From Candidatus Omnitrophota bacterium (GTDB taxonomy: Bacteria > Omnitrophota > Gorgyraeia > JABMRN01 > RBG-13-46-9): a stretch of DNA of 64,000 bases. This document shows positions 1 through 64,000 of the stretch, one piece after another; positions within the stretch are counted from its first letter, which is position 1, and the number at the start of each line of letters is the position of its first letter. The notes beneath the pieces were generated by a model. That model worked only from the letters and a program-made list of their open reading frames with translations, made no database searches and was not told the origin of the DNA. Location: contig JABMQJ010000016.1 in assembly GCA_013203315.1 (NCBI GenBank), positions 4,956 through 68,955 on the forward strand, given 5' to 3'. The translations under genes were made by a program, and so were the position numbers.

Positions 1-1786
1 GGAAGACTACACGACGGGCAAGAGATATAACCTGCCAATGATAATGCCCGTAAATTCTAAAGGTATTTTTGATAATACATGCGGCGAGTTTAGCGGGCTT
101 GATGTACTTCGGGCAAACCCGAAAATCCTGGAGCGGCTTAAAAAAGAAAATGCGCTTCTTCTATCCGAAGATATCGCACATTCGTATCCTCACTGCTGGA
201 GATGCAAAAGACCCATTATCTTCAGGGCAACCGAGCAGTATTTTGTTAAGATCGACCACAAGGAATTAAGAAAAAAAATGTTGGGCGCGATAAAAAGCAA
301 GGTCAAGTGGTACCCCGAAACGGGCCAGACAAGGATATCTGCGATGGTTGAAAATCGCCCGGATTGGTGCCTTTCGAGGCAGCGATACTGGGGTGTCCCC
401 ATAACGGCGTTCAAATGCAAAAAATGTGACGAGATTTTATTAGACCACAAGGTTATTGAGCATGTAGCGGGGATTATCGAAAAGGAAGGTTCAGACGCGT
501 GGTTTATAAAAGACGAAAACGCGCTCCTCCCGGAAAAAACATCCTGCAAAAAATGCGGATCCGGTGACTTCGTCAAAGAAAAAGACATCGTAGACGTGTG
601 GTTCGAGTCGGGCGTAAGCCACCAGGCCGTTTTAAAGCCTGACCCGGCGCTCACTTTTCCATGCGGCCTTTATCTTGAAGGCTCAGACCAGCACAGGGGC
701 TGGTTCCAATCGTCGCTTATTACTTCACAGGCGTTGGTAGGAGGGCCTCCGTATGAAAGCGTTTTTACTCATGGCTTTGTTGTTGACGGAGTTGGGAAGA
801 AGATGTCAAAGAGCCTGGGCAACGTTATTTCCCCGCAGGACCTCATGAAAAAATACGGAGCCGACATACTGCGCCTTTGGGTCGCTTCGAGTAACTATCA
901 CGATGATGTAAGGCTCTCTGATGAGATTTTAAAAAGGCTTGCTGACGCGTATAGAAAGATTAGGAATACGTTCAGATACCTGCTTGGTAACCTATACGAT
1001 TTTGATCCAAAAAAAGATTCAGTTGACCCGAAAGATATGACGGAGCCGGACAGGTGGATACTTTCGAAGCTTTCCGGAATAATCGAAGAGGCGGAAAAAG
1101 ATTATTCAGAGTATAAATTTTATAAAATATTCCGCGCCGCGTATAATTTCTGTGTTTATGAAATTTCGAGTGTTTATCTGGACATTTTGAAAGATAGACT
1201 GTATACTTTCAAAAAAGATGCCCTGGAACGCAGGTCATGCCAGACCGTTCTTTACGAAACCCTGATCGCCCTTTTAAAAATACTGGCCCCGATTTTATCC
1301 TTTACAACCGAAGAGGCCTATCAGGTTCTTTTCCCGGGCGGTTGCGAATCCATACACCTGGAGTCATGGCATTGGACCGATCAAGCTCTTAAGAAATGGA
1401 AAAACGTTGCCCTTGATAAAAAGTGGACACGTCTTCTGGAGCTTCGCGAAGAAGTTTTAAAAGCCCTGGAGGCAAAAAGAATTTCGAATGAAATCCATAG
1501 CTCTCTCGAGGCCAAAATTGTTTTATATACCGATAAGGCTGAATTTAGAAAATTTCTGGAAGAAAATATCCGGGATTTACCGGCGTTTTTTATAACTTCG
1601 CAGGTTGAAATCGCGGACACTCAGGGTGAAGCGAAAAAAGTAGACACGCTACCCCTTTGGATATCCGTGCAAAAGGCTTCCGGAGAAAAATGCAACAGGT
1701 GTTGGAACTATAGTCAAAGTGTAGGTAGCGATAAAGAATTTAAAGACATCTGCCAAAGATGCTTGAACGTTATACGTGAAAGTTGA
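1..1786 (+). CDS. ileS: Isoleucyl-tRNA synthetase, C-terminal portion (gene continues upstream of window)
   Basis: Class I aaRS KMSKS motif ('KMSKSLGNVISP'), IleRS-type anticodon-binding region, C-terminal Zn-binding Cys pairs (CWRCKRP.., CKKCGSG, CNRCWNY..CQRC). ORF open to position 1. Confidence 0.9.
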   Translation, partial: EDYTTGKRYNLPMIMPVNSKGIFDNTCGEFSGLDVLRANPKILERLKKENALLLSEDIAHSYPHCWRCKRPIIFRATEQYFVKIDHKELRKKMLGAIKSKVKWYPETGQTRISAMVENRPDWCLSRQRYWGVPITAFKCKKCDEILLDHKVIEHVAGIIEKEGSDAWFIKDENALLPEKTSCKKCGSGDFVKEKDIVDVWFESGVSHQAVLKPDPALTFPCGLYLEGSDQHRGWFQSSLITSQALVGGPPYESVFTHGFVVDGVGKKMSKSLGNVISPQDLMKKYGADILRLWVASSNYHDDVRLSDEILKRLADAYRKIRNTFRYLLGNLYDFDPKKDSVDPKDMTEPDRWILSKLSGIIEEAEKDYSEYKFYKIFRAAYNFCVYEISSVYLDILKDRLYTFKKDALERRSCQTVLYETLIALLKILAPILSFTTEEAYQVLFPGGCESIHLESWHWTDQALKKWKNVALDKKWTRLLELREEVLKALEAKRISNEIHSSLEAKIVLYTDKAEFRKFLEENIRDLPAFFITSQVEIADTQGEAKKVDTLPLWISVQKASGEKCNRCWNYSQSVGSDKEFKDICQRCLNVIRES

Positions 1787-1807
1787 TTTTAAAAGGAGGA
1801 ACTAATC

Positions 1808-2257
1808 ATGTCAAAGAAAATCCAACGGAGAAAAGTGAGAAAAATTTCAAACAAAAAAAAGGCCGCCAGACCAAAAGGCAAACTTAGCAAAAAAGAAACC
1901 GCGATTTTTAAGAAGTCGCTGATAAAAGAAAAAATAAATTTATTACAGGGAATGAATCATCTTACAAACGAGACGTTGAAGAAATCGCAGCGCGAAGCCT
2001 CCGGCGATCTGTCCGGTTACGCATATCACATGGCGGATATGGCAAGCGATGTTTACGAAAGGGATCTTCTTTTAAAGCTTGCTTCGGGCGAAAGGGAGAT
2101 TTTGTTTAAGATCGACGAGGCCCTCCAGCGCATAAAAGAAGGCAAGTATGGCTCTTGCGCTTCCTGTGACAAAAAAATCTCCAAAACGCGGCTCCGGGCT
2201 ATACCGCAAACTGTTCACTGCCGCGAATGCCAGGAAAAAGAAGAAAAAAAGCAATAA
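1808..2257 (+). CDS. DksA/TraR-family C4 zinc-finger protein with Lys-rich N-terminal extension
   Basis: C-terminal 'CASCDKKISKTRLRAIPQTVHCRECQ' (Cx2C-x17-Cx2C DksA/TraR finger) preceded by a coiled-coil-like region. RBS 'aaggagga' upstream. Sits between ileS and lspA. Confidence 0.7.
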   Translation: MSKKIQRRKVRKISNKKKAARPKGKLSKKETAIFKKSLIKEKINLLQGMNHLTNETLKKSQREASGDLSGYAYHMADMASDVYERDLLLKLASGEREILFKIDEALQRIKEGKYGSCASCDKKISKTRLRAIPQTVHCRECQEKEEKKQ

Positions 2258-2264
2258 TCAAAAA

Positions 2265-2702
2265 GTGAATATATTTACCGGCTCCCTGGTTATTTTCATT
2301 TTTTTCCTGGATCAAATCTCAAAATTTTTCATTTTGCGAAACTTGGACATAAATGAATCTGTCCCCGTAATACGAAACATCTTTCACGTAACCCTCGTTC
2401 AAAATACCGGAGCGGCTTTCGGCATTTTTAAAAGCGGAACACTATTTTTTATCGTCATATCAATCTTGGCGGTAGGCGCCATTACCGTACATCTTATAAG
2501 AAAACCCAATATATCTTTATTATTGAATGCGGCGCTTTCGCTAATATTGGGCGGGGTGCTTGGGAATCTGTTTGACAGGGTGCGTCTCGGATACGTAATC
2601 GATTTTTTGGATTTCAGGGTGTGGCCCGTATTTAACGTGGCAGATTCGGCAATAACAATCGGTGTAATTTTATTAATCTTTAGTCTATTACGAAAGAAGT
2701 GA
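2265..2702 (+). CDS. lspA: Lipoprotein signal peptidase II
   Basis: Four predicted TM segments, conserved LspA motifs ('NTGAAFG', 'FNVADSAI'). GTG start at 2265 chosen because the ATG at 2148 would overlap the upstream gene by 110 nt; start is uncertain. Confidence 0.8.
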   Translation: MNIFTGSLVIFIFFLDQISKFFILRNLDINESVPVIRNIFHVTLVQNTGAAFGIFKSGTLFFIVISILAVGAITVHLIRKPNISLLLNAALSLILGGVLGNLFDRVRLGYVIDFLDFRVWPVFNVADSAITIGVILLIFSLLRKK

Positions 2703-2703
2703 C

Positions 2704-3444
2704 ATGCACCCGATACTTTTTGAAATTGGCCCATTTACCCTAAGAAGCTACGGTGCCCTGATTGCCCTGGCTTTTTTCGTAGGGTATTTTTTCTTGTACA
2801 GGGAAGCCAAAAAGAAAAATTTCTATCCCGACAAAATTCTTGATATCGAGCTTATTATGCTCATTTCGGGAATTTTGGGCGCGCGCGCACTGCACGTTCT
2901 GGTGAACCTCGATTATTACCGCGCAAATTTACCTGACATGTTTTTCTTCTGGAAAGGGGGTCTTGCTTTTTACGGCGGGCTTATTTTAGCAATACTTGCA
3001 TCTTGGGTATTTATCGTAAAAAATAAAATGCCAAGGTGGGAAACGGCGGATTTTATAATTCCCTATATAGCGCTCGGACAGGCAATAGGAAGAGTCGGGT
3101 GTTTTTTTAACGGATGCTGTTTTGGAAAAGAGACCGCGTCTTCTTTTGGCGTTATATTTTATGGGGATAGCATTTACAGGCATCCGACACAGCTTTACGC
3201 GGCATTTGCGCTTCTTTGCATTTTTGTTATATTGAGACTTACCCAGAAAAACGAGCCCTTTGCGGGGCTTGTTGCCGGGCTATACCTATTACTATACGGC
3301 CTTCAAAGATTCTTCATCGATTTCCTGCGCGGAGATACACCGCGCTACGCGTTAAACCTGACCGCTTCACAGCTTATAAGCATAGGGATTCTTCTTCTAG
3401 CAGCGTTTGTTTTTATAAGCCGTCGTATCCGGGAAAAGGCATAA
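2704..3444 (+). CDS. lgt: Prolipoprotein diacylglyceryl transferase
   Basis: Typical Lgt N-terminus 'MHPILFEIGPFTLRSYGALIALAFFVGY', signature 'GRVGCFFNGCCFGK', multi-TM. Start 1 nt after lspA stop. Confidence 0.9.
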   Translation: MHPILFEIGPFTLRSYGALIALAFFVGYFFLYREAKKKNFYPDKILDIELIMLISGILGARALHVLVNLDYYRANLPDMFFFWKGGLAFYGGLILAILASWVFIVKNKMPRWETADFIIPYIALGQAIGRVGCFFNGCCFGKETASSFGVIFYGDSIYRHPTQLYAAFALLCIFVILRLTQKNEPFAGLVAGLYLLLYGLQRFFIDFLRGDTPRYALNLTASQLISIGILLLAAFVFISRRIREKA

Positions 3445-3450
3445 GTTATC

Positions 3451-4362
3451 ATGGAAGAGCATAAGCTGCGCGTTGAAATGTCGAATGCCGGAAAACGCAT
3501 TGATAAATTTCTCGTAGATGCGTTTGAAGGAAAGTTTTCACGGTCTTTTATAAAAAAGCTAATTGATGCCGAAAACGTTCTTGTTGACGGAAAGCATCCA
3601 AATGCCCACTATAAGGTTTCGGCAGAAGAAATCATAAAAGTAACTATTCCGGAACCGAAGGCCCTACAGCTAAAACCGGAAAACATCCCGCTTGATATAG
3701 CATATGAGGATAAGGATCTCCTTGTTGTCAATAAGGCGGCGGGAATTTCAGTGCATCCGGCGGGAATGAATTTTACGGGGACACTGGTTAATGCGCTTCT
3801 TTATCACTGCAAGGATCTTTCCGGGATAGGAGGGGTGGCAAGGCCCGGGATTGTCCATCGTCTTGACAAGGAAACCTCGGGACTTTTGGTTGTTGCAAAA
3901 AACGACACTGCGCATGTAAACCTTTCAGGACAGTTTAGAAACCGGACCGTAAAAAGAAAATATATTGCGCTTGTTAAAGGCGCGGTGCAGCTGGATAACG
4001 GCAGGATCGACCTCCCCATTGCCCGGCGCAAAAAAGACATAACCAAGATGGGGATTTCGTTCGCTGACGAAAAAAAGAAAAACGCCATAACGAATTACAA
4101 GGTTATTAAAAGATTTAAAGATTTTACAGTGCTAGAGCTTTCGCTTGAAACCGGGAGAACGCACCAGATAAGAGTGCATGCCGCGCACATGGGACATCCG
4201 GTTATCGGCGATAAACTTTACGGGTCAAAAAGGGGAGCCATGACCCATGCGTTACACGCAAAGACGCTTGGCTTTTTTCATCCTGTAACAAAAAAATTTA
4301 TGGAATTTAATAGTGACATTCCGCGTGAAATGCAGGAGTTGATTAAGCGCGGGCAACTGTGA
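3451..4362 (+). CDS. rluD: RluA-family 23S rRNA pseudouridine synthase (RluD-like) with N-terminal S4 domain
   Basis: S4-like N-terminus, catalytic motif 'HRLDKETSGLLVVAKN', C-terminal 'GRTHQIRVHAAHMGHPVIGDKLYG'. Confidence 0.85.
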   Translation: MEEHKLRVEMSNAGKRIDKFLVDAFEGKFSRSFIKKLIDAENVLVDGKHPNAHYKVSAEEIIKVTIPEPKALQLKPENIPLDIAYEDKDLLVVNKAAGISVHPAGMNFTGTLVNALLYHCKDLSGIGGVARPGIVHRLDKETSGLLVVAKNDTAHVNLSGQFRNRTVKRKYIALVKGAVQLDNGRIDLPIARRKKDITKMGISFADEKKKNAITNYKVIKRFKDFTVLELSLETGRTHQIRVHAAHMGHPVIGDKLYGSKRGAMTHALHAKTLGFFHPVTKKFMEFNSDIPREMQELIKRGQL

Positions 4363-4376
4363 TACAATAGATTTCG

Positions 4377-5657
4377 ATGGATAAAACAATAAAGCCAATA
4401 GAGCATTTGCGCGGAGAGATAGCGCTCCCCGGCGATAAATCCATATCGCATAGAACTGTTTTTATCGGGAGCATTTCAAAAGGAAAGACCACTGCGAAAA
4501 ACTTCCTGCAAGCCGAGGATTGCCTTCATACTGTTTCTGCTTTTCGCGCGATGGGGATAGACATAGACATTCGTGATAAAAGTGTTTCGATCTGGGGCGG
4601 CGGACTAAAAGGGCTAAAAAAGCCCGAAAAAAAACTCTATCTCGGAAATTCCGGAACCACGATGCGAATTCTTCCCGGGATTCTGGCAGGCCAGGATTTT
4701 AAGGTAGAGTTAACCGGCGATGCCTCGCTTTCAAAAAGGCCGATGGATAGAATTATTGCGCCCTTACGGGAAATGGGCGTTGATATACACTCGCAAAATA
4801 AGGATGGTTGTCCGCCGCTTACGGTTACCGGCGGCCGAGTGAGAACAATAGAACACTCTACTCGGGTTGCCAGCGCCCAGGTTAAATCATGTATTCTATT
4901 CGCCGGATTAAATGCAGACGGAGTTACAAGCGTGACAGAACCCTTTATGTCGCGGGATCACACAGAACGCATGCTGGAATTTGCGGGTGCGAAGATTTCA
5001 AGAAAAAATCTGACAGTTTCAGTAAAGGGAAAGTGCTCGCTTCAAGGTAAAGAATTTATCGTTCCCGGAGACCCCTCGGGCGCAGCATTCTTCATTGCCG
5101 GCGCGACTTTATTGGAAGGATCTGACATAACGTTAAGAGGCGTTGGTTTAAATCCTACGAGAACAGGTTTTCTTACGGCACTTCAAAAAATGGGAGCCGA
5201 TATTACTATCTTAAACAAAAAAGAAGCAGCTGAGCCATACGGCGATATCCGCGTGAGATCCGCGCCGCTAAAAGCGTTAACTATAGAAAAAAAAGATGTG
5301 CCTTTTTTAATTGATGAAGTTCCGATACTTGCGGTTCTGGCAACACAGGCAAAGGGCACGACCGTCATAAAGGGCATCGGCGAATTGCGCGTTAAAGAAA
5401 CTGACAGAATTTTTTCGATAACGGAAAATCTAAGACTTATGAATGCGGACATAAGCTCGGAGGGCGATACCCTCGTAATAAACGGGCGAAGAAAAAGATT
5501 CGCAAAAGCGACTTTAAATAGTTTTAAAGATCACAGGACTGCCATGAGCATGGCCGTGGCGTCACTCTCCGCAGACGGTGATTGCAAGATAAAAGATACG
5601 GCTTGCGTAAATACGTCGTTTCCGGGATTTTTCGATCTTCTCGAGTATTTACAATAG
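4377..5657 (+). CDS. aroA: 3-phosphoshikimate 1-carboxyvinyltransferase (EPSP synthase)
   Basis: Motifs 'LPGDKSISHR', 'LGNSGTTMRIL', 'RPMDRIIAPLREMG'; length 426 aa typical. Confidence 0.9.
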   Translation: MDKTIKPIEHLRGEIALPGDKSISHRTVFIGSISKGKTTAKNFLQAEDCLHTVSAFRAMGIDIDIRDKSVSIWGGGLKGLKKPEKKLYLGNSGTTMRILPGILAGQDFKVELTGDASLSKRPMDRIIAPLREMGVDIHSQNKDGCPPLTVTGGRVRTIEHSTRVASAQVKSCILFAGLNADGVTSVTEPFMSRDHTERMLEFAGAKISRKNLTVSVKGKCSLQGKEFIVPGDPSGAAFFIAGATLLEGSDITLRGVGLNPTRTGFLTALQKMGADITILNKKEAAEPYGDIRVRSAPLKALTIEKKDVPFLIDEVPILAVLATQAKGTTVIKGIGELRVKETDRIFSITENLRLMNADISSEGDTLVINGRRKRFAKATLNSFKDHRTAMSMAVASLSADGDCKIKDTACVNTSFPGFFDLLEYLQ

Positions 5658-5678
5658 AAAGAGTTCTGAAAAAATAGT

Positions 5679-5707
5679 TTGACAAACAGGGGATGCTTTG
5701 TTAATAT
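5679..5707 (+). promoter_or_regulatory. Putative sigma70-type promoter upstream of mreB (TTGACA-17-TAATAT)
   Basis: TTGACA at 5679-5684, 17-nt spacer, TAATAT at 5702-5707; RBS 'agagggggc' follows. Confidence 0.35.
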
Positions 5708-5736
5708 TATGAAATAATAGAGGGGGCAATCCGGCT

Positions 5737-6816
5737 GTGAATTTAGACATTAATAAAATTAAAGAGTTAGCATATAAAGGGTTCAATAATTTATTGGGCC
5801 TTTTTTCTAATGACATGGGCATAGATCTCGGAACTGCCAATACTTTGGTTTATGTAAAAAACCAGGGAATCGTTCTTTGCGAGCCTTCTGTTGTTGCGGT
5901 TCAAGCAGGAAGCTCAAACGTGCTGGCGGTTGGCGAAGAAGCAAAAAGAATGCTTGGCAGAACTCCCGGGACCATCGTTGCCATAAGGCCCATGCGAAAC
6001 GGAGTAATCGCGGATTTTGAAATTACCGAAGCAATGCTCCGGTACTTCATAAAAAAAGTTCATAATTCCCGCAGACTTGTGCGCCCTAGAATGGTTATAG
6101 CTATTCCTTCCGGTATTACTGAGGTTGAAAAAAGAGCCGTTAAAGATTCCGCTTTGCACGCCGGTGCGCGCGAAGTTTTCATGGTGGAAGAGCCGATCGC
6201 GGCAGCCATAGGAGTGGGGCTACCGATTCATGAACCATCCGGTAGCATGATAATTGATATTGGCGGAGGCACTACGGAGATGGCAGTTATATCGCTGGCA
6301 GGCGTAGTATTTTCCAAGTCGATACGCATAGCCGGCGATGAGATGGACGAATCTATTATAAATTATCTAAAAAAGACGTATAATCTGATGATAGGGGAGC
6401 GCACAGCCGAGGAAATAAAATTAAAGATAGGATCGGCTTACCCACTAGATGAAGAGCTAACGATGGAAGTAAGGGGCCGAGACCTTGTTGCGGGCCTACC
6501 AAAAATGATCACTGTTTCCTCAGAAGAGATAAGAGAGTCACTAGCCGAACCCATTGCGCAAATCGTCGAAGCCATCCGGATAACGCTGGAGAGAACCCCG
6601 CCTGAGCTTTCGGCGGATCTCATGGAAAAAGGACTCATATTAGCTGGAGGTGGGTCACTTTTGAGGGGGTTGGATAAACTCATTGCCGAAGAAACCGGCT
6701 TACCCGTTCATATCGCTGAAGATCCTTTAACGGCCGTTGCCTTGGGTACCGGCAGGGTCTTGAGCGAGATCAAGTATCTAAAAAGACTTGCAGTAACCCC
6801 TAAAGTCGAAAGATAA
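5737..6816 (+). CDS. mreB: Rod shape-determining actin homolog MreB
   Basis: '[19 protein letters not shown]' phosphate-1 motif and 'IDIGGGTTE' phosphate-2 motif. GTG start with a ~15-aa N-terminal extension relative to canonical MreB; start uncertain. Confidence 0.9.
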
Positions 6817-6830
6817 CCCAATCTTTCAAG

Positions 6831-7622
6831 TTGCAAATTTATAGGATAAGAAAATTTCCCGCAAAACTCTCTATCTTCATAATTGTTCTCCTTATCATTG
6901 TCTTCAATCCAAGGATACGCACAGGCGTTAAAAATTTTGCCTTCGAAATTCTAATCAAACCCTTCAAGGTAACCTCGGGCATTAAAACGTATTTTACCCG
7001 CACAAAAAGCCTTTCGGAAGAAATTTTATCATTAAAGCAACGCGTGGGCGCGCTTTCGGTGGAGTTGGCAAGAATGAAAGAAGTATCGCTTGAAAGCGAG
7101 AGGCTACGAGAACTCCTCAAATTCAAAAAAAGCTTGCAATATAGAACAATAGTCGCTAAAGTTATTGCGCGTGATGCGACAGATTGGCGAAGCGCCATGA
7201 TTATAAACAAAGGTAGGTCACGCGGTATCGCAGAACACATGCCATGCGCTACGACAAAAGGGCTTATTGGTTCGGTGGCGGAGGTGGGCCCTGCTTCGAG
7301 TAAGGTTATGCTGATCACGGATCCTAATTCGAAAATCGGAGTTATTCTCGAATCTTCACGGGAGAGCGGCGTTCTGGTAGGCTCCCCACAGGGGACATGT
7401 AAGGTTATATATCTTTCACTTGATGCGGATATGAAAAAAGGGGAGAAGGTTTTAACCGCGGGTTTTAGCGCATTTTTCCCTAAGGGCCTTGTGGTCGGTG
7501 AAGTTACCGAGGTAGGAATTGAAACACCGGGCCTTTATAAATATGCGATTGTTAATCCGGTTTGCGACATGGGTAAAATTGAAGAAGTCATATGTATCGA
7601 GGTAGGTAAAGGTGCAGAATAA
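6831..7622 (+). CDS. mreC: Rod shape-determining protein MreC
   Basis: N-terminal TM, coiled-coil ('LKQRVGALSVELARMKEV'), C-terminal beta domains ending 'GLVVGEVTEV'; positioned between mreB and mreD. Confidence 0.8.
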   Translation: MQIYRIRKFPAKLSIFIIVLLIIVFNPRIRTGVKNFAFEILIKPFKVTSGIKTYFTRTKSLSEEILSLKQRVGALSVELARMKEVSLESERLRELLKFKKSLQYRTIVAKVIARDATDWRSAMIINKGRSRGIAEHMPCATTKGLIGSVAEVGPASSKVMLITDPNSKIGVILESSRESGVLVGSPQGTCKVIYLSLDADMKKGEKVLTAGFSAFFPKGLVVGEVTEVGIETPGLYKYAIVNPVCDMGKIEEVICIEVGKGAE

Positions 7623-8106
7623 TAGATTTGCCTTATACGCTTCGCTTGTGATGCTTTTGTTTATGGAACTTGCGGTATTTAGCAAGCTGAGAATTTTTGG
7701 CGTAAGACCCGAACTACTACTCGTTGCAACGGTATTTTTCGGATTCCATTTCGGAATAGCCCGCGGCATGGAGGTGGGCATGATTTCAGGGATTCTGAAA
7801 GATTTATTCAGCATGACCACTTTTGGCGTTAACGCATTTTCATTTTTACTTGTAGGGTTCTTAGCGGGCTTTCTTAAAGATAAATTATTCAAAGAGGATG
7901 TTATAACCCAATTCTTCCTTTCATGTGCCTCCGTCTATCTTATTTCCGGTATTTATTTTTTGTATCTGGATAAAATCATGGGTAACAATTTGAGCACCGT
8001 TTTCTGGAAACAGGGTGGCGTTAAGGCACTATACACGGGCTGCGTGGCACTGGTTTTATTTTTTACCCTTACGAAGATTTTCGGTTTTCCGAAAAAACAA
8101 AATTAG
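7612..8106 (+). CDS. mreD: Rod shape-determining protein MreD
   Basis: 164-aa polytopic membrane protein overlapping mreC by 11 nt, immediately upstream of PBP2. Confidence 0.7.
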   Translation: MQNNRFALYASLVMLLFMELAVFSKLRIFGVRPELLLVATVFFGFHFGIARGMEVGMISGILKDLFSMTTFGVNAFSFLLVGFLAGFLKDKLFKEDVITQFFLSCASVYLISGIYFLYLDKIMGNNLSTVFWKQGGVKALYTGCVALVLFFTLTKIFGFPKKQN

Positions 8107-9828
8107 ATGAGAACAAAAGTTTTCGCATTCATCGCCTTTTTCTTTTTCGGAATTCTTATTTTCGGGTTATTTTATACTCAGGCGCTGAAATACGAATACT
8201 ATAAAGGGCTATCCGAAAGAAATAGAATTCGCGTCATACCGCTTGAGGCGCCGAGAGGAAAGATATACGATAGGTCCGGAAGGCTTCTGGTAAGCAACCG
8301 GATCGCGTTTGATGTCGAAGTTATTTTCCAGGAAATAAAAGACGAGAATAAAACGGTTGATTTATTAAGTGGGATACTTGCTATTGACAGGCGCGCGCTT
8401 GAAAAGAAAATTGACGCTGCCCGAAAACGTCCGTTTGCTCCGGCAAAAATAGCCAAGGACATAGAAAAAGAAAAGGCTATCCGCGTAGAAGAAATAAGCT
8501 TAGATCTGCCGGGCGTGATAGTTACCACAAGGCCCCTCCGTAATTATCTGTACAAAAATTCTCTTTCCCACGTAACCGGTTACATCGGGAAGATAAGCGA
8601 GCCGGAACTGGCAAAATATAAAGTTTACGGATACCGCATGCAGGATTTTGTCGGGAAAGACGGAATCGAACGCGCCTTTAACGATTACCTGAGAGGTGTT
8701 GACGGGGGGCTTCAAGTGGAAGTTGATTCAAGAGGCCGCCAGATAAACATTCTTGCGATAAAAGAAGCGCGGCAAGGCCGAAACCTTTACCTTACCATAG
8801 ATATAGAACTTCAGGAGTTTTGTCACGAACTTTTGAAAGAAAAAACAGGCGCAATCGTGGTAATGGACCCTTCTACGGGAGCAATTCTTGCCCTTGTGAG
8901 CCAACCGGATTTTGACCCAAACGCATTTGTGAGCCCGCAAAGATCCGGGGAGGTGTCGCGTCTTTTAAACGATTCCGGCTCGTTCCCGATGATAAACCGC
9001 GCCATAAGCGGCACATATCCGCCAGGTTCGGTTTTTAAAATTGCGGTTTTTGCCGCCGCCTTAGATACGGGAAAATTTAACGATACAAAAACTTTTTTCT
9101 GTGATGGGAGTCACCGGGTGGGTAACAGAGTTTTTCACTGTTGGAAAGAGGAAGGGCACGGAGCGCAGAATGTCAGAAACGGCATCAAAAATTCTTGCAA
9201 TGTCTTTTTCTATCAATTAGGCTTATTTCTGGGTGTGGACGAAATATCAAAATATGCTTTTAAGATGGGGTTAGGCAGGCCCGCGGGCATAGATTTGCCG
9301 GGAGAAGTAAGCGGCTTGGTTCCGACTCCGTCTTGGAAAAGAAGGAAACTAAAACAGTCCTGGTTCAAGGGTGAAACGGCAAACTATGCGATAGGGCAGG
9401 GGTATCTTCTTGTTACGCCCCTGCAAATTGTGCGTTTCCTCGGAGCTATAGCAAGCGGCGGCAATCTTCCGCAACCTTATGTTGTTGAAAGGATAGAGGA
9501 TATAAAGTCGCGCCGTACAGAGGCCGAAGATACAGGAATCAGGCATAAAGTTCTGGAAGCTTTAAAGGTGGGGTTGGGAGACGTGATAAATGCCAAAGGC
9601 GGCACAGGCTATTACGCTAGATCAAAAGAAGTTATTATTGCCGGTAAAACAGGTACAGCACAGAATCCACACGGTGATTCACACGCATGGTTTGCGGGGT
9701 TTGCCCCTATTGATGATCCCAGAATTTGTGTCGTCGTATTTATCGAGCAAGGCGGAAAAGGCGGTTTGGCGCCGGCACGCTCCGCAAAAAAAATTATAGA
9801 AGAAACAAAAAAGCTGGGGCTCTTGTAG
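8107..9828 (+). CDS. mrdA: Penicillin-binding protein 2 (elongasome transpeptidase)
   Basis: N-terminal TM, PBP dimerisation domain, transpeptidase motifs SxxK ('GSVFK'), SxN ('KNSCN'), KTG ('KTGTAQ'). Confidence 0.9.
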   Translation: MRTKVFAFIAFFFFGILIFGLFYTQALKYEYYKGLSERNRIRVIPLEAPRGKIYDRSGRLLVSNRIAFDVEVIFQEIKDENKTVDLLSGILAIDRRALEKKIDAARKRPFAPAKIAKDIEKEKAIRVEEISLDLPGVIVTTRPLRNYLYKNSLSHVTGYIGKISEPELAKYKVYGYRMQDFVGKDGIERAFNDYLRGVDGGLQVEVDSRGRQINILAIKEARQGRNLYLTIDIELQEFCHELLKEKTGAIVVMDPSTGAILALVSQPDFDPNAFVSPQRSGEVSRLLNDSGSFPMINRAISGTYPPGSVFKIAVFAAALDTGKFNDTKTFFCDGSHRVGNRVFHCWKEEGHGAQNVRNGIKNSCNVFFYQLGLFLGVDEISKYAFKMGLGRPAGIDLPGEVSGLVPTPSWKRRKLKQSWFKGETANYAIGQGYLLVTPLQIVRFLGAIASGGNLPQPYVVERIEDIKSRRTEAEDTGIRHKVLEALKVGLGDVINAKGGTGYYARSKEVIIAGKTGTAQNPHGDSHAWFAGFAPIDDPRICVVVFIEQGGKGGLAPARSAKKIIEETKKLGLL

Positions 9829-10905
9829 ATGCATTTTAAAAATTTTGATAGAACGTTATTTTTTGCCACACTGGCGATTCTTCTCATAGGCCTTTTGACG
9901 CTTTATAGTGCTTCAAGAGAGTACCATTCTCAGGATATTGTTTTTCGCCAGGTATTCTGGATAATTTTTGGCATTGTGGTTTTATTCGCAATCTTGCGCG
10001 TGGATTATCAAAGGATTGCGAGCTTGTCTTACATATTTTACGGCGCAACACTACTTTTTCTTGTTATGGTTTTATTCTCCGGAAGAGCGAAGGGCGGCGC
10101 GCATCGCTGGATAAGCCTGGGCTTTTTCAACCTTCAACCCTCGGAGCTTGCAAAAATAACACTTATCTTGGCGCTTTCTTCATACGCAAGCGTTAGAAGA
10201 AGCGATGTTACCAAAATAAGTTTTTTTTGCAAAGCATTTCTGCTCGCTATCCCCGCATTTCTCCTAATTCTCATAGAACCCGATCTTGGCACGGCACTTT
10301 TGCTTATACCGGTAACGCTTGCAATGCTTTACATGGCCGGTGTGAATGTTATGCATATTTTGGGCGTTATGCTTCTAGGCCTGGCGTCTTTTCCTGTTTT
10401 TTGGCATTTTCTGAAAGGGTACCAGCGGCAGAGGCTATTTGTTTTTATAAACCCTAATATTGACCCGCTCGGTTCGGGCTATACAATAATACAATCGAAG
10501 ATCGCAGTCGGTTCAGGAGGGATCTTCGGTAAGGGATGGCTTGCGGGAACGCAGAATCAACTAAATTTTCTGCCGGAACGCCATACGGACTTTATTTTTT
10601 CGGTGGTAGGCGAGGAGTGGGGTTTCGTAGGCGCGCTTGTCCTTATACTATTGTATGCATTGATCGTGTACAGGGGGATAAAAATTATCGAAACTACTCC
10701 CGACACATGCGGAAAATTAATTGCTACGGGCCTTGTAACGCTTTTCACCCTTCAGGTCCTGATTAACATCGGCATGACCATTGGTTTTTTGCCTGTAGTC
10801 GGACTTACCCTACCGCTTATAAGCTACGGAGGCTCAAGCCTCATAACAACGCTTCTGTGTATCGGCCTATTGCTTAATATTGGTATGAGAAGGCCTCTAT
10901 TCTAA
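9829..10905 (+). CDS. rodA: SEDS-family peptidoglycan polymerase RodA
   Basis: FtsW/RodA/SpoVE family 10-TM topology, conserved 'PELGT'-like 'EPDLGTALL' and 'FLPERHTDFIFSVVGEEWGFVGAL' motifs; co-located with mrdA. Confidence 0.85.
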   Translation: MHFKNFDRTLFFATLAILLIGLLTLYSASREYHSQDIVFRQVFWIIFGIVVLFAILRVDYQRIASLSYIFYGATLLFLVMVLFSGRAKGGAHRWISLGFFNLQPSELAKITLILALSSYASVRRSDVTKISFFCKAFLLAIPAFLLILIEPDLGTALLLIPVTLAMLYMAGVNVMHILGVMLLGLASFPVFWHFLKGYQRQRLFVFINPNIDPLGSGYTIIQSKIAVGSGGIFGKGWLAGTQNQLNFLPERHTDFIFSVVGEEWGFVGALVLILLYALIVYRGIKIIETTPDTCGKLIATGLVTLFTLQVLINIGMTIGFLPVVGLTLPLISYGGSSLITTLLCIGLLLNIGMRRPLF

Positions 10906-10919
10906 ATTATATCATAATA

Positions 10920-10948
10920 TTGACAAAATAAGATATATAGAGTATACT
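10920..10948 (+). promoter_or_regulatory. Putative sigma70 promoter of the pilus operon (TTGACA-17-TATACT)
   Basis: TTGACA 10920-10925, 17-nt spacer, TATACT 10943-10948, in a 98-bp AT-rich intergenic gap; RBS 'tagggggtaaa' before pilT ATG. Confidence 0.45.
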
Positions 10949-11003
10949 TTTTAAGAATAGTTTGTTTTTTTGAAAGAGGCTTTAAAAATTTTTAGGGGGT
11001 AAA

Positions 11004-12089
11004 ATGGCGATAGATATCAAAAGTTTGCTGAAGATTATGTTGGAAAAAAATGCTTCGGACTTTCATGTCACCGCAAACACACCCATTCATTTGAGGATTG
11101 ACGAAAACTTGCATGCGCTGAACAAAGAAATATTGAGCCCACAAGACACAAAAGCAAGTGTGTACGCTATCCTAAATGACGATCAGATAAAGCAGTTCGA
11201 GAAAGACCTGGAGCTCGATTTTTCTTTTGAACTAAAAGATATTGCCAGGTTCAGGGTAAATATTTTTTACCAGAGGGGCGCTGTAGGTTGTGCGATAAGA
11301 CTCATACCTTATGAAATAATGAATTTTGAGCAGTGCGGGTTGCCTGTAAAAACGACAACCAAACTTTGCAAAGTGCCAAAAGGCCTTGTGCTGATTACAG
11401 GAGCGACGGGAAGCGGCAAGTCCACCACTCTGGCGTCTATGGTGGATTATATTAATAGCAATCGGCCTTGTCATATAATAACGATAGAGGATCCTATTGA
11501 ATTTGTGCACAAAAATAGGAAAGCTATTGTGGACCAGCGTGAAGTATATAAAGACACCCATTCATTCGGTGCCTCCTTGAAGCGCGTCTTGAGGCAGGAC
11601 CCTGACGTCATACTAATCGGAGAAATGCGAGACCTGGAAACGATTGAAAGCGCCTTGATAATCGCCGAAACAGGGCACCTGGTTCTTGCTACCCTTCACA
11701 CTTCTGATGCCGTGCAGACAATAAACAGGATAATAGACGTTTTTCCCGCGCACCAGCAACAGCAGATAAGAACACAGCTTTCATTTGTTCTTTCCGGGGT
11801 CCTCTCCCAGCAACTTATTCCGAAAGCAGGGAAGTCCGGCAGGGCCCTTGCTACCGAAGTTTTAATAGCAACACCTGCAATAAGAAGCTTGATTCGCGAG
11901 GGCAAGGTTCACCAGATATATTCAGTTATTCAAACTACGCAAAAAGAGGGCATGAAAACGATGAATCAGGCGTTAGCAGATCTTTGCGAAAGCGGTGCGG
12001 TATCGCTTGAAGCGTGCCAGGAAAAATCCACAAATATTGACGAGCTTTACAAATTAATTAAAAGTCCGGTAAAAGGAAAGGCGAGTTGA
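11004..12089 (+). CDS. pilT: Type IV pilus retraction ATPase PilT
   Basis: PilT-type N-terminus 'MAIDIKSLLKIMLEKNASDFHVTANTPIHLRID', Walker A 'GATGSGKSTT', Asp box/Walker B 'VILIGEMRD', His box 'GHLVLATLHT'; ~360 aa with no N-terminal MshEN domain. Confidence 0.85.
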   Translation: MAIDIKSLLKIMLEKNASDFHVTANTPIHLRIDENLHALNKEILSPQDTKASVYAILNDDQIKQFEKDLELDFSFELKDIARFRVNIFYQRGAVGCAIRLIPYEIMNFEQCGLPVKTTTKLCKVPKGLVLITGATGSGKSTTLASMVDYINSNRPCHIITIEDPIEFVHKNRKAIVDQREVYKDTHSFGASLKRVLRQDPDVILIGEMRDLETIESALIIAETGHLVLATLHTSDAVQTINRIIDVFPAHQQQQIRTQLSFVLSGVLSQQLIPKAGKSGRALATEVLIATPAIRSLIREGKVHQIYSVIQTTQKEGMKTMNQALADLCESGAVSLEACQEKSTNIDELYKLIKSPVKGKAS

Positions 12090-12092
12090 AAA

Positions 12093-12566
12093 ATGCTTCC
12101 GTTTAAACGTCTTGTAAAAAAACAACTGGGAGAATTACTGATAGAGCGCGGCGTTATTACCCGCTCGCAACTTGAAAAAGCACTCCAGATTCAAAAAGAA
12201 AAAGGCGGGCTCCTGGGCCAGATACTTGTTGTGTTGGGTTTCACAAAAGAAGAAGAAATAGCCCAGGCCCTCACCATTCAGTATGGTTTCCCATATCTGC
12301 CATTACAGAATTATGAATTAAACAAGGAAGTTGTCAAGCTCATACCCGAAAGCGTGTCAAGACAGTATTGCTTGATAGCGGTAGACAAGATAGGCGATAC
12401 GCTTACGGTGGCGATATCTAATCCGCTGAACACGAAAGCCATTGAGGATGTGGAGCTCCTTACTAAATGCAAGGTACAGGTTTTTGTGAGTACGCTGACG
12501 GATGTCGGTAAAGTCATCGAAAAGATATATGGAAAAGATAAAAAGCCGAAGGAGGCCGAGGGCTAA
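12093..12566 (+). CDS. Standalone MshEN / T2SSE_N-domain protein (putative c-di-GMP receptor)
   Basis: Two tandem 24-aa MshEN-type motifs separated by a 5-aa spacer: 'QLGELLIERGVITRSQLEKALQIQ'-'KEKGG'-'LLGQILVVLGFTKEEEIAQALTIQ', followed by a second GspE_N-like fold ('LIAVDKIGDTLTVAISNPLN'). No ATPase domain. Confidence 0.7.
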   Translation: MLPFKRLVKKQLGELLIERGVITRSQLEKALQIQKEKGGLLGQILVVLGFTKEEEIAQALTIQYGFPYLPLQNYELNKEVVKLIPESVSRQYCLIAVDKIGDTLTVAISNPLNTKAIEDVELLTKCKVQVFVSTLTDVGKVIEKIYGKDKKPKEAEG

Positions 12567-12574
12567 AACCAAAA

Positions 12575-14314
12575 ATGGCAGGCGACGCCTTATCCATAAG
12601 AGATCGGGTAATGAAAAGCCTCTGCGAGAAGAAACTTCTCGTTGAAAACGATATACGCAAGGCCCTTGAAATACAAAAAGAAAAAGGAGGCAAACTAAGC
12701 GATATATTGGTCGGGATGGGTATCGTGTCAAGAGGCGATCTTGTTTCGGCCATGAGCAAGGAACTCGGAATCCCGCCTATCGACCTTTCGCGTTATCAGG
12801 TTTCCCCGGAAGTAATAAAGCTTGTCTCTAAAAAAGTTGCCAGAAACTACCGCGTTGTACCCATTTCGAAGATGGGAAATTTCCTCACGATAGCCATAGC
12901 CGATCCGCTTAACGTATTTACCACAGACGACATAGCTTCTTTTACGGGTTGCAAAATCAGCGTTGTCATAGCAAGCGATAAAGATATTACTGAAGCGATT
13001 TCGCAATACTACGAAGCAGCGGCGCCGGAAGCCATAGAGCAAATTATAGATGAGATGTCACCGCAGGCAGGTGGCATAGAGCTACTCTCAGATACGGAGG
13101 ATACTCTATCCTCCGCGCAACTTGTGAAAATGATTCAAGAGGCACCCGTTGTCAAGGTTGCGAATATGATACTTGCAGAAGGGGTAAGGGCCAGGGCGAG
13201 CGATATCCTGATTGAACCACAGGAAGCCTCACTACGAATAAGATATAGAGTAGATGGTGTGTTGCACGAGGTCAAAGCCCCGCCGAAAAGAATTCACCCT
13301 GCGCTTATTTCAAGATTAAAAGTTATATCAAATTTAAATATTGCGGAGCGCCGGCTACCGCAGGACGGCCGTTTTAAAATAAAGATACAAGGCCGGGAAG
13401 TAGATTTTAGAATTTCTGTTTTACCATCAAGTAACGGCGAAAAAATTGCACTTCGGATACTGGATAAGTTGCAGGCTACGTTAGACCTTGCCAAGCTAGG
13501 GTTCGATGAAGGATCTTTGGAGAATATAAAGAAAGCCGCTATGAGGCCTCACGGAATGATCCTTGCTTGCGGGCCTACCGGTTGCGGTAAGACGACGACG
13601 CTTTATTCCATACTGAATTATGTGGATTCACCGGAAAAAAATGTAATTACCGCAGAAGACCCGGTAGAATATCAGTTGGAGGGCATAAATCAGCTAACCG
13701 TCAAACCGGATCTAAATCTTACGTTTGCCAGCAGTCTACGCTCATTCCTTAGGCAAGATCCGGATGTTATAATGGTCGGTGAAATAAGGGATTTTGAAAC
13801 CGTGGACATAGCGATTAAAGCGGCCTTAACAGGCCACCTTGTTCTTAGTACATTGCACACCACGACAGCGTCAGGATCAATAGTGCGCTTGGTTAACATG
13901 GGCGTGGAGCCTTTCCTTATTACCTCGAGCCTTGTTTTGGTTTCATCGCAGAGGCTGATACGTAGAATTTGTGAAACCTGCAAAGAATCGTACAAGATTG
14001 ACGAAGAAACCGCGAAGAAAATACAGCTAAAGTCCGGCGAAAAAAATATCGCATACAGGGGAAAAGGATGCAAGGCTTGCCAGAACACGGGTTACAGGGG
14101 AAGGGAGGCCCTCATAGAAACTTTGGTGCTAACCCCAGAAATTCGAAGGTTAATACTTGAAAAAGCAGAAGAAAATAAAATACGCCGGGAAGCGCGCAGG
14201 GCAGGCATGAAAACATTAAGGGAAAACGGAATAAAAAAGATTATAAGCGGTATTACAACTATAGAAGATATTTTGCGCGTAACAGTAGGAGACCAGGACG
14301 TTCCGGTAAAGTAA
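12575..14314 (+). CDS. pilB: Type IV pilus assembly ATPase PilB/GspE family (paralog 1)
   Basis: N-terminal MshEN-like region (spacer 'KEKGG'), GspE_N domain ('FLTIAIADPLN'), Walker A 'GPTGCGKTTT', 'VIMVGEIRD', 'GHLVLSTLHT', tetracysteine Zn motif 'CETCK...CKACQNTGYRGR'. Confidence 0.85.
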   Translation: MAGDALSIRDRVMKSLCEKKLLVENDIRKALEIQKEKGGKLSDILVGMGIVSRGDLVSAMSKELGIPPIDLSRYQVSPEVIKLVSKKVARNYRVVPISKMGNFLTIAIADPLNVFTTDDIASFTGCKISVVIASDKDITEAISQYYEAAAPEAIEQIIDEMSPQAGGIELLSDTEDTLSSAQLVKMIQEAPVVKVANMILAEGVRARASDILIEPQEASLRIRYRVDGVLHEVKAPPKRIHPALISRLKVISNLNIAERRLPQDGRFKIKIQGREVDFRISVLPSSNGEKIALRILDKLQATLDLAKLGFDEGSLENIKKAAMRPHGMILACGPTGCGKTTTLYSILNYVDSPEKNVITAEDPVEYQLEGINQLTVKPDLNLTFASSLRSFLRQDPDVIMVGEIRDFETVDIAIKAALTGHLVLSTLHTTTASGSIVRLVNMGVEPFLITSSLVLVSSQRLIRRICETCKESYKIDEETAKKIQLKSGEKNIAYRGKGCKACQNTGYRGREALIETLVLTPEIRRLILEKAEENKIRREARRAGMKTLRENGIKKIISGITTIEDILRVTVGDQDVPVK

Positions 14315-14317
14315 AAA

Positions 14318-16042
14318 ATGAAACAAAAAACACTTTCAGACAGGCTGCTCGATATTCTCCAACAAAAAAATCTTATAAATGCGGACCAGGCCAAGAAGGT
14401 TCTGAATATCCGCAAAAAAGAAGGGGGGAGCCTGGGAAAGATTCTGACAGGCGAAAACATTATAACGCATAAGGATTTAATGGTTCTTTTGAGTGAGCAA
14501 TTAGACATTCCTCCCATTGACCTCTCAAAATATAAGATTGATCCGAACATCGCGAAGCTCGTGCCGGAGAAGCTCGCAATGCAACATAACCTTATTCCCG
14601 TATCGAAAATAGCGAATACCATTACCGTTGCCATGGCAGATCCGACCGATATCCTGGCAATAGATGATATGAAAACCGCCCTACCCCCGGACGTGAGTAA
14701 TATCGATATTATTATTGCCACTCATAGTGACATCAAAGAGGCTCATGCGAAAATTTTCGGATCGCCTACAGAAGACATTCTAAAAATAGCGGTTGATGCT
14801 GATGTTGAAACAGTGGAGATTGTTGAGGAAGAAAAACTGGACATAGGCGAAATTACAGTCGAAAGTAAAAAAGCCCCGATTGTTAAAATAGTTTCGCTAA
14901 TATTAAACGAAGCCCTAAAGCGCAGGGCCAGTGACATACATATTGAGCCAACAGAAAAAGATGTAAGAGTACGGTACAGGATTGACGGTGCCCTGCGGGA
15001 AGCGCTACGACTGCCTAAAAAGAATCAGAACGCTATCGTGGCAAGGCTTAAAATAATGTCGAAGCTGGATATTACCGAAAACAGGGTCCCGCAGGACGGC
15101 CGTTTTAAAATAAAATCCGGGGCCAAAGGCATAGATTTTCGCGTAAGTATTTTACCCATAGCTTTCGGAAACAAGGTTGTTTTAAGAGCGCTCGACAAGT
15201 CGAATCTGGACATAGGGTTGGATAAATTGGGATTTTTACCGGGCCCCCTGGAAGCATTTAAAAAAGCACTGGAAAGGCCTTTTGGAATGATTCTTTTGAC
15301 CGGACCGACAGGAAGTGGAAAGTCTACAACCCTATACTCCATAATTAATAAGCTAAACACTCCCGCGAGAAACATTATAACGATAGAAGACCCTGTTGAA
15401 TATGAACTGGAAGGCATAACGCAAATTCAGGCAAACCCCGAGATAGGCCTTACCTTTGCAAACGGCCTTAAGTCCGTTCTCCGACAGAGTCCTGACATAG
15501 TCATGGTAGGGGAGATAAGGGATTTTGAAACAGCTGACATTGCGATTAAGGCATCTCTCACAGGGCAACTTGTCCTTAGCACCTTGCACACAAATGATGC
15601 AGTAGGAGCCATTACGAGATTGGTAGACATGGGCGTTGAGCCATTCCTTGTGTCTGCCAGCCTTGTTCTTACTGCCGCGCAAAGACTGCAAAGGAGCATA
15701 TGCCCGCGATGCAAGGAAGCAATTGACGTTCCTCGCTCTGTGCTTGAGCGGGTCGCTGGAACTAAAGATGTGGAGAAACTCATAAAAAGAAAGCCATTTT
15801 ATAGCGGAAAAGGATGTCCGCGTTGCAATAATACCGGTTATCTTGGAAGGGCAGGCGTTCTGGAGACGCTAACGATTGACGACGCGATAAGAGACATGAT
15901 TATAAGGAGGGCCTCAACGGAGGAAATAAGTAAGTACGCTATTTCTAAGGGAATGATGACTTTAAGGGATAGCGCACTGGAAAATTTTGCTGCCGGGCTA
16001 ACCACTATGGAAGAGGTTCTAAGAATTACTACGGAGGATTAA
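14318..16042 (+). CDS. Type IV pilus assembly ATPase PilB/GspE family (paralog 2)
   Basis: Same architecture as the upstream gene: MshEN-like N-terminus ('RLLDILQQKNLINADQAKKVLNIR'-'KKEGG'-...), Walker A 'GPTGSGKSTT', 'IVMVGEIRD', 'GQLVLSTLHT', tetracysteine 'CPRCKEA...CPRCNNTGYLGR'. Confidence 0.8.
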   Translation: MKQKTLSDRLLDILQQKNLINADQAKKVLNIRKKEGGSLGKILTGENIITHKDLMVLLSEQLDIPPIDLSKYKIDPNIAKLVPEKLAMQHNLIPVSKIANTITVAMADPTDILAIDDMKTALPPDVSNIDIIIATHSDIKEAHAKIFGSPTEDILKIAVDADVETVEIVEEEKLDIGEITVESKKAPIVKIVSLILNEALKRRASDIHIEPTEKDVRVRYRIDGALREALRLPKKNQNAIVARLKIMSKLDITENRVPQDGRFKIKSGAKGIDFRVSILPIAFGNKVVLRALDKSNLDIGLDKLGFLPGPLEAFKKALERPFGMILLTGPTGSGKSTTLYSIINKLNTPARNIITIEDPVEYELEGITQIQANPEIGLTFANGLKSVLRQSPDIVMVGEIRDFETADIAIKASLTGQLVLSTLHTNDAVGAITRLVDMGVEPFLVSASLVLTAAQRLQRSICPRCKEAIDVPRSVLERVAGTKDVEKLIKRKPFYSGKGCPRCNNTGYLGRAGVLETLTIDDAIRDMIIRRASTEEISKYAISKGMMTLRDSALENFAAGLTTMEEVLRITTED

Positions 16043-16046
16043 ACTA

Positions 16047-17264
16047 ATGGCTAGATTTAAATACGTAGTCAAAGACAAAGACGGTAAAACTGTAAAGGGA
16101 ACCGTTGAAGCCCAGGCAAAGGAAGGCGCGGTTCTTTCTTTGAGAGAGAAAGACTTGATTATAGTCTCCCTTCAGGAAGAGAAAGGGGGAGCGCGATCTT
16201 TGGGGCTATTTTTTCCTAAAAGGCAGAAGGTAAAAATAGACGACCTTGTCATATTTTCCCGGCAGCTGGCCACGATGGTTGATGCGGGCATACCCCTTGT
16301 TAGCGCGCTGGATATTCTGGCAGAACAGATTGAAAAACCGTCCCTCAAATACGTTATCTCGAAAGTCCACGATGACGTAGAGACTGGTTCAAGCCTGTCA
16401 GAGGCCCTATCTAAATATACAAATATTTTTTCAAATCTTTTTGTCAACATGGTTCGCGCCGGCGAATCAAGCGGTATGTTGGACGAAATCCTTGACAGGC
16501 TCGCTACATACCTTGAAAAAACAAGTAGCCTCCAGAAGAAGGTAAAGTCCGCTCTTGTTTATCCGGCGGCTGTAACAACTATGGCCATAGGCATAACCGT
16601 ATTTTTGCTGGTCAAGGTAATCCCGGTTTTTAAGGACATATATTCGGGTTTCGGGGCCCAGTTGCCTACGCCCACCATGGTAATACTTAGCATAAGTGAC
16701 TTTTTACGAAATTATTTTTATATCGCGATCGCTGCTATCATTATTTTCTTTCTTCTCATAAGCAGGTATATTAAGACTGATAGGGGCAAAACAAGATTTG
16801 ACCGCTTAAAGCTCAACATACCAATATTCGGTACCCTGGCAAAAAAGGTGGCAGTCGGCAAGTTTGCAAGAACCCTTTCCACGCTAATAAAGAGCGGGGT
16901 TCCGATATTGAGCTCACTTGAAATCGTGAGTAAAACCTCCGGTAACTGCGTTATAGAGAAGGCTGTAGACAACGTCAGGACAAATGTGCGCGAAGGAGAA
17001 GCTATCGCTGACCCCCTCTCAAAAAGTGGGATATTCCCGTCTATGGTTGTGCGCATGATTTCAGTCGGCGAACAGACTGGGGAACTTGAGAAGATGCTGA
17101 CAAAAATAGCGGACTTTTATGATGAGCAGGTAGACACGGCTGTAAGCGGCCTTACAAGCCTTATCGAGCCCCTCATAATAGCCTTTTTAGGCATTGTGAT
17201 AGGGGGCATAGTGATATGTATGTTCCTTCCCATATTGCAGATATCGTCGGTACTGAACGTATAA
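16047..17264 (+). CDS. pilC: Type IV pilus inner-membrane platform protein PilC (GspF family)
   Basis: 405 aa, duplicated GspF domains each with a TM pair ('LATMVDAGIPLVSALDIL', 'LSTLIKSGVPILSSLEIV'); follows the PilB genes. Confidence 0.85.
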   Translation: MARFKYVVKDKDGKTVKGTVEAQAKEGAVLSLREKDLIIVSLQEEKGGARSLGLFFPKRQKVKIDDLVIFSRQLATMVDAGIPLVSALDILAEQIEKPSLKYVISKVHDDVETGSSLSEALSKYTNIFSNLFVNMVRAGESSGMLDEILDRLATYLEKTSSLQKKVKSALVYPAAVTTMAIGITVFLLVKVIPVFKDIYSGFGAQLPTPTMVILSISDFLRNYFYIAIAAIIIFFLLISRYIKTDRGKTRFDRLKLNIPIFGTLAKKVAVGKFARTLSTLIKSGVPILSSLEIVSKTSGNCVIEKAVDNVRTNVREGEAIADPLSKSGIFPSMVVRMISVGEQTGELEKMLTKIADFYDEQVDTAVSGLTSLIEPLIIAFLGIVIGGIVICMFLPILQISSVLNV

Positions 17265-17265
17265 G

Positions 17266-17287
17266 AGCCCCTGGCACCCCTGGGGCT
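17266..17287 (+). terminator. Short GC hairpin after pilC (possible weak terminator/attenuator)
   Basis: AGCCCC(17266-17271)-10 nt loop-GGGGCT(17282-17287) followed by 'atctt'; weak T-tract. Confidence 0.3.
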
Positions 17288-17290
17288 ATC

Positions 17291-17319
17291 TTGACTTTTA
17301 GCCACTTGTGTGATATAAT
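17291..17319 (+). promoter_or_regulatory. Strong sigma70 promoter with extended -10 upstream of the major pilin gene
   Basis: TTGACT 17291-17296, 17-nt spacer, TGaTATAAT (TG at -15/-14, TATAAT 17314-17319); followed by RBS 'ggaaggaaggaagg' and the pilin ATG at 17360. Confidence 0.5.
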
Positions 17320-17359
17320 AACGTTGTCCCTACATGGGAAGGAAGGAAGGTGAAAAAAC

Positions 17360-17695
17360 ATGAAAAAGCTAAAGAAAAAAGGGTTTACGCTCGTCGAAAT
17401 CATGATCGTTGTTGCAATTATAGGTCTATTGGCGGCTATAGCCATTCCTAACTTTGTAAGGGCTAGGACAACGGCGCAAACCAATTCCTGCATAGCTAAC
17501 TTAAAGCAGCTCGAAGGGGCTGTCCAGGTCTGGGCTATAGAAACAGGTGCGGGTGATACCGATGCCTCGGTGCTATCCGATTTAACACCGTACGTCAGAC
17601 GTTGGCCCTCATGCGGAACAAGCGCATATGCGGCGCCAACCAGTGCATCTCAAACACCTACGTGTCCACTCGCCAACACTGACCACGTGCTCTAA
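17360..17695 (+). CDS. pilA: Type IV major pilin (PilA-like prepilin)
   Basis: Class III signal 'MKKLKKKG|FTLVEIMIVVAIIGLLAAIAIPNF' (G-1, E+5), ~111 aa, C-terminal Cys pair (C..C) for the D-region disulfide, Ser/Thr-rich tail 'AAPTSASQTPT'. Confidence 0.8.
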   Translation: MKKLKKKGFTLVEIMIVVAIIGLLAAIAIPNFVRARTTAQTNSCIANLKQLEGAVQVWAIETGAGDTDASVLSDLTPYVRRWPSCGTSAYAAPTSASQTPTCPLANTDHVL

Positions 17696-17728
17696 GGGCA
17701 AGAGCATTTTGAAGGCGTAAGCCTGAAT

Positions 17729-17761
17729 AGGGGGTGATGAATTCATCACCCCCTATTTTTA
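17729..17761 (+). terminator. Rho-independent terminator after the pilin gene
   Basis: Perfect 12-bp inverted repeat GGGGGTGATGAA/TTCATCACCCCC (17730-17753) followed by 'tattttta'. Confidence 0.6.
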
Positions 17762-17775
17762 TATCTTTAATATTT

Positions 17776-26874: not shown

Positions 26875-29034
26875 ATGAAAAGAAAAAAGCATTATAAAAG
26901 CGGCGTGACGCTGATCGAGCTTATGATGTCGGTTCTCCTGGGCACCATTTTGCTAGGCATTGTCTTAGGCGCATGGTATTTTACCTATAGAAACTGGGCG
27001 CTTGATAGAATAAGGACAAAGAACAGGGTTGAGCTTCAAATCGCCGTGGAACGGATCAAGAGCGAGCTCAGGCTTTCAAGCACTACATACCTAAGCCTTC
27101 ACCCCGCAGGTGAAACCGAATACACTGCCATAAGTTTTCCGATGGCAGATTCTGACGCGAACGGCTTTTTTAGCTTAGACGGCGATGGGCACATCGACTG
27201 GGATAAGAGCGTCATATACCACGTTTATGATAATTCGTCGACAGGATTCACGGAGCTTAGGAAAACAGAGTTTACCAGCAACCACGACGTATTAGTTGTC
27301 GATGCCCAAAGAGAGACACAGCTTGCCAATGCCGTGGCAAACGGAGACGGTTCGAGTGGACCCAACTCAGCTAATGCAACTACTGAAACTATAGTCGAAA
27401 AACTCACAAGTTTTATCATAAACCCGCAGGCGCAGGAATTTGACGGGTACAGCCCTACTGCCAAAAAAAGCGACAACGTGACGTTCGGTAGCGTCAGGCT
27501 TACATCGGGAAATCATGATTTCAGGTTCGAGGTAACCGGGAAAAATACCAATAATACCGATCCGTCGGGATATAAATTTGGCATAGACACGCTTTCTATT
27601 TCACCGAGTGGCTGCAAGCAGGAAATGGAGGTTTACACGCCTCAAGCATCAAGTGGGGATACTAGCGCAAAGATCGGCCCCAATTTACTCTGGAGCGGAA
27701 ATAATTTTCAGCGATACAGTGCTGACGCAGTCGGCGACTATGCCACCTTTAGGCTATATTACGACAGCTGGCTTGAATCCAATTTTGATAATTCTGTAAG
27801 AGAGAATACGATTTTGACAGGTGACGATCTATCCGTGCAATTACCGGATCTCGATTCGGGAGAAGAAGTTACGTGGACCGCAGATGTTGAAGCGGGTAGT
27901 GTAAACGGCGATGCGGTAAAAGCGGATTTTCCTTTGACACTCGCCGGAATAACTATAAGAAATGTTATTTCCTCCGTCAACATCGATTCAGGCGGAAATG
28001 CATTTAGAGTCCAGTTTGACTCGCATTCTACTTCTCCCCTGACAATTGATGCCGCTTATATTGACGAAAGGGATTCCGGCGAAAATTGCGTGAATCCTCC
28101 GGTAACCACAACCCCCGGTGAAACAAGGATACAACTTTATTTTACCGACGCTTTGGATAATATTCTGCCGGGAATAACAATTCCCGCCGGTGAGAGCGCA
28201 TATTCGAATTGGGCAATTTTTCCGATTGATTCTTCAAAAAATTACTTTGTGACCTTCTCTGTATCAGGGGCCTCATTTGCAAGCCACTGGGCCGGGACCG
28301 AGCCAACTGAAACAAATTCATATTTGATGGGTGGCGATTATGCTGCACAGGCTGTGTGGTCTGATGTGACCCATTATCTCGTACATGAGTCTTTACCTCC
28401 CTTCGCCGACGAAAGGTACACTTCATCCGCGAATATTTACGCGCAGGCTTCGCTTGAGGTTTGGTCACAAAGCGGTAGTGTTACAACGCAGATTTATGAT
28501 ACAAAAATAGCGAACCCAGTTTATAGGCCAATGAATTATTCGAGCTTTGGATCTGTTTCGGTCTACGGTCGTTCAAGTGATGATTCCCTTATGAGCGGGG
28601 CATCGGCGTGGACTGCCGGATCTGTGACCGGCACAGGAAGATATGCGCAGGCCAAAGCAGATCTTTCTGTAATACCGTATTGGACATGCATCGATCATTC
28701 GGCGGCTATAAATGTCCCAGATTCAAGCTATAAAAATTCCGGCATGATAACCTGCTCAGGGGCGGGATGTGGAAAGTTTCTTATTCCGACTCAGGGCGTT
28801 AATGCGCCCTGGGTCGATAATATTTTAGTCACCTGGCCGGGAGAGACAACGATGTGCGACATAAGCGGTTATTTTGCGCAAGATTCAGACTACGGAATTA
28901 TAAAACTTCTTGTAGATGGAAATGAGCTGATAAAGGGTATGGAGTTTAATGTAACGGTTTACGAAGATTTTCAAGGTGCGGTCTATACAACAAGCCAACA
29001 AACTGAGGTCGAACCGAGGAATACCGGAAAATGA
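26875..29034 (+). CDS. Giant (719 aa) minor pilin / pseudopilin, Ser/Thr/Gly/Asp-rich, probable pilus-tip adhesin
   Basis: 'HYKSG|VTLIELMMSVLLGTILLGIVL' (G-1, E+5) prepilin N-terminus followed by ~680 aa of beta-rich, S/T/G/N/D-rich sequence; 4-nt overlap (ATGA) with the next gene. Confidence 0.6.
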   Translation: MKRKKHYKSGVTLIELMMSVLLGTILLGIVLGAWYFTYRNWALDRIRTKNRVELQIAVERIKSELRLSSTTYLSLHPAGETEYTAISFPMADSDANGFFSLDGDGHIDWDKSVIYHVYDNSSTGFTELRKTEFTSNHDVLVVDAQRETQLANAVANGDGSSGPNSANATTETIVEKLTSFIINPQAQEFDGYSPTAKKSDNVTFGSVRLTSGNHDFRFEVTGKNTNNTDPSGYKFGIDTLSISPSGCKQEMEVYTPQASSGDTSAKIGPNLLWSGNNFQRYSADAVGDYATFRLYYDSWLESNFDNSVRENTILTGDDLSVQLPDLDSGEEVTWTADVEAGSVNGDAVKADFPLTLAGITIRNVISSVNIDSGGNAFRVQFDSHSTSPLTIDAAYIDERDSGENCVNPPVTTTPGETRIQLYFTDALDNILPGITIPAGESAYSNWAIFPIDSSKNYFVTFSVSGASFASHWAGTEPTETNSYLMGGDYAAQAVWSDVTHYLVHESLPPFADERYTSSANIYAQASLEVWSQSGSVTTQIYDTKIANPVYRPMNYSSFGSVSVYGRSSDDSLMSGASAWTAGSVTGTGRYAQAKADLSVIPYWTCIDHSAAINVPDSSYKNSGMITCSGAGCGKFLIPTQGVNAPWVDNILVTWPGETTMCDISGYFAQDSDYGIIKLLVDGNELIKGMEFNVTVYEDFQGAVYTTSQQTEVEPRNTGK

Positions 29035-30191
29035 TTAAAAATAAAAAAGGCGCAATATTCATAACCGTTATGGTTATTTCCATGCTTATGATTTTGGTGG
29101 GTGTAAGCGCCTCAAACATGTTAATGCAGGATGTCCACATGGTCAAGTACTTGAAAAAATCCACGACGGCGCAGTATATTGCCGAAGCGGGTATAAACGA
29201 CGGCCTGGCGACACTAGTGCAAAACGGTTTTGCGGCCAAGGATACGGATTTTCCTTTAATTGATAATACTTTTGGCGGGGGAGGCTATAATGTTACTGTG
29301 AGCGAAGTAGGCGGCAGGGTGCTTCTAACATCGGTCGGCACTTTTGAGAGTATTTCGCGAACAGTTGCGGCGGAAGTAAAGGATAATACTGCTACGGCAC
29401 TTTTGTATATGATGGCATCCGGCACTGACTTAAGACTCAGGGCATTTTTTCTGGGTCTTGCGGATATCAATGGTGATCTTCATGCAAATAACGATTTGAG
29501 GTTAAAAGCACAGGCGCTTGCGCTTATTGACATAGACCCTTGTGGCGCCACATGTTGCGATGGAAACATCTCGGCCTGTAACAGGATTTTCCAAGCAACC
29601 GGATTTTTAGGTTTTATAAATGTTGCAGGAAGCACAACCGAAGGCATTACCGTTGCGCCGGTATCGTTTCCCCAGTTTGACTACGCCTATTATGTAGTCC
29701 AAGCAGTAGCCAGCGGTGATTACTATAATGGAGATACCGACTTCGGTTCAGTTGGCACTACGACCGACCTCACCCCAGGAAACGGTATAGTATACGTTAA
29801 CGGTACCGCCAATTTATTTGGAACTGTAAATCTAAACGGAGGGATCGTTGCGGATAAGATCAATGTCCGCGGCCGGTTAAACCAGATAAAAACAGGTAGT
29901 AAAAATGTTATTATCGCAAAAGGAAGCGATACCGGAGGCACCGAAGGCGACATAAGCATATTTTTTCGGTTGGATGTCGAAGAGGCCGTTGTTTTTGCTG
30001 CGCGCGACTTCAAGGTAGTCGCGGCTTTTTCGACTGTTGTAGTTACGGGTTCTCTTTTGGGCAGGAGAAACATAAGAATCTGGGATTTGCTAAGCAGTAT
30101 CACCTATAACCACAAACTTTTAAGTCCTACCGGAATACTTGGCCCAAATGGCGAAACCGAGCCATTCACAGTAGTTAGCTGGAATAAGTAA
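29031..30191 (+). CDS. PilX-like pilus assembly protein (PilX_N domain)
   Basis: N-terminus 'KGAIFITVMVISMLMILVGVSASNMLMQD...AQYIAEAGINDGLA' matches the PilX N-terminal domain; Gly/Thr-rich beta-repeat body. Confidence 0.55.
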   Translation: MIKNKKGAIFITVMVISMLMILVGVSASNMLMQDVHMVKYLKKSTTAQYIAEAGINDGLATLVQNGFAAKDTDFPLIDNTFGGGGYNVTVSEVGGRVLLTSVGTFESISRTVAAEVKDNTATALLYMMASGTDLRLRAFFLGLADINGDLHANNDLRLKAQALALIDIDPCGATCCDGNISACNRIFQATGFLGFINVAGSTTEGITVAPVSFPQFDYAYYVVQAVASGDYYNGDTDFGSVGTTTDLTPGNGIVYVNGTANLFGTVNLNGGIVADKINVRGRLNQIKTGSKNVIIAKGSDTGGTEGDISIFFRLDVEEAVVFAARDFKVVAAFSTVVVTGSLLGRRNIRIWDLLSSITYNHKLLSPTGILGPNGETEPFTVVSWNK

Positions 30192-30270
30192 GGGGACGTC
30201 TCACTTTGACCTATCCTTTTGCCGCGCAAAGGGTTATGACGCCTACCGGTACATTTTACAAAAATTCTGC

Positions 30271-30298
30271 TTGACAAATTGAAAAGTTATGCTAAATT
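30271..30298 (+). promoter_or_regulatory. Putative promoter of rplU-rpmA-obg operon (TTGACA-16-TAAATT)
   Basis: TTGACA 30271-30276, 16-nt spacer, TAAATT 30293-30298, AT-rich UP-like region; RBS 'aggagat' before rplU. Confidence 0.35.
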
Positions 30299-30352
30299 AA
30301 GTAACCTTATAGCTGTATTACTAATATATTAACAAATAATTAGGAGATAACG

Positions 30353-30664
30353 ATGTACGCAATAGTAGAACTCGGAGGCAGGCAATATAGGGTAGAGAAG
30401 AATAGCGAACTTCTTGTAAACAGGATGCCCGGCAAGCCATCCAGCGTAGTAAAATTTAAACACATACTGTTTGCGAAAGAAAAAAATGCCTATCATTCGG
30501 GGACTCCGTATTTAAAGGATGCCTATGTAACGTGTGAAATTTTATCGCATCCGCGGGCAAAAAAAGTAATAGCGTTTAAATATAAAAGGCGCAAAAGTCA
30601 AAAGAGGATAAAGGGCCACAGACAGGACCTGACGAAACTCAAGGTTAAGGAAATAAAGATATAG
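30353..30664 (+). CDS. rplU: 50S ribosomal protein L21
   Basis: 'MYAIVELGGRQYRVEKNSELLVNR' canonical L21 N-terminus, 103 aa. Confidence 0.95.
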   Translation: MYAIVELGGRQYRVEKNSELLVNRMPGKPSSVVKFKHILFAKEKNAYHSGTPYLKDAYVTCEILSHPRAKKVIAFKYKRRKSQKRIKGHRQDLTKLKVKEIKI

Positions 30665-30673
30665 GAGTTTAGT

Positions 30674-30913
30674 ATGGCACATAAAAAGGGATTAGGAAGC
30701 TCTAGGAACGGTAGAGACTCTAACTCGCAACGCCTTGGCGTAAAGCGATACGGCGGACAGTTTGTCCTGGCTGGCAATATTATTATAAGGCAGCGCGGGA
30801 CACCTTTTAAGGCCGGTCTGAACGTCGGCCTGGGCAGGGATGATACACTTTTTGCCAAGGCAGACGGCATTGTTACTTTTTCCTCGCGCGTAGTAAGCGT
30901 CTTACCGAAATGA
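30674..30913 (+). CDS. rpmA: 50S ribosomal protein L27
   Basis: '[29 protein letters not shown]' canonical L27. Confidence 0.95.
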
Positions 30914-30914
30914 A

Positions 30915-31877
30915 ATGCTTATTGATCAGGCCAAAATTCATGTCAAAGCCGGTGATGGCGGTAACGGTTGCACGAGTTTTTATCGAGATAAATTCGTGCG
31001 CAAGGGTAAGCCTAACGGCGGAGACGGCGGAGCCGGCGGCAATCTAATCTTTAAGGTGGATAAAAATATCCGCACCCTCCTCGATTTTCAATACAACAGA
31101 CACTTCAAAGCAGCGCGTGGCAGACATGGCGGTTCCAATAATAAAACCGGAAGAAGCGGTGAAGACCGCTATGTAAAAGTTCCTCCCGGAACAATACTTA
31201 AAGACGTGGCTACGGACCTCCTCTTAAGAGACTTAACGCATGACGGCGAAGAAGTTATTGTGGCCGTAGGCGGAAGCGGGGGAAAAGGGAATACAAAAAA
31301 AAGAGATGCTACTTCCGGAGAAAAAGGCGAGGCCAAGGAACTCGCGCTAGAATTAAAGCTCATCGCCGATATCGGTATTATCGGTTATCCCAACGTTGGT
31401 AAATCCACCCTCATCTCGCGCGTCTCAAGCGCGAAATCGAAAATCGCATGTTATCCTTTTACAACTAAAGCACCCATACTCGGCATCGTGAAAATGTATG
31501 ATGGCGACCTGGCGTTTGCTGACATGCCGGGACTCATCGAAGGCGCGCACAAGGGGCGCGGGCTTGGTGATGAATTCTTAAGACACATAGAGCGAACTAG
31601 AATTTTAGTGCACATGGTCGACATTGCCCAGGTTGAGACAAGGAACGCATACGACGACTACGTTTCCATAAATAACGAACTATCGCTCTATGGCAGGCAC
31701 TTAAGCGCGAAGCTGCAAGTCATAGCCTGCAACAAGATGGACCTCCAAGATGCAAAGAAAAATCTTGACGCCTTTCGAAAGAAAATAGATAAAAAAGTGT
31801 TTCCTATTTCTGCGGTAACGGGTGTTGGGGTTAAAGAATTGTTGGATGAGATTTGGAACCTGGCGAAGAACGGCTAA
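30915..31877 (+). CDS. obg: GTPase Obg/CgtA (short form, no C-terminal extension)
   Basis: Obg fold N-terminus 'MLIDQAKIHVKAGDGGNGCTSF', Gly-rich repeats, G1 'GYPNVGKST', G3 'DMPGLIEGA', G4 'NKMD'. Confidence 0.9.
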   Translation: MLIDQAKIHVKAGDGGNGCTSFYRDKFVRKGKPNGGDGGAGGNLIFKVDKNIRTLLDFQYNRHFKAARGRHGGSNNKTGRSGEDRYVKVPPGTILKDVATDLLLRDLTHDGEEVIVAVGGSGGKGNTKKRDATSGEKGEAKELALELKLIADIGIIGYPNVGKSTLISRVSSAKSKIACYPFTTKAPILGIVKMYDGDLAFADMPGLIEGAHKGRGLGDEFLRHIERTRILVHMVDIAQVETRNAYDDYVSINNELSLYGRHLSAKLQVIACNKMDLQDAKKNLDAFRKKIDKKVFPISAVTGVGVKELLDEIWNLAKNG

Positions 31878-31887
31878 TGAGGTAAAA

Positions 31888-32985
31888 ATGAAATACAAAA
31901 AAATTGTTATCAAAATAGGCACAAGTGTCCTGGCTAAAAAAACCGGCCAGATCGACAAAAATATTATCGATAGTATTGCTTCCGGGGTATCGTCACTTTT
32001 AGATAAAGGCATAAAAGTTATACTCGTAAGCTCAGGCGCGATAGGCGCGGGAACGGGCGTTCTTAAATTAAAACAAGTTCCGACGTCTTTATCCGATTTG
32101 CAGGCTATAGCCTCAGTAGGGCAGAATGAGCTCATGCGTCTTTATAGCGAAGCCTTCAAAAAACGAAAACACTTAATAGGACAGATTCTCCTGACGCAGG
32201 ATGATTTTAACAACAGGCGCCGGTACCTCAATATCAAGTATACCATTGACACTTTAGCTTCAAAGAAAATTATCCCGATAGTTAATGAAAACGATACCGT
32301 TTCGACGGAGGAGATCAAGTGCGGGGATAATGACCGCCTCGCAAGCCTCGTGGCTGATCTTTGTGAGGCGGATTGCCTGGTTATGCTCACGAATGTCGAC
32401 GGACTTTACGACAAGGAAGGATCGGTTATAACCATTGTAGATGAAATATCGGATGACATAAAGAAACTCGCCGTAAATAAGTGCTTATCTTTTACAAAAG
32501 GCGGTATGGCAACTAAAATCGAAGCGGCCGGGAGGGCTATCCATTCAGGAATCGATTGTTTTATCGCAAACGGCAAATTCGCAGATAGCGTAGCCGACAT
32601 TTTGGAAAACAAGAAAAAATGTACATATTTCATGGCAAAAACAAAAAAAAATAAGGCAAAGAAGCGATGGATAGCCTATTCCTCAAAGATTAAGGGGAAA
32701 ATAATTGTCGATGACGGGGCGAAAAAAGCCCTCGTAGCAAGCCACAAGAGCCTTCTCTCTTCCGGTGTCATCGGAAAAGAAGGTAGTTTTAAGGCCGGAG
32801 ATGTTGTCGCAATAGCGGACTCGAAAAAACAGGAATTCGCCAGGGGTCTTACAAGTTACGCGTCGAAGGAGATAGAGAGGATCAAGGGCCTGAAGACAAG
32901 CCAGATAAAATCGGCCCTGGGCTATAAAGATCACGACGAGGTTGTTCACCGGGATAACCTCGTTATTTTATCGATAACGGAGTAG
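31888..32985 (+). CDS. proB: Glutamate 5-kinase (with C-terminal PUA domain)
   Basis: 'KIVIKIGTSVL' AAK-family N-terminus, PUA domain at C-terminus. Start set to the ATG at 31888 (RBS 'tgaggtaaaa', just after obg stop) rather than the ORF-track 31822. Confidence 0.9.
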   Translation: MKYKKIVIKIGTSVLAKKTGQIDKNIIDSIASGVSSLLDKGIKVILVSSGAIGAGTGVLKLKQVPTSLSDLQAIASVGQNELMRLYSEAFKKRKHLIGQILLTQDDFNNRRRYLNIKYTIDTLASKKIIPIVNENDTVSTEEIKCGDNDRLASLVADLCEADCLVMLTNVDGLYDKEGSVITIVDEISDDIKKLAVNKCLSFTKGGMATKIEAAGRAIHSGIDCFIANGKFADSVADILENKKKCTYFMAKTKKNKAKKRWIAYSSKIKGKIIVDDGAKKALVASHKSLLSSGVIGKEGSFKAGDVVAIADSKKQEFARGLTSYASKEIERIKGLKTSQIKSALGYKDHDEVVHRDNLVILSITE

Positions 32986-32988
32986 GGA

Positions 32989-34251
32989 ATGAATCTTAAA
33001 AAAGAGATTATAGAAATCGCAAGGCAAGCGAAAATTGCGTCCAGGGCGCTCTGCTCCTTAAAAAGCAAAGCAAAAAACGCAGCCTTAAAGCAAATGGCAA
33101 AGAATTTAATTAAATCCAAATCTTTCATCTTGAAGGCAAATGAGAAAGATCTTAGAAAAGCTAAAAAATCCGGGCTTAAAGTGTCTTTCGTGGACCGCTT
33201 AAAACTGAATGAAAAACGAATAATTGATATGGCAGATTCAGTGGCTAGCGTTGCCAGGCTGGAAGACCCGGTTGGGATTATGGAAAGATTGACAAAAAGG
33301 CCGAACGGCCTTCTTATAGGGAAAGTGCGCGTTCCCATAGGCGTGATTTGCGTCATTTACGAATCCAGACCTAATGTGACCGCTGACTGTATCGGGCTTT
33401 GCTTAAAATCCGGTAATAGTGTGATTTTAAGAGGCGGTAGCGAAGCCATGAATTCAAATATAGCGATATTCGACGTCTTAAACAGGGCTGCCGCAAAAAT
33501 GAACCTCCCGAAAAACGCCATTAACATGGTGAAGACGCCCGACCGCAAAGCGGTTGATGCCTTGCTGGGCGCAGAGGGCTTGATTGATGTTATTATACCG
33601 AGGGGCGGAGAGTCCCTCATACGAGAGGTAACAAGAAAGTCAAGAATCCCGGTTATCAAGCACTACAAGGGCGTGTGCCATGTGTATGTGGACGAGGACG
33701 CAGATTTGAACATGGCAGAGTCTATTGCCTTTAATGCCAAGGTCCAGCGGCCCGGCGTGTGTAACGCCATGGAAACGCTTCTTGTCCACAGGGACGTCGC
33801 GGTGCGCTTTTTACCGTCTCTGGCCAAAAAGCTTATCGATGCCGGAGTCCAGTTGCGCGGGTGCGCGCTCACTAAAAGAATTTTACGAAATAGAACAATA
33901 AAAAAAGCCAAGGAATCCGACTGGCCAAAAGAGTACTTGGAATTAATACTTTCGGTGAAAGTAGTTAACAACCTTAAAGAGGCGATTGATCATATAAGTA
34001 AATACGGCACATCACATTCCGACGCTATTGTTACCGAAAACCATGAGCGCGCCATGGAATTCCTTGAGAAAGTGGATTCAAGCTCGGTTTATGTAAACGC
34101 TTCAACGCGTTTTACCGATGGTTACGAATTCGGTAAGGGCGCAGAGATAGGCATAAGCACAGACAAGCTTCATGCCCGCGGCCCGATGGGTTTGGAAGAA
34201 CTAACTACATATAAATACGTTATATTCGGTAATGGGCAGATCCGCAAATAA
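32989..34251 (+). CDS. proA: Gamma-glutamyl phosphate reductase
   Basis: ALDH-superfamily, 'PIGVICVIYESRPNVT', catalytic Cys region 'GVCNAMETLLVH'; follows proB. Confidence 0.9.
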   Translation: MNLKKEIIEIARQAKIASRALCSLKSKAKNAALKQMAKNLIKSKSFILKANEKDLRKAKKSGLKVSFVDRLKLNEKRIIDMADSVASVARLEDPVGIMERLTKRPNGLLIGKVRVPIGVICVIYESRPNVTADCIGLCLKSGNSVILRGGSEAMNSNIAIFDVLNRAAAKMNLPKNAINMVKTPDRKAVDALLGAEGLIDVIIPRGGESLIREVTRKSRIPVIKHYKGVCHVYVDEDADLNMAESIAFNAKVQRPGVCNAMETLLVHRDVAVRFLPSLAKKLIDAGVQLRGCALTKRILRNRTIKKAKESDWPKEYLELILSVKVVNNLKEAIDHISKYGTSHSDAIVTENHERAMEFLEKVDSSSVYVNASTRFTDGYEFGKGAEIGISTDKLHARGPMGLEELTTYKYVIFGNGQIRK

Positions 34252-34822
34252 ACAAATCGGAATATTAGGTGGCACTTTTAACCCTATTCATAACGGGCAT
34301 ATCTACATAGCTCTACGCGCGTTAAATGCACTTCACCTGCGGAAGATTATATTTGTTCCTACATACACGCCTCCTCATAAAAAAATTCATGGTAACGTAA
34401 AAACAAAGGACAGGATCAAAATGCTGCGTCTGGCGCTATGCGGCAGAAAAAAATTTGCCATTTCTTTATACGAAATAAATAAAAAGGAGAGGTCGTACTC
34501 AATAAAAACCGCTAAATTTTTTAAAAAAAAGCTAGGGAAAAATACTAAACTCTTTTTTGTGATTGGCACAGACTCTTTGGTGGGCTTAAAGAAATGGAAA
34601 GATTTTTCGAATTTAGCGAAACTTGTGCAATTTGCGGTGATTTCGAGGCCGGGATTTATGGTAAAAAATGCCCCTGCGGGCGTGCTTAAGGTAAAAGTCC
34701 CCGGCAAAAATGTATCTTCGACGGAGATAAGGCGCAGGGTAAGTAGGGGATTGGCCTTAAAAGGCCTTGTGCCGGGTGTTGTTTCTCGGTATATTAAAGC
34801 GAAGGGTTTATATGGCGCGTAA
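34232..34822 (+). CDS. nadD: Nicotinate-nucleotide adenylyltransferase
   Basis: 'ILGGTFNPIHNGH' (H/T)xGH nucleotidyltransferase motif, 'ISSTEIRRR' C-terminal motif. Confidence 0.85.
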   Translation: MGRSANKQIGILGGTFNPIHNGHIYIALRALNALHLRKIIFVPTYTPPHKKIHGNVKTKDRIKMLRLALCGRKKFAISLYEINKKERSYSIKTAKFFKKKLGKNTKLFFVIGTDSLVGLKKWKDFSNLAKLVQFAVISRPGFMVKNAPAGVLKVKVPGKNVSSTEIRRRVSRGLALKGLVPGVVSRYIKAKGLYGA

Positions 34823-34911
34823 GGATTTTTGCCGTAATTTGCGCTATTCAACTTGAATTTGATGCGAATATGTGCTAAACTTGTGACAACTAAAAAAAAG
34901 GAGGTGCTGTA

Positions 34912-35079
34912 ATGGCAGAAATGGAATTTTTTGATGTGAAGACAAAGAAAAAATTCAAAACAGGTGAGTTTAGGATTGAAGAGAGAAAAGGCCGGTTTTT
35001 TGCGGTAGCTAAATCCCCAACAGGAACTCATGAGTGTTGGAGAGTTGTATCCAAGGACGCAGCGGCTAAGCTGAAATAA
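34912..35079 (+). CDS. Small basic hypothetical protein (55 aa), below the ORF-track size cutoff
   Basis: ATG preceded by a near-perfect SD 'aaaggaggtg' 6 nt upstream; ORF 'MAEMEFFDVKTKKKFKTGEFRIEERKGRFFAVAKSPTGTHECWRVVSKDAAAKLK'. No recognised family. Confidence 0.4.
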   Translation: MAEMEFFDVKTKKKFKTGEFRIEERKGRFFAVAKSPTGTHECWRVVSKDAAAKLK

Positions 35080-35122
35080 TATAGCGTAATAGCGACAAAA
35101 TATTAGCTGCATCCTAATCGAA

Positions 35123-35509
35123 GTGAGAATAAACATAAAAGCTACCGAAAAAGCAAAACGGATAAGTGCCGCCGCGCTTGATTATAAAGCCGAGGACGTT
35201 GTCATAATGGACATGCGGGCGGTTTCAAATATAACTGATTTTTTCGTTATCTCGAGCGCGTCTTCAACAAGAAGGGTTCAGGCTATAGCAGACGGCATAG
35301 AAGAAGCCCTTAAAAACGACGCCTTAAAAAAAGCGCATATCGAAGGAAAAAAAGAAGCTCTTTGGGTGCTCATCGATTACGGAGATGTCATAGTACACAT
35401 ATTTCATAGCAAGATGCGAGAGTTTTATAATCTGGAAAGGCTATGGCATGACGCGCCCAAGGAGCGCATTTCTCTCCAATGCACATCACACAAATCCAAA
35501 AAAATCTGA
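35123..35509 (+). CDS. rsfS: Ribosomal silencing factor RsfS (Iojap-like)
   Basis: 'DVVIMDMRAVSNITDFFVISSASSTRRVQAIAD...LWVLIDYGDVIVHIFHSKMREFYNLERLW' matches RsfS/DUF143; nadD-rsfS adjacency is widely conserved. Confidence 0.8.
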   Translation: MRINIKATEKAKRISAAALDYKAEDVVIMDMRAVSNITDFFVISSASSTRRVQAIADGIEEALKNDALKKAHIEGKKEALWVLIDYGDVIVHIFHSKMREFYNLERLWHDAPKERISLQCTSHKSKKI

Positions 35510-37173
35510 AACTTGCCATAATACACGCCCTGAAAAATATTGCCGAAAAGACCGAAGCAGGCATTATGCCTGCGCCTATTAAAATCGAGCTTGAAATCCC
35601 GAGAGATTATAAACACGGCGACCTGACCACTAACATTGCCATGCGTCTTGCAAAGAGTTTTTCCGTAAACAGCGTAAAGTTAGCGGGCCTCGTTAAGGAT
35701 GAGCTCGAGCTCGCCTTCGGCGCTACGCGGCTCTCAGGCCTTATCGACAGGATTGAAGTGTCCCCTCCGGGCTTTATTAATTTTTGGTTTAGTAAAAATA
35801 GGCTCCATGACGTGCTTGGCGAGATCCGGGAGGAGGCCGGCAACTTCGGCAAAAACCCTCTCGGTAAAGGCGAAAAAGTTAACATAGAATTCGTAAGTGC
35901 AAATCCCACAGGCCCGCTTACCATAGCGCACGCAAGACAGGCTGCTGTAGGTGACGCGCTAGGCCGTATATTGGAATTTTCCGGATATAAAGTATGTAGG
36001 GAGTACTTTATTAATGACGTGGGCACGCAGATAGAACTTCTTGGAAAATCCATATACGCACGTTACGCATCCTTGCTTGGCCGAGATCCGGAATTCCCTG
36101 AAGACGGATATCACGGCGAATACATTAAAGATATTGCGAAAGCATTCAAGGAAATTTACGGAAATAAATTTTTGGAAGAAAACTCCAAAAATACGCAATT
36201 TATAGCGAAGTTCGGAGTTAAATCGATGTTAAAAGAGATACGCGCTGACTTGGAAGCTTTTCGCGTATCATTCGACAGATGGTCCAGCCAGCAGAAAATT
36301 TCTGCGGAAAAAATAAAAAATGCATTAAATAAACTGGAGAAAAAAGGGTACGTTTACAAAAAAGACGGCGCTGTCTGGTTTAAATCAACCGCTTTCGGGG
36401 ATGATAAAGACAGGGTAGTGGTGAAAAAAGACGGCTCGTATACTTATCTGGCGCCCGATATTGCCTATCATCTTGACAAATTCAAGAGAAAATTTAAAAA
36501 ATTGATTGATATATGGGGGCCGGACCATCACGGCTATATACCGAGGCTTGTGGCATCAATGGAGGCGTTTGGCCATAAGAAAGAAAGCATATCAATTCTT
36601 ATCGTGCAGCTTGCAACGCTATTCCGCGGCGGGGTCGCATTATCCATGTCTACGCGCAAAGGCGAATTTATAACGCTTAGAGAGGTCATAAAAGAGGTCG
36701 GTTGCGATGTCGCAAAATTCTTCTTCCTGATGCGAAAGCTCGACAGCCATCTTGACTTTGATTTGGAGGTCGCCAAGAAAAGTTCTCATGATAATCCGGT
36801 TTACTATATTCAGTACGCTCACGCGCGCATAGCCTCTATCCTGGATTTCAGCAAGAGCCTAAAAGGCGGCCTTAAAGCCGTAAGGTATGACGCCGGTCTC
36901 CTGGATCAACCGGAGGAGCTACTCATCTTGCGAATGCTATCGCAGTTTCCGCTTGCCGTGGAGGCAAGTGCCAAGTTACTCGAACCGTACCGCATGGTAA
37001 GTTTTTTAAACGACTTCGCGAAGGCGTTCCACAGTTTCTACACAAAATACAGGGTAGTTAGAGACGACGACTTGCCTCGCACCAAGGCGAGACTGGTTCT
37101 GGTTAACGGCGTAAAAACAGTCCTCGCCAACGGCTTGGGTCTTTTGGGTATCTCGTTTCCCGATCGAATGTAA
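35479..37173 (+). CDS. argS: Arginyl-tRNA synthetase
   Basis: HIGH-class motif region 'FVSANPTGPLTIAHARQAAVGDALGRIL', DALR anticodon-binding domain, C-terminal '...FPDRM'. Confidence 0.9.
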   Translation: MHITQIQKNLKLAIIHALKNIAEKTEAGIMPAPIKIELEIPRDYKHGDLTTNIAMRLAKSFSVNSVKLAGLVKDELELAFGATRLSGLIDRIEVSPPGFINFWFSKNRLHDVLGEIREEAGNFGKNPLGKGEKVNIEFVSANPTGPLTIAHARQAAVGDALGRILEFSGYKVCREYFINDVGTQIELLGKSIYARYASLLGRDPEFPEDGYHGEYIKDIAKAFKEIYGNKFLEENSKNTQFIAKFGVKSMLKEIRADLEAFRVSFDRWSSQQKISAEKIKNALNKLEKKGYVYKKDGAVWFKSTAFGDDKDRVVVKKDGSYTYLAPDIAYHLDKFKRKFKKLIDIWGPDHHGYIPRLVASMEAFGHKKESISILIVQLATLFRGGVALSMSTRKGEFITLREVIKEVGCDVAKFFFLMRKLDSHLDFDLEVAKKSSHDNPVYYIQYAHARIASILDFSKSLKGGLKAVRYDAGLLDQPEELLILRMLSQFPLAVEASAKLLEPYRMVSFLNDFAKAFHSFYTKYRVVRDDDLPRTKARLVLVNGVKTVLANGLGLLGISFPDRM

Positions 37174-37198
37174 CTTATTGCCTACCGAAAGCTAAACC

Positions 37199-39091
37199 AT
37201 GTTCGAAGCGCTGAAGATTTATAAGGGACAGGCTATTGACCTTGAGGAGACGTATCGCACCCTGACCGAGTTCGGGTATAAGAGGGTAGAAGCGATAACC
37301 GAAGAGGGCGACTTTAGCGCAAAGGGTGAAAACATTTTCGTATTTCCCGCCACTTTTGACTATCCCATTCGGATCGAATTGTTCCACAACGAAGTAGAAG
37401 GCATAAAAACCATCGACCCTGTATTGTACAAGGCCATATCGGACCATGAGATGGTTATTGTTCTGCCGATTAAGGGAATGCTCCGTAAGCGGAAATACAG
37501 GCCGCGTAAAATCCGCAAAGAAATCGACCCCATCGACACGTTTGTCGATATCGAGCCGTCTGATTACGTAGTCCACGTTGATTACGGTATTGGAAAATAC
37601 TTAGGCATTGAACGAATTAAGACAAAAACCGGCGCCGAAGACCATCTGGTCCTTGAGTACAAAGACGGCGACAAGTTATATGTGCCTTTTGAGGATCTGA
37701 ATAAAATCCAAAAATATATTGCCTTTGCCAAAAGGGCGCCGAAACTTTATAAAATCGGAAGCCGCAAATGGTCGCAGGCCAAGGAGCGTGCCCGTAAAAG
37801 CGTTGCGAGGGTAGCGTTTGAAATTCTGGAAATTCAGGCCAAAAGAAATATGCTGAACGGGTTTTCGTATTCCGGGGATACCGACTGGCAAGGCCTTCTG
37901 GAAGAATCGTTCCCACATAAAGAAACGAAAGACCAGATTAGGGCTACCGAGGAATTAAAAAAAGACATGGAGAGAAAAAAGCCCATGGATCGTCTCCTGT
38001 GCGGTGATGTGGGATACGGTAAAACCGAAGTGGCTTTGAGAGCCGCATTCAAGGCTGTTATGGACAATAAGCAGGTGGCAATTCTCGTTCCTACTACGAT
38101 TTTAGCCGAGCAACACTATATAACTTTCAAAGGGCGCATGAAGGAGTTTCCCGTAAATATCGCGATGCTAAGCAGATTTAGAACAAAGGGCGAGCAAGAT
38201 GTTGTTGTTGAGGACCTGCGCTGTGGCAGGGTAGATATTGTGGTCGGAACGCATAGGCTGCTTTCAAAAGACGTAAGCTTTGGCGACTTGGGGCTTGTTA
38301 TAATCGATGAGGAGCAGCGCTTCGGCGTAAAACACAAAGAAGAACTAAAGAGGCTTCGGCTTGTTGTCGATGTTCTAACACTTACCGCTACACCCATTCC
38401 GCGCACGTTATATCTTGCGCTCATGGGCGGAAGAGACATATCCGTTATCGATACGCCGCCGCTTGAAAGGCACCCCATCCAGACGCACATAACAGAGTTT
38501 GACGAGCAACTCGTAAAAAAATCCATAAAGCGTGAAATAGCAAGAAAGGGCCAAGTATATTTTATTCACAATAGGGTCCAGGGCATAGAAAAAGTATGCC
38601 AGCGTTTGAGGGGGATGCTGCCGGATATACGCATTACAATCGCACACGGCCAGATGAAAGAAAAAGAGCTGGAAAAAACAATGGGCGAGTTCATAAAAGG
38701 AAATATCGATGTTCTTGTCTGCACTACAATTATAGAATCCGGGATAGATATACCGAACGCAAATACAATTCTTATTAATAACGCTGACAGATTTGGGCTT
38801 GCAGATCTATATCAATTGCGCGGTAGGGTCGGGAGGTTCACAAGGCGCGCATTTTGTTACCTCATAGTAAACCATATTCAAACCCTGACGGGCGATGTTC
38901 AAAGGCGGCTTAATACAATAACGAAATATCAAGAGCTGGGGTCCGGCTTCAAAATCGCTATGCAGGACCTGGAGATCCGGGGTGCCGGCAATCTCCTGGG
39001 CACCCAGCAGCACGGCTTCATTGACAGTGTCGGCTTCGACCTTTACTGCCGCCTCCTCCGCGACGCCATCAGCGCGGTCAAAGCAAAGTAA
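37199..39091 (+). CDS. mfd: Transcription-repair coupling factor Mfd, short form (630 aa) lacking the N-terminal UvrA-binding module and the D7 region
   Basis: UvrB-homology remnant 'IFVFPATFDYPIRIELFHNEVEGIKTID', CarD/TRCF RNAP-interaction domain 'DYVVHVDYGIGKYLGIERIKT', Mfd-specific helicase motif I 'PMDRLLCGDVGYGKTEVALRAAF', DEEQ box 'LVIIDEEQRFG', motif VI 'QLRGRVGR'. Protein ends shortly after the TRG region. Confidence 0.8.
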   Translation: MFEALKIYKGQAIDLEETYRTLTEFGYKRVEAITEEGDFSAKGENIFVFPATFDYPIRIELFHNEVEGIKTIDPVLYKAISDHEMVIVLPIKGMLRKRKYRPRKIRKEIDPIDTFVDIEPSDYVVHVDYGIGKYLGIERIKTKTGAEDHLVLEYKDGDKLYVPFEDLNKIQKYIAFAKRAPKLYKIGSRKWSQAKERARKSVARVAFEILEIQAKRNMLNGFSYSGDTDWQGLLEESFPHKETKDQIRATEELKKDMERKKPMDRLLCGDVGYGKTEVALRAAFKAVMDNKQVAILVPTTILAEQHYITFKGRMKEFPVNIAMLSRFRTKGEQDVVVEDLRCGRVDIVVGTHRLLSKDVSFGDLGLVIIDEEQRFGVKHKEELKRLRLVVDVLTLTATPIPRTLYLALMGGRDISVIDTPPLERHPIQTHITEFDEQLVKKSIKREIARKGQVYFIHNRVQGIEKVCQRLRGMLPDIRITIAHGQMKEKELEKTMGEFIKGNIDVLVCTTIIESGIDIPNANTILINNADRFGLADLYQLRGRVGRFTRRAFCYLIVNHIQTLTGDVQRRLNTITKYQELGSGFKIAMQDLEIRGAGNLLGTQQHGFIDSVGFDLYCRLLRDAISAVKAK

Positions 39092-39170
39092 ATCTTTCTC
39101 TTTATAAGAAGCAAGAGACGTAATTCCTTTCCTCGCAACCAGAAGCTTGTGCGGCATGCTATATTCTAAC

Positions 39171-39328
39171 GAATGAGAGAGTATGGGCGTGAGGCTTTTT
39201 TGTGCGGTCTTGTAGGAGACCCTTTCTTTCCGCAATAATAAATATAAACATACACCTTACTACAATTTTTTGAAGAAGAAAGGGCTCCGTCGTTAAGTAC
39301 CAAGCCGCACGCCAATACTCTCTCATTC
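39171..39328. repeat. ~158-bp palindromic intergenic element, copy A (long imperfect hairpin with conserved core)
   Basis: Outer arms 'gaatgagagagtatgggcgtgaggc' (39171-39195) and 'gccgcacgccaatactctctcattc' (39304-39328) are reverse complements (2 mismatches). Inner arms 'ggagaccctttctttcc' / 'gaagaagaaagggctcc'. Core 'aataataaata-aaca--c-ttactacaattttttgaagaagaaag' is shared with copy B at 63448-63604. Confidence 0.7.
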
Positions 39329-39365
39329 CGTTAGTTTTTATCTCAATCTTTTAAGGCATTTAGGC

Positions 39366-39394
39366 TTGCATATAAGAGAGTATTATGATATATT
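39366..39394 (+). promoter_or_regulatory. Putative promoter upstream of the first PPIase gene (TTGCAT-17-TATATT), possibly producing a leaderless mRNA
   Basis: TTGCAT 39366-39371, 17-nt spacer, TATATT 39389-39394. The ATG at 39402 lies 7 nt downstream of the -10 with no obvious SD. Confidence 0.3.
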
Positions 39395-39401
39395 TAGTGT
39401 C

Positions 39402-40280
39402 ATGAAAAGAAACATAATTTCGCTGATATTCGCTGTCTATCTTGTAGCGCTTTTTGCGGGCGGGTGTGGTAGCCGCGGAGACAATGAGGTGTTGGCGCGT
39501 ATTGACAATAAACGCACTATTACTGTCGGCGATTTCAATAATAGAATCAAGCAGCTACCCGAGCGTTACCAGGAAGTTATAAATCAAAACAAGAAGGCTT
39601 TTTTGGATGAGCTTATCGTAGACGCTGTATTGCATAAAGAAGCCTTAAAGCAAAAAGTGTACGAAAACGAAGAAGTTAAGGAAATGATCGGTGAGGCCAC
39701 GAAAAAGATTTTAATTGCGCGCTTATTAAAAGAGGAAGTCGGCGATAAAGTTACGGTAACCGAAGAAGAGGTTGAGACTTACTACGGCGAGAACAGGGAG
39801 CAGTTTACAGCGCCTGAGTTGCTACGCGCTTCTCATATTCTTGTAAAAACCGAGAAGGAAGCCAAGGGCATTTTGGCAGAACTGGCAAACGGCAGAAATT
39901 TTGAAGACCTGGCAAAGGCGCGTTCAATAGATTCTTCGGCTAAAAACGGTGGCGATATCGGTTCTTTCACCAGGCAGCAGCTGGTGCCGGAATTCGAAGA
40001 GGCCAGTTTTAGCTTGCAGGTCGGTGAAATATCAGGTATCGTGAAGACAAAATTCGGATACCATATCATCAAGCTTACAGAGCGAAAAGAGCCACGCGTA
40101 AAAGAACTTGCCGAGGTACACGCTGCAATCGAACAATCTTTCAAAAGGCATAAAGGCAAGCAGCGTTTTACCGAATTCGTAAAAGACCTTAAAGAGAAAT
40201 CCAAAATAACCATCAATACAGACCTCCTAGAAAACATATCCCAGGAAGAAGAATCCCCTAAAGAAAAACCCGAAGAATAA
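39402..40280 (+). CDS. Parvulin-type peptidyl-prolyl isomerase lipoprotein (PrsA/SurA-like)
   Basis: Signal peptide with lipobox-like 'LFAGGCG', SurA_N-like chaperone region, parvulin domain 'RASHILVKTEKEAKGILAEL...GGDIGSFTRQQLVPEFEEASFSL..GEISGIVKTKFGYHIIKL'. Start at the ATG 39402 (the track's 39366 start is the promoter region). Confidence 0.75.
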   Translation: MKRNIISLIFAVYLVALFAGGCGSRGDNEVLARIDNKRTITVGDFNNRIKQLPERYQEVINQNKKAFLDELIVDAVLHKEALKQKVYENEEVKEMIGEATKKILIARLLKEEVGDKVTVTEEEVETYYGENREQFTAPELLRASHILVKTEKEAKGILAELANGRNFEDLAKARSIDSSAKNGGDIGSFTRQQLVPEFEEASFSLQVGEISGIVKTKFGYHIIKLTERKEPRVKELAEVHAAIEQSFKRHKGKQRFTEFVKDLKEKSKITINTDLLENISQEEESPKEKPEE

Positions 40281-40283
40281 GAC

Positions 40284-41258
40284 ATGCCAGAAAGAGCACG
40301 GTTCGTTTTTAGTAAAGTGACGCTTGTGTTTGTAGCGGCGTTTTTATTCTGCGCGGCTCCATCCGCGTTCACTGAAGTGGTAGACAAGATACTTGTTATC
40401 GTAAACGATGAAATTATCACGCAGGGTGAAGTGGACAGGATCCTGATACCCATATATATTCAATACAAAAATTTGTACAGTGGACAGGAACTCACAGAAA
40501 AACTTGATGAGGTGAGGAGTAATGTCGTTTCCAGGCTCGTCCAGGATATGCTTCTCTTGTCCGAAGCAAAAAAAAGAGAAGTAGTGGTTACAGACGAAGA
40601 AGTTGAGCAAAGGATTGAGGAAATTAAGAAAAATTTTTCGAGCGAAGAGGAGTTTGAACGGGCCCTCGCAGCAGAAGATATAGCCCTGGGGTCCCTTAAA
40701 AAGAAGCATAGAGAGCGAATCATGATAGATAAGATCATAGACGCAGAAATCAGGCATAAGATTTCGGTTTCACCAAGCGAGCTCGTGGAATTTTACGAAA
40801 CTAATAAAGAAAAATTTCGTGAACCGCAAAAAGTAAAAGTGAAATCCATCCTCATAAAGGTAAGCGAGGAACGCCCGGAAAAAAAATCGCTGAAACTGGC
40901 AAAAACGGTTTTGCGTAGACTTAAGGAAGGCGGTGATTTTGGGCTACTGGCAAAAGAATATTCAGACGGACCGTATGCGGAATCCGGCGGCCAAATGGGA
41001 TGGGTGAGAGAAGGGGAGCTAATGGACAAGTTGAACGACCTCGTTTTTAGCCTGGATGAAAACGAGACGTCAGGTATTTTAAAAACAAAATTGGGGTTTC
41101 ATATATTTCTGGTTGAGGAAAAAGAGCCGTCTAGTACCATGGACTTTAACAAGGCAAAGCCCAGAGTTGAGCAGATTACGCTCAACAAAAAAATACAGGA
41201 CAAGCTTGGGCAATGGATAGAGAGCCTGAAAAAGGATGCATACATCGCGTTTAGGTAA
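40284..41258 (+). CDS. surA: Periplasmic chaperone/PPIase SurA-like
   Basis: Signal peptide, SurA N-terminal chaperone domain ('VDKILVIVNDEIITQGEVDR'), one parvulin domain ('KVKSILIKVSE...GGDFGLLAKEYSDGPYAESGGQMGWVREGEL...GFHIFLVEEK'). The surA-pdxA-rsmA order matches the E. coli operon. Confidence 0.75.
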   Translation: MPERARFVFSKVTLVFVAAFLFCAAPSAFTEVVDKILVIVNDEIITQGEVDRILIPIYIQYKNLYSGQELTEKLDEVRSNVVSRLVQDMLLLSEAKKREVVVTDEEVEQRIEEIKKNFSSEEEFERALAAEDIALGSLKKKHRERIMIDKIIDAEIRHKISVSPSELVEFYETNKEKFREPQKVKVKSILIKVSEERPEKKSLKLAKTVLRRLKEGGDFGLLAKEYSDGPYAESGGQMGWVREGELMDKLNDLVFSLDENETSGILKTKLGFHIFLVEEKEPSSTMDFNKAKPRVEQITLNKKIQDKLGQWIESLKKDAYIAFR

Positions 41259-42273
41259 AAAACTTGTTGTCATAACATCCGGTGACCCTGCAGGAATCGG
41301 TCCGGAAATAATCCTAAAATCACTTGCCGGTTTTTCGTCTTCCAAAAAAATACGCCAGCCTTTCGGTGCAAGCCACGCATTCACTCCGCTCGTTATAGGC
41401 GACTACAAGGTGTTTCAAAGGATTGCGAAAATATCTAAAATCGACATTTCTTCAATTCTACCCAGGCGGCCTGGAAATTTCGGAATAAAAGAAGGCCTTA
41501 TTAATTTTATAGACCTGAGGAATGTTCCCCGCGGCAAAATATTTTTTGGAAAAACGAATAAGATTTACGGCAAAGCCGCAATGGAATACGTTTCATGCGG
41601 CGCTTTGATTGCCAGGTCATTTAAGGGCGCATCCCTTGTAACTGCTCCTATCAATAAGGCGTCAATAGCAAAAGCGGGTTTTAGTTTCGCCGGGCACACA
41701 GAGTTCCTTTCGCATGTTACGAAATCAAAAAAAGTTACAATGATGTTAGTCGGAGGCCCATTACGGGTGAGCCTTGTTTCCAGGCACGTCGCGATTAAAA
41801 ACGTAGCAAAATCCATTACAAAAACCGAAATCGTAAAAACACTCCAAAATACCAGCTATGCGCTTAAAAAGTTTTTCAAAATATCTTGCCCGAAAATTGG
41901 CATCGCGGGCCTTAATCCTCACGCAGGTGAGTCCGGAGTTTTGGGGCAGGAGGAAAGAACCGTCATATCTCCGGCCGTAACCTATGTGAAAAAGAAAATA
42001 AAAAATTCAAAATTCATAGGGCCTCTCCCGGCAGATACGCTTTTTTACAAGGCATACAGGGGCGACCTTGATGCCGTTTGCTGCATGTATCATGACCAGG
42101 GACTCATACCCCTTAAAATGGTGGCATTTGAAAAAGGGGTGAACCTTACAATAGGCCTTCCATTTATCCGCACATCCCCGGATCACGGTACGGGATTTGA
42201 TATTGCCGGACGCGACAAGGCAAACCCGTCCTCCATGATCGAGGCGATAAAACTGGCGGTCGAGTTGTGCTGA
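41236..42273 (+). CDS. pdxA: 4-hydroxythreonine-4-phosphate dehydrogenase
   Basis: 'LVVITSGDPAGIGPEI' N-terminus, 'GLNPHAGE' and 'GHTEFL' metal-binding motifs. Confidence 0.85.
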   Translation: MHTSRLGKKLVVITSGDPAGIGPEIILKSLAGFSSSKKIRQPFGASHAFTPLVIGDYKVFQRIAKISKIDISSILPRRPGNFGIKEGLINFIDLRNVPRGKIFFGKTNKIYGKAAMEYVSCGALIARSFKGASLVTAPINKASIAKAGFSFAGHTEFLSHVTKSKKVTMMLVGGPLRVSLVSRHVAIKNVAKSITKTEIVKTLQNTSYALKKFFKISCPKIGIAGLNPHAGESGVLGQEERTVISPAVTYVKKKIKNSKFIGPLPADTLFYKAYRGDLDAVCCMYHDQGLIPLKMVAFEKGVNLTIGLPFIRTSPDHGTGFDIAGRDKANPSSMIEAIKLAVELC

Positions 42274-43091
42274 CGAAAACGGAACTAAAAACGCTTTGGG
42301 GCAAACACGATTTTAGACCGATTAAGCGCCTGGGCCAAAACTTCCTCATTGATAAAAACATAAAAGAAAAAATTTTAAACAATATAGAGCTTGAGTCCGA
42401 CGACATCGTTATAGAAATAGGTGCGGGGTTTGCCGAAATCACTTTAGACTTAGCAGGGCGGGCAAAAAAAGTTTTTGCTTTTGAAAAAGACAAAAAAATC
42501 GTTGCTATTCTTAAGGGCGCATTCTCCTTACCCTCCAACATTACGCTACTTCAAGAAGATTTCCTGGATGCTGATATAAAGAAAATTGCCCCGTGCGGGA
42601 AAATAGTTGTCTACGGAAATATACCATATTTTGTAACGAGCCCCATAATTGAAAAACTGATAAAAAACATTTCGTTAATAAAAGACATATATCTTCTCAT
42701 GCAGCGGGAGGTTGCGGATCGGATTATGGCTGTACCCGGCTCAAGAGAAATCGGCCGCCTTAGCTTGTATGTCCAGTACTATACCGAGCCGAAATGCGTG
42801 TTTAAAGTCGGGAAAGACGCATTTTATCCCGCGCCCAAAGTTGAATCTACTCTTTTAAGATTGGCCCCTCTGCCAAACAGGCGCGTTCGAGTTAAAGATG
42901 AAAGCGTTTTGTTTGAGATTATAAAAAAAGCCTATAGCCAGAGGCGAAAAACCATCTTAAATTCGCTTTCCGGAAAGGGTATAGAGAAAGAAAGGGTGTT
43001 AAGTTGCCTTAGAAGCGCTAATATCGATCCTTTTTCGCGCGCCGAAGACCTGTCCTTGCAGGACTTTGCGCTCTTGGCAGATACTCTTTGA
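42267..43091 (+). CDS. rsmA: 16S rRNA (adenine1518/1519-N6)-dimethyltransferase RsmA/KsgA
   Basis: 'LGQNFLIDKNI' signature, SAM-binding 'VIEIGAGFAEIT', 'GNIPYFVTSPII'. Confidence 0.9.
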   Translation: MLTKTELKTLWGKHDFRPIKRLGQNFLIDKNIKEKILNNIELESDDIVIEIGAGFAEITLDLAGRAKKVFAFEKDKKIVAILKGAFSLPSNITLLQEDFLDADIKKIAPCGKIVVYGNIPYFVTSPIIEKLIKNISLIKDIYLLMQREVADRIMAVPGSREIGRLSLYVQYYTEPKCVFKVGKDAFYPAPKVESTLLRLAPLPNRRVRVKDESVLFEIIKKAYSQRRKTILNSLSGKGIEKERVLSCLRSANIDPFSRAEDLSLQDFALLADTL

Positions 43092-43129
43092 ATTGACAAA
43101 CCTTATTATATATGGTAATTTAATGCAAT

Positions 43130-43432
43130 ATGGCGAATACAAAAGCAATAGATAAAAAAACGGTTGAACACGTAGCCAGACTGGCGCGTGTTAATTTATC
43201 GGCGCAGGAGATAGGGATTTACAAGAAACAGTTGGCCGACATCCTGGAATATATAAACAAGTTAGGCAAGGTAGACGTTAAAAACACTCTTCCCACCAGC
43301 CACCCCATAGGGAAAATGAAAAACGTATTTAGGAAAGACAATATGAAGAAATCTCTTCCCGTAGAAGATGTTCTCCGTAACGCACCCAATAAAAAGGACA
43401 GCCTCTTTATTGTTCCTAAAATAATCGGATAA
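43130..43432 (+). CDS. gatC: Asp-tRNA(Asn)/Glu-tRNA(Gln) amidotransferase subunit C
   Basis: 100 aa, 'VEHVARLARVNLSAQEIGIYKKQLADILEYINKL' typical GatC. Confidence 0.85.
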   Translation: MANTKAIDKKTVEHVARLARVNLSAQEIGIYKKQLADILEYINKLGKVDVKNTLPTSHPIGKMKNVFRKDNMKKSLPVEDVLRNAPNKKDSLFIVPKIIG

Positions 43433-43433
43433 T

Positions 43434-44813
43434 ATGCATAGTAAAAAATCCATCCCAAATACGGCAAAATCTTGTTTAGACAGGATAAGCGCTATCAACG
43501 AGAAACTAAATGCGATTATCTATATTGATACGGACAAGGTGCTTAAAAACGCTCAGGAAAAACCTTCCGGCATACCCATAACTATTAAGGACAATATTTG
43601 CGTTAAGGACGAGCCAACAACATGTGCTTCAAGAATATTGGAAAATTTTAAGCCCCCTTACGATGCCACAGTTATCAAAAAGCTAAAAGATGCAGGTTTC
43701 ATCTTAATGGGAAAAGCCAATATGGACGAGTTTGCTTTCGGTTCTTCCTGCGAGACATCGTGCTACGGCCCAACCCGGAACCCCTGGGACACAACGAGGA
43801 TACCGGGCGGTTCAAGCGGCGGCTCTGCGTGCGCGGTGGCCGGAGGAGAAGTACCGATGGCTCTAGGCTCGGACACCGGAGGCTCAATCAGACAGCCCGC
43901 AGCCCTGTCAGGCATTGTGGGCATGAAACCGACGTATGGAAGGGTTTCGCGCTATGGCCTTATAGCGTTCGCCTCAAGTTTAGACCAGATCGGACCGCTT
44001 GCCGGAAATGTGCGCGACGCGGCCATGTTGCTTAACGTAATCTCCGGCTATGATGAATTAGACTCGACGTCTGCGGATGTAGCATGCCCCGATTTTACAC
44101 AATCTCTTGAAAATAACGTAAGAAAAATAAAGATAGGCGTACCAAAAGAATATTTTCCGGAAAAGGGTTTGGACGGAGAGGTTAAGAAGGCTATTCTGGA
44201 GTCAAAAGATATTTTACAAGGCCTCGGTGCCGAACTTATCGATATTAGCTTACCGCATACCGAGTATGCGGTAAGCTGCTACTATATAATTGCACCCGCG
44301 GAAGCAAGCTCTAACCTTGCGCGTTTTGACGGGGATCAATACGGCCTACGGAAAGACGCAAAAAACATGATCGACATGCACCTTAAGACGCGGACGGCCG
44401 GCTTCGGAGATGAAGCAAAAAGAAGAATTCTCCTCGGGACGTATTCGCTATCCAGCGGTTATTACGAGGCCTACTACTTAAAGGCGATGAAGGTTCGGAC
44501 CAAGATAAAAAATGATTTTCTAGAAGCGTTTAAAACCTGCGACGTGATATTGACGCCGACAACGCCCGCTCCTGCCTTTAAAATCGGCGAAAAGATAAAC
44601 GACCCCTTGGGCATGTACTTATCAGACATCTTTACGATTCCCGCAAATCTTGCAGGCATACCGGGCATATCCATACCGTGCGGCTTTACGAAAGGTGGCC
44701 TCCCTATAGGCTTGCAGCTTCTCGGCAAGCCCTTTGACGAAGAAACTCTCTTCAGGGTTGCGTACGCGTTTGAACAGAATACGGAATTTCATAAACGAAA
44801 ACCGAATATTTAA
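43434..44813 (+). CDS. gatA: Asp-tRNA(Asn)/Glu-tRNA(Gln) amidotransferase subunit A
   Basis: Amidase signature 'GGSSGGSACAVAGG', 'GKANMDEFAFGSS', Ser-cisSer-Lys triad context. Confidence 0.9.
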   Translation: MHSKKSIPNTAKSCLDRISAINEKLNAIIYIDTDKVLKNAQEKPSGIPITIKDNICVKDEPTTCASRILENFKPPYDATVIKKLKDAGFILMGKANMDEFAFGSSCETSCYGPTRNPWDTTRIPGGSSGGSACAVAGGEVPMALGSDTGGSIRQPAALSGIVGMKPTYGRVSRYGLIAFASSLDQIGPLAGNVRDAAMLLNVISGYDELDSTSADVACPDFTQSLENNVRKIKIGVPKEYFPEKGLDGEVKKAILESKDILQGLGAELIDISLPHTEYAVSCYYIIAPAEASSNLARFDGDQYGLRKDAKNMIDMHLKTRTAGFGDEAKRRILLGTYSLSSGYYEAYYLKAMKVRTKIKNDFLEAFKTCDVILTPTTPAPAFKIGEKINDPLGMYLSDIFTIPANLAGIPGISIPCGFTKGGLPIGLQLLGKPFDEETLFRVAYAFEQNTEFHKRKPNI

Positions 44814-44814
44814 A

Positions 44815-46251
44815 ATGAAAAACTACGAAGTGGTCATAGGCCTGGAAGCACATGTTCATCTTTTAACGGAGAGTAAGGCATTCTGCGGATGCAGCACAAA
44901 ATTTGGTTTAGAGCCCAATAGCTCAACGTGCCCTGTTTGTCTTGGCCTACCCGGATCATTGCCGGTCTTGAATGAGAAAGCATTTCTTTACGCGATAAAA
45001 ACAGCGCTTGCGTTGCATTGCAAGATTCAGAATTTAATAAAATTCGACAGAAAAAATTATTATTACCCCGATCTACCTAAAAATTATCAAATATCACAAT
45101 ACGATATGCCCCTTGCCTATGACGGCGTAATCGAGATCGAAAGCCAAGAGAGTAAAAAGAAAATACGCGTCAAGCGCGTGCACTTAGAGGAGGATGCCGG
45201 CAAGCTAATGCATGAGGCGGAAAAAGGCGTAAGCTACGTGGATTTCAATAGGGCCGGGGTTGCGCTTTTGGAAATCGTAAGCGAACCGGACATACATTCT
45301 CCCGAAGATGCAAGCGCATATCTGGTAAACTTAAAAGCTATTTTAAAATATTTAAAAGTGTCGGATTGCAACATGGAAGAGGGCAGCTTAAGGTGTGACG
45401 CCAACATATCCGTAAGGCCCGAAGGCGCAAAGGCTCTCGGCGTAAAAGCAGAACTTAAAAATATGAATTCGTTTAAGGCCGTAAGAGACGCCCTCTCTTA
45501 CGAAGCCAAGAGGCAGATTGACCTGCTTGCCGCGGGTGAAAAGATACAGCAGGAGACGCGTCTCTGGAATGAGGCTCGTGGGCTAACAATAGCCATGAGA
45601 TCAAAAGAGGATACCCAGGATTACCGCTATTTTCCCGAGCCCGACCTGGTCCCGTTTACTGTCGACAAGAACAAAATAGACCAGATCATGCGTTCGCTAC
45701 CCGAGCTTCCACAGGCTAAAAAAAAGCGTTTTATTTCCGACTATTCCGTAAGCGAATACGATGCTCGCGTATTAACTCGCGAAGCTGATGTATCGGATTT
45801 TTTCGAAGCAACAATAAAGACATACAATAACCCCAAGGAAATAGCGAATTGGCTCTTGGGTGACATTGCTTCGCTTCTGAATGCGCGTAAGGTTTCAATC
45901 GCCAAGACAAAGCTCAAGCCCGGGCACCTCGCCGAGATGCTCGAAATGATTCACTCCGAAGAGATAAGCGGCAAGATTGCAAAGGAAGTTCTGCCGGAAG
46001 TTTTTGAGAACGGCTTATCGCCGAAAGAAATAGTGCGACAAAAAGGCCTTAAGCAGATAAAGGATAGCGGAGAGCTTACCTCGATAATCGAGCTCGTAAT
46101 AAAAGAAAATGAAAAATCCACAAATGACTACAAGGCGGGCAAAAAAAATGCACTAATGTTTCTTGTGGGGCAGGTAATGAAAAAAACAAAGGGTAAGGCA
46201 AACCCAAAAATTTTAAACAACATTCTCAAAAATATGTTGGGAGGAAAGTAA
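44815..46251 (+). CDS. gatB: Asp-tRNA(Asn)/Glu-tRNA(Gln) amidotransferase subunit B
   Basis: 'YEVVIGLEAHVHL' N-terminus, 'CGCSTKFG...CPVCLGLPGSLP' motif, C-terminal GatB/YqeY domain. Start at the ATG 44815, 1 nt after gatA stop (track start 44734 rejected). Confidence 0.9.
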   Translation: MKNYEVVIGLEAHVHLLTESKAFCGCSTKFGLEPNSSTCPVCLGLPGSLPVLNEKAFLYAIKTALALHCKIQNLIKFDRKNYYYPDLPKNYQISQYDMPLAYDGVIEIESQESKKKIRVKRVHLEEDAGKLMHEAEKGVSYVDFNRAGVALLEIVSEPDIHSPEDASAYLVNLKAILKYLKVSDCNMEEGSLRCDANISVRPEGAKALGVKAELKNMNSFKAVRDALSYEAKRQIDLLAAGEKIQQETRLWNEARGLTIAMRSKEDTQDYRYFPEPDLVPFTVDKNKIDQIMRSLPELPQAKKKRFISDYSVSEYDARVLTREADVSDFFEATIKTYNNPKEIANWLLGDIASLLNARKVSIAKTKLKPGHLAEMLEMIHSEEISGKIAKEVLPEVFENGLSPKEIVRQKGLKQIKDSGELTSIIELVIKENEKSTNDYKAGKKNALMFLVGQVMKKTKGKANPKILNNILKNMLGGK

Positions 46252-46254
46252 GGC

Positions 46255-47457
46255 ATGAACAGTGTAACGTTAAAAAAAATAGTTTTCGTTTTTCTGATCT
46301 TATGCGGCTTTGCGTATTTTAACGTATGCGATAAGGCTAGTGCAGTGGACCGGGACGCGGAACTTTATAAACAGATCGAGTTATTTTCAGACGCTGTAAC
46401 CATAATACGGTCGGACTACGTGGAAAACCCGGAGCCGAAAAAACTCGTGTACGGCGCGCTAAGCGGAATGCTTTCCTCGCTAGACGGATACAGCCAATTC
46501 TTAAACCCCGACGAGTTTAAGGAGATGCAGATAGAGACTAAAGGCGAATTCGGTGGCCTAGGCATTGAAATTGCCATGAGAGACAATACGCTTACGGTCA
46601 TAGCGCCGATGGACGGTACCCCGGCCCACAAAGCCGGTATAAAGGCCGGAGATAAAATTATTAAAATCGACGGGGAGATGACGCAGAATATTACCCTTAC
46701 GGGTGCTGTAAAAAAATTAAGGGGCAAACCAAAAACAAAGGTTGTGCTTTCGATTTTGCGCAAAGGCGAAAAAGAGCTACTGGACATTACCATTGTACGC
46801 AACGTTATCAAATTGAAAAGCATAAAGACTGCGAAGATGCTGGATGGTGAACTGGGATATATTAAACTGATAGAGTTTCAGGAGAAAACTCCGGATGACC
46901 TGGAAAAAGCGCTTTTAGTATTAAGAGAAAAGGGGATGAAAGGACTAATTCTTGACGTGCGTAATAATCCTGGCGGTCTTCTGGACACGGCCTATGAAGT
47001 TTCAAATAAGTTTTTACCGGAAGGCAAAGTTATAGTATCGCTTGATGGCCGCGTTCCGAAACAAAACAAAACATATAAATCTCGCGGAAAAACAAATTTC
47101 GCCGATCTTCCCATGGTTGTCCTTATTAACAAAGGATCAGCCAGCGCCTCTGAAATTGTCGCGGGGGCAATGCAGGACAATAAGCGCGCAGCGATTGTGG
47201 GTACTCCTTCATTCGGTAAGGGCTCGGTCCAGACCGTCGTGCCGCTAGGTGACGGCTCTGCGGTTAGGCTAACTACCGCTGCCTACCACACGCCGAGTGG
47301 ACGCGTAATAAGCAATAAAGGCATAATTCCTGATATCGAGATAGAACCTGATGAAGAACCCGATGGAGCTGAGTCCGATACCCCTGTAAAAGATAATCAA
47401 CTACAGGCCGCCATAGATGTCTTACAGCAGGAAGTAGCAGCCAAAACCAAGGGCTAG
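46255..47457 (+). CDS. ctpA: Carboxyl-terminal processing protease (S41 family) with PDZ domain
   Basis: Signal peptide, PDZ ('GGLGIEIAMRDNTLTVIAPMDGTPAHKAGIKAGDKIIKIDGE'), S41 catalytic region 'GSASASEIVAGAMQD' and 'FGKGSVQ'. Confidence 0.85.
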   Translation: MNSVTLKKIVFVFLILCGFAYFNVCDKASAVDRDAELYKQIELFSDAVTIIRSDYVENPEPKKLVYGALSGMLSSLDGYSQFLNPDEFKEMQIETKGEFGGLGIEIAMRDNTLTVIAPMDGTPAHKAGIKAGDKIIKIDGEMTQNITLTGAVKKLRGKPKTKVVLSILRKGEKELLDITIVRNVIKLKSIKTAKMLDGELGYIKLIEFQEKTPDDLEKALLVLREKGMKGLILDVRNNPGGLLDTAYEVSNKFLPEGKVIVSLDGRVPKQNKTYKSRGKTNFADLPMVVLINKGSASASEIVAGAMQDNKRAAIVGTPSFGKGSVQTVVPLGDGSAVRLTTAAYHTPSGRVISNKGIIPDIEIEPDEEPDGAESDTPVKDNQLQAAIDVLQQEVAAKTKG

Positions 47458-47518
47458 TGCACATAGGATAGTATTATATGTTATTTACTTGCGTCCAATA
47501 TGTTTGTAAGGTATACTT

Positions 47519-48511
47519 ATGATAACTACATTAGGCGTCGAAACCTCCTGCGATGAAACAGCAATAGCCGTGATCCAAGAGGGTAGGATATTGTCCAGCA
47601 TTGTGTCATCCAGCGTCCCGTTACATGAAAAATTCGGGGGCGTAATTCCGGAGATAGCATCGAGATACCATATTGAATATATTAACAAAGTAGCAAAAAA
47701 AGCCTTGAGGAAAGCAAAAATTACTTTTGATGATTTGGATTTGATCGCCGCAACGGAAACACCCGGGCTTCCGGGCTCTCTCCTGGTGGGGCTATCGTTT
47801 GCCAAGGCAATGAGCTATGCGCTAGATTTACCGCTTGTAAACGTAAACCATCTACACGCTCATCTTTTTGCTAACTTTCTATCTAAAGACTCCGAGCGGC
47901 TCAAATTTCCGTTTGTTGGTTGCGTGGTTTCTGGCGGCCACACAAATATTTTTATCGTGAGGTCCCTTAAAGATTTCGAGCTAATCGGCAAGACAAAGGA
48001 TGATGCTATCGGAGAGGCATTTGATAAGGTTGCGAAGGTTTTGGGTATCGGATATCCCGGCGGGCCAAAAATCGAAAAATATGCTAGAATTTTCGCGCGC
48101 CCGACTTTCGTGCCAGGCAAATCGAATAAGCCGATCAACTTTCCCAGGGCCTACATGGACAACGATTCCTTCGATTTTAGCTTAAGTGGAATAAAGACCG
48201 CCGTTCTTTATCATGTTAAGAAAAAAAGGATTTCCAGACGAGAAATTTCAAGAATATCCTGGTCTTTTCAGGAGGCTGTGTTTGACGTCCTGGCGGAACG
48301 CGTGGAAAAGGCCTGTAAAAAGTTTAAGATTAAAAACGTTTTCTTCGGAGGAGGCGTTATTTCGAACAGACGATTGCGCGCCAAATTCGAGCGTATTTCG
48401 GTAAATACGGGATACAAGTTTTTTTATCCGCCACCGGCGTTATGTGTAGATAATGCCGCTATGATTGCAGGCTTGGGCGAGATTTTATTTAAAAACAAAA
48501 ACAGTAAATGA
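47519..48511 (+). CDS. tsaD: tRNA N6-adenosine threonylcarbamoyltransferase TsaD (Kae1/YgjD)
   Basis: 'TLGVETSCDETAIAVI' N-terminus, metal-binding 'HLHAH', 'VSGGHT'. Confidence 0.9.
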   Translation: MITTLGVETSCDETAIAVIQEGRILSSIVSSSVPLHEKFGGVIPEIASRYHIEYINKVAKKALRKAKITFDDLDLIAATETPGLPGSLLVGLSFAKAMSYALDLPLVNVNHLHAHLFANFLSKDSERLKFPFVGCVVSGGHTNIFIVRSLKDFELIGKTKDDAIGEAFDKVAKVLGIGYPGGPKIEKYARIFARPTFVPGKSNKPINFPRAYMDNDSFDFSLSGIKTAVLYHVKKKRISRREISRISWSFQEAVFDVLAERVEKACKKFKIKNVFFGGGVISNRRLRAKFERISVNTGYKFFYPPPALCVDNAAMIAGLGEILFKNKNSK

Positions 48512-48524
48512 AAGGGGGTAACGC

Positions 48525-49061
48525 ATGGCTCTTAGAAGGAAGCATGAGGTTCCGAAGGAAAAAGTTCTGGAGGTGGATGCAAGCATGCAAGGCACGCTTA
48601 CATTCAAAGACCCGGTAAACTTAAGGATTAACGGTAAGTTTGAAGGAAAGCTCCTCACGAAAGGCAGTCTTACAGTCGGCGAACACGCCGTTGTAAACGC
48701 TGATATTACCGGCGATGTTATAACTGTTGCCGGTAGGGTTAATGGCGACATCAAGGCCTCTGTGGAGTTGAACCTGATAGCGCCCGCGTTCGTTGTGGGG
48801 GATATAAAGGCTCCTGCTCTTCGCATCGCACAGGGTGCTATTATCGAAGGTTATTGTAACATGATTTCAGACAGGAAGGGCGGAGAACCCGCTTCTGACA
48901 TGCTTACGATTGACCAGGTTGCCAAGTTTTTGGAAGTTGACACGAACGTAATTACCGAGTGGGCTGATACCGGTAAGCTCCCGGCCGTCAAGGACGGTTC
49001 CAGATGGAGTTTTGAAAGATCTAAAATTGAGGAATGGCTCACAAGCGAAAAAATAAAGTAA
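48525..49061 (+). CDS. Bactofilin-domain protein fused to a C-terminal excisionase-family (HTH_17-like) helix-turn-helix domain
   Basis: Bactofilin beta-helix repeats 'GSLTVGEHAVVNADITGDVITVAGRVNGDIKASVELNLIAPAFVVGDIKAPALRIAQGAIIEG'. C-terminal 'LTIDQVAKFLEVDTNVITEWADTGKLPAVKDGSRWSFERSKIEEWL' matches the excisionase-type DNA-binding HTH (TIGR01764-like) pattern. Confidence 0.7.
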   Translation: MALRRKHEVPKEKVLEVDASMQGTLTFKDPVNLRINGKFEGKLLTKGSLTVGEHAVVNADITGDVITVAGRVNGDIKASVELNLIAPAFVVGDIKAPALRIAQGAIIEGYCNMISDRKGGEPASDMLTIDQVAKFLEVDTNVITEWADTGKLPAVKDGSRWSFERSKIEEWLTSEKIK

Positions 49062-49087
49062 ACCAGAAATAGTAACTTAATTAAATT

Positions 49088-49435
49088 ATGCCCGATAAAC
49101 TCTTTACGATAGAGGAGGCGGCTATCCTGCTCGGGGTGCCGGAAGACCGCATTAAAAAGCTTGTCAGTAACGGCAGCTTGCCGGCTTATAAGATTGGCGG
49201 TCGATTTCTTCGGTTCAGGAGGGAGCAAATAGAAGCTATTAGGTATGAGATTCATGATAAGTTTGGCGCCAAGGTGGTGGAGCGGGCCTCAAGGGACTAT
49301 CTCCAAAAAACCAAAGGCGTAGTATACCCGCAGTCGCTTCTCGATAGAATTTTGGATTTCTTTTATTTCAACGACTTTTATGTTGTTGCTGCCGCGCTGG
49401 CATGCTTGATTTTGTTGTTCATATTTAAGGGATAG
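49088..49435 (+). CDS. Tail-anchored membrane protein with N-terminal excisionase-family HTH domain
   Basis: N-terminus 'LFTIEEAAILLGVPEDRIKKLVSNGSLPAYKIGGRFLRFRREQIEAI' (HTH_17-like), C-terminal TM 'FYVVAAALACLILLFIF'. Paralogous HTH to the upstream bactofilin fusion. Confidence 0.55.
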   Translation: MPDKLFTIEEAAILLGVPEDRIKKLVSNGSLPAYKIGGRFLRFRREQIEAIRYEIHDKFGAKVVERASRDYLQKTKGVVYPQSLLDRILDFFYFNDFYVVAAALACLILLFIFKG

Positions 49436-50386
49436 ATGCTTAAGGTAACCTTTCTACGATTATTCCCCTTATGTTTTTTTATTTGCGCCATGACTGCTTT
49501 CGCCGACACGGTCTATCTGGAAAACGGCGAGAAAATGAAAGGCGTAATAGTAGAAGAATACCACGATAGGGTCGTTATCTCGACCCATGAAGGCGAAAAA
49601 AGTATTCTTAAAAAAGACATCCACACCATCTCCTACGATCTGGTTGAGCAAAACCTTGTGGTCCTTGGTGATTCGTATGCCGACCGCAATAAACATGGAG
49701 AAGCCTACTTTTATTATAAAAAAGCCGTCAAAATAAATCCGAAATATAAAATTGCGCGTGACAAAATGAACTTTACGGCAGGGCAGGCGTTCCGTCAATC
49801 ACAAAAAGAGAAGCGGGACGCTGTGAAGCGAAGGCAGGAGATCGAGGATTCATCGAGGCCCTTGCCTTACGAAGAAAAAGATTTTAAAAAAGAGCTTGAA
49901 CAAAAAATCGGTATAATCATCGCTGAAGAAGGCGATAGCGTAAAGATAATAAATGTTACCGATGACAGCGCGGCGGACGACGCCGGCTTACGGCCCGGCG
50001 ATACGCTAATTTCTGCCTGGGGCCGCTTTACCGATTACATGTCAAAAGAAAATGTAAGCCGCCTTTTACTGGAAAGTCTGGGCGAGATTAAAATAGATAT
50101 CCAGCGGGACGTCGTCTTAAAAAAAGAAAGCCCGGCTGCGATATTTTATAAAGATATTATAGGCGGAAAATTGGATATGCTAAGAGACGGCCTGACCATC
50201 GTGGATTTAAAAGAAGGGTCCCCCGGACAAGAGGCGGGCCTCAGTAAAGACGATTTGATCATTGCCATAAACGGCGCCTCGACTCGTTATATGCCGCTTT
50301 CGGATGCAATTAAGATAATTGAAAACAAAAAAACGGGCGCGATAAAATTTACCGTAAGAAGGGACGCGACTATATGGAGGAAGTAG
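49436..50386 (+). CDS. Secreted protein with TPR-like N-terminal region and two PDZ domains (no protease domain)
   Basis: Signal peptide 'MLKVTFLRLFPLCFFICAMTAFA', then PDZ1 'VKIINVTDDSAADDAGLRPGDTLISAWG' and PDZ2 'LTIVDLKEGSPGQEAGLSKDDLIIAINGA'. Confidence 0.65.
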   Translation: MLKVTFLRLFPLCFFICAMTAFADTVYLENGEKMKGVIVEEYHDRVVISTHEGEKSILKKDIHTISYDLVEQNLVVLGDSYADRNKHGEAYFYYKKAVKINPKYKIARDKMNFTAGQAFRQSQKEKRDAVKRRQEIEDSSRPLPYEEKDFKKELEQKIGIIIAEEGDSVKIINVTDDSAADDAGLRPGDTLISAWGRFTDYMSKENVSRLLLESLGEIKIDIQRDVVLKKESPAAIFYKDIIGGKLDMLRDGLTIVDLKEGSPGQEAGLSKDDLIIAINGASTRYMPLSDAIKIIENKKTGAIKFTVRRDATIWRK

Positions 50387-50388
50387 GA

Positions 50389-50826
50389 ATGGAAAAGAGG
50401 CTCTACAAGAGAACCCGATACATTGTCAAAGCAAAATTCCAGATGAAATATGTTGGCTTACTTCTTTTAGTTGCGCTTGCAAGCGCAACTATTTCCGGAT
50501 ATACGATATATTATAACTCATGGGTTCTTTTAGGGGAAAAACTCGCAAACGTCTACCCGCAGGGAAGACTCATGGAGATTTTTAAATCCGTAAACATTAA
50601 ACTGGCCGTTAGTATGGTTTTTGTTTCAATGATTTGCATAGGGATAGGGATTTTGGCATCACACAAGATCGCGGGCCCCGTTCACAGGATGGTAATGTTT
50701 CTAGACAGCTTAACGGCTGGCGATTACAGTAAGCGTCTGTTCTTAAGGAAGAAAGATGAATTGAAGGACCTGGCAGAGGCCATAAACAGGCTGACAGTCG
50801 AACTGGATAAGAAAAAAAAGGCTTGA
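50389..50826 (+). CDS. Membrane protein with two TM helices and a HAMP domain only (no output domain)
   Basis: TM1 'VGLLLLVALASATISGYTIYY', TM2 'LAVSMVFVSMICIGIGILA', HAMP 'IAGPVHRMVMFLDSLTAGDYSKRLFLRKKDELKDLAEAINRLTVEL'. Start at the ATG 50389 (RBS 'ggaggaag', after the PDZ gene stop) rather than the track's 50374. Confidence 0.6.
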   Translation: MEKRLYKRTRYIVKAKFQMKYVGLLLLVALASATISGYTIYYNSWVLLGEKLANVYPQGRLMEIFKSVNIKLAVSMVFVSMICIGIGILASHKIAGPVHRMVMFLDSLTAGDYSKRLFLRKKDELKDLAEAINRLTVELDKKKKA

Positions 50827-50851
50827 CAGTATCAATGGGATGTGTTATTTT
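50823..50851 (+). promoter_or_regulatory. Putative extended -10 promoter upstream of polA (TTGACA-17-TGtTATTTT)
   Basis: TTGACA 50823-50828, 17-nt spacer, TG at -15/-14 then TATTTT 50846-50851. Confidence 0.4.
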
Positions 50852-50952
50852 GTTTCACGATCACTTAGCTACTAAGTTCTTTCAGCTAAAGCAGTTACAA
50901 AAGGCCCAACCTAGTTTGTAATAATCGAAAATCAAATCTGATGTATTAATCC

Positions 50953-53628
50953 ATGCCTGATAGCTCAAACAAAAAATTTTTTCTGATTGACGGTAACTCA
51001 TTTTGCTACAGGGCCTATTACGCCATAAGGCACCTGTCTAACTCCAAGGGGCAAGCCACGAATGCTATCTATGGGGTTATTGCGATGATCAGAAAGATTA
51101 TCAAGGATGAAAAACCCGACATGCTAGCTGTTGCATTTGACTTAAAGGGGCCGACATTCAGGCACGAAAAATTTAAGGACTATAAGGCAACGCGAAAGCC
51201 CATGCCAGATGACCTGGCCAGTCAATTGCCGTACATAAAGAAGATTGTGAAAGCCTACAATATACCCATTTACGAAATGCAGGGGTACGAGGCGGACGAT
51301 GTCCTGGCGACCCTTGCCGAAAAGTGCGCCAAGGCAAGGAATATAGACACCTTTTTGGTTACAAGTGACAAAGATGCGATGCAGCTTGTAGGGTCCCGCA
51401 TAAAAGTTTATAGCCCGCACAAGGATGGCATGGTCTATGGCGAAAAAGAGGTTAAGGAAAGGTTCGGAGTCGGGCCGGATAAGATAACCGATCTTATGGC
51501 GCTGATGGGAGACGCCTCGGACAATATTCCCGGCGTACCCGGCATAGGCGAAAAAACCGCAGTGGAGCTTATGAAGAAATTTGATAGTCTTGAAGACATT
51601 TTGAAGAATGTCCATAAGGTTAAAAGTCAGTCGCAGCGAAAAAAAATTGAGCAGTCAAAAGAACTTGCGCTTTTGAGTAAGAATCTTGCGACCGTTGACA
51701 GGAATGTCCCTATAGAGATGGACTTAGATGACCTGCGTATGCAGGAGCCAAATGAAAAGGCGCTTATAGAGCTTTTTACGGAACTAGAATTCAAAAACCT
51801 ATTAAAAGACATAACGCCGAAGCAAAAGCACGAGGGCGCTTACAATATTGTCGATAATAAAAAAAGTTTTATGAAATTAGTGCAAGCGTTGAAGAGTGTA
51901 AAGAGCTTTGCGTTTGATTTTGAGACAACCCACTACGACCCCATGCGTGCCGTACCATGCGGTGTATCGTTTTGCTGGAGCGAGGGGGAGGCTAGTTACA
52001 TACCGCTTAATGCTCTTACGGATATATCTAAAGAGGAAGTTCTGGAAGGATTAAAGGGGATTTTTGAAAATAGCAATATAAAGAAAATCGGGCAGAACAT
52101 AAAATACGATGCGTTGATTCTAAGAAATCTTGGCATTCCGGTAAAAGGCATCGCATTTGATACCATGGTCGCTTCATATCTTTTAAACCCGTCCAAATCA
52201 CGGCATAATCTTGGCGATATAGCGTTTGAGCACCTGGGGCGCGTTATGGAGTCGATTGAGGATCTGATAGGGAAGGGCAAAAAGGCCATTACCATGGATC
52301 AGGTTGACGTCCGAAAAGTCTGTGACTACTGTTGTGCGGATAGCGATGCCACATTTAGCGCCAAGGCAGTCCTTCTTAAAAAAATGGAGGAAAAAAACCT
52401 CGAAAAATTATTTTCTGACGTCGAAATGCCGCTTATTGATGTATTGGCCGACATGGAATTCTCAGGTGTAAGCATTGACACCAAATACCTTAATGCTCTT
52501 TCCGGGGATCTGGAAAAAGAGATTAAGAAGCTCGAGAAAATAATTTTTGAGCTTGCCGGAGAAAGTTTTAACATAAACTCGCCGAAGCAACTCCAGGTTA
52601 TACTTTTTGAAAAATTAAAAATGCCTGTCATAAAAAAGATAAAGACAGGCGCTTCGACAAACGAAGAAGTGCTGCGGATTTTATCTGAAAAAGAACGTCT
52701 ACCAAAAGAAATTTTGCGTTATAGGACGCTGGCAAAATTAACCTCGACCTATGTCGATAGCCTGCCCACACTTATAAATCCGAAAACAGGGCGGATACAC
52801 ACCTCTTTCAATCAGACGGTAACCGCAACAGGCAGGCTTTCATCAAGCAATCCGAATGTGCAGAATATCCCCATAAAGACCGAAACCGGCAAGAAGATTC
52901 GCAAGGCCTTTGTTGCGGAGAAAAAAGAGCAGATAATACTCTCGGCGGATTATTCGCAGATAGAGCTTCGAATTTTAGCGCATCTTTCCGGAGACAGTAA
53001 TCTCATCCAGGCCTTTAAAGAAGATAGAGACATTCACGCCTTTACCGCCTCCTTAATATACGGTCTTGATGAAAAAGATGTTGACCAAAAAATGAGAAGC
53101 GCGGCAAAAACAGTAAATTTCGGTATCGTCTACGGGATTAGCGCCTATGGCCTATCGCGGGACCTGGGGATTGATGTCCGCGAAGCCGCAAAGTTCATAG
53201 ACTCCTATTTCGAGCGTTATCCCCTGGTAAAAACTTATCTGGAAGAAAAGGTAAAAGAAACAAGAGAACAGGGTTTTGTAACCACGATTCTCGGAAGGCG
53301 CCGCTATATACCGGAAATTAATTCGGAAAATGTTTCCGTGCGCAATTTTGCCGAACGCACGGCAGTAAATACGCCCATACAGGGATCAGCCGCGGACTTA
53401 ATAAAGCTCGCAATGATCGAGATACATGGGTCGCTCGATGATTTTGACGCCAGGATGATCCTGCAAGTCCATGATGAGCTTGTTTTTGAAGTAGGGAAGA
53501 AGGATTTGAAAAAGTTTGCGAAAGTCGTAAAAAGAGGCATGGAAAATGTGATGAATCTAAAAGTGCCCATAACCGTGCGCCTTGAGGCCGGAAGCAACTG
53601 GCTTGAAATGGAGACTGTTGGGCTGTGA
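50953..53628 (+). CDS. polA: DNA polymerase I
   Basis: 5'-3' exonuclease N-terminus ('FFLIDGNSFCYRAYYA'), 3'-5' exo domain, polymerase motifs A ('ILSADYSQIELRILAHLS'), B ('RSAAKTVNFGIVYGIS'), C ('LQVHDELVFE'); 891 aa. Confidence 0.95.
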   Translation: MPDSSNKKFFLIDGNSFCYRAYYAIRHLSNSKGQATNAIYGVIAMIRKIIKDEKPDMLAVAFDLKGPTFRHEKFKDYKATRKPMPDDLASQLPYIKKIVKAYNIPIYEMQGYEADDVLATLAEKCAKARNIDTFLVTSDKDAMQLVGSRIKVYSPHKDGMVYGEKEVKERFGVGPDKITDLMALMGDASDNIPGVPGIGEKTAVELMKKFDSLEDILKNVHKVKSQSQRKKIEQSKELALLSKNLATVDRNVPIEMDLDDLRMQEPNEKALIELFTELEFKNLLKDITPKQKHEGAYNIVDNKKSFMKLVQALKSVKSFAFDFETTHYDPMRAVPCGVSFCWSEGEASYIPLNALTDISKEEVLEGLKGIFENSNIKKIGQNIKYDALILRNLGIPVKGIAFDTMVASYLLNPSKSRHNLGDIAFEHLGRVMESIEDLIGKGKKAITMDQVDVRKVCDYCCADSDATFSAKAVLLKKMEEKNLEKLFSDVEMPLIDVLADMEFSGVSIDTKYLNALSGDLEKEIKKLEKIIFELAGESFNINSPKQLQVILFEKLKMPVIKKIKTGASTNEEVLRILSEKERLPKEILRYRTLAKLTSTYVDSLPTLINPKTGRIHTSFNQTVTATGRLSSSNPNVQNIPIKTETGKKIRKAFVAEKKEQIILSADYSQIELRILAHLSGDSNLIQAFKEDRDIHAFTASLIYGLDEKDVDQKMRSAAKTVNFGIVYGISAYGLSRDLGIDVREAAKFIDSYFERYPLVKTYLEEKVKETREQGFVTTILGRRRYIPEINSENVSVRNFAERTAVNTPIQGSAADLIKLAMIEIHGSLDDFDARMILQVHDELVFEVGKKDLKKFAKVVKRGMENVMNLKVPITVRLEAGSNWLEMETVGL

Positions 53629-54209
53629 AGCTGGTAGTAGGCATAACAGGAAATTTTGGAACAGGGAAAACAACCGTAGCTAATTTTTTTAAGGCTTGCG
53701 GGGCGCATGTTATTAATGCCGATAAAATTGTGCACGAAATATATAGGAATGATAAGCGTATCCAGAAAAAAATACGACAGACCTTTGGAAGCGGCGTTTT
53801 CCGAAAAGGCACCATTGATAGAGGCGAGCTTGCGCGGGCGGCATTTTCAAAAGGACGCCTCTTAGGAAAGCTATGCAATATAGTATATCCCGAAACAGTA
53901 AAAAAAATAAGCGAAAGACTTAAAAAATCAAAAAAATCTATTAATATCTTGGACGCGCCGATGTTAATAGAGTCAGGGCTCAATAATTATGTGGATTATA
54001 TTGTGGTGGTATGCGCAAGTAAAAGAAATCAGATGAGAAGATGTGCTTCGCTGGGATTTGCTCCCGATGAGATTGGGAAGCGGCTTCTATTCCAAATGCC
54101 AAGCACTAAAAAAATAAAGTTTGCAGATTTTGTAATTAATAATAATCGCTCGAAAGAGCACGTAAGAAAGGAAGTAAAAAAGATATGGCGAAAGTTAAAG
54201 AGGAGGTAG
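53625..54209 (+). CDS. coaE: Dephospho-CoA kinase
   Basis: '[19 protein letters not shown]' P-loop N-terminus, ~190 aa; polA-coaE adjacency is common. Confidence 0.85.
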
Positions 54210-54211
54210 GG

Positions 54212-55468
54212 ATGGATAATATTAATATCGAAAAATTAAAATCGCTTAACATGACCGAGCTAAACAAGGTCGCCAAGGGACTCAAAATAAATAATTTGGC
54301 AGGCCTTAAAAAACAGGACCTCATTTTTAAAATCCTTCAGGCGAAAACCGAGAAGGAAGGGCTAATATTCGGTGAAGGGGTGCTTGAAGTCCTTCCTGAC
54401 GGATTTGGTTTTTTAAGAAGCCCCAAATATAACTACCTTCCCTGTCCCGATGACATTTATATTTCACCGTCGCAAATAAGAAGGTTTAGCTTGCGCACGG
54501 GGGATACGGTAAGCGGGCAAATACGGCCCCCGAAGGACGGGGAAAGATACTTCGCGCTTCTTAAAGTAGAAGCCGTAAACTTTGAAAATCCGGAAAGTGC
54601 AAAAGATAAAATTCTGTTTGATAACCTAACGCCTCTGTATCCGAACGTGAGATATTCGCTGGAGACAGATCCGGAAGAGATCTCTATGCGAGTAATGGAT
54701 CTCTTGACGCCGGTAGGCAAGGGCCAGCGCGGAATGATTGTCGCACAGCCATACAGCGGAAAGACGGTACTTCTACAGAAATTCGCCAATAGTATAACGA
54801 CAAATTATCCTGACGCTGTCTTGCTCGTATTGTTAATAGATGAAAGACCCGAAGAAGTAACAGACATGATAAGATCGGTAAAGGGAGAGGTTGTAAGCTC
54901 TACATTTGATGAACCGGCGGAAAGGCACACTCAGGTAGCAGAAATGGTCCTGGAAAAAGCAAAGAGGCTTGTAGAGCACAAAAGGGATGTTATAATACTT
55001 CTGGATTCAATAACAAGGCTAGCAAGGGCATATAACTCTGTCATGCCGCACTCAGGAAAAATACTCTCCGGTGGCGTAGACTCAAATGCGCTACAAAAAC
55101 CGAAGAGGTTCCTCGGTGCCGCACGAAACATCGAAGAGGGCGGCTCGCTTACAATCATAGCAACAGCGCTTGTGGAAACAGGCTCCCGAATGGACGAAGT
55201 TATATTCGAGGAATTTAAAGGAACGGGCAACATGGAGTTACAGTTAGACAGGACACTTTTCCAACGAAGAGTTTATCCTGCCATCGACATTAAGAAGTCC
55301 AACACAAGAAAAGAAGAGCTTCTTGTCGAAAGCGACGAGCTCCAGAAAATATGGCTTATGCGCAAGGCCCTTAATGACTTAAGCAGCGTAGAGGCAATGG
55401 AGCTTTTAATCGAGAAACTCAAAAAAACAAAGACGAACAAAGAATTTTTAAAGTCACTAAACAAGTAA
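54212..55468 (+). CDS. rho: Transcription termination factor Rho
   Basis: N-terminal '[16 protein letters not shown]', CSD-like RNA-binding '[15 protein letters not shown]', RecA-like ATPase with Q/R loops. Start at the ATG 54212 with strong RBS 'aggaggtaggg' (track start 54185 overlaps coaE). Confidence 0.9.
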
Positions 55469-55478
55469 AGGAGGAGGA

Positions 55479-55760
55479 ATGAAACCTAAAATTCATCCGG
55501 AATACAAGGATACCGCTATCGTGTGCGCTTGCGGGGAAGTCATACAGACCAGGAGCACAAGGCAAAATATCCACATCGAGATCTGTTCAAAATGTCACCC
55601 GTTTTTTACCGGCAAACAAAAGCTAATTGACTCAGCCGGAAGGGTTGATAAATTCATGAAAAGATATGAAAAAAAACAGAAACCGAAAGCGAAGAAGGAA
55701 AAAATTGTCGAGCAAGATTCCCCCGCTAAAGAAGAAAAAGAAAAGCAGGAAAAAGAATAA
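55479..55760 (+). CDS. rpmE: 50S ribosomal protein L31 (Zn-ribbon type) with Lys/Glu-rich C-terminal tail
   Basis: '[27 protein letters not shown]...[14 protein letters not shown]' (C-x-C...C-x2-H-type ribbon) plus a ~25-aa K/E-rich extension. Confidence 0.9.
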
Positions 55761-55766
55761 GAGAAG

Positions 55767-56828
55767 ATGAATAAGAAGTTAGAGGAAAAGTTAAAACGGT
55801 TCTCGGAACTTCAGGAATTGGTTATCGATCCCAAAATCATTTCCAATCAAAAGGAGTACAAAAAATACGCCAAGGAGATGTCGTCTTTACAGAAGATAGT
55901 TTCGAAATACAACGAGTATCAAAAAATTGTTGACGAAATAACTTCGCTTGAAGCTGTACTAGGTGACACCGAGCAGGAGAAAGAATTTCTTAAGTTGGCG
56001 GAAGACGAACTCGAGTCCCATAAAGCCACCAGGGGCAAGCTCCAAGAAGAGTTGGAAGAACTTCTCCTCGAAAAAGACGAAAATGCAGATAAGGACATCA
56101 TAATGGAAATACGCCAGGGGACCGGTGGCGTAGAAGCTGCTTTATTTGCGCATGACCTCTTCAGGATGTATTCGAGATATGCGGCAAGGAAAGGCTGGAA
56201 GGTTGAAACCATATCTGCCAGTGTCACAGAAAAAGGCGGTTTTAAAGAGGCTATATTTTCGGTGTCCGGTGATGGCGTTTACGGTGACTTTAAGTATGAA
56301 AGCGGTACGCACAGAGTACAGCGCGTCCCTGCCACAGAGACTAGCGGTCGCATACATACCTCAGCGGCAACAGTAGCGGTACTACCGGAAGCTGAAGATG
56401 TCGACATGGAGATAAAACCGCAAGATTTGCGAATAGATGTTTTCAGGGCGGGTGGTAGAGGCGGCCAACATGTGAACGTTACTGATTCAGCGGTAAGAAT
56501 CACACACATGCCAACGGGCCTTGTTGTGAGTTGCCAGGACGAAAGGTCCCAGTATAAAAATAAGGCAAAGGCGATGAGGGTACTGCGCGCGCGGCTTTTC
56601 GATAAGATAACACAGGATCAAAATAAGAAGCGATCCCGCGATCGCAAGCTGCAAGTTGGTTCGGGTGACAGGTCAGAGAAAATAAGAACTTATAATTTTC
56701 CGGATAGGCGCGTAACAGATCATAGAATTGGATTTACAAAACATAACCTAGAAGGTGTTCTAAATGGCGCGCTTGACGAATTTATAGCTGCCTTAAGAGA
56801 GGCAGACCGCAAAGAGAGGATGAAGTAA
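55767..56828 (+). CDS. prfA: Peptide chain release factor 1
   Basis: GGQ motif '[25 protein letters not shown]'. The RF1 PxT tripeptide was not located, so RF1 vs RF2 rests on position upstream of prmC; no frameshift site as in prfB. Confidence 0.9.
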
Positions 56829-56832
56829 GATT

Positions 56833-57483
56833 ATGCGCCAAGCCCCCTTTATGGATTTCGAATTCGAAACGGAAAACGCAGTGCTTTATCCCAGGCCCGA
56901 AACTGAAATCCTGGTGGAAAAAGCCATCGATCTTTTTTTGGGGCACGTTGAATCCGACTCGAAGCCGGCAATACTTGACGTCGGTACAGGATGCGGAAAC
57001 ATCGCAATAAGTTTGACAAAGTATATTCCTTCGGGTAAAATTGTCGCTTTAGATATTTCTGATACGGCTCTTAGGGTCGCAGAGAGTAATGCCATTACAC
57101 ATGGAGTCCGGGAAAGGATAGTTTTTTTAAAAAGCAATCTGTTTGAAAACATAGAAAAGAGTTACGAAAACTATTTTGATTTAATTATTTCGAATCCACC
57201 ATACGTTTCATTAGAAGACTTTTCCTCGCTTTCCGGGGAGGTGAAGAGTGACCCGTACATTGCGCTGTATGGCGGCACTGACGGCATGGACTTTTATAGA
57301 AGGATAGTGAGAGAATCTCCGGCCTTTCTTAAAAGAGGCGGGATTCTGCTTATGGAAACTGGCTACAATCAGGCAGAAGCAGTCAAAACGTTTCTGGAGA
57401 ATTCAGGCAATTTTTGTGACATATGTGTTTATAAAGATTACGCAAATATTGACAGGATTATAAAAGCGAGAAAAAATGGATAG
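56833..57483 (+). CDS. prmC: Release factor glutamine N5-methyltransferase PrmC/HemK (short form)
   Basis: SAM-binding 'ILDVGTGCGNIAISL', catalytic 'ISNPPYVS'; 216 aa, lacks most of the usual N-terminal substrate-binding domain. Confidence 0.8.
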   Translation: MRQAPFMDFEFETENAVLYPRPETEILVEKAIDLFLGHVESDSKPAILDVGTGCGNIAISLTKYIPSGKIVALDISDTALRVAESNAITHGVRERIVFLKSNLFENIEKSYENYFDLIISNPPYVSLEDFSSLSGEVKSDPYIALYGGTDGMDFYRRIVRESPAFLKRGGILLMETGYNQAEAVKTFLENSGNFCDICVYKDYANIDRIIKARKNG

Positions 57484-58747
57484 ATTAGTAATAGAGGGCG
57501 GTAATACCCTTAAAGGCACGATTAATATAAGCGGCGCTAAAAATGCGGCACTTCCGATAATGGCGGCGGCGCTCCTGACAGACGAGACCTGTGTTATAAA
57601 TAATGTCCCTGCACTACGCGATACTGATACGATGATTAGAATTTTACGCGCCATGGAAGCTAAAGTCGAAAGAAAAAAAGAATGCGTTTCTATAACCGGC
57701 GCCTGCGGAAACCTAAAAGCCCCCTATGACCTTGTGAGCACGATGAGGGCTTCTGTCTGTGTCCTGGGGCCGCTTGTCGCAAAAAGAAAATTTGCAGAGG
57801 TTTCCTTTCCCGGTGGCTGCATTATCGGACCGCGTCCGATAGACTTGCACTTAAAGGGATTGGAAAAATTGGGAGCCGAGATAAAGATAAAGTCCGGTTA
57901 TATTATAGCAAAGGCTAAAAAACTTAAAGGAGCTAAGATTTATCTGGGAGGTCATTTTGGTTCAAGTGTTCTTGCAACTGCCAACACAATGATGGCAGCC
58001 ACACTGGCAGAGGGTACAACGGTTATCGAAAATGCGGCCTGCGAACCCGAAATAGTGGACTTGGCTAATTTTCTGATATCAATGGGCGCCAGGATAGAAG
58101 GCCACTCCACTCCTACGGTGATGATAAATGGCGTAAAAAAGCTTCATGCTACGAATTATAAGATAATATCCGATCGCATTGAAACAGGGACATATGCGCT
58201 GGCTGGCGCGATTACAGGCGGCGATATTTTTCTTAAAGGAGCCAAGGCCGCGCATCTCCTTGCCGTAATAGATAAGTTACGTGAATGCGGAATTCATATT
58301 GTCGAACATAAAGACGGACTACGGGTTAAGAGAAAAGTCAAGAGCAAGATAAAGCCCACTTCCGTTACGACACTGCCATATCCGGGTTTTCCGACAGACA
58401 TGCAAGCGCAAATAATGGCGCTTCTTTGCTTGTCAGACGGTATAAGTATTATAACGGAAAAAATTTATCCCGAAAGATTCATACACGTGAGTGAATTAGG
58501 CCGTATGGGGGCGCAAATTATACTTGAAGGCCCGAACGCCATAATCAAGGGCGTAAAGAGCTTAAGCGGCGCCGATGTCATGGCCTCGGATTTGAGGGCG
58601 TCGGCAGCCTTAGTCCTGGCAGGGCTTGTCGCAAAACAAAAGACCCGTGTTCACAGGATATATCACCTTGACCGCGGTTATGAGAAATTAGATAAAAAAT
58701 TGAAAAACGTCGGAGCGAGTATTTGGAGAGAAAAGGAGGAAAAATAA
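57476..58747 (+). CDS. murA: UDP-N-acetylglucosamine 1-carboxyvinyltransferase
   Basis: '[34 protein letters not shown]' N-terminus; the fosfomycin-target active-site Cys is expected in the '[16 protein letters not shown]' region. Confidence 0.9.
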
Positions 58748-58989
58748 TGGCAGTAGTGTTGAGATTGAAAAGGATGGGGACAAATAAAAAGCCTTTTTAC
58801 AGGATCGTGGCTACCGATAAAAGAAGCCCTAGGGACGGGCGCTTTATCGAAGAAATCGGCTACTACGACCCCAAAAAGAACCCCGCTGATGTAAAAATCG
58901 ACAAGGAACGGGCTCTTTATTGGCTGAAAAACGGCGCAAAGCCATCCGAAACAGTCCGAAGCCTTATTAAGAAGCAAGGCATAAAGTAA
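58747..58989 (+). CDS. rpsP: 30S ribosomal protein S16
   Basis: '[42 protein letters not shown]'. Start at the ATG 58747 overlapping the murA stop (taATG); RBS 'aaggaggaaaaa'. Confidence 0.9.
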
Positions 58990-59055
58990 GAAAATTCGAG
59001 ATCCAGAACGTTTGATTGCTTGGAATTTGGTGCTTGGAATTTCAGTTTATAAGCT

Positions 59056-59742
59056 ATGAAAATAGATATACTAACATTATTCCCGGACATGTTCAAAGGC
59101 GTGCTTGGGGAGTCGATGCTGAAAATTGCGCAGGAAAAGAAAAAAGTGCATGTAAACGTGCGCAATATAAGAAACTGGACTTACAATAACCACAAGACAG
59201 CAGACGACAAACCCTACGGCGGGGGCTCAGGCATGGTTATGAAAATTGAGCCGATATATAGAGCCCTTGCCAGCGTAAAAGGTATGGCCAAAGGTAGAAG
59301 AGTAGTCCTTTTAACGCCGCAAGGTAAGCGCTTTAATCAAAGAATGGCGAAGAAGTTGTCAAAAACAAAACACCTGATACTCATATGCGGTCACTACGAG
59401 GGGGTTGATGAAAGAGTAAGATTGCTTGTTACTGACGAGATATCATCGGGGGATTATATATTAACAGGCGGGGAAATACCTGCGATGACGGTATTGGATG
59501 CGGTAATACGCTTGATACCGGGTGTCCTAGGTGATAGCGCATCTCTTAAGTCTGAATCGTTCGAAGACAACTTACTCGAGTATCCTCAGTATACCAGGCC
59601 GCGGGAATTTGAAGGAATGAAAGTTCCTGACATATTGCTAAGCGGGAACCATAAAGCAATTAACCAGTGGCGAAAAAAGGAATCTTTAAAAAAGACAAAG
59701 AAAGTAAGAAATGATTTATTTAAAAAAAGAAGAGAGGAGTAA
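59056..59742 (+). CDS. trmD: tRNA (guanine37-N1)-methyltransferase
   Basis: '[13 protein letters not shown]' SPOUT N-terminus, '[11 protein letters not shown]', '[13 protein letters not shown]'. Confidence 0.9.
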
Positions 59743-59745
59743 ATA

Positions 59746-60114
59746 ATGAACAAGTTAAAAGATTTCGAAGAAAAATATTTAAAAAAGGACATCCCGAAAT
59801 TCAATGTAGGCGATACCGTCCATGTGTACGTCAAAATAAAAGAAGAGGAAAAAACGAGAACCCAGGTTTTTGACGGTACAGTCATAAAGAAGAAAGGCAC
59901 GGGAGTCCGCGCCACATTTATGGTGCGAAGAATTTCCTACGGCGAAGGCGTTGAGAGGACATTTTTAGTCCACTCGCCATTTATTGATAAGGTCGTGGTA
60001 AAAAAGAAGGGTTCCGTAAGAAGGGCCAAGCTTTATTACTTAAGAAACAAGAAAGGTAAAAAGTCTAAAGTTGCGCAAAAAGTTGAAACTCAACCACGAG
60101 CGGAAGGCGCATAA
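59746..60114 (+). CDS. rplS: 50S ribosomal protein L19
   Basis: 'FNVGDTVHVYVKIKEEEKTRTQVFDGTVIKKKG...SYGEGVERTFLVHSPFIDKV' canonical L19. Confidence 0.9.
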   Translation: MNKLKDFEEKYLKKDIPKFNVGDTVHVYVKIKEEEKTRTQVFDGTVIKKKGTGVRATFMVRRISYGEGVERTFLVHSPFIDKVVVKKKGSVRRAKLYYLRNKKGKKSKVAQKVETQPRAEGA

Positions 60115-60685
60115 AGAAGGTTTCAAGCGCGTTGCGGGTATAGATGAGGCGGGCCGCGGCCCTCTGGCCGGGCCGGTAGTGGCCTCTGCTGTGATACTGA
60201 AAGAGACGCGCTTTAAGCAAAGAATAGACGATTCCAAAAAACTCACCCCCTGCGCCCGAAATCTTGCCTACGAAGAAATTATCAGAAAAGCCTGGTTCGG
60301 AATCGGAATAGTCAGCGAAAAAGTTATAGACAAGTTGAATATATATAATGCAACTGCCAGGGCAATGGAGGTCGCTGTAGAGAATCTCGGCATAAAACCC
60401 GACTGTCTCCTTGTTGACGGTAGGATACGAATTAAATCTACGTGTAAAAAAGTAAATCTAATAGGCGGCGACTCCAAGAGCCTCTCAATCGCCTGTGCCT
60501 CGATAATCGCGAAGGTTACCCGTGATAACATCATGTGTAAATATCATAAAAGATATCCCGCCTACGGTTTTTTGCGCCACAAGGGCTATGGCACGAAAGA
60601 GCATCTTCGCAAGCTACTAAAACACGGCCCTTCACCAATACACCGCTTTACATTTAAACCCGTTAAAGACCAATCACATAAATAA
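60071..60685 (+). CDS. rnhB: Ribonuclease HII
   Basis: 'VAGIDEAGRGPLAGPVVASAV' active-site motif, 'LLVDG', 'DSKSLSIACASIIAKVTRD'. Start uncertain: the only in-frame ATG (60071) overlaps rplS by 44 nt. Confidence 0.8.
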   Translation: MRKKLKLNHERKAHKEGFKRVAGIDEAGRGPLAGPVVASAVILKETRFKQRIDDSKKLTPCARNLAYEEIIRKAWFGIGIVSEKVIDKLNIYNATARAMEVAVENLGIKPDCLLVDGRIRIKSTCKKVNLIGGDSKSLSIACASIIAKVTRDNIMCKYHKRYPAYGFLRHKGYGTKEHLRKLLKHGPSPIHRFTFKPVKDQSHK

Positions 60686-60712
60686 GGAGCATTTTTTTGT
60701 CGAATTCGGGTG

Positions 60713-60741
60713 TTGACAAAGGCGTGTACATCGGATATAAT
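60713..60741 (+). promoter_or_regulatory. Consensus sigma70 promoter upstream of fhs (TTGACA-17-TATAAT)
   Basis: TTGACA 60713-60718, exactly 17-nt spacer, TATAAT 60736-60741; RBS 'agtgaggtta' before the ATG 60791. Confidence 0.6.
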
Positions 60742-60790
60742 CAGACCATATTAATTTTGTAGGCGTTAATACAATAAAAAGTGAGGTTAG

Positions 60791-62506
60791 ATGAAGAAGA
60801 TTAAAGACAAGAAACCGGTCGTTGCCAAAAGAAAAGAAAAAGTAAACCTTAAACCTATTACAGACGTCGCCAGATTTCTAGGAATCAAAAAACAATACCT
60901 TGAGAACTACGGTCCCTACAAAGCGAAGATTTCCTTGGACCTGCTCAGATCTCTGCGTCGAAAAAAGCAAGGCAAATACATTCTTGTTAGCTCCATCACA
61001 CCTACGCCTCTTGGCGAAGGAAAGACTGTAACGGCCATAGGTCTTTCCATGGCATTTAATAAGCTTAAGAAGAAAGCTGTTGTATGTCTAATGCAGCCGG
61101 CCCTGGGGGGAATATTTGGAATAAAAGGAACTGCCTCAGGCGGAGGCGCTGCGCAGGTTCTTCCGAGTGAAGATGTTAACCTTCATCTCACCGGCGACAC
61201 ACATGCTGTTGAATCCGCCCACAATCTATGTGCTGCGTACCTTGAAAATTCTACCTTTAAAGGTAATCCCATGGACATAGACACCGCCTCAATCATATGG
61301 CGAAGAGCCCTTGACACAAACGACCGTTCCTTACGCAACGTAAACATAGGGCTAGGCAGCAAAACAGACGGTACTACGCGGAAAGTAGGCTTCGAAATAG
61401 TCGATTCAAGCGAAATAATGGCTATTCTGGCGCTCTCAGATAACATAAAAGACATGAGGGAGAGACTTGGTAAGGTTATCCTGGGTTTTAATAAAAAAGG
61501 GAAGCCCGTTAAAACAGAAGACATAAAAGTCGCGGGTGCCATGGCAGCCCTTTTAAAAGACGCGATAAAACCGAATCTTCTGCAGACCAGAGAAGGCACG
61601 CCTTGCTTCATGCACACCGGAGCGCCCGGAGATACCTCGCTTGGAGTAACTTCGGTAGTAGCAGATAAGATTGCGCTCGGGCTTTGCGAATATGTAATTA
61701 CGGAATCGGCCTTCGGCGCCGACCTGGGGGCGGAGAAGTTTTTTGACATAAAATGCAGGGCCGGCGGACTTACACCGGATGTTGCTGTTTTGGTCTGTTC
61801 GGTGCGAGGTCTTAAAATGCATAGCGGCGACGTTGACGTTGTTCTTGGGCGCCCCCTTCCGAAAGATATTTTTCACGAGAGCGTATCAGCAGTGGAAAGA
61901 GGTCTTTCAAATCTTGAAAAACAGGTTGAAAACCTTACTACCTTTGGGATACCTGTCGTTGTTTGTATAAACCGCATGAAAGACGACACAGATAAAGAAA
62001 TCACTGCCATAACAAGAAGGGTTGCAACATTTGGAGCAGCCGGTGTTGCAGTAAGTGATGCGTGGGCTCAGGGTAGTGAAGGAGCCATGGAGTTAGCCTC
62101 GGCTGTTATCAGCGCATGTAAAACAAAACACAGCTTCAGGTTTCTTTATCCTACCGATATGCCGATAAAAGATAAGATTAAAAGAATCGCGAAAACTCTT
62201 TACGGCGCCAGGGAAGTAAAATTTTCTGATGAGGCTAATAAAAAAGTTCTCGATCTTAAAAAACTAAAGCTTGATAATCTCCCCATATGCATGGTAAAAA
62301 CACACCTGTCTCTCTCGAATAACCCGAAAAGAAAAGGGCGACCGCACGGCTTCAAGCTTCCGGTCGACGATATTCGCATATTTAACGGTGCCGGTTTCAT
62401 TGCCGCATTTTGTGGTAGCATAAAACGAATACCGGGTCTGCCCAAAGTTCCTCGCGGCACAAAAATCGACATTACCGAAGAAGGAAAAATCACGGGTTTA
62501 TTTTAA
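60791..62506 (+). CDS. fhs: Formate--tetrahydrofolate ligase
   Basis: 'PTPLGEGKTVTAIGL' nucleotide-binding motif, 'FDIKCRAGGL', C-terminal '...ITGLF'; 571 aa. Confidence 0.9.
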   Translation: MKKIKDKKPVVAKRKEKVNLKPITDVARFLGIKKQYLENYGPYKAKISLDLLRSLRRKKQGKYILVSSITPTPLGEGKTVTAIGLSMAFNKLKKKAVVCLMQPALGGIFGIKGTASGGGAAQVLPSEDVNLHLTGDTHAVESAHNLCAAYLENSTFKGNPMDIDTASIIWRRALDTNDRSLRNVNIGLGSKTDGTTRKVGFEIVDSSEIMAILALSDNIKDMRERLGKVILGFNKKGKPVKTEDIKVAGAMAALLKDAIKPNLLQTREGTPCFMHTGAPGDTSLGVTSVVADKIALGLCEYVITESAFGADLGAEKFFDIKCRAGGLTPDVAVLVCSVRGLKMHSGDVDVVLGRPLPKDIFHESVSAVERGLSNLEKQVENLTTFGIPVVVCINRMKDDTDKEITAITRRVATFGAAGVAVSDAWAQGSEGAMELASAVISACKTKHSFRFLYPTDMPIKDKIKRIAKTLYGAREVKFSDEANKKVLDLKKLKLDNLPICMVKTHLSLSNNPKRKGRPHGFKLPVDDIRIFNGAGFIAAFCGSIKRIPGLPKVPRGTKIDITEEGKITGLF

Positions 62507-62529
62507 TCGGGGTTTTTTCGAAATCAAGA

Positions 62530-63453
62530 ATGCTTAAAAGTAAAGCTTTCCCCGCCGCTATTGTAATTCCTGCACTTCTATTTCTTGCAGGTTGCTCCGA
62601 AATTCCGGTCGGCACAAAGAATACTATTCTCATGGATACCTTTGTAAGCGTCGAAATCAAAGACTCCTTAGACAAAAATTTAAAAAATCAAATTCTCAAT
62701 AAAACCATAAGCCGCATGAGAAGCCTAACGAAGGGATTTAATTACTTCGGAGATGAAAGCGAGCTTGCGCGGATAAACAGCTTAAAGCCAGGCGAGGAAC
62801 TCTTGCTTTCGGACGAGATGTTTGCAGTGCTTAAAACATCTCGGGATATCTTTGCTAAGACCGGGGGTGCTTTTGACGTTGCGATGGGGAAGGGTGACTG
62901 GAAGCTAGACGAAAAAAAGCATGCAATCGTAATTGAAGAAAGCGGCGTTAAGATAAATTTAGGCGGTATAGCAAAAGGCTTTATCGTAGATGAAGGGATC
63001 AAGGTACTAAAAGATGCCCTCGTTCGCAACGCAATCATAAATGCCGGCGGTGACATGTACTGCATGGGTCAAGGAACGGATGCAAAAGGGTGGAAGATAG
63101 GTATCAGAGACCCGGTAAATACAAAGAAAGTTATAGCCTCATTTAACGTTCGCGACAGGGGCGTAGCTACTTCCGGTGGATATGAAAGATTCACGAAATC
63201 CGAAAACGGAAAGTATTCCCATATAATCGACCCTAAAACAGGCGAACCCATAAAAATTATTACAAGAAGCGTCACTGTCGTAGCCGACGATTGCGCAACA
63301 GCCGACGCCCTCGCAACCGCGCTATATGTCCTTGGTCCCAAAAAGGGCCTCGCCCTTATCGAAATCCTCAAGAAAACTGAATGCGTCATCATCGACACCG
63401 ACGGCAAATTCTACGTCTCCTCCGGTCTCACAGACCTTATTTCTACGGAATGA
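62530..63453 (+). CDS. apbE: ApbE-family FAD:protein FMN transferase lipoprotein
   Basis: Lipobox 'LLFLAGCSE', ApbE motifs 'GGAFDVAMGKG', 'LGGIAKGFIVDEG', 'GVATSGGYERF'. Confidence 0.8.
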   Translation: MLKSKAFPAAIVIPALLFLAGCSEIPVGTKNTILMDTFVSVEIKDSLDKNLKNQILNKTISRMRSLTKGFNYFGDESELARINSLKPGEELLLSDEMFAVLKTSRDIFAKTGGAFDVAMGKGDWKLDEKKHAIVIEESGVKINLGGIAKGFIVDEGIKVLKDALVRNAIINAGGDMYCMGQGTDAKGWKIGIRDPVNTKKVIASFNVRDRGVATSGGYERFTKSENGKYSHIIDPKTGEPIKIITRSVTVVADDCATADALATALYVLGPKKGLALIEILKKTECVIIDTDGKFYVSSGLTDLISTE

Positions 63454-63604
63454 GAGGGCATTGGTGTGAGGCCATTTGTACAATCCTATAGGAGATCCTT
63501 TCTTTCCAAAATAATAAATAAATACATTCAGCTTACTACAATTTTTTGAAGAAGAAAGAGTTCCGTCGTTTATTGCCAGGCCTCACACCAATGCCCTCTC
63601 ATTC
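63448..63604. repeat. ~157-bp palindromic intergenic element, copy B (overlaps the apbE stop codon)
   Basis: Outer arms 'gaatgagagggcattggtgtgaggcc' (63448-63473) and 'ggcctcacaccaatgccctctcattc' (63579-63604) are perfect 26-bp reverse complements. Inner arms 'ggagatcctttctttcc' / 'gaagaagaaagagttcc'. Core shared with copy A. Confidence 0.7.
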
Positions 63605-63629
63605 CGATAAGAACGCACAAGCTTCTGGC

Positions 63630-63658
63630 TTGACAAAAAGCGGCTGATACTATATAGT
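63630..63658 (+). promoter_or_regulatory. Putative sigma70 promoter for the tRNA(CAT)-tilS unit (TTGACA-17-TATAGT)
   Basis: TTGACA 63630-63635, 17-nt spacer, TATAGT 63653-63658, ~27 nt upstream of the tRNA 5' end. Confidence 0.45.
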
Positions 63659-63684
63659 TATTAAACCGTAATATAAATAAATGT

Positions 63685-63758
63685 GGCGGGGTAGCTCAGT
63701 TGGTTAGAGCAGTCGGCTCATACCCGGCATGTCGAGAGTTCGAGTCTCTCCCCCGCTA
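63685..63758 (+). tRNA. tRNA with CAU anticodon (elongator Met or lysidine-modified Ile2; not initiator-like)
   Basis: Cloverleaf read by eye: acceptor GGCGGGG/CCCCGCT, D-arm 'TAGCTCAGTTGGTTAGAGC', anticodon stem GTCGG/CCGGC with loop 'CTCATAC' (anticodon CAT), T-arm GAGAG-TTCGAGT-CTCTC, discriminator A; no encoded CCA. Lacks the three consecutive G-C pairs of initiator tRNAs. Confidence 0.8.
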
Positions 63759-63776
63759 CTACTCGAAAAGCCCAAC

Positions 63777-64000
63777 ATGAACCTAACTTCCCAAATACTT
63801 AAAACTGTTGACCGTTACAAGATGCTCGAGAGAGGGGACAGGGTCTTGGTCGGCGTTTCAGGCGGGTCTGATTCGGTTTTTCTCGTATACGCGCTAAAGA
63901 GACTAGAAGATGTGCTGGGCATCGAGTTATTTATCGCGCACATGGATCACGGCCTAAGAGGTAAGGAATCCGGTCGGGATGCGCAGTTTGTAAAAAACTT
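63777..64000 (+). CDS. tilS: tRNA(Ile)-lysidine synthetase, N-terminal portion (continues beyond window)
   Basis: PP-loop 'RVLVGVSGGSDSVFLVYAL' (SGGxDS) characteristic of TilS/MesJ N-type ATP pyrophosphatases; ORF open at window end. Confidence 0.8.
   Translation, partial: MNLTSQILKTVDRYKMLERGDRVLVGVSGGSDSVFLVYALKRLEDVLGIELFIAHMDHGLRGKESGRDAQFVKN

Follow-up and report, generated by a model that had tools for sequence, protein, structure and literature searches.

A type IVa pilus operon from a Candidatus Omnitrophota genome raises the question of which of its proteins sense c-di-GMP. Three successive genes on the + strand (mshEN, pilB1 and pilB2) encode a small stand-alone MshEN protein and two PilB-type ATPases, and a preliminary description proposed layered c-di-GMP control of pilus extension through three binding modules. 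The locus was analyzed in a 64-kb window, the whole stretch of DNA considered here, and compared with relatives. The analysis somewhat favors a different arrangement: two ATPases would drive extension, and c-di-GMP would be sensed for them in trans by a separate MshEN protein that has taken over this function.

Gene organization and the two ATPases

The genes are arranged in the order pilT-mshEN-pilB1-pilB2-pilC-pilin, followed by pilMNOPQ, all on the + strand. The gene pilT (11004..12089) encodes a retraction ATPase of 361 amino acids (TIGR01420 pilT_fam 472.1 bits, cutoff 319.1; PF00437) and ends 3 nt before mshEN. The genes mshEN (12093..12566), pilB1 (12575..14314) and pilB2 (14318..16042) encode proteins of 157, 579 and 574 amino acids, respectively, with intergenic gaps of 8 and 3 nt; all three are real genes, as first described. 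The gene pilC (16047..17264), present in a single copy in the cluster, encodes a platform protein of 405 amino acids (PF00482, two repeats, 223.5 bits; 415-429 bits with PilC and GspF models). A promoter-like site, TTGACA-17-TATACT, was detected by a consensus scan alone (11/12 matches) at 10920..10948 in the 98-nt RodA-PilT gap, and is a possible start of a pilT-mshEN-pilB1-pilB2-pilC transcript. No strong terminator-like site was found by a terminator scan of the + strand upstream of 17725. The same scans placed a separate promoter-like site at 17291-17319, before the major-pilin candidate (17360..17695, 111 amino acids, PF07963 N_methyl), and a strong terminator-like hairpin at 17725-17758, after it. 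The genes pilM, pilN, pilO, a PilP-like gene and pilQ, which encodes the secretin (20588..24905; PF11104, PF05137, PF04350, PF00263, Secretin_N), make up, as judged by their domains, the single set of alignment and secretin proteins that serves the entire machine. A minor-pilin set at 26448..30191 includes N-methyl proteins of 140 and 719 amino acids and a PilX_N protein of 386 amino acids (PF07963, PF14341).

PilB1 and PilB2 are extension-type ATPases that match PF00437 (451 and 442 bits), PF05157 (75 and 70 bits) and TIGR02538 PilB (631.3 and 621.2 bits, cutoff 675.65). Both retain Walker A, the Asp box, Walker B, GEIRD, the Arg fingers and four Cys, in agreement with the preliminary description of two full-length ATPases, and both look catalytically competent from these motifs. 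PilB1 has the Walker A sequence GPTGCGKTT and the His box TGH, whereas PilB2 has GPTGSGKST and TGQ instead of TGH. The PilB2-type TGQ/E His box occurs in 14/14 genome loci and 35/35 metagenome loci. The two proteins are 45% identical, and a neighbor-joining (NJ) tree separates them into one clade each, among which PilBs of Verrucomicrobia are nested. Given the separate clades, the adjacent genes and the degree of identity, the pair looks like a separate old duplication. The comparison indicates that PilB1 and PilB2 are ancient paralogs; the identity, the tree and the profile-model scores fit neither a recent duplication nor separate GspE/MshE lineages, the two origins considered previously. 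Acinetobacter baylyi PilB/TfpB, two extension-type ATPases in one T4P machine, is a precedent for the pair, although TfpB has no ortholog among the Omnitrophota paralogs (NF053534 449-450 bits, cutoff 850).

Motif states of the three MshEN domains

A Pfam scan matched MshEN (PF05157) to all three proteins and T2SSE (PF00437) only to PilB1 and PilB2, which confirms that one pilus operon encodes a separate MshEN protein without an ATPase domain next to two PilB-type ATPases. [quoted passage not shown] PF05157 also matches residues 64-150 in the stand-alone protein, PilB1 and PilB2, the region of the T2SSE_N1-type subdomain.

Residues 11-63 of the stand-alone protein (12123..12281, + strand) form an intact 53-residue c-di-GMP motif, QLGELLIERGVITRSQLEKALQIQ / KEKGG / LLGQILVVLGFTKEEEIAQALTIQ, which aligns column for column with R9-Q61 of Vibrio cholerae MshE (5HTL). 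Gly3, Gly10, the Leu/Ile triad and Gln24 are all present in both 24-residue motifs. Gly3 is found in 81/81 stand-alone relatives in motif I and in 81/81 in motif II, and Gly3, Gly10 and Gln24 are each unchanged in 80-81 of the 81. Motif I starts with Gln, as in 71/81 relatives, a residue absent from the published extended consensus (R/K/L) and from the relaxed search pattern ([RKPN]). [quoted passage not shown] An AF2 model of the protein (pLDDT 89.4) had 5HTL, MshE-N with c-di-GMP, as its best Foldseek match (TM 0.76/0.84, rmsd 2.3 A), and 7LKM was also among the fold matches. Among the matches listed, 120 cluster representatives of the stand-alone protein have lengths of 134-221 amino acids (mostly about 150) and 55-100% identity. 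The MshEN_C/T2SSE_N1 half is also strongly conserved, including the stretches QYGFPYLPL and NPLN.

The corresponding regions are degenerate in PilB1 (residues 11-63, 12605..12763, + strand; RVMKSLCEKKLLVENDIRKALEIQ / KEKGG / KLSDILVGMGIVSRGDLVSAMSKE) and PilB2 (residues 9-61, 14342..14500, + strand; RLLDILQQKNLINADQAKKVLNIR / KKEGG / SLGKILTGENIITHKDLMVLLSEQ), where only the 24-5-24 spacing and the hydrophobic periodicity are retained. The peptides and spacers quoted earlier are exact, and MshEN homology and spacing hold in all three N-termini, but the earlier claim that all three carry the c-di-GMP-binding pattern is not confirmed: in each PilB, Gly3, Gly10 and the closing Gln are each lost from at least one motif. 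Position 3, equivalent to MshE G11 and G40, is Met/Ser (motif I/II) in PilB1 and Leu/Gly in PilB2; position 10 is Lys/Gly and Asn/Asn, and the closing residue is Gln/Glu and Arg/Gln, respectively. Motif I of PilB2 thus contains Leu3 (the G11L equivalent), Asn10, Ala17 and Arg24, whereas its motif II is better kept. Gly3 of motif I occurs in 0/72 PilB1 and 0/40 PilB2 relatives, and Gly3 of motif II in 5/72 and 21/40. The same split between the stand-alone protein and the PilBs was found in a divergent lineage, where the stand-alone protein shows just 41% identity. Single PilBs from other phyla retain Gly3 in both motifs, in an outgroup retrieved with a pattern biased toward conserved MshEN sequences.

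The c-di-GMP motif model NF053729 of NCBIfam (cutoff 38) was calibrated with MshEN fragments of proven binders and of one proven non-binder. The full-length stand-alone protein, PilB1 and PilB2 scored 62.2, 38.7 and 32.0 bits (domain E-values 3e-17, 6e-10 and 8e-8, far beyond chance), so that the stand-alone protein is the closest match, as proposed; PilB1 lies narrowly above the cutoff and PilB2 below it. As fragments they scored 64.5, 43.2 and 36.6 bits. The proven binders MshE, GSPII-B, GSPII-C and Myxococcus xanthus PilB scored 85.9, 63.5, 62.2 and 62.6 bits, and the proven non-binder PilF GSPII-A scored 55.2 bits. PilB1 and PilB2 thus fall below a non-binding N-domain, the result that the preliminary description had named as refuting its proposal, whereas the stand-alone protein lies above it and in the range of the binders.

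The position-3 glycines provide space for the guanine bases and a hydrogen bond to them. In V. cholerae MshE, G11L makes binding undetectable and G40I weakens it 72-fold, and XpsE, which corresponds to G11V + G40L, does not bind c-di-GMP. Since PilF GSPII-C contains three motifs that could supply the binding pair, the rule that Gly3 occurs in every binder rests mainly on the MshE mutants, XpsE and GSPII-A. The Thermus thermophilus PilF GSPII-A domain, with one reasonable and one degenerate motif, does not bind c-di-GMP and is the best experimental analogue of the PilB1 and PilB2 N-domains, although it scores higher and keeps Gly3 in motif I.

Conservation and linkage in the Omnitrophota

The mshEN-pilB1-pilB2 triad is kept in about 100 Omnitrophota loci, and the order pilT-mshEN-pilB1-pilB2-pilC in 15 species genomes. 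In metagenome loci, a PilB gene follows mshEN in 66/68 cases and a second PilB gene comes next in 41/41, with median gaps of 6-9 nt. The 157-aa open reading frame could have been miscalled, or left over from a pilB gene that was split or broken by a frameshift: it resembles PilB N-termini, and some homologues are named 'PilB' by JGI. However, the frame begins and ends with a start and a stop of its own, pilB1 behind it encodes a complete N-terminal domain, and an open reading frame of about 150 aa recurs in about 100 independent loci at 55-90% identity, as conserved as PilT. These findings refute such an artefact, which is given practically no weight.

A HAMP-GAF-GGDEF gene lies directly upstream of the operon in 11/14 genome loci and 44/45 metagenome loci. 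The canonical GG[DE]EF is present in this neighbor in only 12/60 relatives, so it is often not a cyclase. One subclade has a REC-HD-GYP gene with HHExxDGxGYP between pilB2 and pilC, and one stand-alone ortholog is an MshEN-PilZ fusion. In relatives the operon is preceded by a GGDEF gene that is absent here, where RodA and PilT are separated by the short gap noted above, and no GGDEF, EAL, HD-GYP or PilZ gene was found within the 64-kb window.

Proposed sensing in trans and its alternatives

A role as c-di-GMP receptor is credible for the stand-alone protein. With an intact and strongly conserved nucleotide site, it most likely binds a single c-di-GMP in the mode of MshE and PilF GSPII-B (8PDK). 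It shares with these domains the two-subdomain fold and the 24-5-24 motif with Gly3, Gly10, the Leu triad and Gln24. In MshE and PilF, however, the MshEN domain is at the N-terminus of an ATPase and motif I starts with R/K/L, whereas the Omnitrophota domain is a separate polypeptide starting motif I with Gln, and MshE D108 and PilF D266 are replaced by an invariant Asn (N110). Since the PilB copies of the site have decayed, the small protein is probably the only one of the three to sense the signal. The N-domains of PilB1 and PilB2 would then be non-binders, most likely surviving only as docking domains of the T2SSE_N1 type.

The layered control proposed earlier, with all three modules binding c-di-GMP, the small protein as a decoy or buffer and each PilB tuned separately, is improbable. 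It agrees with the shared MshEN_N homology and spacing, the marginal score of PilB1 and the fairly good motif II of PilB2; MshEN also tolerates some deviations, such as Asn at position 10 in M. xanthus PilB, and binding is still possible with the imperfect motifs of Bd1509 and Bd1596. Against it stand the loss of motif I Gly3 throughout both PilB families, the G11L mutant, the non-binding GSPII-A with its one good motif, and scores below that domain. A structural role independent of nucleotide is also unlikely for the stand-alone protein, which would then be an additional docking or spacer module of the N1 type at PilM/PilC and keep the motif only as its hydrophobic core. Many motif positions are indeed core residues of the four-helix bundle, the C-terminal half is also strongly conserved, the window is without c-di-GMP enzymes and the GGDEF neighbor is mostly degenerate. 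Yet the PilBs share the fold and periodicity while freely exchanging Gly3, Gly10 and Gln24, so these residues are not needed to maintain the fold, and they are nearly invariant in the stand-alone family. The PilZ fusion and the HD-GYP/GGDEF linkage also point toward c-di-GMP. A c-di-GMP-controlled competitor for the PilM/PilC docking site of the N1 domains of PilB1, PilB2 or PilT, which blocks extension or switches the motor, is doubtful as well. The T2SSE_N1-type subdomain common to the small protein and the PilBs, the gene position between pilT and pilB1 and the binding of a PilZ adaptor by a PilB N-terminal domain in a related system (7LKM) are consistent with competition, but c-di-GMP promotes extension in the characterized MshE, PilF and FimX systems.

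Known systems offer partial parallels to sensing by the detached MshEN protein. Pseudomonas aeruginosa PA3740 (MshEN - xT2SSE_N1), a small, swarming-related, c-di-GMP-binding protein, is likewise an MshEN protein without an ATPase; this distinct architecture was listed by Wang et al. 2016 and described only from Beta- and Gammaproteobacteria. Its C-terminal subdomain is highly diverged, whereas that of the Omnitrophota protein is a canonical T2SSE_N1. The Omnitrophota gene has a fixed place between pilT and pilB1. PA3740 is not known to lie within a pilT-pilB operon. The FimX-PilZ-PilB system of Xanthomonas and Pseudomonas is comparable in that PilB does not bind c-di-GMP (PA4526 appears in a published list among the non-binders) and the signal arrives in trans from a receptor docked on the PilB N-terminal domain. 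The receptor there is a degenerate EAL protein with a PilZ adaptor, whereas in the Omnitrophota it would be a detached MshEN domain of the kind that other PilBs carry in cis.

The mshEN product would be co-transcribed, and probably co-translated, with pilT, pilB1, pilB2 and pilC. It may act in trans, possibly as the adaptor suggested earlier, either on the motor for extension itself or on the PilM/PilC site where this motor docks. In this way, the small protein would couple the c-di-GMP level to pilus assembly.

A stand-alone MshEN gene in a type IV pilus gene cluster

A small gene (12093-12566, + strand) encoding a 157-aa MshEN protein with no ATPase domain (the stand-alone protein) lies between the genes pilT (11004-12089) and pilB1 (12575-14314) of the window. 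The gene pilB1 is followed by a second extension-type ATPase gene, pilB2 (14318-16042), by pilC (16047-17264) and by a pilin gene (17360-17695), all on the + strand. The products PilB1 and PilB2 have 579 and 574 aa, respectively. The coordinates (12093-16042), peptides and spacer sequences of the preliminary description were all exact. Upstream of pilT the same strand carries mreBCD, PBP2 and rodA, and downstream of the pilin gene it carries genes for a TPR/PMT-like protein and a GT2 glycosyltransferase, pilM, pilN, pilO, a PilP-like gene, pilQ, an RNase G gene and three minor-pilin-type genes. The gaps separating pilT, the small gene, pilB1, pilB2 and pilC are 3, 8, 3 and 4 nt, respectively. 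By consensus scan only, a promoter-like site was found 5' of pilT, and the sole strong terminator-like hairpin of the + strand was found 3' of the pilin gene.

The window derives from a Candidatus Omnitrophota MAG. The 157-aa protein is 100% identical to the NCBI entry [quoted passage not shown], and the identical string of genes is also present on independent assemblies. The small gene was considered as the detached part of a split or frameshifted pilB. This origin was rejected because the open reading frame is independent and conserved and PilB1 has a complete N-domain of its own.

The interval between the pilin gene and pilM (17734-20563) encodes a membrane protein of 683 aa that contains PMT_2-like and TPR regions and is kept at the same position in several relatives, and the GT2 glycosyltransferase; these two proteins may have a role in pilin glycosylation. 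The RNase G gene is located between pilQ and the minor-pilin set (24913-30191, RNase G gene included), which consists of 140-aa and 719-aa N-methyl proteins and a 386-aa PilX_N protein. The 719-aa protein, previously called a giant minor pilin, is large for a pilin but not giant.

The c-di-GMP motifs of the three N-terminal domains

[quoted passage not shown] Its binding site was described by Wang et al. 2016 (PMC5013675) as two copies of the consensus RLGxx(L/V/I)(L/V/I)xxG(L/V/I)(L/V/I)xxxxLxxxLxxQ (motifs I and II) separated by a 5-residue spacer. In each motif, the guanine is bound at O6/N7 by backbone NH groups, those of the glycine at position 3 (Gly3) and of the residue after it. Replacement of these glycines in MshE abolished detectable binding (G11L) or weakened it 72-fold (G40I) (Wang et al. 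2016 Supplementary Table 1, PMC5013675), and XpsE, which carries G11V, G40L and further changes, is a non-binder. A 2024 study of Thermus thermophilus PilF (PMC11731258) widened position 1 to R/K/L, all of which were tolerated experimentally. Among the MshEN-type domains of PilF, GSPII-B (KLG... / LLG...) binds c-di-GMP at 6 nM and GSPII-C at about 460 nM, whereas GSPII-A, in which the first motif is good and the second (SLA...) is degenerate, is a non-binder (PMC11731258). GSPII-C was left out as evidence on Gly3 because it has three motifs, which leaves the binding pair ambiguous here.

The Pfam model PF05157 (MshEN), which covers the C-terminal T2SSE_N1 half of the region, matches all three proteins of the window, and the T2SSE ATPase domain matches only PilB1 and PilB2. 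The NCBIfam model NF053729, which represents the 53-residue c-di-GMP motif and has a curated cutoff of 38 bits, gave full-length scores of 62.2 bits for the stand-alone protein, 38.7 bits for PilB1 and 32.0 bits for PilB2. Together, the matches indicate that all three N-termini are homologous to MshEN_N, but that they are unequal.

The proteins were aligned to the sequence of 5HTL, the structure of Vibrio cholerae MshE-N with c-di-GMP. Residues 11-34 of the stand-alone protein (motif I, QLGELLIERGVITRSQLEKALQIQ), the spacer KEKGG and residues 40-63 (motif II, LLGQILVVLGFTKEEEIAQALTIQ) align without gaps to MshE R9-Q61 as two 24-residue motifs with a 5-residue spacer. Gly3 is present in both motifs (G13 and G42), and the hydrophobic triad (positions 2, 17 and 21) with the closing glutamine (Gln24) reads L/L/L/Q in motif I and L/I/L/Q in motif II. 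All key positions fit except a Gln at position 1 of motif I, which is outside both the extended and the relaxed patterns, and a Thr at position 12 of motif II; the Leu at position 1 of motif II fits the extended consensus. An AlphaFold2 model (pLDDT 89.4) has the MshEN fold, composed of a four-helix bundle and an alpha/beta T2SSE_N1 subdomain. Its best PDB match in Foldseek is 5HTL (E 1e-11, TM 0.76/0.84, rmsd 2.3 A), followed by the PilF GSPII domains, the Xanthomonas PilB N-domain and XpsE-N.

The corresponding motifs of the two ATPases are decayed. In PilB1 (motif I, RVMKSLCEKKLLVENDIRKALEIQ; spacer KEKGG; motif II, KLSDILVGMGIVSRGDLVSAMSKE), Gly3 is replaced by Met13 and Ser42, the glycine at position 10 (Gly10) by Lys in motif I, and Gln24 by Glu in motif II; the NF053729 match leaves out model positions 1-5, and the full-length score of this protein is close to the cutoff. 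In PilB2 (motif I, RLLDILQQKNLINADQAKKVLNIR; spacer KKEGG; motif II, SLGKILTGENIITHKDLMVLLSEQ), Gly3 of motif I is Leu11, literally a G11L change, and Gly40 is retained in motif II. Gly10 is Asn in both motifs of PilB2, and motif I also has Leu17 replaced by Ala and Gln24 by Arg. PilB2 remains below the NF053729 cutoff of 38 bits as a fragment (36.6 bits) as well as at full length.

N-terminal fragments were scored with NF053729 for calibration. The known binders V. cholerae MshE, PilF GSPII-B, Myxococcus xanthus PilB and PilF GSPII-C scored 85.9, 63.5, 62.6 and 62.2 bits, respectively, the non-binder GSPII-A scored 55.2 bits, and Geobacter metallireducens PilB, whose binding status is not established here, scored 68.4 bits. 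The stand-alone protein (64.5 bits) is placed among the proven binders (62.2-85.9 bits), whereas PilB1 (43.2 bits) and PilB2 (36.6 bits) both score below the proven non-binder. On its spacing, Gly3, triad, Gln24, score and modelled fold, the stand-alone protein is a predicted c-di-GMP-binding MshEN domain. The earlier claim of three consecutive c-di-GMP-binding modules thus holds for homology to MshEN_N in all three proteins, but is not supported for binding by the ATPases, in which Gly3 is incomplete and the score misses the binder range. A glycine at motif position 3 and the NF053729 score relative to GSPII-A would provide simple sequence criteria by which PilB N-domains that sense c-di-GMP could be told from those that do not.

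Conservation of the gene order and divergence of the two ATPases

Relatives were collected by a scan of species-representative genomes and by a metagenome scan, which added 80 loci from a narrow alignment of stand-alone MshEN proteins. The order pilT - small gene - pilB1 - pilB2 - pilC - pilin was found in 15 Omnitrophota loci of the genome scan, with identities to the window proteins down to about 50%. In the metagenome loci, the small gene is followed by a pilB in 66 of the 68 loci with sequence available and the first pilB by a second in all 41, with median intergenic gaps of 6-9 nt. In its degree of conservation the small protein matches PilT and exceeds the PilBs; in one relative (L016), the identities are 59% for the small protein, 52% for PilB1, 50% for PilB2 and 60% for PilT.

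The distribution of the motif glycines is also conserved. Gly3 is present in both motifs of all 81 stand-alone relatives, and Gln24 in 80/81 (motif I) and 81/81 (motif II). Among the PilB1 relatives, Gly3 was found in 0/72 (motif I) and 5/72 (motif II), and among the PilB2 relatives in 0/40 and 21/40, respectively; no PilB1 (n=72) or PilB2 (n=40) relative has both glycines together. A far more distant lineage, with a close homolog labelled Omnitrophica, repeats this split. It has a 178-aa stand-alone protein only 41% identical to that of the window, the gene order MshEN - PilB - PilB - PilC - PilS - PilR, intact glycines in the small protein and bulky residues in both PilBs. The single PilBs of other phyla in the scan have Gly in both motifs, although they were found via the pattern QIQKEKGG and are biased to conserved MshEN.

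Some loci deviate from this arrangement. Two WOR-3 loci (L021 and L022) contain independent tandem PilBs followed by pilT and pilC, without a stand-alone MshEN gene. Motif II of the first WOR-3 PilB is degenerate (MLA...) and the c-di-GMP motif of the second is near-perfect. Orthology with the Omnitrophota pair was rejected on the basis of the separate branch, the intact motif in the second copy and the missing stand-alone gene. In two other relatives (L012:9880-12287 and L015:10317-12713), three genes are inserted between pilB1 and pilB2. Their products are a hydrophobic protein of 96 aa that is probably a membrane protein, a single-domain REC response regulator and a protein of 533-562 aa without a Pfam match. 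In a Verrucomicrobiae locus (L032:6990-7967), the gene immediately before that of a PilB with a degenerate motif (RIA... / RLL...) encodes a 325-aa TPR and MshEN-like protein (C-terminal PF05157), in which an N-domain-like protein may have become detached in parallel.

Full-length PilB1 and PilB2 share 45% identity. Both contain the T2SSE core with Walker A, the Asp box, an atypical Walker B with the catalytic Glu, GEIRD, Arg fingers and four Cys. A neighbour-joining tree (100 bootstraps) places the Omnitrophota orthologs of PilB1 and PilB2, from 15 species, in separate clades with moderate supports (69 and 58), and the closest neighbours of the PilB1 clade are Verrucomicrobia PilBs, in which Gly3 is degenerate (Ala/Leu). 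The separate clades, with Verrucomicrobia PilBs beside PilB1, point to an old duplication. The preliminary description had offered recent duplicates or distinct PilB/GspE/MshE lineages as the two outcomes of a phylogeny, and neither was obtained. A recent tandem duplication is rejected by the 45% identity and by the separate clades, the latter with bootstraps of only 69 and 58. As for distinct lineages, both proteins miss the cutoff of the PilB equivalog model TIGR02538 (675.65 bits) with 631.3 (PilB1) and 621.2 bits (PilB2), which is nevertheless their best-scoring model; they also miss the GspE cutoff (594.8 and 584.7 against 630.25 bits) and the cutoff of 850 bits of NF053534 (TfpB) (449.3 and 450.3 bits). 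The context is that of a T4aP, with pilT, pilC, pilin, pilMNOPQ and minor pilins in one + strand cluster, so that assignment to GspE, MshE or TfpB was rejected as well.

The two ATPases differ in the His box. PilB2 has TGQ (rarely TGE) instead of the near-universal TGH in 14/14 genome and 35/35 metagenome loci, whereas PilB1 has TGH in 42/42 metagenome loci and a Walker A that is mostly the Cys-containing GPTGCGKTT (33/47). TGH is present in both copies of the divergent L038 lineage. In PilB of Geobacter, H413 is the first histidine of the His box and packs on T411 at the subunit interface, and the second, H420, contacts the gamma-phosphate (PMC5424180). The changed residue of PilB2 is equivalent to H413, which suggests that inter-subunit coupling is touched and not phosphate binding. 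Since only a single pilC, a single pilMNOPQ set and a single pilT are present, both ATPases presumably serve one machine, as do the two extension ATPases PilB and TfpB of Acinetobacter.

c-di-GMP enzymes near the cluster and the proposed role of the stand-alone protein

Pfam searches of the window revealed no GGDEF, EAL, HD-GYP or PilZ domain in the open reading frames scanned. In relatives, a gene encoding a HAMP-GAF-GGDEF membrane protein of about 475 aa is located immediately 5' of pilT or, in loci lacking pilT, of the small gene. The loci compared were L006-L009, L011-L015, L018, L020 and L043-L121, and the gene was found in 11/14 genome loci and in 44/45 metagenome loci with upstream sequence (41 counted by script and three mis-anchored loci that carry it). 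The GGDEF signature is canonical in only 12/60 of these proteins, SGDEF or AGDEF in five and degenerate in the others. Some lineages therefore have a cyclase at this position, and in many others the protein is probably of a different kind. In the window, the gap between rodA and pilT (10906-11003) is only 98 nt and contains no such gene, which indicates that the GGDEF gene was lost or moved in this lineage. When the GGDEF proteins of relatives were searched against the window by tblastn, only a weak match was found, to the HAMP region of a 150-aa protein (50374-50826) for which HAMP is the sole Pfam match. The surrounding genes (48525-50826) encode a bactofilin-HTH_17 fusion (178 aa), a second HTH_17 protein (115 aa) and a TPR-PDZ protein (316 aa).

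In one subclade (L014:5816-6946; L089, L099, L105, L108, L109, L112, L114, L115, L117 and L121), pilB2 and pilC are separated by a REC-HD-GYP gene, whose HD and HHExxDGxGYP motifs are preserved in L014 and in 8/10 metagenome loci. Members of this subclade do not have pilT at the upstream position, and their GGDEF gene directly abuts the stand-alone gene. In one Omnitrophota MAG (L019:1990-2892), the stand-alone ortholog is a 300-aa MshEN-PilZ fusion (PF05157 and PF07238), which places two different c-di-GMP receptor domains in one protein. The PilZ motifs RxxxR and NxSxxG are present in the fusion, and position 3 of its MshEN motif II is Ser. GGDEF domains, and PilZ genes near giant genes, have been described elsewhere in Omnitrophota genomes by West-Roberts et al.

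The most economical reading of these sequence data is that c-di-GMP sensing would reside in the detached MshEN protein alone, and that the N-domains of both ATPases would remain as docking domains. The small protein would then be a trans-acting factor whose target is either the motor or the PilM/PilC site where the motor docks. Such an action, comparable to that of FimX-PilZ, is suggested indirectly by its operon membership, the gaps of 3-8 nt and the co-conservation in about 100 loci. From the precedents of MshE, PilF and FimX-PilZ-PilB, the small protein would probably promote extension at high c-di-GMP. A role as a competitor or switch would be equally compatible with the sequences. A more elaborate and rather improbable version is that MshEN acts as a c-di-GMP-dependent selector, loading one of the two non-sensing ATPases, PilB1 or the His-box variant PilB2, onto the single PilC/PilM platform or making both assemble as a mixed hexamer, with the local c-di-GMP pool set by the operon-encoded HAMP-GAF-GGDEF and REC-HD-GYP pair. 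If true, this would be a second-messenger-controlled motor switch, an undescribed way of regulating type IV pili.

The stand-alone MshEN architecture itself is already known, as in PA3740 (MshEN-xT2SSE_N1), and 59 of the best 149 cluster representatives (50% identity) matching the query have at most 230 aa. In Nitrospirota (L040 and L041, 8001-8630; P0314), a 209-aa stand-alone MshEN protein is encoded outside any pilus cluster. Its gene adjoins that of a small TPR protein, and a PilZ gene is located about 4.5 kb 5' of it. The family in general therefore has no fixed link to type IV pili. A literature search revealed nothing specific on such an Omnitrophota arrangement or on stand-alone MshEN in pilus operons. 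No description was found of the fixed operonic triad with complementary motif decay.

If confirmed, the triad would be a natural "split" experiment in which MshEN works in trans, and a second independent case of two extension ATPases for one machine. It would also be a warning for annotation, since Pfam/JGI labels (MshEN or PilB) would overcount c-di-GMP receptors threefold in these genomes. In the Omnitrophota, which are mostly uncultivated and possibly predatory or host-dependent, MshEN is kept throughout the phylum as a separate protein of the pilus operon, beside two ATPases without the full set of binding residues.

Follow-up and report, generated by a model that had tools for sequence, protein, structure and literature searches.

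The window analysed in this work, a 64-kb stretch of a Candidatus Omnitrophota genome, contains two palindromes of about 160 bp, and raises the question of whether such elements are conserved RNAs or repeats that spread as DNA. The two copies, designated A and B, are probably members of a family of ~160-bp non-coding foldback repeats that is MITE/REPIN-like, belongs to a narrow clade of Candidatus Omnitrophota and forms mosaics with two further modules, M2 and M3. The family is multi-copy, is gained and lost between close relatives, occurs in both orientations even at the same locus and decays to solo arms.

Anatomy of copies A and B

Copy A (39169..39330, + strand) scored 181.8 bits on the + strand and 62.2 bits on the − strand with the covariance model R1, and copy B (63446..63606, + strand) scored 195.9 and 78.8 bits, respectively. 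The initial annotation had placed palindromes of ~158 bp at these two sites; both were recovered, with ends (CGGAATGAGAG...CTCTCATTCCG) lying 1–2 nt further out and with one extra flanking module each. A repeat search gave outer arms of 27 nt for A (39171-39197 and 39302-39328; 93% complementary, two mismatches) and a perfect 28 bp for B (63446-63473 and 63579-63606; 100% complementary), in agreement with the terminal inverted repeats first described, and the arms were separated by 104–105 nt in both copies. Across the family the terminal inverted arms measure 27–29 bp and start with CGGAATGAGAG; the arm sequence of the element is CGGAATGAGAGGGTATTGG, and its sub-arms are poorly conserved. Inside the arms lies a polypyrimidine/polypurine inner stem (CCTTTCTTTC / GAAGAAAGG; in A about 39215-39229 with 39273-39288), and the centre is asymmetric, A/T-rich and contains a nearly invariant 27-nt core (39256-39282 in A, 63532-63558 in B). 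The shared 27-mer of the core, CTTACTACAATTTTTTGAAGAAGAAAG, occurred exactly twice in the window (shuffle expectation 0.00), and no occurrence beyond A and B was found there at up to three mismatches. The two copies had a mean column identity of 86% over ~200 columns and an identity of 82% across the 160-nt element, and the alignment bore out that their arms differ yet stay complementary, the differences being matched in the opposite arm.

The element was rejected as a small protein gene: six-frame translation revealed no frame open in all copies, and the concatenated frame translations had no relatives at E ≤ 1 in a set of 5.8 billion proteins. No sigma-70 promoter was detected inside A or B by the sigma-70 scan.

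A separate 17-nt exact match to the core, GCTTACTACAATTTTTT, was present at 26840-26856 among the final ten codons of an ORF (26448-26870) for a pseudopilin-like protein, with no other part of the element nearby; by composition, the chance expectation of this match was ~2e-4.

Genomic context and neighbouring promoters

As initially annotated, copy A lies just 3′ of mfd and copy B on the stop codon of apbE. Copy A starts 79 nt after the stop codon of a 630-aa Mfd (37199-39091) and is followed by a gene for a PpiC/SurA-type lipoprotein. Copy B overlaps the TGA stop of ApbE (62530-63453), with the TGA (63451-63453) located inside the left arm in the terminal repeat GGAATGAGAG, and the genes after it are tRNA-Met and then tilS. 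The ApbE stop codon is likewise a TGA inside the terminal repeat in locus L028 of a third species (10288-10290), and in locus L023 of a Black Sea MAG ApbE has its own TAA (10913-10915), 2 nt ahead of the terminal repeat. The window Mfd, with only 630 aa as in all close homologues, possesses UvrB_inter, CarD_TRCF_RID and helicase domains and gave no C-terminal TRCF domain hit.

The promoter-like sequences reported after the two copies do exist, but they are those of the host genes ppiC and tRNA-Met and lie outside the element. The sequence after B (TTGACA-17-TATAGT; 63630..63658, +) matched 11 of 12 positions in the scan and is kept in L023 upstream of the orthologous tRNA-Met. The one after A (CTTGCAT-17-TATATT; 39366..39395, +), scanned as TTGCAT-17-TATATT, fell below the promoter-scan threshold and has a counterpart (CTTGCAT-17-TATTAT) in the relative L034, where the mfd–ppiC spacer is 62 nt long and contains no element. 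Since they are conserved in relatives with or without the element, these promoters are not element-borne. Every copy was found directly after a stop codon or before a promoter. The copies lodge in the stretch that separates a gene's stop codon from the promoter of the gene that follows, and do not bring promoters along.

Distribution of the family

Exact-pattern scans with 20-mers from the core covered 185,579 species genomes and a metagenome collection, and each yielded one true further copy, namely copy C in a Black Sea Omnitrophota MAG (L002) and copy D (L007), respectively. The model R1, built from copies A–D, and blastn were run on the loci around exact copies and around homologues of window proteins; the Mfd and ApbE homologues of the window all came from Candidatus Omnitrophota MAGs, and the DNA examined amounted to ~350 kb in total, without any complete genome. 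The copy count that the initial annotation called for came to 11 full or partial copies, A and B included, plus two remnants that consist of a solo arm; they were spread over at least five Omnitrophota populations that are related to one another. Copy E belongs to the window's own population and lies ~4.9 kb to the left of the window. In L018, a relative with 93% Mfd identity to the window, the full copy F lies between argS and mfd, and copy G, interrupted in its core, lies downstream of mfd. In L035 (90% Mfd identity) two copies at the two contig ends flank mfd. Copy H, split by an insertion sequence (IS), follows apbE in L023, which comes from the same Black Sea MAG as L002, and copy J follows apbE in L028. 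The two solo right arms were both in L023 (12742-12781 and 20455-20490). Another three relatives, at 79% Mfd identity, had no copies in ~52 kb. Viral contigs gave no matches in three pattern scans, one of them with the arm, and a phage or viral origin was rejected.

Contigs of the window population from five independent assemblies (JGI, Logan) ended or started inside A, B and E, mostly in the core and otherwise in the arms. Breaks inside the core are the expected effect of a repeated sequence on short-read assemblies, and the few copies in the database scans are probably explained in the same way: assemblies break at the repeat, so that the family looks rarer than it is.

At the gathering threshold, Rfam identified only the tRNA-Met in the whole window; in E-value mode copy A matched only a plant miRNA-precursor model (30.5 bits against a threshold of 140 bits), and nothing was found for the L023 copy. 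A known RNA family was therefore rejected as the identity of the element, in line with the original statement that no described family has this core, and a full-text literature search for palindromic repeats of Omnitrophota returned no relevant reports.

Gain, loss and orientation of copies

The argS–mfd spacer is 25 nt long in the window and 540 nt in L018, where it holds copy F together with other repeats as a mosaic, and the mfd–ppiC spacer is 310 nt in the window compared with the 62 nt in L034. Presence and absence of copies differ among relatives with 90–93% Mfd identity. The direction of each full copy could be read from its asymmetric centre (R1 ~180–196 bits on one strand, 60–80 on the other). 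At the ApbE 3′ end, the copy in the window is + and those in L023 and L028 are −, with the left arm at the same place in all three and the stop codon supplied by the element in two. At the mfd 3′ end, the copies in the window and L018 are + and that in L035 is −. Three species whose ApbE proteins share only 75–83% identity have all kept the element at the 3′ end of ApbE. Relative to the neighbouring genes, the orientation of the copies was roughly half and half, which is a poor fit to a cis-regulatory RNA.

Subfamilies cross genomes: copy E of the window genome is 93% identical to copy C of the Black Sea MAG, with which it has its junction to module M3 in common, and H shares 90% with both F and G, whereas A and B, though in one genome, share only 82%. 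Most copies have TA on both sides, TA being itself palindromic. The sites available for a comparison of target duplications (argS–mfd in the window, mfd–ppiC in L034) differ by whole mosaics or are too diverged, and offered no clean empty site. It is from the distribution of the element that we infer its mobility.

In a further MAG (GCA_049642705.1; L022 9039-13606), it is mfd alone whose orientation is reversed with respect to argS and ppiC. In both L018 and L035, mfd has a copy of the element on either side, the two in opposite orientations, and such a pair could mediate an inversion of mfd like that in L022.

Flanking modules and other intergenic repeats

Module M2 (CCAGAAGCTTGTGCGGCATGCTATATTCTAAC; 39139..39170, +) is an outer extension of the palindrome that in A is present only on the left side. 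Its 15-mer also occurs, reverse-complemented, to the right of B, where a shortened M2 (63607..63628, −) abuts the −35 box of the tRNA-Met promoter. In copy D, M2 (CCAGAAGCTTGTGCG...) is present on both sides and the palindrome reaches ~232 bp. Module M3 (..TTATAAGAAGCAAGAGACGTAATTCC..; TTATAAGAAGCAAGAGAYRCAATTCC) is a separate short repeat located just after stop codons that travels with the element. It has one copy in the window (39093..39132, +) and occurs elsewhere after a giant ORF (L002 7255-7295), next to copy E (L016), after mfd (L035 1975-2015) and five times in L018 (9474, 9775, 9862, 11905 and 12085), where it forms inverted pairs around 55–150 nt. M3 looks like another small family of palindromic elements.

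Other long inverted repeats, unrelated to the element, were seen in the same kinds of spacer (L019 11890-12140, L023 12560-12740 and L028 10363-10410), and the clade seems to be generally rich in palindromic intergenic elements. Tandem short repeats of CCGAAGGACCTTT were also noted between tRNA genes in L023 (20185-20250).

The conserved core and its insertion sequence

The 27-nt core was identical in five of the seven copies that span it (A, B, C, D and H), with one change in F and two in J, and E and G were identical across the parts present. The TAGGAGAYCCTTTCTTTCC and TCCGTCG blocks were also conserved, while the arms differed by 10–18%. In L023, copy H is split by an IS of 1412 bp (10985-12396) of the IS110/IS1111 family (Pfam DEDD_Tnp_IS110 and Transposase_20). 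The IS has subterminal inverted repeats, and its transposase gene is followed on the 3′ side by a non-coding region of 251 nt. The core of H is interrupted in its middle, between AAAATT and TTGTAG, the IS being joined to CAAAAAATT on one side and TTGTAGTAAG on the other, with TT on both sides. Copy G, at a different locus in a different species, is interrupted at the same core base and in the same orientation, and the 30 nt that adjoin it there (L018 12261-12290) are identical to the end of this IS. The core is hence a specific landing site of an IS110/IS1111-family insertion sequence.

Targeting of REP-type repeats by IS110-family elements has been described (PMC1525189, PMC11208160), and the accounts of these elements attribute the targeting to guide RNAs (PMC1525189, PMC11187229, PMC11208160). 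The IS1111 group is characterized by subterminal inverted repeats, a non-coding region 3′ of the transposase and target choice by a seekRNA (PMC11187229). Between the core and the 251-nt non-coding region of the IS, the only matches were of 6–7 nt, too short to call a seekRNA guide.

The near-invariance of the core, against an arm divergence of 10–18%, is more than a selfish repeat in decay would require and speaks for a further function. It suggests that the core has a putative sequence-specific partner, which the IS merely exploits. The core contains CAAnnnnTTG, which we take to be a weak IHF-like resemblance; the remainder of WATCAANNNNTTR is missing. The sigma-70 scan, six-frame translation and Rfam gave no promoter, ORF or RNA match that would explain the core. 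A bolder reading, which we put forward as possible and only tentatively, is that the element is a long-lived hairpin replicator with a dedicated partner. The core, carried on a co-varying stem, would be the putative recognition site of a protein that binds single-stranded DNA or RNA, and the whole would be an Omnitrophota counterpart of the REPIN–RAYT system with the opposite conservation (centre conserved, arms free); an IS1111-type recombinase with a guide RNA would have adapted to the core as its safe landing site.

Folding, arm co-variation and the RNA alternative

Folded as RNA, both strands of A and B reached −64 to −72 kcal/mol (z −7.9 to −10.9), none of 200 shuffles being as good, and on either strand the predicted shape was one long rod; the DNA fold of B had a z of −10.7. 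The long rod-like hairpin with a conserved centre that had been predicted from the sequence, and its stability against shuffled controls, are thereby supported. Most of the signal came from the outer arms, as the central 104–105 nt folded alone were weakly structured (z 0.07 to −3.0). Co-variation was assessed in six full copies, H being rebuilt by removal of the IS. The compensatory pattern persisted in this larger set: the consensus structure comprised 44 pairs with 94.3% of cells paired, compared with ~50% in slid controls, and four pairs had double-sided changes (three in the outer arms and one, pair 53/116, in the inner stem), a result matched by only 3 of 500 shuffles. F and H exceed the other copies by 2 nt in each of their arms. 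At arm position 23, where an A·G mismatch recurs, B instead has A-T and C has C-G. The arm mismatches comprised two of G·U type on the + strand, two on the − strand and five of transversion type, and hence had no G·U strand bias.

The initial annotation took the compensated arm changes as the signature of a conserved RNA rather than a mobile element, on the premise that the terminal repeats of a MITE must be identical between copies. That premise is not a valid discriminator, and the inference is not supported in view of the multi-copy, dynamic distribution of the family and the precedent of REPINs, as well as the unbiased mismatches (2/2/5), the evenly divided orientation and the host-owned promoters. 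Compensatory hairpin changes are "common" in mobile REPINs (PMC3116915), and template switching between inverted-repeat arms is described as homogenizing the arms and inverting the spacer without any selection (PMC8604942). As both of these can also yield compensated changes, such changes fail to separate RNA from DNA. Both products of template switching, homogenized arms and an inverted spacer, are observed in this family.

A structured non-coding or cis-regulatory RNA family, in which the covarying stem would present the 27-nt core loop as the functional protein- or RNA-binding part, is considered unlikely, even though several points speak for it: A, B, C, D and H have the same core while their stems change with compensation, the folds are very stable (z down to −10.9), one compensated change falls in the inner stem and three species still carry the element at the 3′ end of ApbE. 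Against it, both strands fold about equally well, the centre alone folds weakly, the mismatches lack a strand bias and no promoter is predicted inside the element; the orientation relative to genes is mixed and differs at orthologous loci, and Rfam gave no match. Solo arms, presence/absence differences and repeat mosaics are, moreover, typical of repeat DNA.

Other alternatives

It is also quite unlikely that the element is a host-domesticated 3′-end element, immobile now, which would act as a bidirectional transcript stabilizer or terminator and would have been inherited vertically and homogenized by gene conversion. The location of all copies close behind a stop codon or ahead of a promoter, the supply of the ApbE stop codon by copies in two species, the persistence at the ApbE site in three and a hairpin that is functional in either orientation would all fit such a role, as would the T-run 6 nt after the stem of copy A. 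An intrinsic terminator scan, however, made no call corresponding to the main hairpin or covering the element, and B and most other copies have no T-run after the stem. The invariant asymmetric core is not explained by a hairpin function, and close relatives have empty sites (argS–mfd in the window compared with L018; L034).

An inverton, with the arms as recombination sites and a ~105-bp centre that flips to alter the expression of a neighbouring gene, would account for the centres that face opposite ways from one species to another at shared ApbE and mfd sites, with arms and flanks in place, and the inverted mfd of L022 has also been counted in its favour. It is very unlikely, as the available contigs from five assemblies of the window population were all + at A and B, with no inversion polymorphism among them, and orientation differed only between species. 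No invertase or recombinase gene was listed near any copy, the centre contains no promoter and the downstream genes have their own conserved promoters, while template switching is known to invert spacers as a by-product (PMC8604942).

Integron attC-like sites are effectively refuted by context, for although the copies are imperfect palindromes 3′ of genes with a conserved structure and recurrent mismatched bases, and IS1111-type elements target attC sites, the RYYYAAC / GTTRRRY boxes are not kept in the flanks of most copies (on direct reading, only C and E fit GTTRRRY), no integrase was listed, and the copies lie 24–44 kb apart, in both orientations, among housekeeping genes.

Proposed mode of spread and significance

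The preferred reading, a MITE/REPIN-like foldback repeat, implies that the element would spread or be reshuffled at the DNA level, whether through recombination between copies or as a non-autonomous element dependent on a putative enzyme acting in trans. No transposase with matching ends was found in the ~350 kb examined, and RAYT (Y1_Tnp) was absent from the Pfam lists of the fetched loci (~350 kb, no complete genome). The complementarity of the arms might be maintained in two ways, of which one or both may hold: the active form could be a hairpin in single-stranded DNA or RNA, or template switching during replication could copy changes from arm to arm and occasionally flip the centre. When co-transcribed with the upstream gene, the element in either orientation would give a hairpin of about −65 kcal/mol at the mRNA 3′ end, which, like REP, ERIC and Correia elements, could stabilize the transcript or bring about its termination.

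With these results, a repeat family and clusters of mosaic repeats become known from a metagenome-only phylum without earlier descriptions of such elements, and the element explains the fragmentation of these genomes' assemblies at particular intergenic sites. The results provide a natural case of an IS110/IS1111-type element that uses a conserved multi-copy repeat as its insertion site, and a caution that compensated changes within an inverted repeat do not by themselves establish an RNA gene.

Comparison with known systems

The family is previously undescribed, and its best place is among the MITE, REPIN, ERIC and Correia-type elements and the BIME-like mosaics. It has the small size, the terminal inverted repeats (27–29 bp) and the absence of coding capacity by which MITEs are recognized. 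The Correia elements of Neisseria and the ERIC/IRU, YPAL and RUP MITEs are 100–170 bp long, have terminal inverted repeats of ~26 bp, are intergenic and are co-transcribed into stable RNA hairpins. The Omnitrophota element is similar in size, terminal repeats and intergenic position, and most of its copies are flanked by TA as in Correia elements, although TA is palindromic and a duplication is thus not demonstrable; it differs in that the arms vary between copies with compensation. We know of no sequence relationship to Correia, ERIC, YPAL or RUP elements, and of no parent IS. The joining of the element with M2 and M3 into mosaics resembles the BIMEs of enterobacteria.

The core also resembles the targets of the bridge RNA/seekRNA-guided IS110 and IS1111 elements in being a conserved multi-copy intergenic sequence into which insertion is orientation-specific, with a 2-nt core (TT) at both junctions. 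The L023 IS, with its subterminal inverted repeats and 251-nt non-coding region 3′ of the transposase, resembles IS1111 elements as portrayed in PMC11187229; unlike in the known guide systems, only guide–target matches of 6–7 nt were found here.

The closest parallels are shared with REP sequences and REPINs. The element is extragenic and multi-copy, its two inverted arms and spacer would form a long hairpin in single-stranded DNA or mRNA, it undergoes compensatory changes across the hairpin (PMC3116915), it decays to singlets, it forms mosaics with other short motifs, and, like REP sequences, it is targeted by the IS110 family (PMC1525189). In contrast to REPINs, the arms are not small palindromes and do not have a terminal GTAG. 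Folded alone as DNA, they reached only −0.7 and −1.4 kcal/mol (z −0.3 and −0.8) and formed no hairpin of their own, and the arm was rejected as a REP unit. The loci examined here contain no RAYT gene, and the host phylum is Omnitrophota. Conservation is also reversed: REPINs have conserved arms and a free spacer, whereas in the Omnitrophota element it is the centre that hardly varies and the arms that differ.

Follow-up and report, generated by a model that had tools for sequence, protein, structure and literature searches.

Gene layout of the locus

The locus lies in a 64-kb stretch of DNA (hereafter, the window) whose source genome is a Candidatus Omnitrophota, and consists of four genes:

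48525..49061, + strand: g1, bactofilin-winged helix (wHTH) fusion, 178 aa; core member of a conserved pair
49088..49435, + strand: g2, tail-anchored wHTH protein, 115 aa; obligate neighbour of g1
49436..50386, + strand: g3, exported Lepto_7_Nterm-like + TPR + 2xPDZ protein, 316 aa; pairs with g4
50389..50826, + strand: g4, 2-TM HAMP-only membrane protein, 145 aa; partner of g3

The open reading frames have exactly the coordinates given in an earlier note on this DNA, and its gaps of 26, 0 and 2 bp between successive genes are likewise correct. Another 13 bp separate the end of tsaD from the start of g1, with an SD-like GGGGG located 7-11 nt 5' of the g1 start; the g4 start at 50389 is preceded by a GGAGGAAG Shine-Dalgarno that the alternative g4 ATG at 50374 lacks. 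Because nearly all ORFs in the window are on the + strand and closely packed, gene spacing alone is poor evidence for an operon, and a scan for promoters and terminators is uninformative on operon limits because its counts were no different from those in shuffles. A match to TTGACA-17-TATTTT begins within the final bases of g4 and extends into the g4-polA gap. Rfam and tRNA scans returned nothing within or close to the locus, and tblastn found neither a second bactofilin nor additional HTH_17 genes in the window. A conventional bactofilin paralogue without the HTH is present in one relative (L015).

g1 joins a bactofilin beta-helix to a winged helix

The g1 protein is divided into four parts:

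48525..48563, + strand: N-terminal tail, aa 1-13; a basic cluster, then acidic residues; disordered
48564..48863, + strand: beta-helix core, aa 14-113 (AlphaFold2 strands; Foldseek)
48864..48899, + strand: flexible linker, aa 114-125 (low pLDDT at 119-122 in the AlphaFold2 model)
48900..49058, + strand: C-terminal winged helix, aa 126-178; HTH_17; acidic; W(L/V)xx(E/G)KIK end

Residues 14-111 match the Pfam family Bactofilin (PF04519; E 7e-23, 81.1 bits versus a cut-off of 27.9, 97 of 98 profile positions). In the AlphaFold2 (AF2) model (pLDDT 80), residues 14-113 form strands at a pLDDT of about 88-94, and Foldseek matches this core to BacA (PDB 2n3d; TM 0.85, rmsd 1.7) and TtBac (PDB 6rib; TM 0.78), so that the bactofilin assignment of the earlier note is borne out by profile, beta-helix model and structure search. 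The proteins from C. crescentus (BacA) and T. thermophilus (TtBac) have in common with g1 not only the beta-helix core but also a hydrophobic polymerisation residue: I107 aligns with TtBac F105 and BacA F130, and the position is hydrophobic in 56/56 g1-family sequences (L in 42, M in 5, F in 5, I in 4). From this likeness we infer that g1 may polymerise, as bactofilins do independently of nucleotide.

The N-terminal tail (pLDDT <50 for residues 1-11) is 13-15 aa long across the family, with R/K at positions 2-6. It bears only a partial resemblance to MFSKKKK, the consensus of the bactofilin membrane-targeting sequence (MTS; PMC12448750): the basic cluster is always present, whereas only some members have a hydrophobic residue at position 2/3 (MALRRR and MAFKKK versus MRRRRE), and many lack one at position 2. 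Since the fit to the consensus is only partial, another membrane anchor is plausible. Canonical bactofilins combine short disordered tails with an MFSKKKK-type MTS (PMC12448750), whereas g1 combines a partly MTS-like N-terminal tail with a folded C-terminal domain. The linker that joins this domain to the core has 10-15 residues across the family and is missing in a shorter clade; g1 forms of 167-168 aa occur in L010-L013.

The C-terminal domain is an excisionase-type HTH, as the earlier note had proposed. Residues 126-174 match HTH_17 (PF12728; E 2e-11, 44.5 bits versus a Pfam cut-off of 27) and the NCBIfam model TIGR01764 'excise' (37.2 versus 28.8), and the AF2 model shows a beta-alpha-alpha-beta-beta-alpha winged helix that Foldseek superposes on BldC (PDB 6ama/6amk) with TM 0.74-0.81 and rmsd 1.3-1.6, with Pukovnik Xis, RdfS and RacA among the other matches. 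The motif W(L/V)xx(E/G)KIK is conserved at its C-terminal end. The wing of g1 ('VKDG') seemed to resemble lambda Xis, but BLASTP returned no alignment and this lead was dropped.

g2 carries the same domain type on a membrane tail anchor

Three features are recognised in g2:

49100..49264, + strand: winged helix, aa 5-59 (AF2, Foldseek); basic wing with K35, invariant R42 and R44
49355..49381, + strand: juxtamembrane motif D-F-x-Y-F-x-D-F-Y, aa 90-98 (conservation in 39 sequences)
49373..49426, + strand: C-terminal TM tail anchor, aa about 96-113 (hydrophobicity, AF2)

Residues 5-50 match HTH_17 (E 8e-11, 42.4 bits versus a Pfam cut-off of 27) and TIGR01764 (45.4 versus an NCBIfam cut-off of 28.8), and the modelled winged helix matches BldC, Pukovnik Xis and RacA with TM 0.65-0.84. 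The only hydrophobic segment, at 91-115, contains a predicted helix (96-114; pLDDT about 90), the hydrophobic maximum (2.5-3.2) lies at the C-terminus in 15/15 orthologues, and only 1-3 residues extend beyond the anchor; the earlier description of g2 as an N-terminal HTH of the g1 type with a C-terminal TM tail anchor therefore stands. Ahead of the TM helix, AF2 predicts a further helix (84-94) and a kink. In the motif that spans this junction, D90, F91, Y93 and D96 are invariant and F94, F97 and Y98 are conserved in at least 90% of the 39 sequences.

A fused bactofilin paired with a tail-anchored protein of the same domain type is indeed what the locus encodes. The HTHs of g1 and g2 are 39% identical and could be paralogues, although searching the PDB by sequence gives them different best matches, BldC for g1 and Pukovnik Xis for g2. 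Neither protein falls in the BldC family itself (NF033787: 23.8 bits versus a cut-off of 77 for g1, no match for g2), and neither is free-standing, unlike the ~68-aa proteins of that family.

The fusion is one compact family, strictly linked to g2

Homologues of g1 form 1182 clusters at 90% identity and about 25 at 50%. Among the best 120 of the 1182, which come from independent assemblies, all carry Bactofilin + HTH_17 and all are 169-182 aa long except two (158 and 196 aa). Because so many independent clusters carry the same architecture, we rejected an artefact of assembly, gene calling or gene fusion. All named sources of the fusion are Omnitrophota or a MAG labelled Planctomycetia/Planctomycetales.

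The linkage to g2 is strict: g2 lies directly downstream of g1 in 17/17 of the loci examined in relatives, the most divergent of which has a g1 of 47% identity; of the four most distant g2 homologues checked, three adjoin a Bactofilin+HTH_17 gene. One divergent g2-like protein (P0166) is encoded away from any bactofilin.

We also considered whether the two genes could be excisionases or MAD1-like components of a MADS system, i.e., remnants of a mobile element or defence system in which the fusion is incidental. The best NCBIfam and PADLOC matches of both HTHs do include MAD1 as well as 'excise'; however, the MAD1 scores (NF047737 / PDLC04133; 39.9 and 37.9 bits) are far from the cut-off of 80, PADLOC matches the HTH only and neither g3 nor g4, the locus contains no integrase, further MADS genes are absent from its surroundings, housekeeping genes with phylum-wide conservation flank it, and the GC content (0.45) lies within the 0.41-0.46 seen across the window. 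A prophage, excisionase or MADS identity was rejected on the basis of the sub-cut-off scores, housekeeping synteny and normal GC, and we give this reading next to no weight.

g3 and g4 form a second, separable pair

The g3 protein starts with a signal-like hydrophobic segment (1-28) and contains a Lepto_7_Nterm-like domain (12-67; 42.6 versus a cut-off of 43, just below), one sub-threshold TPR (74-104) and two PDZ stretches. Among S41/S1 protease-type models only the PDZ regions match, all family scores are far below their cut-offs (e.g., TIGR00225, 54.7 versus 218.6), and no peptidase domain is found. The g4 protein has TM segments at 17-41 and 64-96 and a HAMP domain that scores only just above threshold (96-144 of the 150-aa form; 27.2 bits versus 25); since it stops about 5 residues past this domain, with no kinase, MCP, GGDEF or PP2C output domain, it is HAMP-only. 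Both descriptions agree with those made at first reading, the TPR being sub-threshold.

The claim that the four genes form one functional unit did not survive synteny analysis from both sides, which separates them into two independently conserved pairs, g1-g2 and g3-g4; of the neighbourhood expected in relatives, g1-g2 recurs in all 17 loci examined for this pair, and the four-gene unit does not. The order ctpA-tsaD-g1-g2-g3-g4-polA is kept in L001-L008, bactofilins often position cell-wall enzymes (PMC12448750), and one could picture a single envelope machine that positions cell-wall remodelling, its cytoplasmic part being g1-g2 and its periplasmic/transmembrane part g3-g4, perhaps together with CtpA; the PDZ domains of g3 resemble that of CtpA. 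However, g3 and g4 adjoin not only in L001-L009 and L023 but also in L022 and L024, where they follow lnt with no bactofilin nearby (g4 44-48% and g3 31-41% identical in L022-L024), and in deeper lineages larB-larC split the two pairs (L009 and L023) or g3-g4 were not found downstream of g1-g2 (L010-L014). Moreover, because unrelated housekeeping genes (gatAB, tsaD, polA, coaE and rho) keep the same conserved order around the locus, synteny here reflects low rearrangement rather than common function. A joint machine is thus highly unlikely, and g3-g4 is a separate envelope module that merely neighbours g1-g2 in this sub-clade.

Charge patterns bear on DNA binding

Most proteins with this fold bind DNA (overwhelmingly so), and the g1 winged helices might do the same, organising or anchoring the chromosome, with g2 as a second, membrane-bound DNA anchor. 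Arrayed along a polymer, they would act like an Xis/BldC/RdfS nucleoprotein filament or like RacA, and DNA would bridge filament and membrane. BldC-type domains do act as cooperative multimers, arraying of HTH_17 is a recurrent theme since covalent arrays of 3 and 7 such domains exist (P0234 and P0211, respectively), and bactofilins already organise ParABS in Myxococcus (PMC5703909). In addition, g1 keeps W146 (the equivalent of BldC W31), K151 and the basic wing residues K156 and K/R162, and may for this reason bind DNA.

The rest of the domain argues against such a direct tether. Its recognition helix (helix 2) has a mean charge of -1.84 and is never positive, Glu or Asp stands at the position of the base-reading BldC Arg30 in 53/56 sequences, Asp or Asn replaces BldC Lys33, E137 is invariant, the wing charge is only +0.36 versus +4 in BldC, and the pI of the domain is about 5. 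At the Arg30 position, the tandem-array proteins have K, R, N, S or I and are never acidic. Because of the acidic recognition helix, the Glu/Asp at the Arg30 position and the low pI, the g1 winged helix alone is unlikely to bind DNA, which weakens the earlier filament-to-DNA reading, given a Glu where BldC and RacA use a base-reading Arg; we regard the direct tether as possible but unlikely. In g2, the wing (mean charge +3.38) and the linker are basic. Its recognition helix is not consistently so (range -4 to +4), which makes it less likely that g2 binds DNA sequence-specifically; the residues of this helix are not conserved.

A known HTH protein encoded and co-transcribed with bactofilins, BacR (YhbD, DUF4004) of Bacillus subtilis, which accompanies BacE/BacF, suggests yet another role (PMC13649987). 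BacR binds bactofilins, goes to the membrane and loses DNA binding in competition, the two activities being mutually exclusive and relocation occurring on cell-wall stress (PMC13649987). By analogy, g2 and/or g1 could be regulators sequestered at the membrane (g2) or in the polymer (g1) that adjust how strongly the bactofilin locus or envelope genes are expressed according to the state of the envelope, and both the canonical excisionase-type wing of g2 and the envelope proteins encoded next to it (ctpA, g3 and g4) would fit such a switch. On the other hand, a tail anchor with 1-3 external residues provides neither a sensing domain nor an obvious means of release, the neighbouring genes include no site-2 protease or integrase, the 13 and 26 bp upstream of g1 and g2 in the window leave little room for an operator, and a regulator with a fixed operator should have a conserved recognition helix, unlike g2. 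BacR, moreover, is a soluble dimeric DUF4004 protein, whereas here one HTH is fused to a bactofilin and the other is integral and tail-anchored, and in Pfam g1 and g2 match HTH_17 only, not DUF4004. A regulatory switch is therefore decidedly unlikely.

A candidate docking scaffold

The explanation that we favour, at a probability of about 0.4, is that filaments of g1 attach to membrane-anchored g2 by pairing of their winged helices, and that g2 may in turn hold DNA. The two proteins would form a scaffold widespread in Omnitrophota: g1 would polymerise through its bactofilin beta-helix, arraying many winged helices along the filament on short flexible linkers, while g2 would sit in the cytoplasmic membrane by its tail anchor with a winged helix of the same fold facing the cytoplasm. 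The acidic g1 domain then most likely serves for docking instead of reading DNA by itself, and would pair with the basic-winged helix and/or the basic linker of g2, fixing the filament to the membrane, with avidity along the polymer offsetting weak single contacts. The basic wing and linker of g2 could also hold DNA, and the complex may then serve to organise or tether the nucleoid at the membrane. In another variant, g1 could compete with DNA for g2, as in a BacR-like switch.

The complementary charges of g1 helix 2 and the g2 wing support docking, as do the strict linkage of the two genes and the conserved juxtamembrane motif and tail anchor of g2, and the filament-to-membrane reading via g2 is plausible. 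BldC offers one possible model of the contact, as its subunits associate head to tail in a DNA-dependent manner, weakly without DNA (PMC5859096). Mapped on g1 and g2, the hydrophobic positions of this interface are conserved and its salt bridge is not: the BldC R22-E16' bridge becomes Glu-Glu in a g1-head/g2-tail pairing, so that a BldC-like interface is not obviously favoured. Bactofilin clients such as PbpC dock by short conserved cytoplasmic peptides beside their TM helix (PMC12448750). A MerR-like wHTH engaged in protein-protein binding, CbpM-CbpA (PDB 3ucs), is among the fold matches of g1/g2.

Comparison with known systems

RacA, composed of a MerR-like wHTH and a self-associating domain, anchors DNA to a membrane-associated scaffold and works via a coiled coil and DivIVA. 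The DNA-binding domain of the Bacillus subtilis protein (PDB 5i44) is among the fold matches of g1 and g2, but RacA has neither a bactofilin nor a tail-anchored partner, unlike g1-g2, and keeps the base-reading Arg that g1 lacks. BldC, Pukovnik Xis and RdfS (PDB 6ama, 6amk, 4j2n and 8dgl) have the same minimal wHTH fold (TM 0.65-0.84, rmsd 1.2-2.8) and act cooperatively as head-to-tail or filamentous oligomers; a bactofilin polymer with its arrayed winged helices would imitate this arrangement. They are, however, free-standing, basic DNA binders about 55-70 aa long, whereas g1 has an acidic domain whose residue at the position of BldC Arg30 is Glu.

The BacNOP-PadC-ParB/ParA system of Myxococcus xanthus resembles the present one in that a bactofilin polymer serves as a platform tied to DNA-associated proteins (PMC5703909), and the functional analogy to PadC-ParB drawn in the earlier note is a fair one. 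There, separate proteins provide the link, namely ParA, ParB-parS and PadC, which has a ParB-like domain; in g1, by contrast, the wHTH is covalently fused and seems ill-suited to reading DNA. No PadC-type or ParB-like gene matched among g1-g4, and none was noticed among the ORFs of the window. In the literature searched, we found no published description of the fusion or of an equivalent system, in agreement with the earlier claim; on the reading that we favour, the g1-g2 pair would be a new form of the known bactofilin scaffolds exemplified by PadC-ParB and BacR.

Implications

Omnitrophota are uncultured and often ultra-small, and to our knowledge their cell biology is essentially uncharted. 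Separating the two modules averts a misleading annotation as a "four-gene system" and leaves a small pair (178 + 115 aa) that lends itself readily to heterologous expression, imaging and binding assays. Bactofilins are usually regarded as bare scaffolds whose clients are recruited by short disordered tails; a folded wHTH with a dedicated membrane partner, found phylum-wide, would represent a new way of coupling the polymer to the membrane, possibly to the chromosome as well, and a repurposing of the excisionase/BldC fold from DNA reading to protein docking. Bactofilin-borne winged helices may even co-assemble with the tail-anchored winged-helix protein on DNA as a cytoskeleton-nucleoid-membrane linker in Omnitrophota, a possibility that we put forward with considerable doubt. 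If it holds, the chromosome would be anchored or segregated at the membrane without PadC/ParB or RacA/DivIVA adaptors, and g1 would be the first bactofilin to have a domain of its own for binding nucleic acid or a partner, as well as the first case of an Xis/BldC fold serving as a cytoskeletal coupling module.

Results

A bactofilin–winged-helix fusion is followed by a tail-anchored protein

Four open reading frames follow tsaD, whose end lies 13 bp upstream of g1, and their positions and gaps (26, 0, and 2 bp) match the earlier note exactly:

48525-49061, + strand: g1, bactofilin with C-terminal HTH_17 winged helix, 178 aa
49088-49435, + strand: g2, HTH_17 protein with C-terminal membrane anchor, 115 aa
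49436-50386, + strand: g3, exported protein with two PDZ stretches, 316 aa
50389-50826, + strand: g4, HAMP-only membrane protein, 145 aa

The g4 start at 50389 is preferred over an overlapping ATG at 50374 because GGAGGAAG precedes the ATG at 50389. Profile searches recovered every domain that had been proposed. Residues 14-111 of g1 match Bactofilin (E = 7e-23) and residues 126-174 match HTH_17 (E = 2e-11), with a TIGR01764 "excise" score exceeding its cut-off, and in g2 residues 5-50 match HTH_17 (E = 8e-11) and residues 91-115 form the only hydrophobic segment. In g3, a signal-like N-terminus and two PDZ stretches were found, together with a Lepto_7_Nterm-like domain slightly under cut-off and a single sub-threshold TPR; the same search gave no protease domain. 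g4 has two transmembrane segments and a HAMP domain that barely passes (27.2 bits versus 25), directly after which the protein terminates.

The AlphaFold2 model of g1, built on a 56-sequence alignment (mean pLDDT 80), comprises a beta-helix (residues 14-113, pLDDT ~90), a disordered linker (114-125), and a beta-alpha-alpha-beta-beta-alpha winged helix (126-173). In Foldseek searches of the PDB, the core matches C. crescentus BacA (2n3d; TM 0.85, rmsd 1.7 Å) and Thermus bactofilin (6rib), and the C-terminal domain matches BldC (6ama/6amk; TM 0.74-0.81, rmsd 1.3-1.6 Å), Pukovnik Xis (4j2n), RdfS (8dgl), and the RacA DNA-binding domain (5i44). At the site corresponding to the polymerization residue TtBac F105/BacA F130, 56/56 family members have a hydrophobic residue. 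The g2 model (pLDDT 77) has a winged helix at residues 5-59, a low-confidence linker, a helix (84-94), a kink, and a transmembrane helix (96-114). Its winged helix, 39% identical to that of g1 over 44 residues, matches the same PDB entries; among the fold matches of the winged helices is CbpM (3ucs), a MerR-like winged-helix protein that serves protein–protein binding.

The g1 recognition helix is acidic, unlike that of BldC

BldC-DNA contact residues (PMC5859096) were mapped onto both families. The position of the base-reading Arg30 is Glu in 50/56 and Asp in 3/56 g1 sequences, that of Lys33 is Asp or Asn, and that of Arg22 is Glu throughout. The recognition helix of g1 has a mean net charge of -1.84 and is never positive, versus +2 in BldC; its wing carries +0.36 versus +4, and the whole domain has a pI of ~5 in most members. 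These patterns make it unlikely that the g1 winged helix reads DNA alone in the manner of BldC or RacA. Direct DNA binding by g1 arrays, for which one can point to the retained residues W146 (BldC W31), K156, and K/R162, is a rather unlikely reading. g2 has a strongly basic wing (+3.38, with invariant R42 plus K35 and R44) and a recognition helix whose charge spans -4 to +4; it may contact DNA via its wing and linker.

The HMMER profile search also returned two proteins made up of tandem HTH_17 domains, P0211 (seven, 417 aa) and P0234 (three, 231 aa), which are covalent arrays of BldC-like winged helices; unlike g1, they have basic or neutral, never acidic, residues at the Arg30 position.

g1-g2 and g3-g4 are conserved as separate pairs

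In eight relatives' loci in which g1 is 66-91% identical to the window protein (L001-L008), the order gatA-gatB-ctpA-tsaD-g1-g2-g3-g4-polA-coaE-rho is fully kept. Deeper lineages (L009-L014, L021, and L023; g1 47-60% identical) have the order tsaD-MgtC-g1-g2-LarB; g3-g4 has moved behind larB-larC, beside polA, in L009 and L023 and was not detected downstream of g1-g2 in L010-L014. The most divergent g3 homologues (31-34% identity) stand in the order lnt-g3-g4, with a clear g4 homologue (47-48% identity) and no bactofilin nearby. This occurrence of g3-g4 without a bactofilin, and its displacement or non-detection elsewhere, shows the locus to be two independently conserved pairs that happen to adjoin in the window's sub-clade. 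The survey thus replaces the four-gene unit of the earlier note with the g1-g2 pair, and a single four-gene machine, to which the fully kept order in the closest relatives would lend itself, is improbable.

g1 is followed by g2 in 17/17 relatives' loci examined (gap -16 to 313 bp), and in a search from the g2 side, of the four g2 homologues checked that diverge most, three adjoin a Bactofilin+HTH_17 gene. The only one lying apart, P0166 (37% identity; L017 6001-6306), is the most divergent g2-like protein and has a degenerate motif (DFLYSYDYF); its neighbors are Thi4 on one side and NUDIX on the other, close to genes for hydrogenase maturation, with no adjacent bactofilin, so the tail-anchored winged-helix architecture may also exist alone.

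In L009, L010-L013, L021, and L023, tsaD and g1 are separated by the MgtC-family membrane protein, and g2 is succeeded by larB (AIRC), in some cases together with larC; both genes are missing from these positions in the window's sub-clade. Distant g3-g4 pairs directly follow lnt (apolipoprotein N-acyltransferase) in L022 and L024, the latter with a small protein weakly matching zf-HC2 (anti-sigma-like) after them, which hints at an envelope or lipoprotein context for g3-g4.

Conserved features and distribution of the g1-g2 pair

Across 39 g2 sequences, the linker (15-33 residues, variable and for the most part basic) leads into the invariant or nearly invariant motif D90-F91-x-Y93-F94-x-D96-F97-Y98, as conserved as the HTH itself and placed directly before a transmembrane segment of ~17 residues, after which only 1-3 residues follow. 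The g1 N-tail (13-15 residues) has a basic cluster at positions 2-6 and then acidic residues; in only part of the family (MALRRR, MAFKKK) does it resemble the bactofilin membrane-targeting consensus MFSKKKK (PMC12448750), the hydrophobic residue of which is missing from many members (MRRRRE). Conservation is also high at the g1 C-terminus, W(L/V)xx(E/G)KIK.

A protein of a Candidatus Omnitrophica MAG matches g1 at 100% identity, and homologues of g1 fall into 1182 clusters (90% identity; E <= 1e-3). All of the best 120 of these have both Pfam domains and, except for two (158 and 196 aa), lengths of 169-182 aa. An exhaustive HMMER search of 1.84 billion representatives at 50% identity gave only 41 hits at E <= 1e-30, ~25 of them full-length fusions, beyond which the list runs into ordinary bactofilins; the fusion is therefore one compact family. 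For the best 120, all sources that are named read Omnitrophica/Omnitrophota; for the family, judged by such names, the sources are Omnitrophota bar a few MAGs labeled "uncultured Planctomycetia/Planctomycetales," and database labels read merely "polymer-forming cytoskeletal protein" or "excisionase family DNA binding protein." The MAG carrying L003 also encodes a conventional bactofilin (L015 2-300) with 55% identity to the g1 core; it has no HTH, its end being a short basic tail, and one can conceive of polymers that mix plain with HTH-bearing bactofilins.

Genomic setting

The earlier note took the close spacing as a sign of one transcription unit. Like co-orientation, this is weak evidence, because almost all genes of the 64-kb window share the + strand and lie close together; promoter and terminator counts in the window are no different from shuffles. 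No other gap between gatA and rho is as large as the 126-bp g4-polA spacer. Within 50823-50952, a promoter-like site (TTGACA-17-TATTTT, preceded by TG) begins in the last bases of g4, at 50823, and extends into this spacer, so polA probably has its own promoter. GC skew is positive across 1-64000 and the sole RNA gene is a tRNA-Met (63685-63759); the window lies inside a single replichore, with no origin or terminus.

An elongasome cluster is complete at 5737-10905:

5737-6816: mreB
6831-7622: mreC
7612-8106: putative mreD-like ORF
8107-9828: PBP2
9829-10905: rodA

On this gene content, the source Omnitrophota genome encodes MreB-directed wall synthesis besides the bactofilin. A large type IV pilus/T2SS-like cluster (~11004-30191; secretin 23295-24905) includes a stand-alone 157-aa MshEN-domain protein (12093-12566) directly followed by two tandem MshEN+T2SSE ATPases (12575-14314 and 14318-16042); it is unusual for a lone MshEN domain to adjoin duplicated PilB-like ATPases. 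A 719-aa ORF (26875-29034) with a pilin-like N-terminal hydrophobic segment has no Pfam match at E <= 1e-5; the ORFs on either side of it (26448-26870 and 29031-30191) are smaller and pseudopilin-like.

Discussion

In the model with the best support, we infer that g1 would polymerize and display an array of acidic winged helices. Their docking site would be the basic winged helix, or the linker, of g2 in the membrane, and weak single contacts would gain stability from avidity along the filament; g2 might hold DNA simultaneously or alternatively. The outcome would be a membrane–nucleoid tether or a BacR-like competition of filament versus DNA. We give this reading, in which a g1 filament docks on g2, a probability of roughly 40%. 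By analogy, it is supported by CbpM and by two bactofilin precedents: BacR, an HTH protein co-transcribed with bactofilins, is recruited by them to the membrane and loses DNA binding (PMC13649987), and PbpC docks on BacA via a short conserved cytoplasmic peptide near its transmembrane helix (PMC12448750). A regulatory switch, for which BacR might serve as a model, is distinctly unlikely. The excisionase profile match could suggest a mobile-element or defense remnant, to which we give almost no credence; a true excisionase was rejected, given a housekeeping-gene context with no integrase.

As far as can be checked from sequence and model, g1 is a bactofilin, and both g1 and g2 have the profile and fold of HTH_17/excisionase proteins. 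Membership of the BldC family (23.8 bits versus a cut-off of 77) and of MAD1 (~40 bits versus 80, MADS partner genes absent) was rejected, as were a PadC/ParB type, the locus having no ParB-like domain, and a BacR type, DUF4004 being unmatched. In its proposed function, the pair resembles BacNOP-PadC-ParB (PMC5703909), BacR-BacEF, and RacA-DivIVA; its construction differs, in that polymer and adaptor domain are one protein and a tail anchor makes the partner an integral membrane protein. No account of such a bactofilin emerged from full-text literature searches that paired bactofilins with HTH or excisionase domains, with domain architecture, or with Omnitrophota/Omnitrophica, in agreement with the earlier note, whose observation stands with the unit redrawn as g1-g2 and whose interpretation is supported in part. 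That the pair is a new cytoskeleton–nucleoid–membrane linker is somewhat unlikely. The pair joins a bactofilin scaffold, to which a Xis/BldC-type module is fused, with a partner of its own in the membrane; it is widespread in Omnitrophota, uncharacterized, and readily testable.

Follow-up and report, generated by a model that had tools for sequence, protein, structure and literature searches.

The palindromic sequence that overlaps the stop codon of the apbE gene in the window—i.e. the whole 64-kb stretch of DNA analysed here—can be regarded with good confidence as a copy of a non-coding hairpin repeat of about 165 bp, of the MITE/Correia/ERIC kind, that occupies intergenic sites in a narrow clade of Candidatus Omnitrophota. 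Several defining features of a MITE are found in it: it is small and non-coding, has terminal inverted repeats, exists in multiple copies and is present in some relatives and absent from others. The repeat is designated here as type 1, its copy at apbE as copy B and the one located at 39 kb as copy A; the positions of both, along with those of the neighbouring genes and promoter-like sites, are summarized in Table 1.

Table 1 Features of the window around copies A and B of the type-1 repeat
Feature	Position	Strand	Basis
Type 2 (second palindromic family), solo arm just past the stop of the mfd-like gene	39100..39132	+	repeat comparison
Outer motif CCAGAAGCTTGTGCGGCATGCTATATTCTAA, left side of copy A	39139..39169	+	motif comparison
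Copy A, type-1 family; arms 39171-39197 and 39302-39328, 93% complementary	39166..39334	+	alignment, fold, profile
apbE, FAD:protein FMN transferase, 307 aa, PF02424; last two codons and stop from the element	62530..63453	+	ORF, domain, orthologues
Copy B, type-1 repeat in full, core in 'plus' orientation	63446..63606	+	inverted repeat, folds, profile match 63443-63609 (E = 5.8e-54)
Left arm of copy B, CGGAATGAGAGGGCATTGGTGTGAGGCC, holding GAA (E) and TGA (stop) of apbE	63446..63473	+	inverted repeat
Inner stem of copy B, 5' strand GGAGATCCTTTCTTTCC, pairing with 63546-63564	63491..63507	+	folds; helix 3 100% paired in 6 copies
Core CTTACTACAATTTTTTGAAGAAGAAAG, the same in both copies of the window	63532..63558	+	copy comparison
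Right arm of copy B, complementary to the left arm in all 28 nt	63579..63606	+	inverted repeat
Outer motif ATAAGAACGCACAAGCTTCTGG, from the right arm of copy B to the -35 box	63607..63628	-	motif comparison
Promoter-like site TTGACA-17-TATAGT of tRNA(CAT)-tilS, not part of the element	63630..63658	+	11/12 matches; conserved in L012 and L025
tRNA, anticodon CAT	63685..63759	+	tRNA and Rfam matches
tilS-type ORF, ATG at 63777, running off the window	63777..	+	ORF

Anatomy of the two copies

Copy B is 161 bp long and consists of two arms of 28 nt each, 100% complementary to each other, and the 105 nt between them. A sequence-only reading of the same DNA had described a palindrome overlapping the apbE stop codon; it is indeed there, with perfect arms and with the TGA at 63451-63453 inside the left one, and the positions 63448-63604 given in that reading correspond to the GAATGAG...CTCATTC portion of the complete repeat. 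A palindrome formed by chance is ruled out by two comparisons with shuffled sequences. The 27-mer of the arm has only two sites in the 64-kb window, both of them in copy B, against 0.00 expected from 100 shuffles, and the single-strand fold of a 173-nt stretch containing copy B reaches -70.9 kcal/mol, the shuffles giving -32.6 +/- 3.8 (z = -10.1).

From the outside inwards, the element is composed of the 28-bp outer stem, a short variable segment, the inner stem, in which GGAGATCCTTTCTTTCC pairs with GAAGAAGAAAGAGyTCC, and an A/T-rich loop. The inner stem and the core are almost unchanged among the copies, the 27-nt core CTTACTACAATTTTTTGAAGAAGAAAG being near-invariant over all of them. The core holds the hexamer TACAAT, which resembles a -10 box; a scan for -35/-10 pairs within the element revealed no good one. 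Its coding capacity is nil, since short chance ORFs alone cross the 161-169 bp.

Concerning the immediate surroundings of the element, the right arm of copy B is separated from the -35 box by 22 nt, which an outer motif fills in inverted orientation; CCAGAAGCTTGTGCG, the reverse complement of this motif, is present to the left of copy A. The copy on a metagenome contig (L011) has the motif on both flanks, where it forms a weaker outer inverted repeat. The motif may represent either a longer palindromic form of the element or a tendency of the element to sit within another palindrome. It should be noted that the outer motif and the subterminal repeat of the insertion sequence described below both contain GAAGCTTG; one common 8-mer was judged to be within chance.

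Copy A is approximately 82% identical to copy B and has the same orientation, its fold yielding z = -8.5 versus shuffles. It is positioned, as had been stated in the sequence-only reading, between an mfd-like gene (recognized by domain matches; stop at 39089-39091) and the promoter-like site TTGCAT-17-TATATT at 39366-39394, and its extended stem is directly followed by TTTTTAT.

Distribution of the family

The arms were searched for with a degenerate, strict pattern in one genome per species, covering 185,579 species. The matches fell on five contigs of a single MAG, Candidatus Omnitrophota BS750m-G80 (GCA_016782425.1), to which one chance match has to be added; a locus from Dyadobacter (L009), which shares the pattern alone, was rejected as a member of the family. 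Scanning metagenome contigs for a 21-mer of the core retrieved one further full copy, the one in L011, as well as one chance coding match; L010, which matches the 21-mer within a TPR-like coding sequence, was dismissed as such. The window and about 120 kb of related DNA were searched with a profile built on six full copies; no copies other than A and B were recognized in the former, and the latter yielded about 12 further ones, whole or fragmentary (L004-L008, L011, L012—in three places—L016, L018 and L021). The MAG GCA_016782425.1 possesses at least nine copies or fragments distributed over seven contigs. The six full copies have arms of 27-28 nt and a total length of 161-169 bp.

At least eight contig ends are located inside the element or the insertion sequence hosted by it. 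Several contigs of the MAG begin or end in one or the other, and the metagenome contigs coding for an identical ApbE all stop inside copy B, at positions corresponding to 63560, 63516 and 63475 of the window. The family is a multi-copy one, and assemblies break at the element as they do at multi-copy repeats. In Rfam, the tRNA was the sole match both for the window (at the gathering threshold) and for the L012 region (at E <= 0.1), the element being assigned to no family; the annotated plasmid and phage collections contained no similar sequence, and a literature search combining Omnitrophota with MITEs retrieved no paper.

With regard to mobility, the flanks of the six full copies are TA-rich (TAA, TGA, CTA...) and exhibit no consistent direct repeat as a target-site duplication; L005 has TAA on both sides. 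Apart from the chance match, the 185,579 species genomes, searched with the strict pattern and including no complete genome of the clade, yielded only short elements in the one MAG and no autonomous insertion sequence whose terminal repeats match the arms. The sole pair of arms situated 0.7-2.5 kb apart encloses an element of the IS110 family, the own ends of which are unrelated to the arms. Both copies of the window are orthologous to copies in the sister species, so that no recent movement is documented. The family may have been spread by transposition in trans.

Origin of the apbE stop codon

The apbE gene ends with ...TCT ACG GAA TGA, of which GAA (63448-63450) and TGA are inside the left arm, the inverted repeat starting with the CG of the penultimate ACG codon. 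The outermost bases of the left arm, (A)CGGAATGA, encode in this way Thr-Glu-stop of ApbE. Over the 11 kb that precede the element, the sister MAG and the window are about 91.6% identical; at the element the similarity ends. With a slash marking the beginning of the arm, the junction in the MAG (L012) reads ATT AGA TAA AT/GGAATGAGAGGG (GGAATGAG in the arm), the ApbE tail being ...LIR* and the gene's own TAA preceding the arm by 2 nt. In a third lineage (L016, about 79% identical), it reads ATT AGA/ACGGAATGAgaggg (ACGGAATGA at the arm start), i.e. the arm abuts AGA and the tail is ...LIRTE*, and in the window ATT TCT/ACGGAATGAgagggc (again with ACGGAATGA at the arm start), resulting in ...LISTE*. 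More distant ApbE orthologues have C-terminal tails that are variable and unrelated. Because the sister keeps its own TAA and the distant tails are unrelated, the Thr-Glu-stop of ApbE is read from the end of the element; the sequence-only reading had raised such an origin of the C-terminus, and the comparison of orthologues speaks in its favour.

This kind of capping is not confined to apbE. The gene for the HflX GTPase in the MAG ends with ...KKELTE* on the TGA of another copy of the element, inside the arm, the outcome thus being the same as in apbE. In the gene for a family-9 glycosyltransferase (GT9) of the MAG, the TAA directly abuts the arm (TAA/CGGAATGAG), and junctions of the form TAA/CGGAATGAG are present at three other copies. 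Wherever an arm abuts a long ORF (five cases), it either starts 0-2 nt past the stop codon or includes it. Two histories could be envisaged for apbE: in one, the element went in at the original TAA or within it; in the other, the 3 nt of the TAA were lost afterwards, so that the frame became fused to the arm. Since both the outgroup L016 and the window are fused, while the closer MAG keeps its TAA, at least one extra event—a parallel loss or a conversion—is needed.

Neighbouring promoters and relatives devoid of the element

The distance of 25 bp between the right end of the palindrome and the TTGACA-17-TATAGT promoter of the tRNA(CAT) gene, as given in the sequence-only reading, was found to be correct, the -35 box beginning 25 nt after position 63604. 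The promoter sequence, CTTGACAAAAAGCGGC(T/G)GATACTATATAGTTATTAAACCGTAATA, is common to the window and the MAG; the DNA immediately upstream of it differs. In a more distant relative (L025, from the MAG GCA_016782495.1, ApbE 54% identical), apbE has its own TGA and is followed by a spacer of about 45 nt without the element, then by TTGACA-17-TATAGT, tRNA(CAT) and tilS. Similarly, mfd and the PPIase gene of the relative L019 (PPIase 63% identical) are separated by 155 nt, which contain TTGCAT-17-TAATAT and no element. The sites are thus empty at L025 and L019, both of them distant relatives, and occupied in both places in the 91.6%-identical sister.

Since the relatives free of the element have the same layout, the order gene-promoter-gene is older than the repeat. 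The tRNA(CAT)-tilS promoter is ancestral and does not depend on the repeat. Both promoters are older neighbours rather than partners of the element, the repeat having filled the sole non-essential DNA available there.

Insertion sequence in the core of the element

The MAG contains an insertion sequence of 1412 bp encoding a protein of 355 aa with the domains DEDD_Tnp_IS110 (PF01548) and Transposase_20 (PF02371). All of its copies seen (L012, L014, L018, L007, L013 and L021) occupy the site ...CTTACTAC-AA-[IS]-AA-TTTTTTGAAG..., the one in L021 originating from another assembly and coding for a protein that is 91% identical. The corresponding target, CTTACTAC-AA-TTTTTTGAAG, lies in copy B at 63532-63551, inside the core, and is uninterrupted. 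No such insertion sequence is present in the window, both copies of which keep intact targets. The insertion sequence has the subterminal inverted repeats AAGTGTCAAGCTTC and GAAGCTTGACACTT and AA at both junctions, and its left end measures about 95 nt, its right end about 250 nt; subterminal inverted repeats and a longer right end that encodes the bridge RNA are known for the IS1111 group (Durrant et al., PMC11208160).

Relatives of this insertion sequence, with proteins 81% and 67% identical, are inserted in other targets, CACTGATC-AA-TTTTTTGTATG and ACAGCTG-AA-TGTGTTGTG, respectively. Four insertion sequences share, in the same place of the right end, the arrangement TTGAGACGCCTCGA-[g1]-AGAGC...GCTCG-[g2]-AAGAGACTCAAGAG. 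For the three different targets, g1 is the reverse complement of the own right target and g2 corresponds to the own left target plus the core, each in 7-8 of 8 positions. In the consensus fold, stems with three compensatory pairs flank an internal loop that holds g1 and g2. This appears to be the layout of a target-binding loop, tuned to the core of the repeat; the core would accordingly be, in the relatives, a programmed landing site of an IS1111-type insertion sequence guided by a bridge RNA.

A dispersed palindromic repeat serving as a multi-copy 'safe' target has likewise been described for the IS110-family members IS621 and ISPpu10 in REP/BIME (PMC11208160; preprint 10.64898/2026.03.19.712850), the latter of which also requires the hairpin of the target DNA (preprint 10.64898/2026.03.19.712850). 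In contrast to REP/BIME, however, the target here is in the loop/core of a MITE-like element of about 165 bp and not in a short REP.

Mosaics with other repeats

The second palindromic family, type 2, is about 200 bp long, has the arms TTATAAGAAGCAAGAGAyGyAATTCC and is represented by full copies in the MAG and by solo arms. L004, L008 and L021 each contain a composite of the form [type 2]-[linker of about 70 nt ending with GGAAGGAGCCCCTTTTAT]-[type 1]. The spacer between apbE and the tRNA in the MAG consists, in this order, of a split type-1 element, another palindrome of about 150 bp, the right approximately 50 nt of a type-1 element in plus orientation and a fragment of a type-2 arm. The type-1 remnant shares with the right half of copy B the unusual GTTATTG...CCAAGCC, which suggests that the right arm of copy B is the orthologous arm and that the single element of the window may have arisen from a two-element state, either by arm-arm recombination or by inversion of the interior. 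Mosaic or nested arrangements with other repeat families are usual for repeats of this kind.

Maintenance of the hairpin and alternative explanations

Among the six full copies, which form a small set for an analysis of covariation, seven stem pairs are changed on both sides with the pairing kept. The shuffles gave 2.4 +/- 1.1 such pairs, none of the 500 reaching seven, and slid registers gave 0-1 paired changes. As an example, GAGAGAGTAT/ATACTCTCTC of copy A may be compared with GAGAGGGCAT/ATGCCCTCTC of copy B. The arms of copy B are paired in 28 of 28 positions despite 4-5 differences from the family consensus, each of which occurs in both arms. Together with the nearly constant inner stem and core, the paired changes could point to selection for a function that depends on the structure. 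Template-switch correction of quasipalindromes in replication is an established mutational mechanism, and paired changes are also expected from it or from conversion by other copies. The formation of the hairpin, at the level of RNA or DNA, thus seems to be maintained, be it by selection or by such a correction. Compensatory changes have also been reported in the Bacillus MITE bcr1 (PMC3184786).

The hairpin could instead be a selected device of the 3' untranslated region—a terminator, a stabiliser or an insulator—that ends apbE and mfd and shields the promoters downstream, but this is considered unlikely. The sequence-only reading had attributed precisely such a role, termination upstream and insulation downstream, to copies A and B in common, and this part of it did not stand. 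The very stable folds of both copies, the paired changes that keep both stems, the location of all gene-abutting copies at 3' ends and the TTTTTAT after the stem of copy A are in keeping with it. The stem of copy B, however, is followed by ATAAGAACGC, which has no T-run, the terminator scan identified no site at the element, and a T-run is also missing after most of the other copies; with no compact hairpin plus U-tract at copy B, the element is not an intrinsic terminator. In addition, the orientation of the core beside apbE is opposite in the MAG and L016, i.e. the same site is occupied in either orientation. No signal of strand-specific selection on an RNA was obtained, the fold of the minus-strand RNA being slightly more stable than that of the plus strand in all six copies. 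The MAG orthologues of copies A and B are both split in the core by the 1412-bp insertion sequence, their arms being 1.4 kb apart, and the flanking genes and promoters are intact; the relatives devoid of the element have the same promoters and gene order. Finally, a gene for Rho is present on the same contig, and termination need not rest on the hairpin. A dedicated role as a terminator or insulator is thus not supported. By analogy with the Correia elements (PMC2229807), an incidental effect on the 3' end of apbE, via protection from exonucleases or cleavage by RNase III, is plausible; any such effect on the mRNA would be a by-product and not the reason for the presence of the element, which behaves as selfish DNA ordinarily does.

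Very unlikely is a family of the REP/REPIN type, spread by a RAYT (an IS200/IS605-like Y1 transposase) rather than by a DDE transposase acting on the terminal repeats. REPs are short palindromic units (20-40 nt), single or in doublets, and the loop of a REPIN is its variable part, whereas the repeat studied here has arms of 28 nt, a unit of about 165 bp and a conserved loop; an unsystematic look through about 190 kb revealed no RAYT gene. What the two would have in common is the palindromic and intergenic character, the mosaics with other repeats, the arms evolving in concert and the role of a target for an IS110-family element, as known for REPs (PMC11208160). The probability is lowest, and close to negligible, for a gene of a structured non-coding RNA or a cis-regulatory RNA. 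The conserved core and inner stem, the covariation and the TACAAT hexamer could be read that way, but there is no Rfam match, both orientations occur with respect to the neighbouring genes, copies are truncated, nested or split by the insertion sequence without consequence, and the element contains no good -35/-10 pair.

Relationship to known repeats

Bacterial MITEs of 100-200 bp are known to form long stem-loops, to fuse with ORFs and to exert effects through RNase III (PMC2229807). The closest likeness to the Omnitrophota repeat as a MITE-like element is seen with the following groups. The Correia/NEMIS elements (CREE) of Neisseria are similar in size (about 100-160 bp), in terminal repeats of about 24-28 nt, in the conserved A/T-rich centre and in the intergenic or 3'-of-gene sites; their long RNA hairpins are substrates of RNase III and alter the expression of neighbours (PMC2229807, PMC2649163). 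They share, however, no sequence similarity with the present family, the flanks of which gave no definable TA duplication and at the element ends of which no promoter is created, the adjacent promoters being ancestral. The palindromic repeats ERIC/IRU and YPAL of enterobacteria and Yersinia and bcr1 of the Bacillus cereus group are alike as imperfect palindromes (127-168 bp); they are transcribed together with the genes upstream and sometimes form in-frame fusions at ORF ends, and bcr1 displays compensatory base-pair changes (PMC2229807, PMC3184786). ERIC, YPAL and bcr1 belong to another phylum and have another sequence, whereas the element described here donates only two codons and the stop. 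With intrinsic terminators and SPRITE-type repeats, the common feature is a stable hairpin just past the stop codon; the present one is, however, far larger, with a stem of 28 bp plus the inner stem and a loop of about 35 nt, and copy B has no U-tract after it.

These results leave the current understanding of such systems unchanged. For annotation, they offer an explanation of the TE* ends of apbE and, in the relative, of hflX, as well as of the assembly breaks at these places, and they show that the repeat has no part in the tRNA(CAT)-tilS promoter. They also document a MITE-like system in the uncultivated phylum Omnitrophota, with at least two palindromic families and their mosaics, and an IS1111-type insertion sequence with predicted guides tuned to the loop of the repeat, which would extend the theme of REP targeting by IS621 and ISPpu10. 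It is conceivable, if doubtful, that the hairpin and the invariant core are themselves under selection, the repeat being either a landing pad co-evolved in many copies with a bridge-RNA (IS1111-type) recombinase that needs the sequence as well as the DNA hairpin, or an element with an insertion preference for stop codons, which would systematically re-cap genes by supplying its TGA along with a 3' stem of 28 bp. If this were true, the Omnitrophota family would offer a natural model of RNA-guided insertion gated by structure, or of transposition targeted to stop codons.

Insertion sequence in the type-1 core and an isolated core match

The 1.41-kb insertion sequence of the IS110/IS1111 type, present in relatives and absent from the window (see the table), interrupts the type-1 core at the same AA dinucleotide in every copy seen. 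When four related insertion sequences were compared, two 8-nt segments in the 3′ non-coding end were found to co-vary with the target, in which they would resemble the target-binding loop of a bridge RNA. The window itself contains an isolated 17-mer, GCTTACTACAATTTTTT, matching exactly the type-1 core and also most of the target of the insertion sequence; it has no further element sequence nearby, is followed after ~20 nt by the ATG (at 26877) of a prepilin-like gene and exceeds the length of a core match expected by chance in 64 kb.

Variants and neighbours of the type-1 repeat

Directly outside the type-1 arms there is a 15-mer, CCAGAAGCTTGTGCG, located in copies A and B on opposite sides relative to the core orientation and forming, in the metagenome copy L011, an outer inverted repeat; it may be part of a longer type-1 form or, alternatively, a preferred palindromic target. 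In the sister MAG (L012), a tRNA-Thr/Tyr/Gly cluster is followed by a short type-1 variant of ~108 bp, its right arm being good and its left arm (ACGAAGTGAGAGAGGGG) degenerate. A second palindromic family, type 2 (~200 bp, 27-nt arms TTATAAGAAGCAAGAGAyGyAATTCC), is represented in the window only by a solo arm adjoining copy A, the composite of type 2, linker and type 1 being found repeatedly, in three loci.

Concerning the surroundings of apbE, the A/T loop of the adjoining type-1 copy in the third lineage (L016) is interrupted by a different sequence, starting with a perfect 16-bp hairpin (CTTGGACCGTGTCCAT...ATGGACACGGTCCAAG); this may be the end of another mobile element, the contig breaking off within this region. 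The apbE-tRNA spacer of the sister MAG holds a palindromic element of ~150 bp with the arms GTATAAAGCCTACGGAGCGTGTGTTACCCAGG and CCTGGGGAATACACGCTCCGTAGGCTTTAT, seen as a single copy in the DNA examined.

Positions of the features in the window and in related loci
Feature	Window	Relatives
IS110/IS1111-type insertion sequence		L012:10985-12398; L018:1-107; L007:1-25; L021:~990-2397
Isolated 17-mer	26840-26856	
15-mer	39139-39153 (+); 63614-63628 (-)	L011, both flanks
Short type-1 variant		L012:20385-20493
Type-2 sequence	39100-39132	L008:7083-7296; L004:1016-1213; L005:7267-7301
Interrupting sequence		L016:10340-10424
~150-bp palindrome		L012:12583-12735
'mfd' gene	37199-39091	
PPIase -10-like hexamer region to ATG	39389-39404	L018:~236-251; L019:~3988-4003
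tRNA(CAT)	63685-63759	L012:12852-12928; L025:3556-3632
tilS	from 63777	

Flanking genes

The product of the 'mfd' gene has only 630 aa, covering the UvrB-interaction, CarD/TRCF-RID and helicase domains, with no TRCF C-terminal domain detected in it; the orthologue in L019, a relative lacking the element at this site, is comparably short (637 aa). In three lineages, the PPIase gene has a -10-like hexamer, TATATT (TAATAT in L019), whose end lies only 7 nt upstream of the ATG, a distance suggesting that the mRNA transcribed from this predicted promoter would be leaderless. Since the anticodon-CAT tRNA is found directly upstream of tilS in three lineages (the window, L012 and the more distant MAG L025), it may be tRNA-Ile2, the substrate of TilS, rather than the tRNA-Met of the ARAGORN label.
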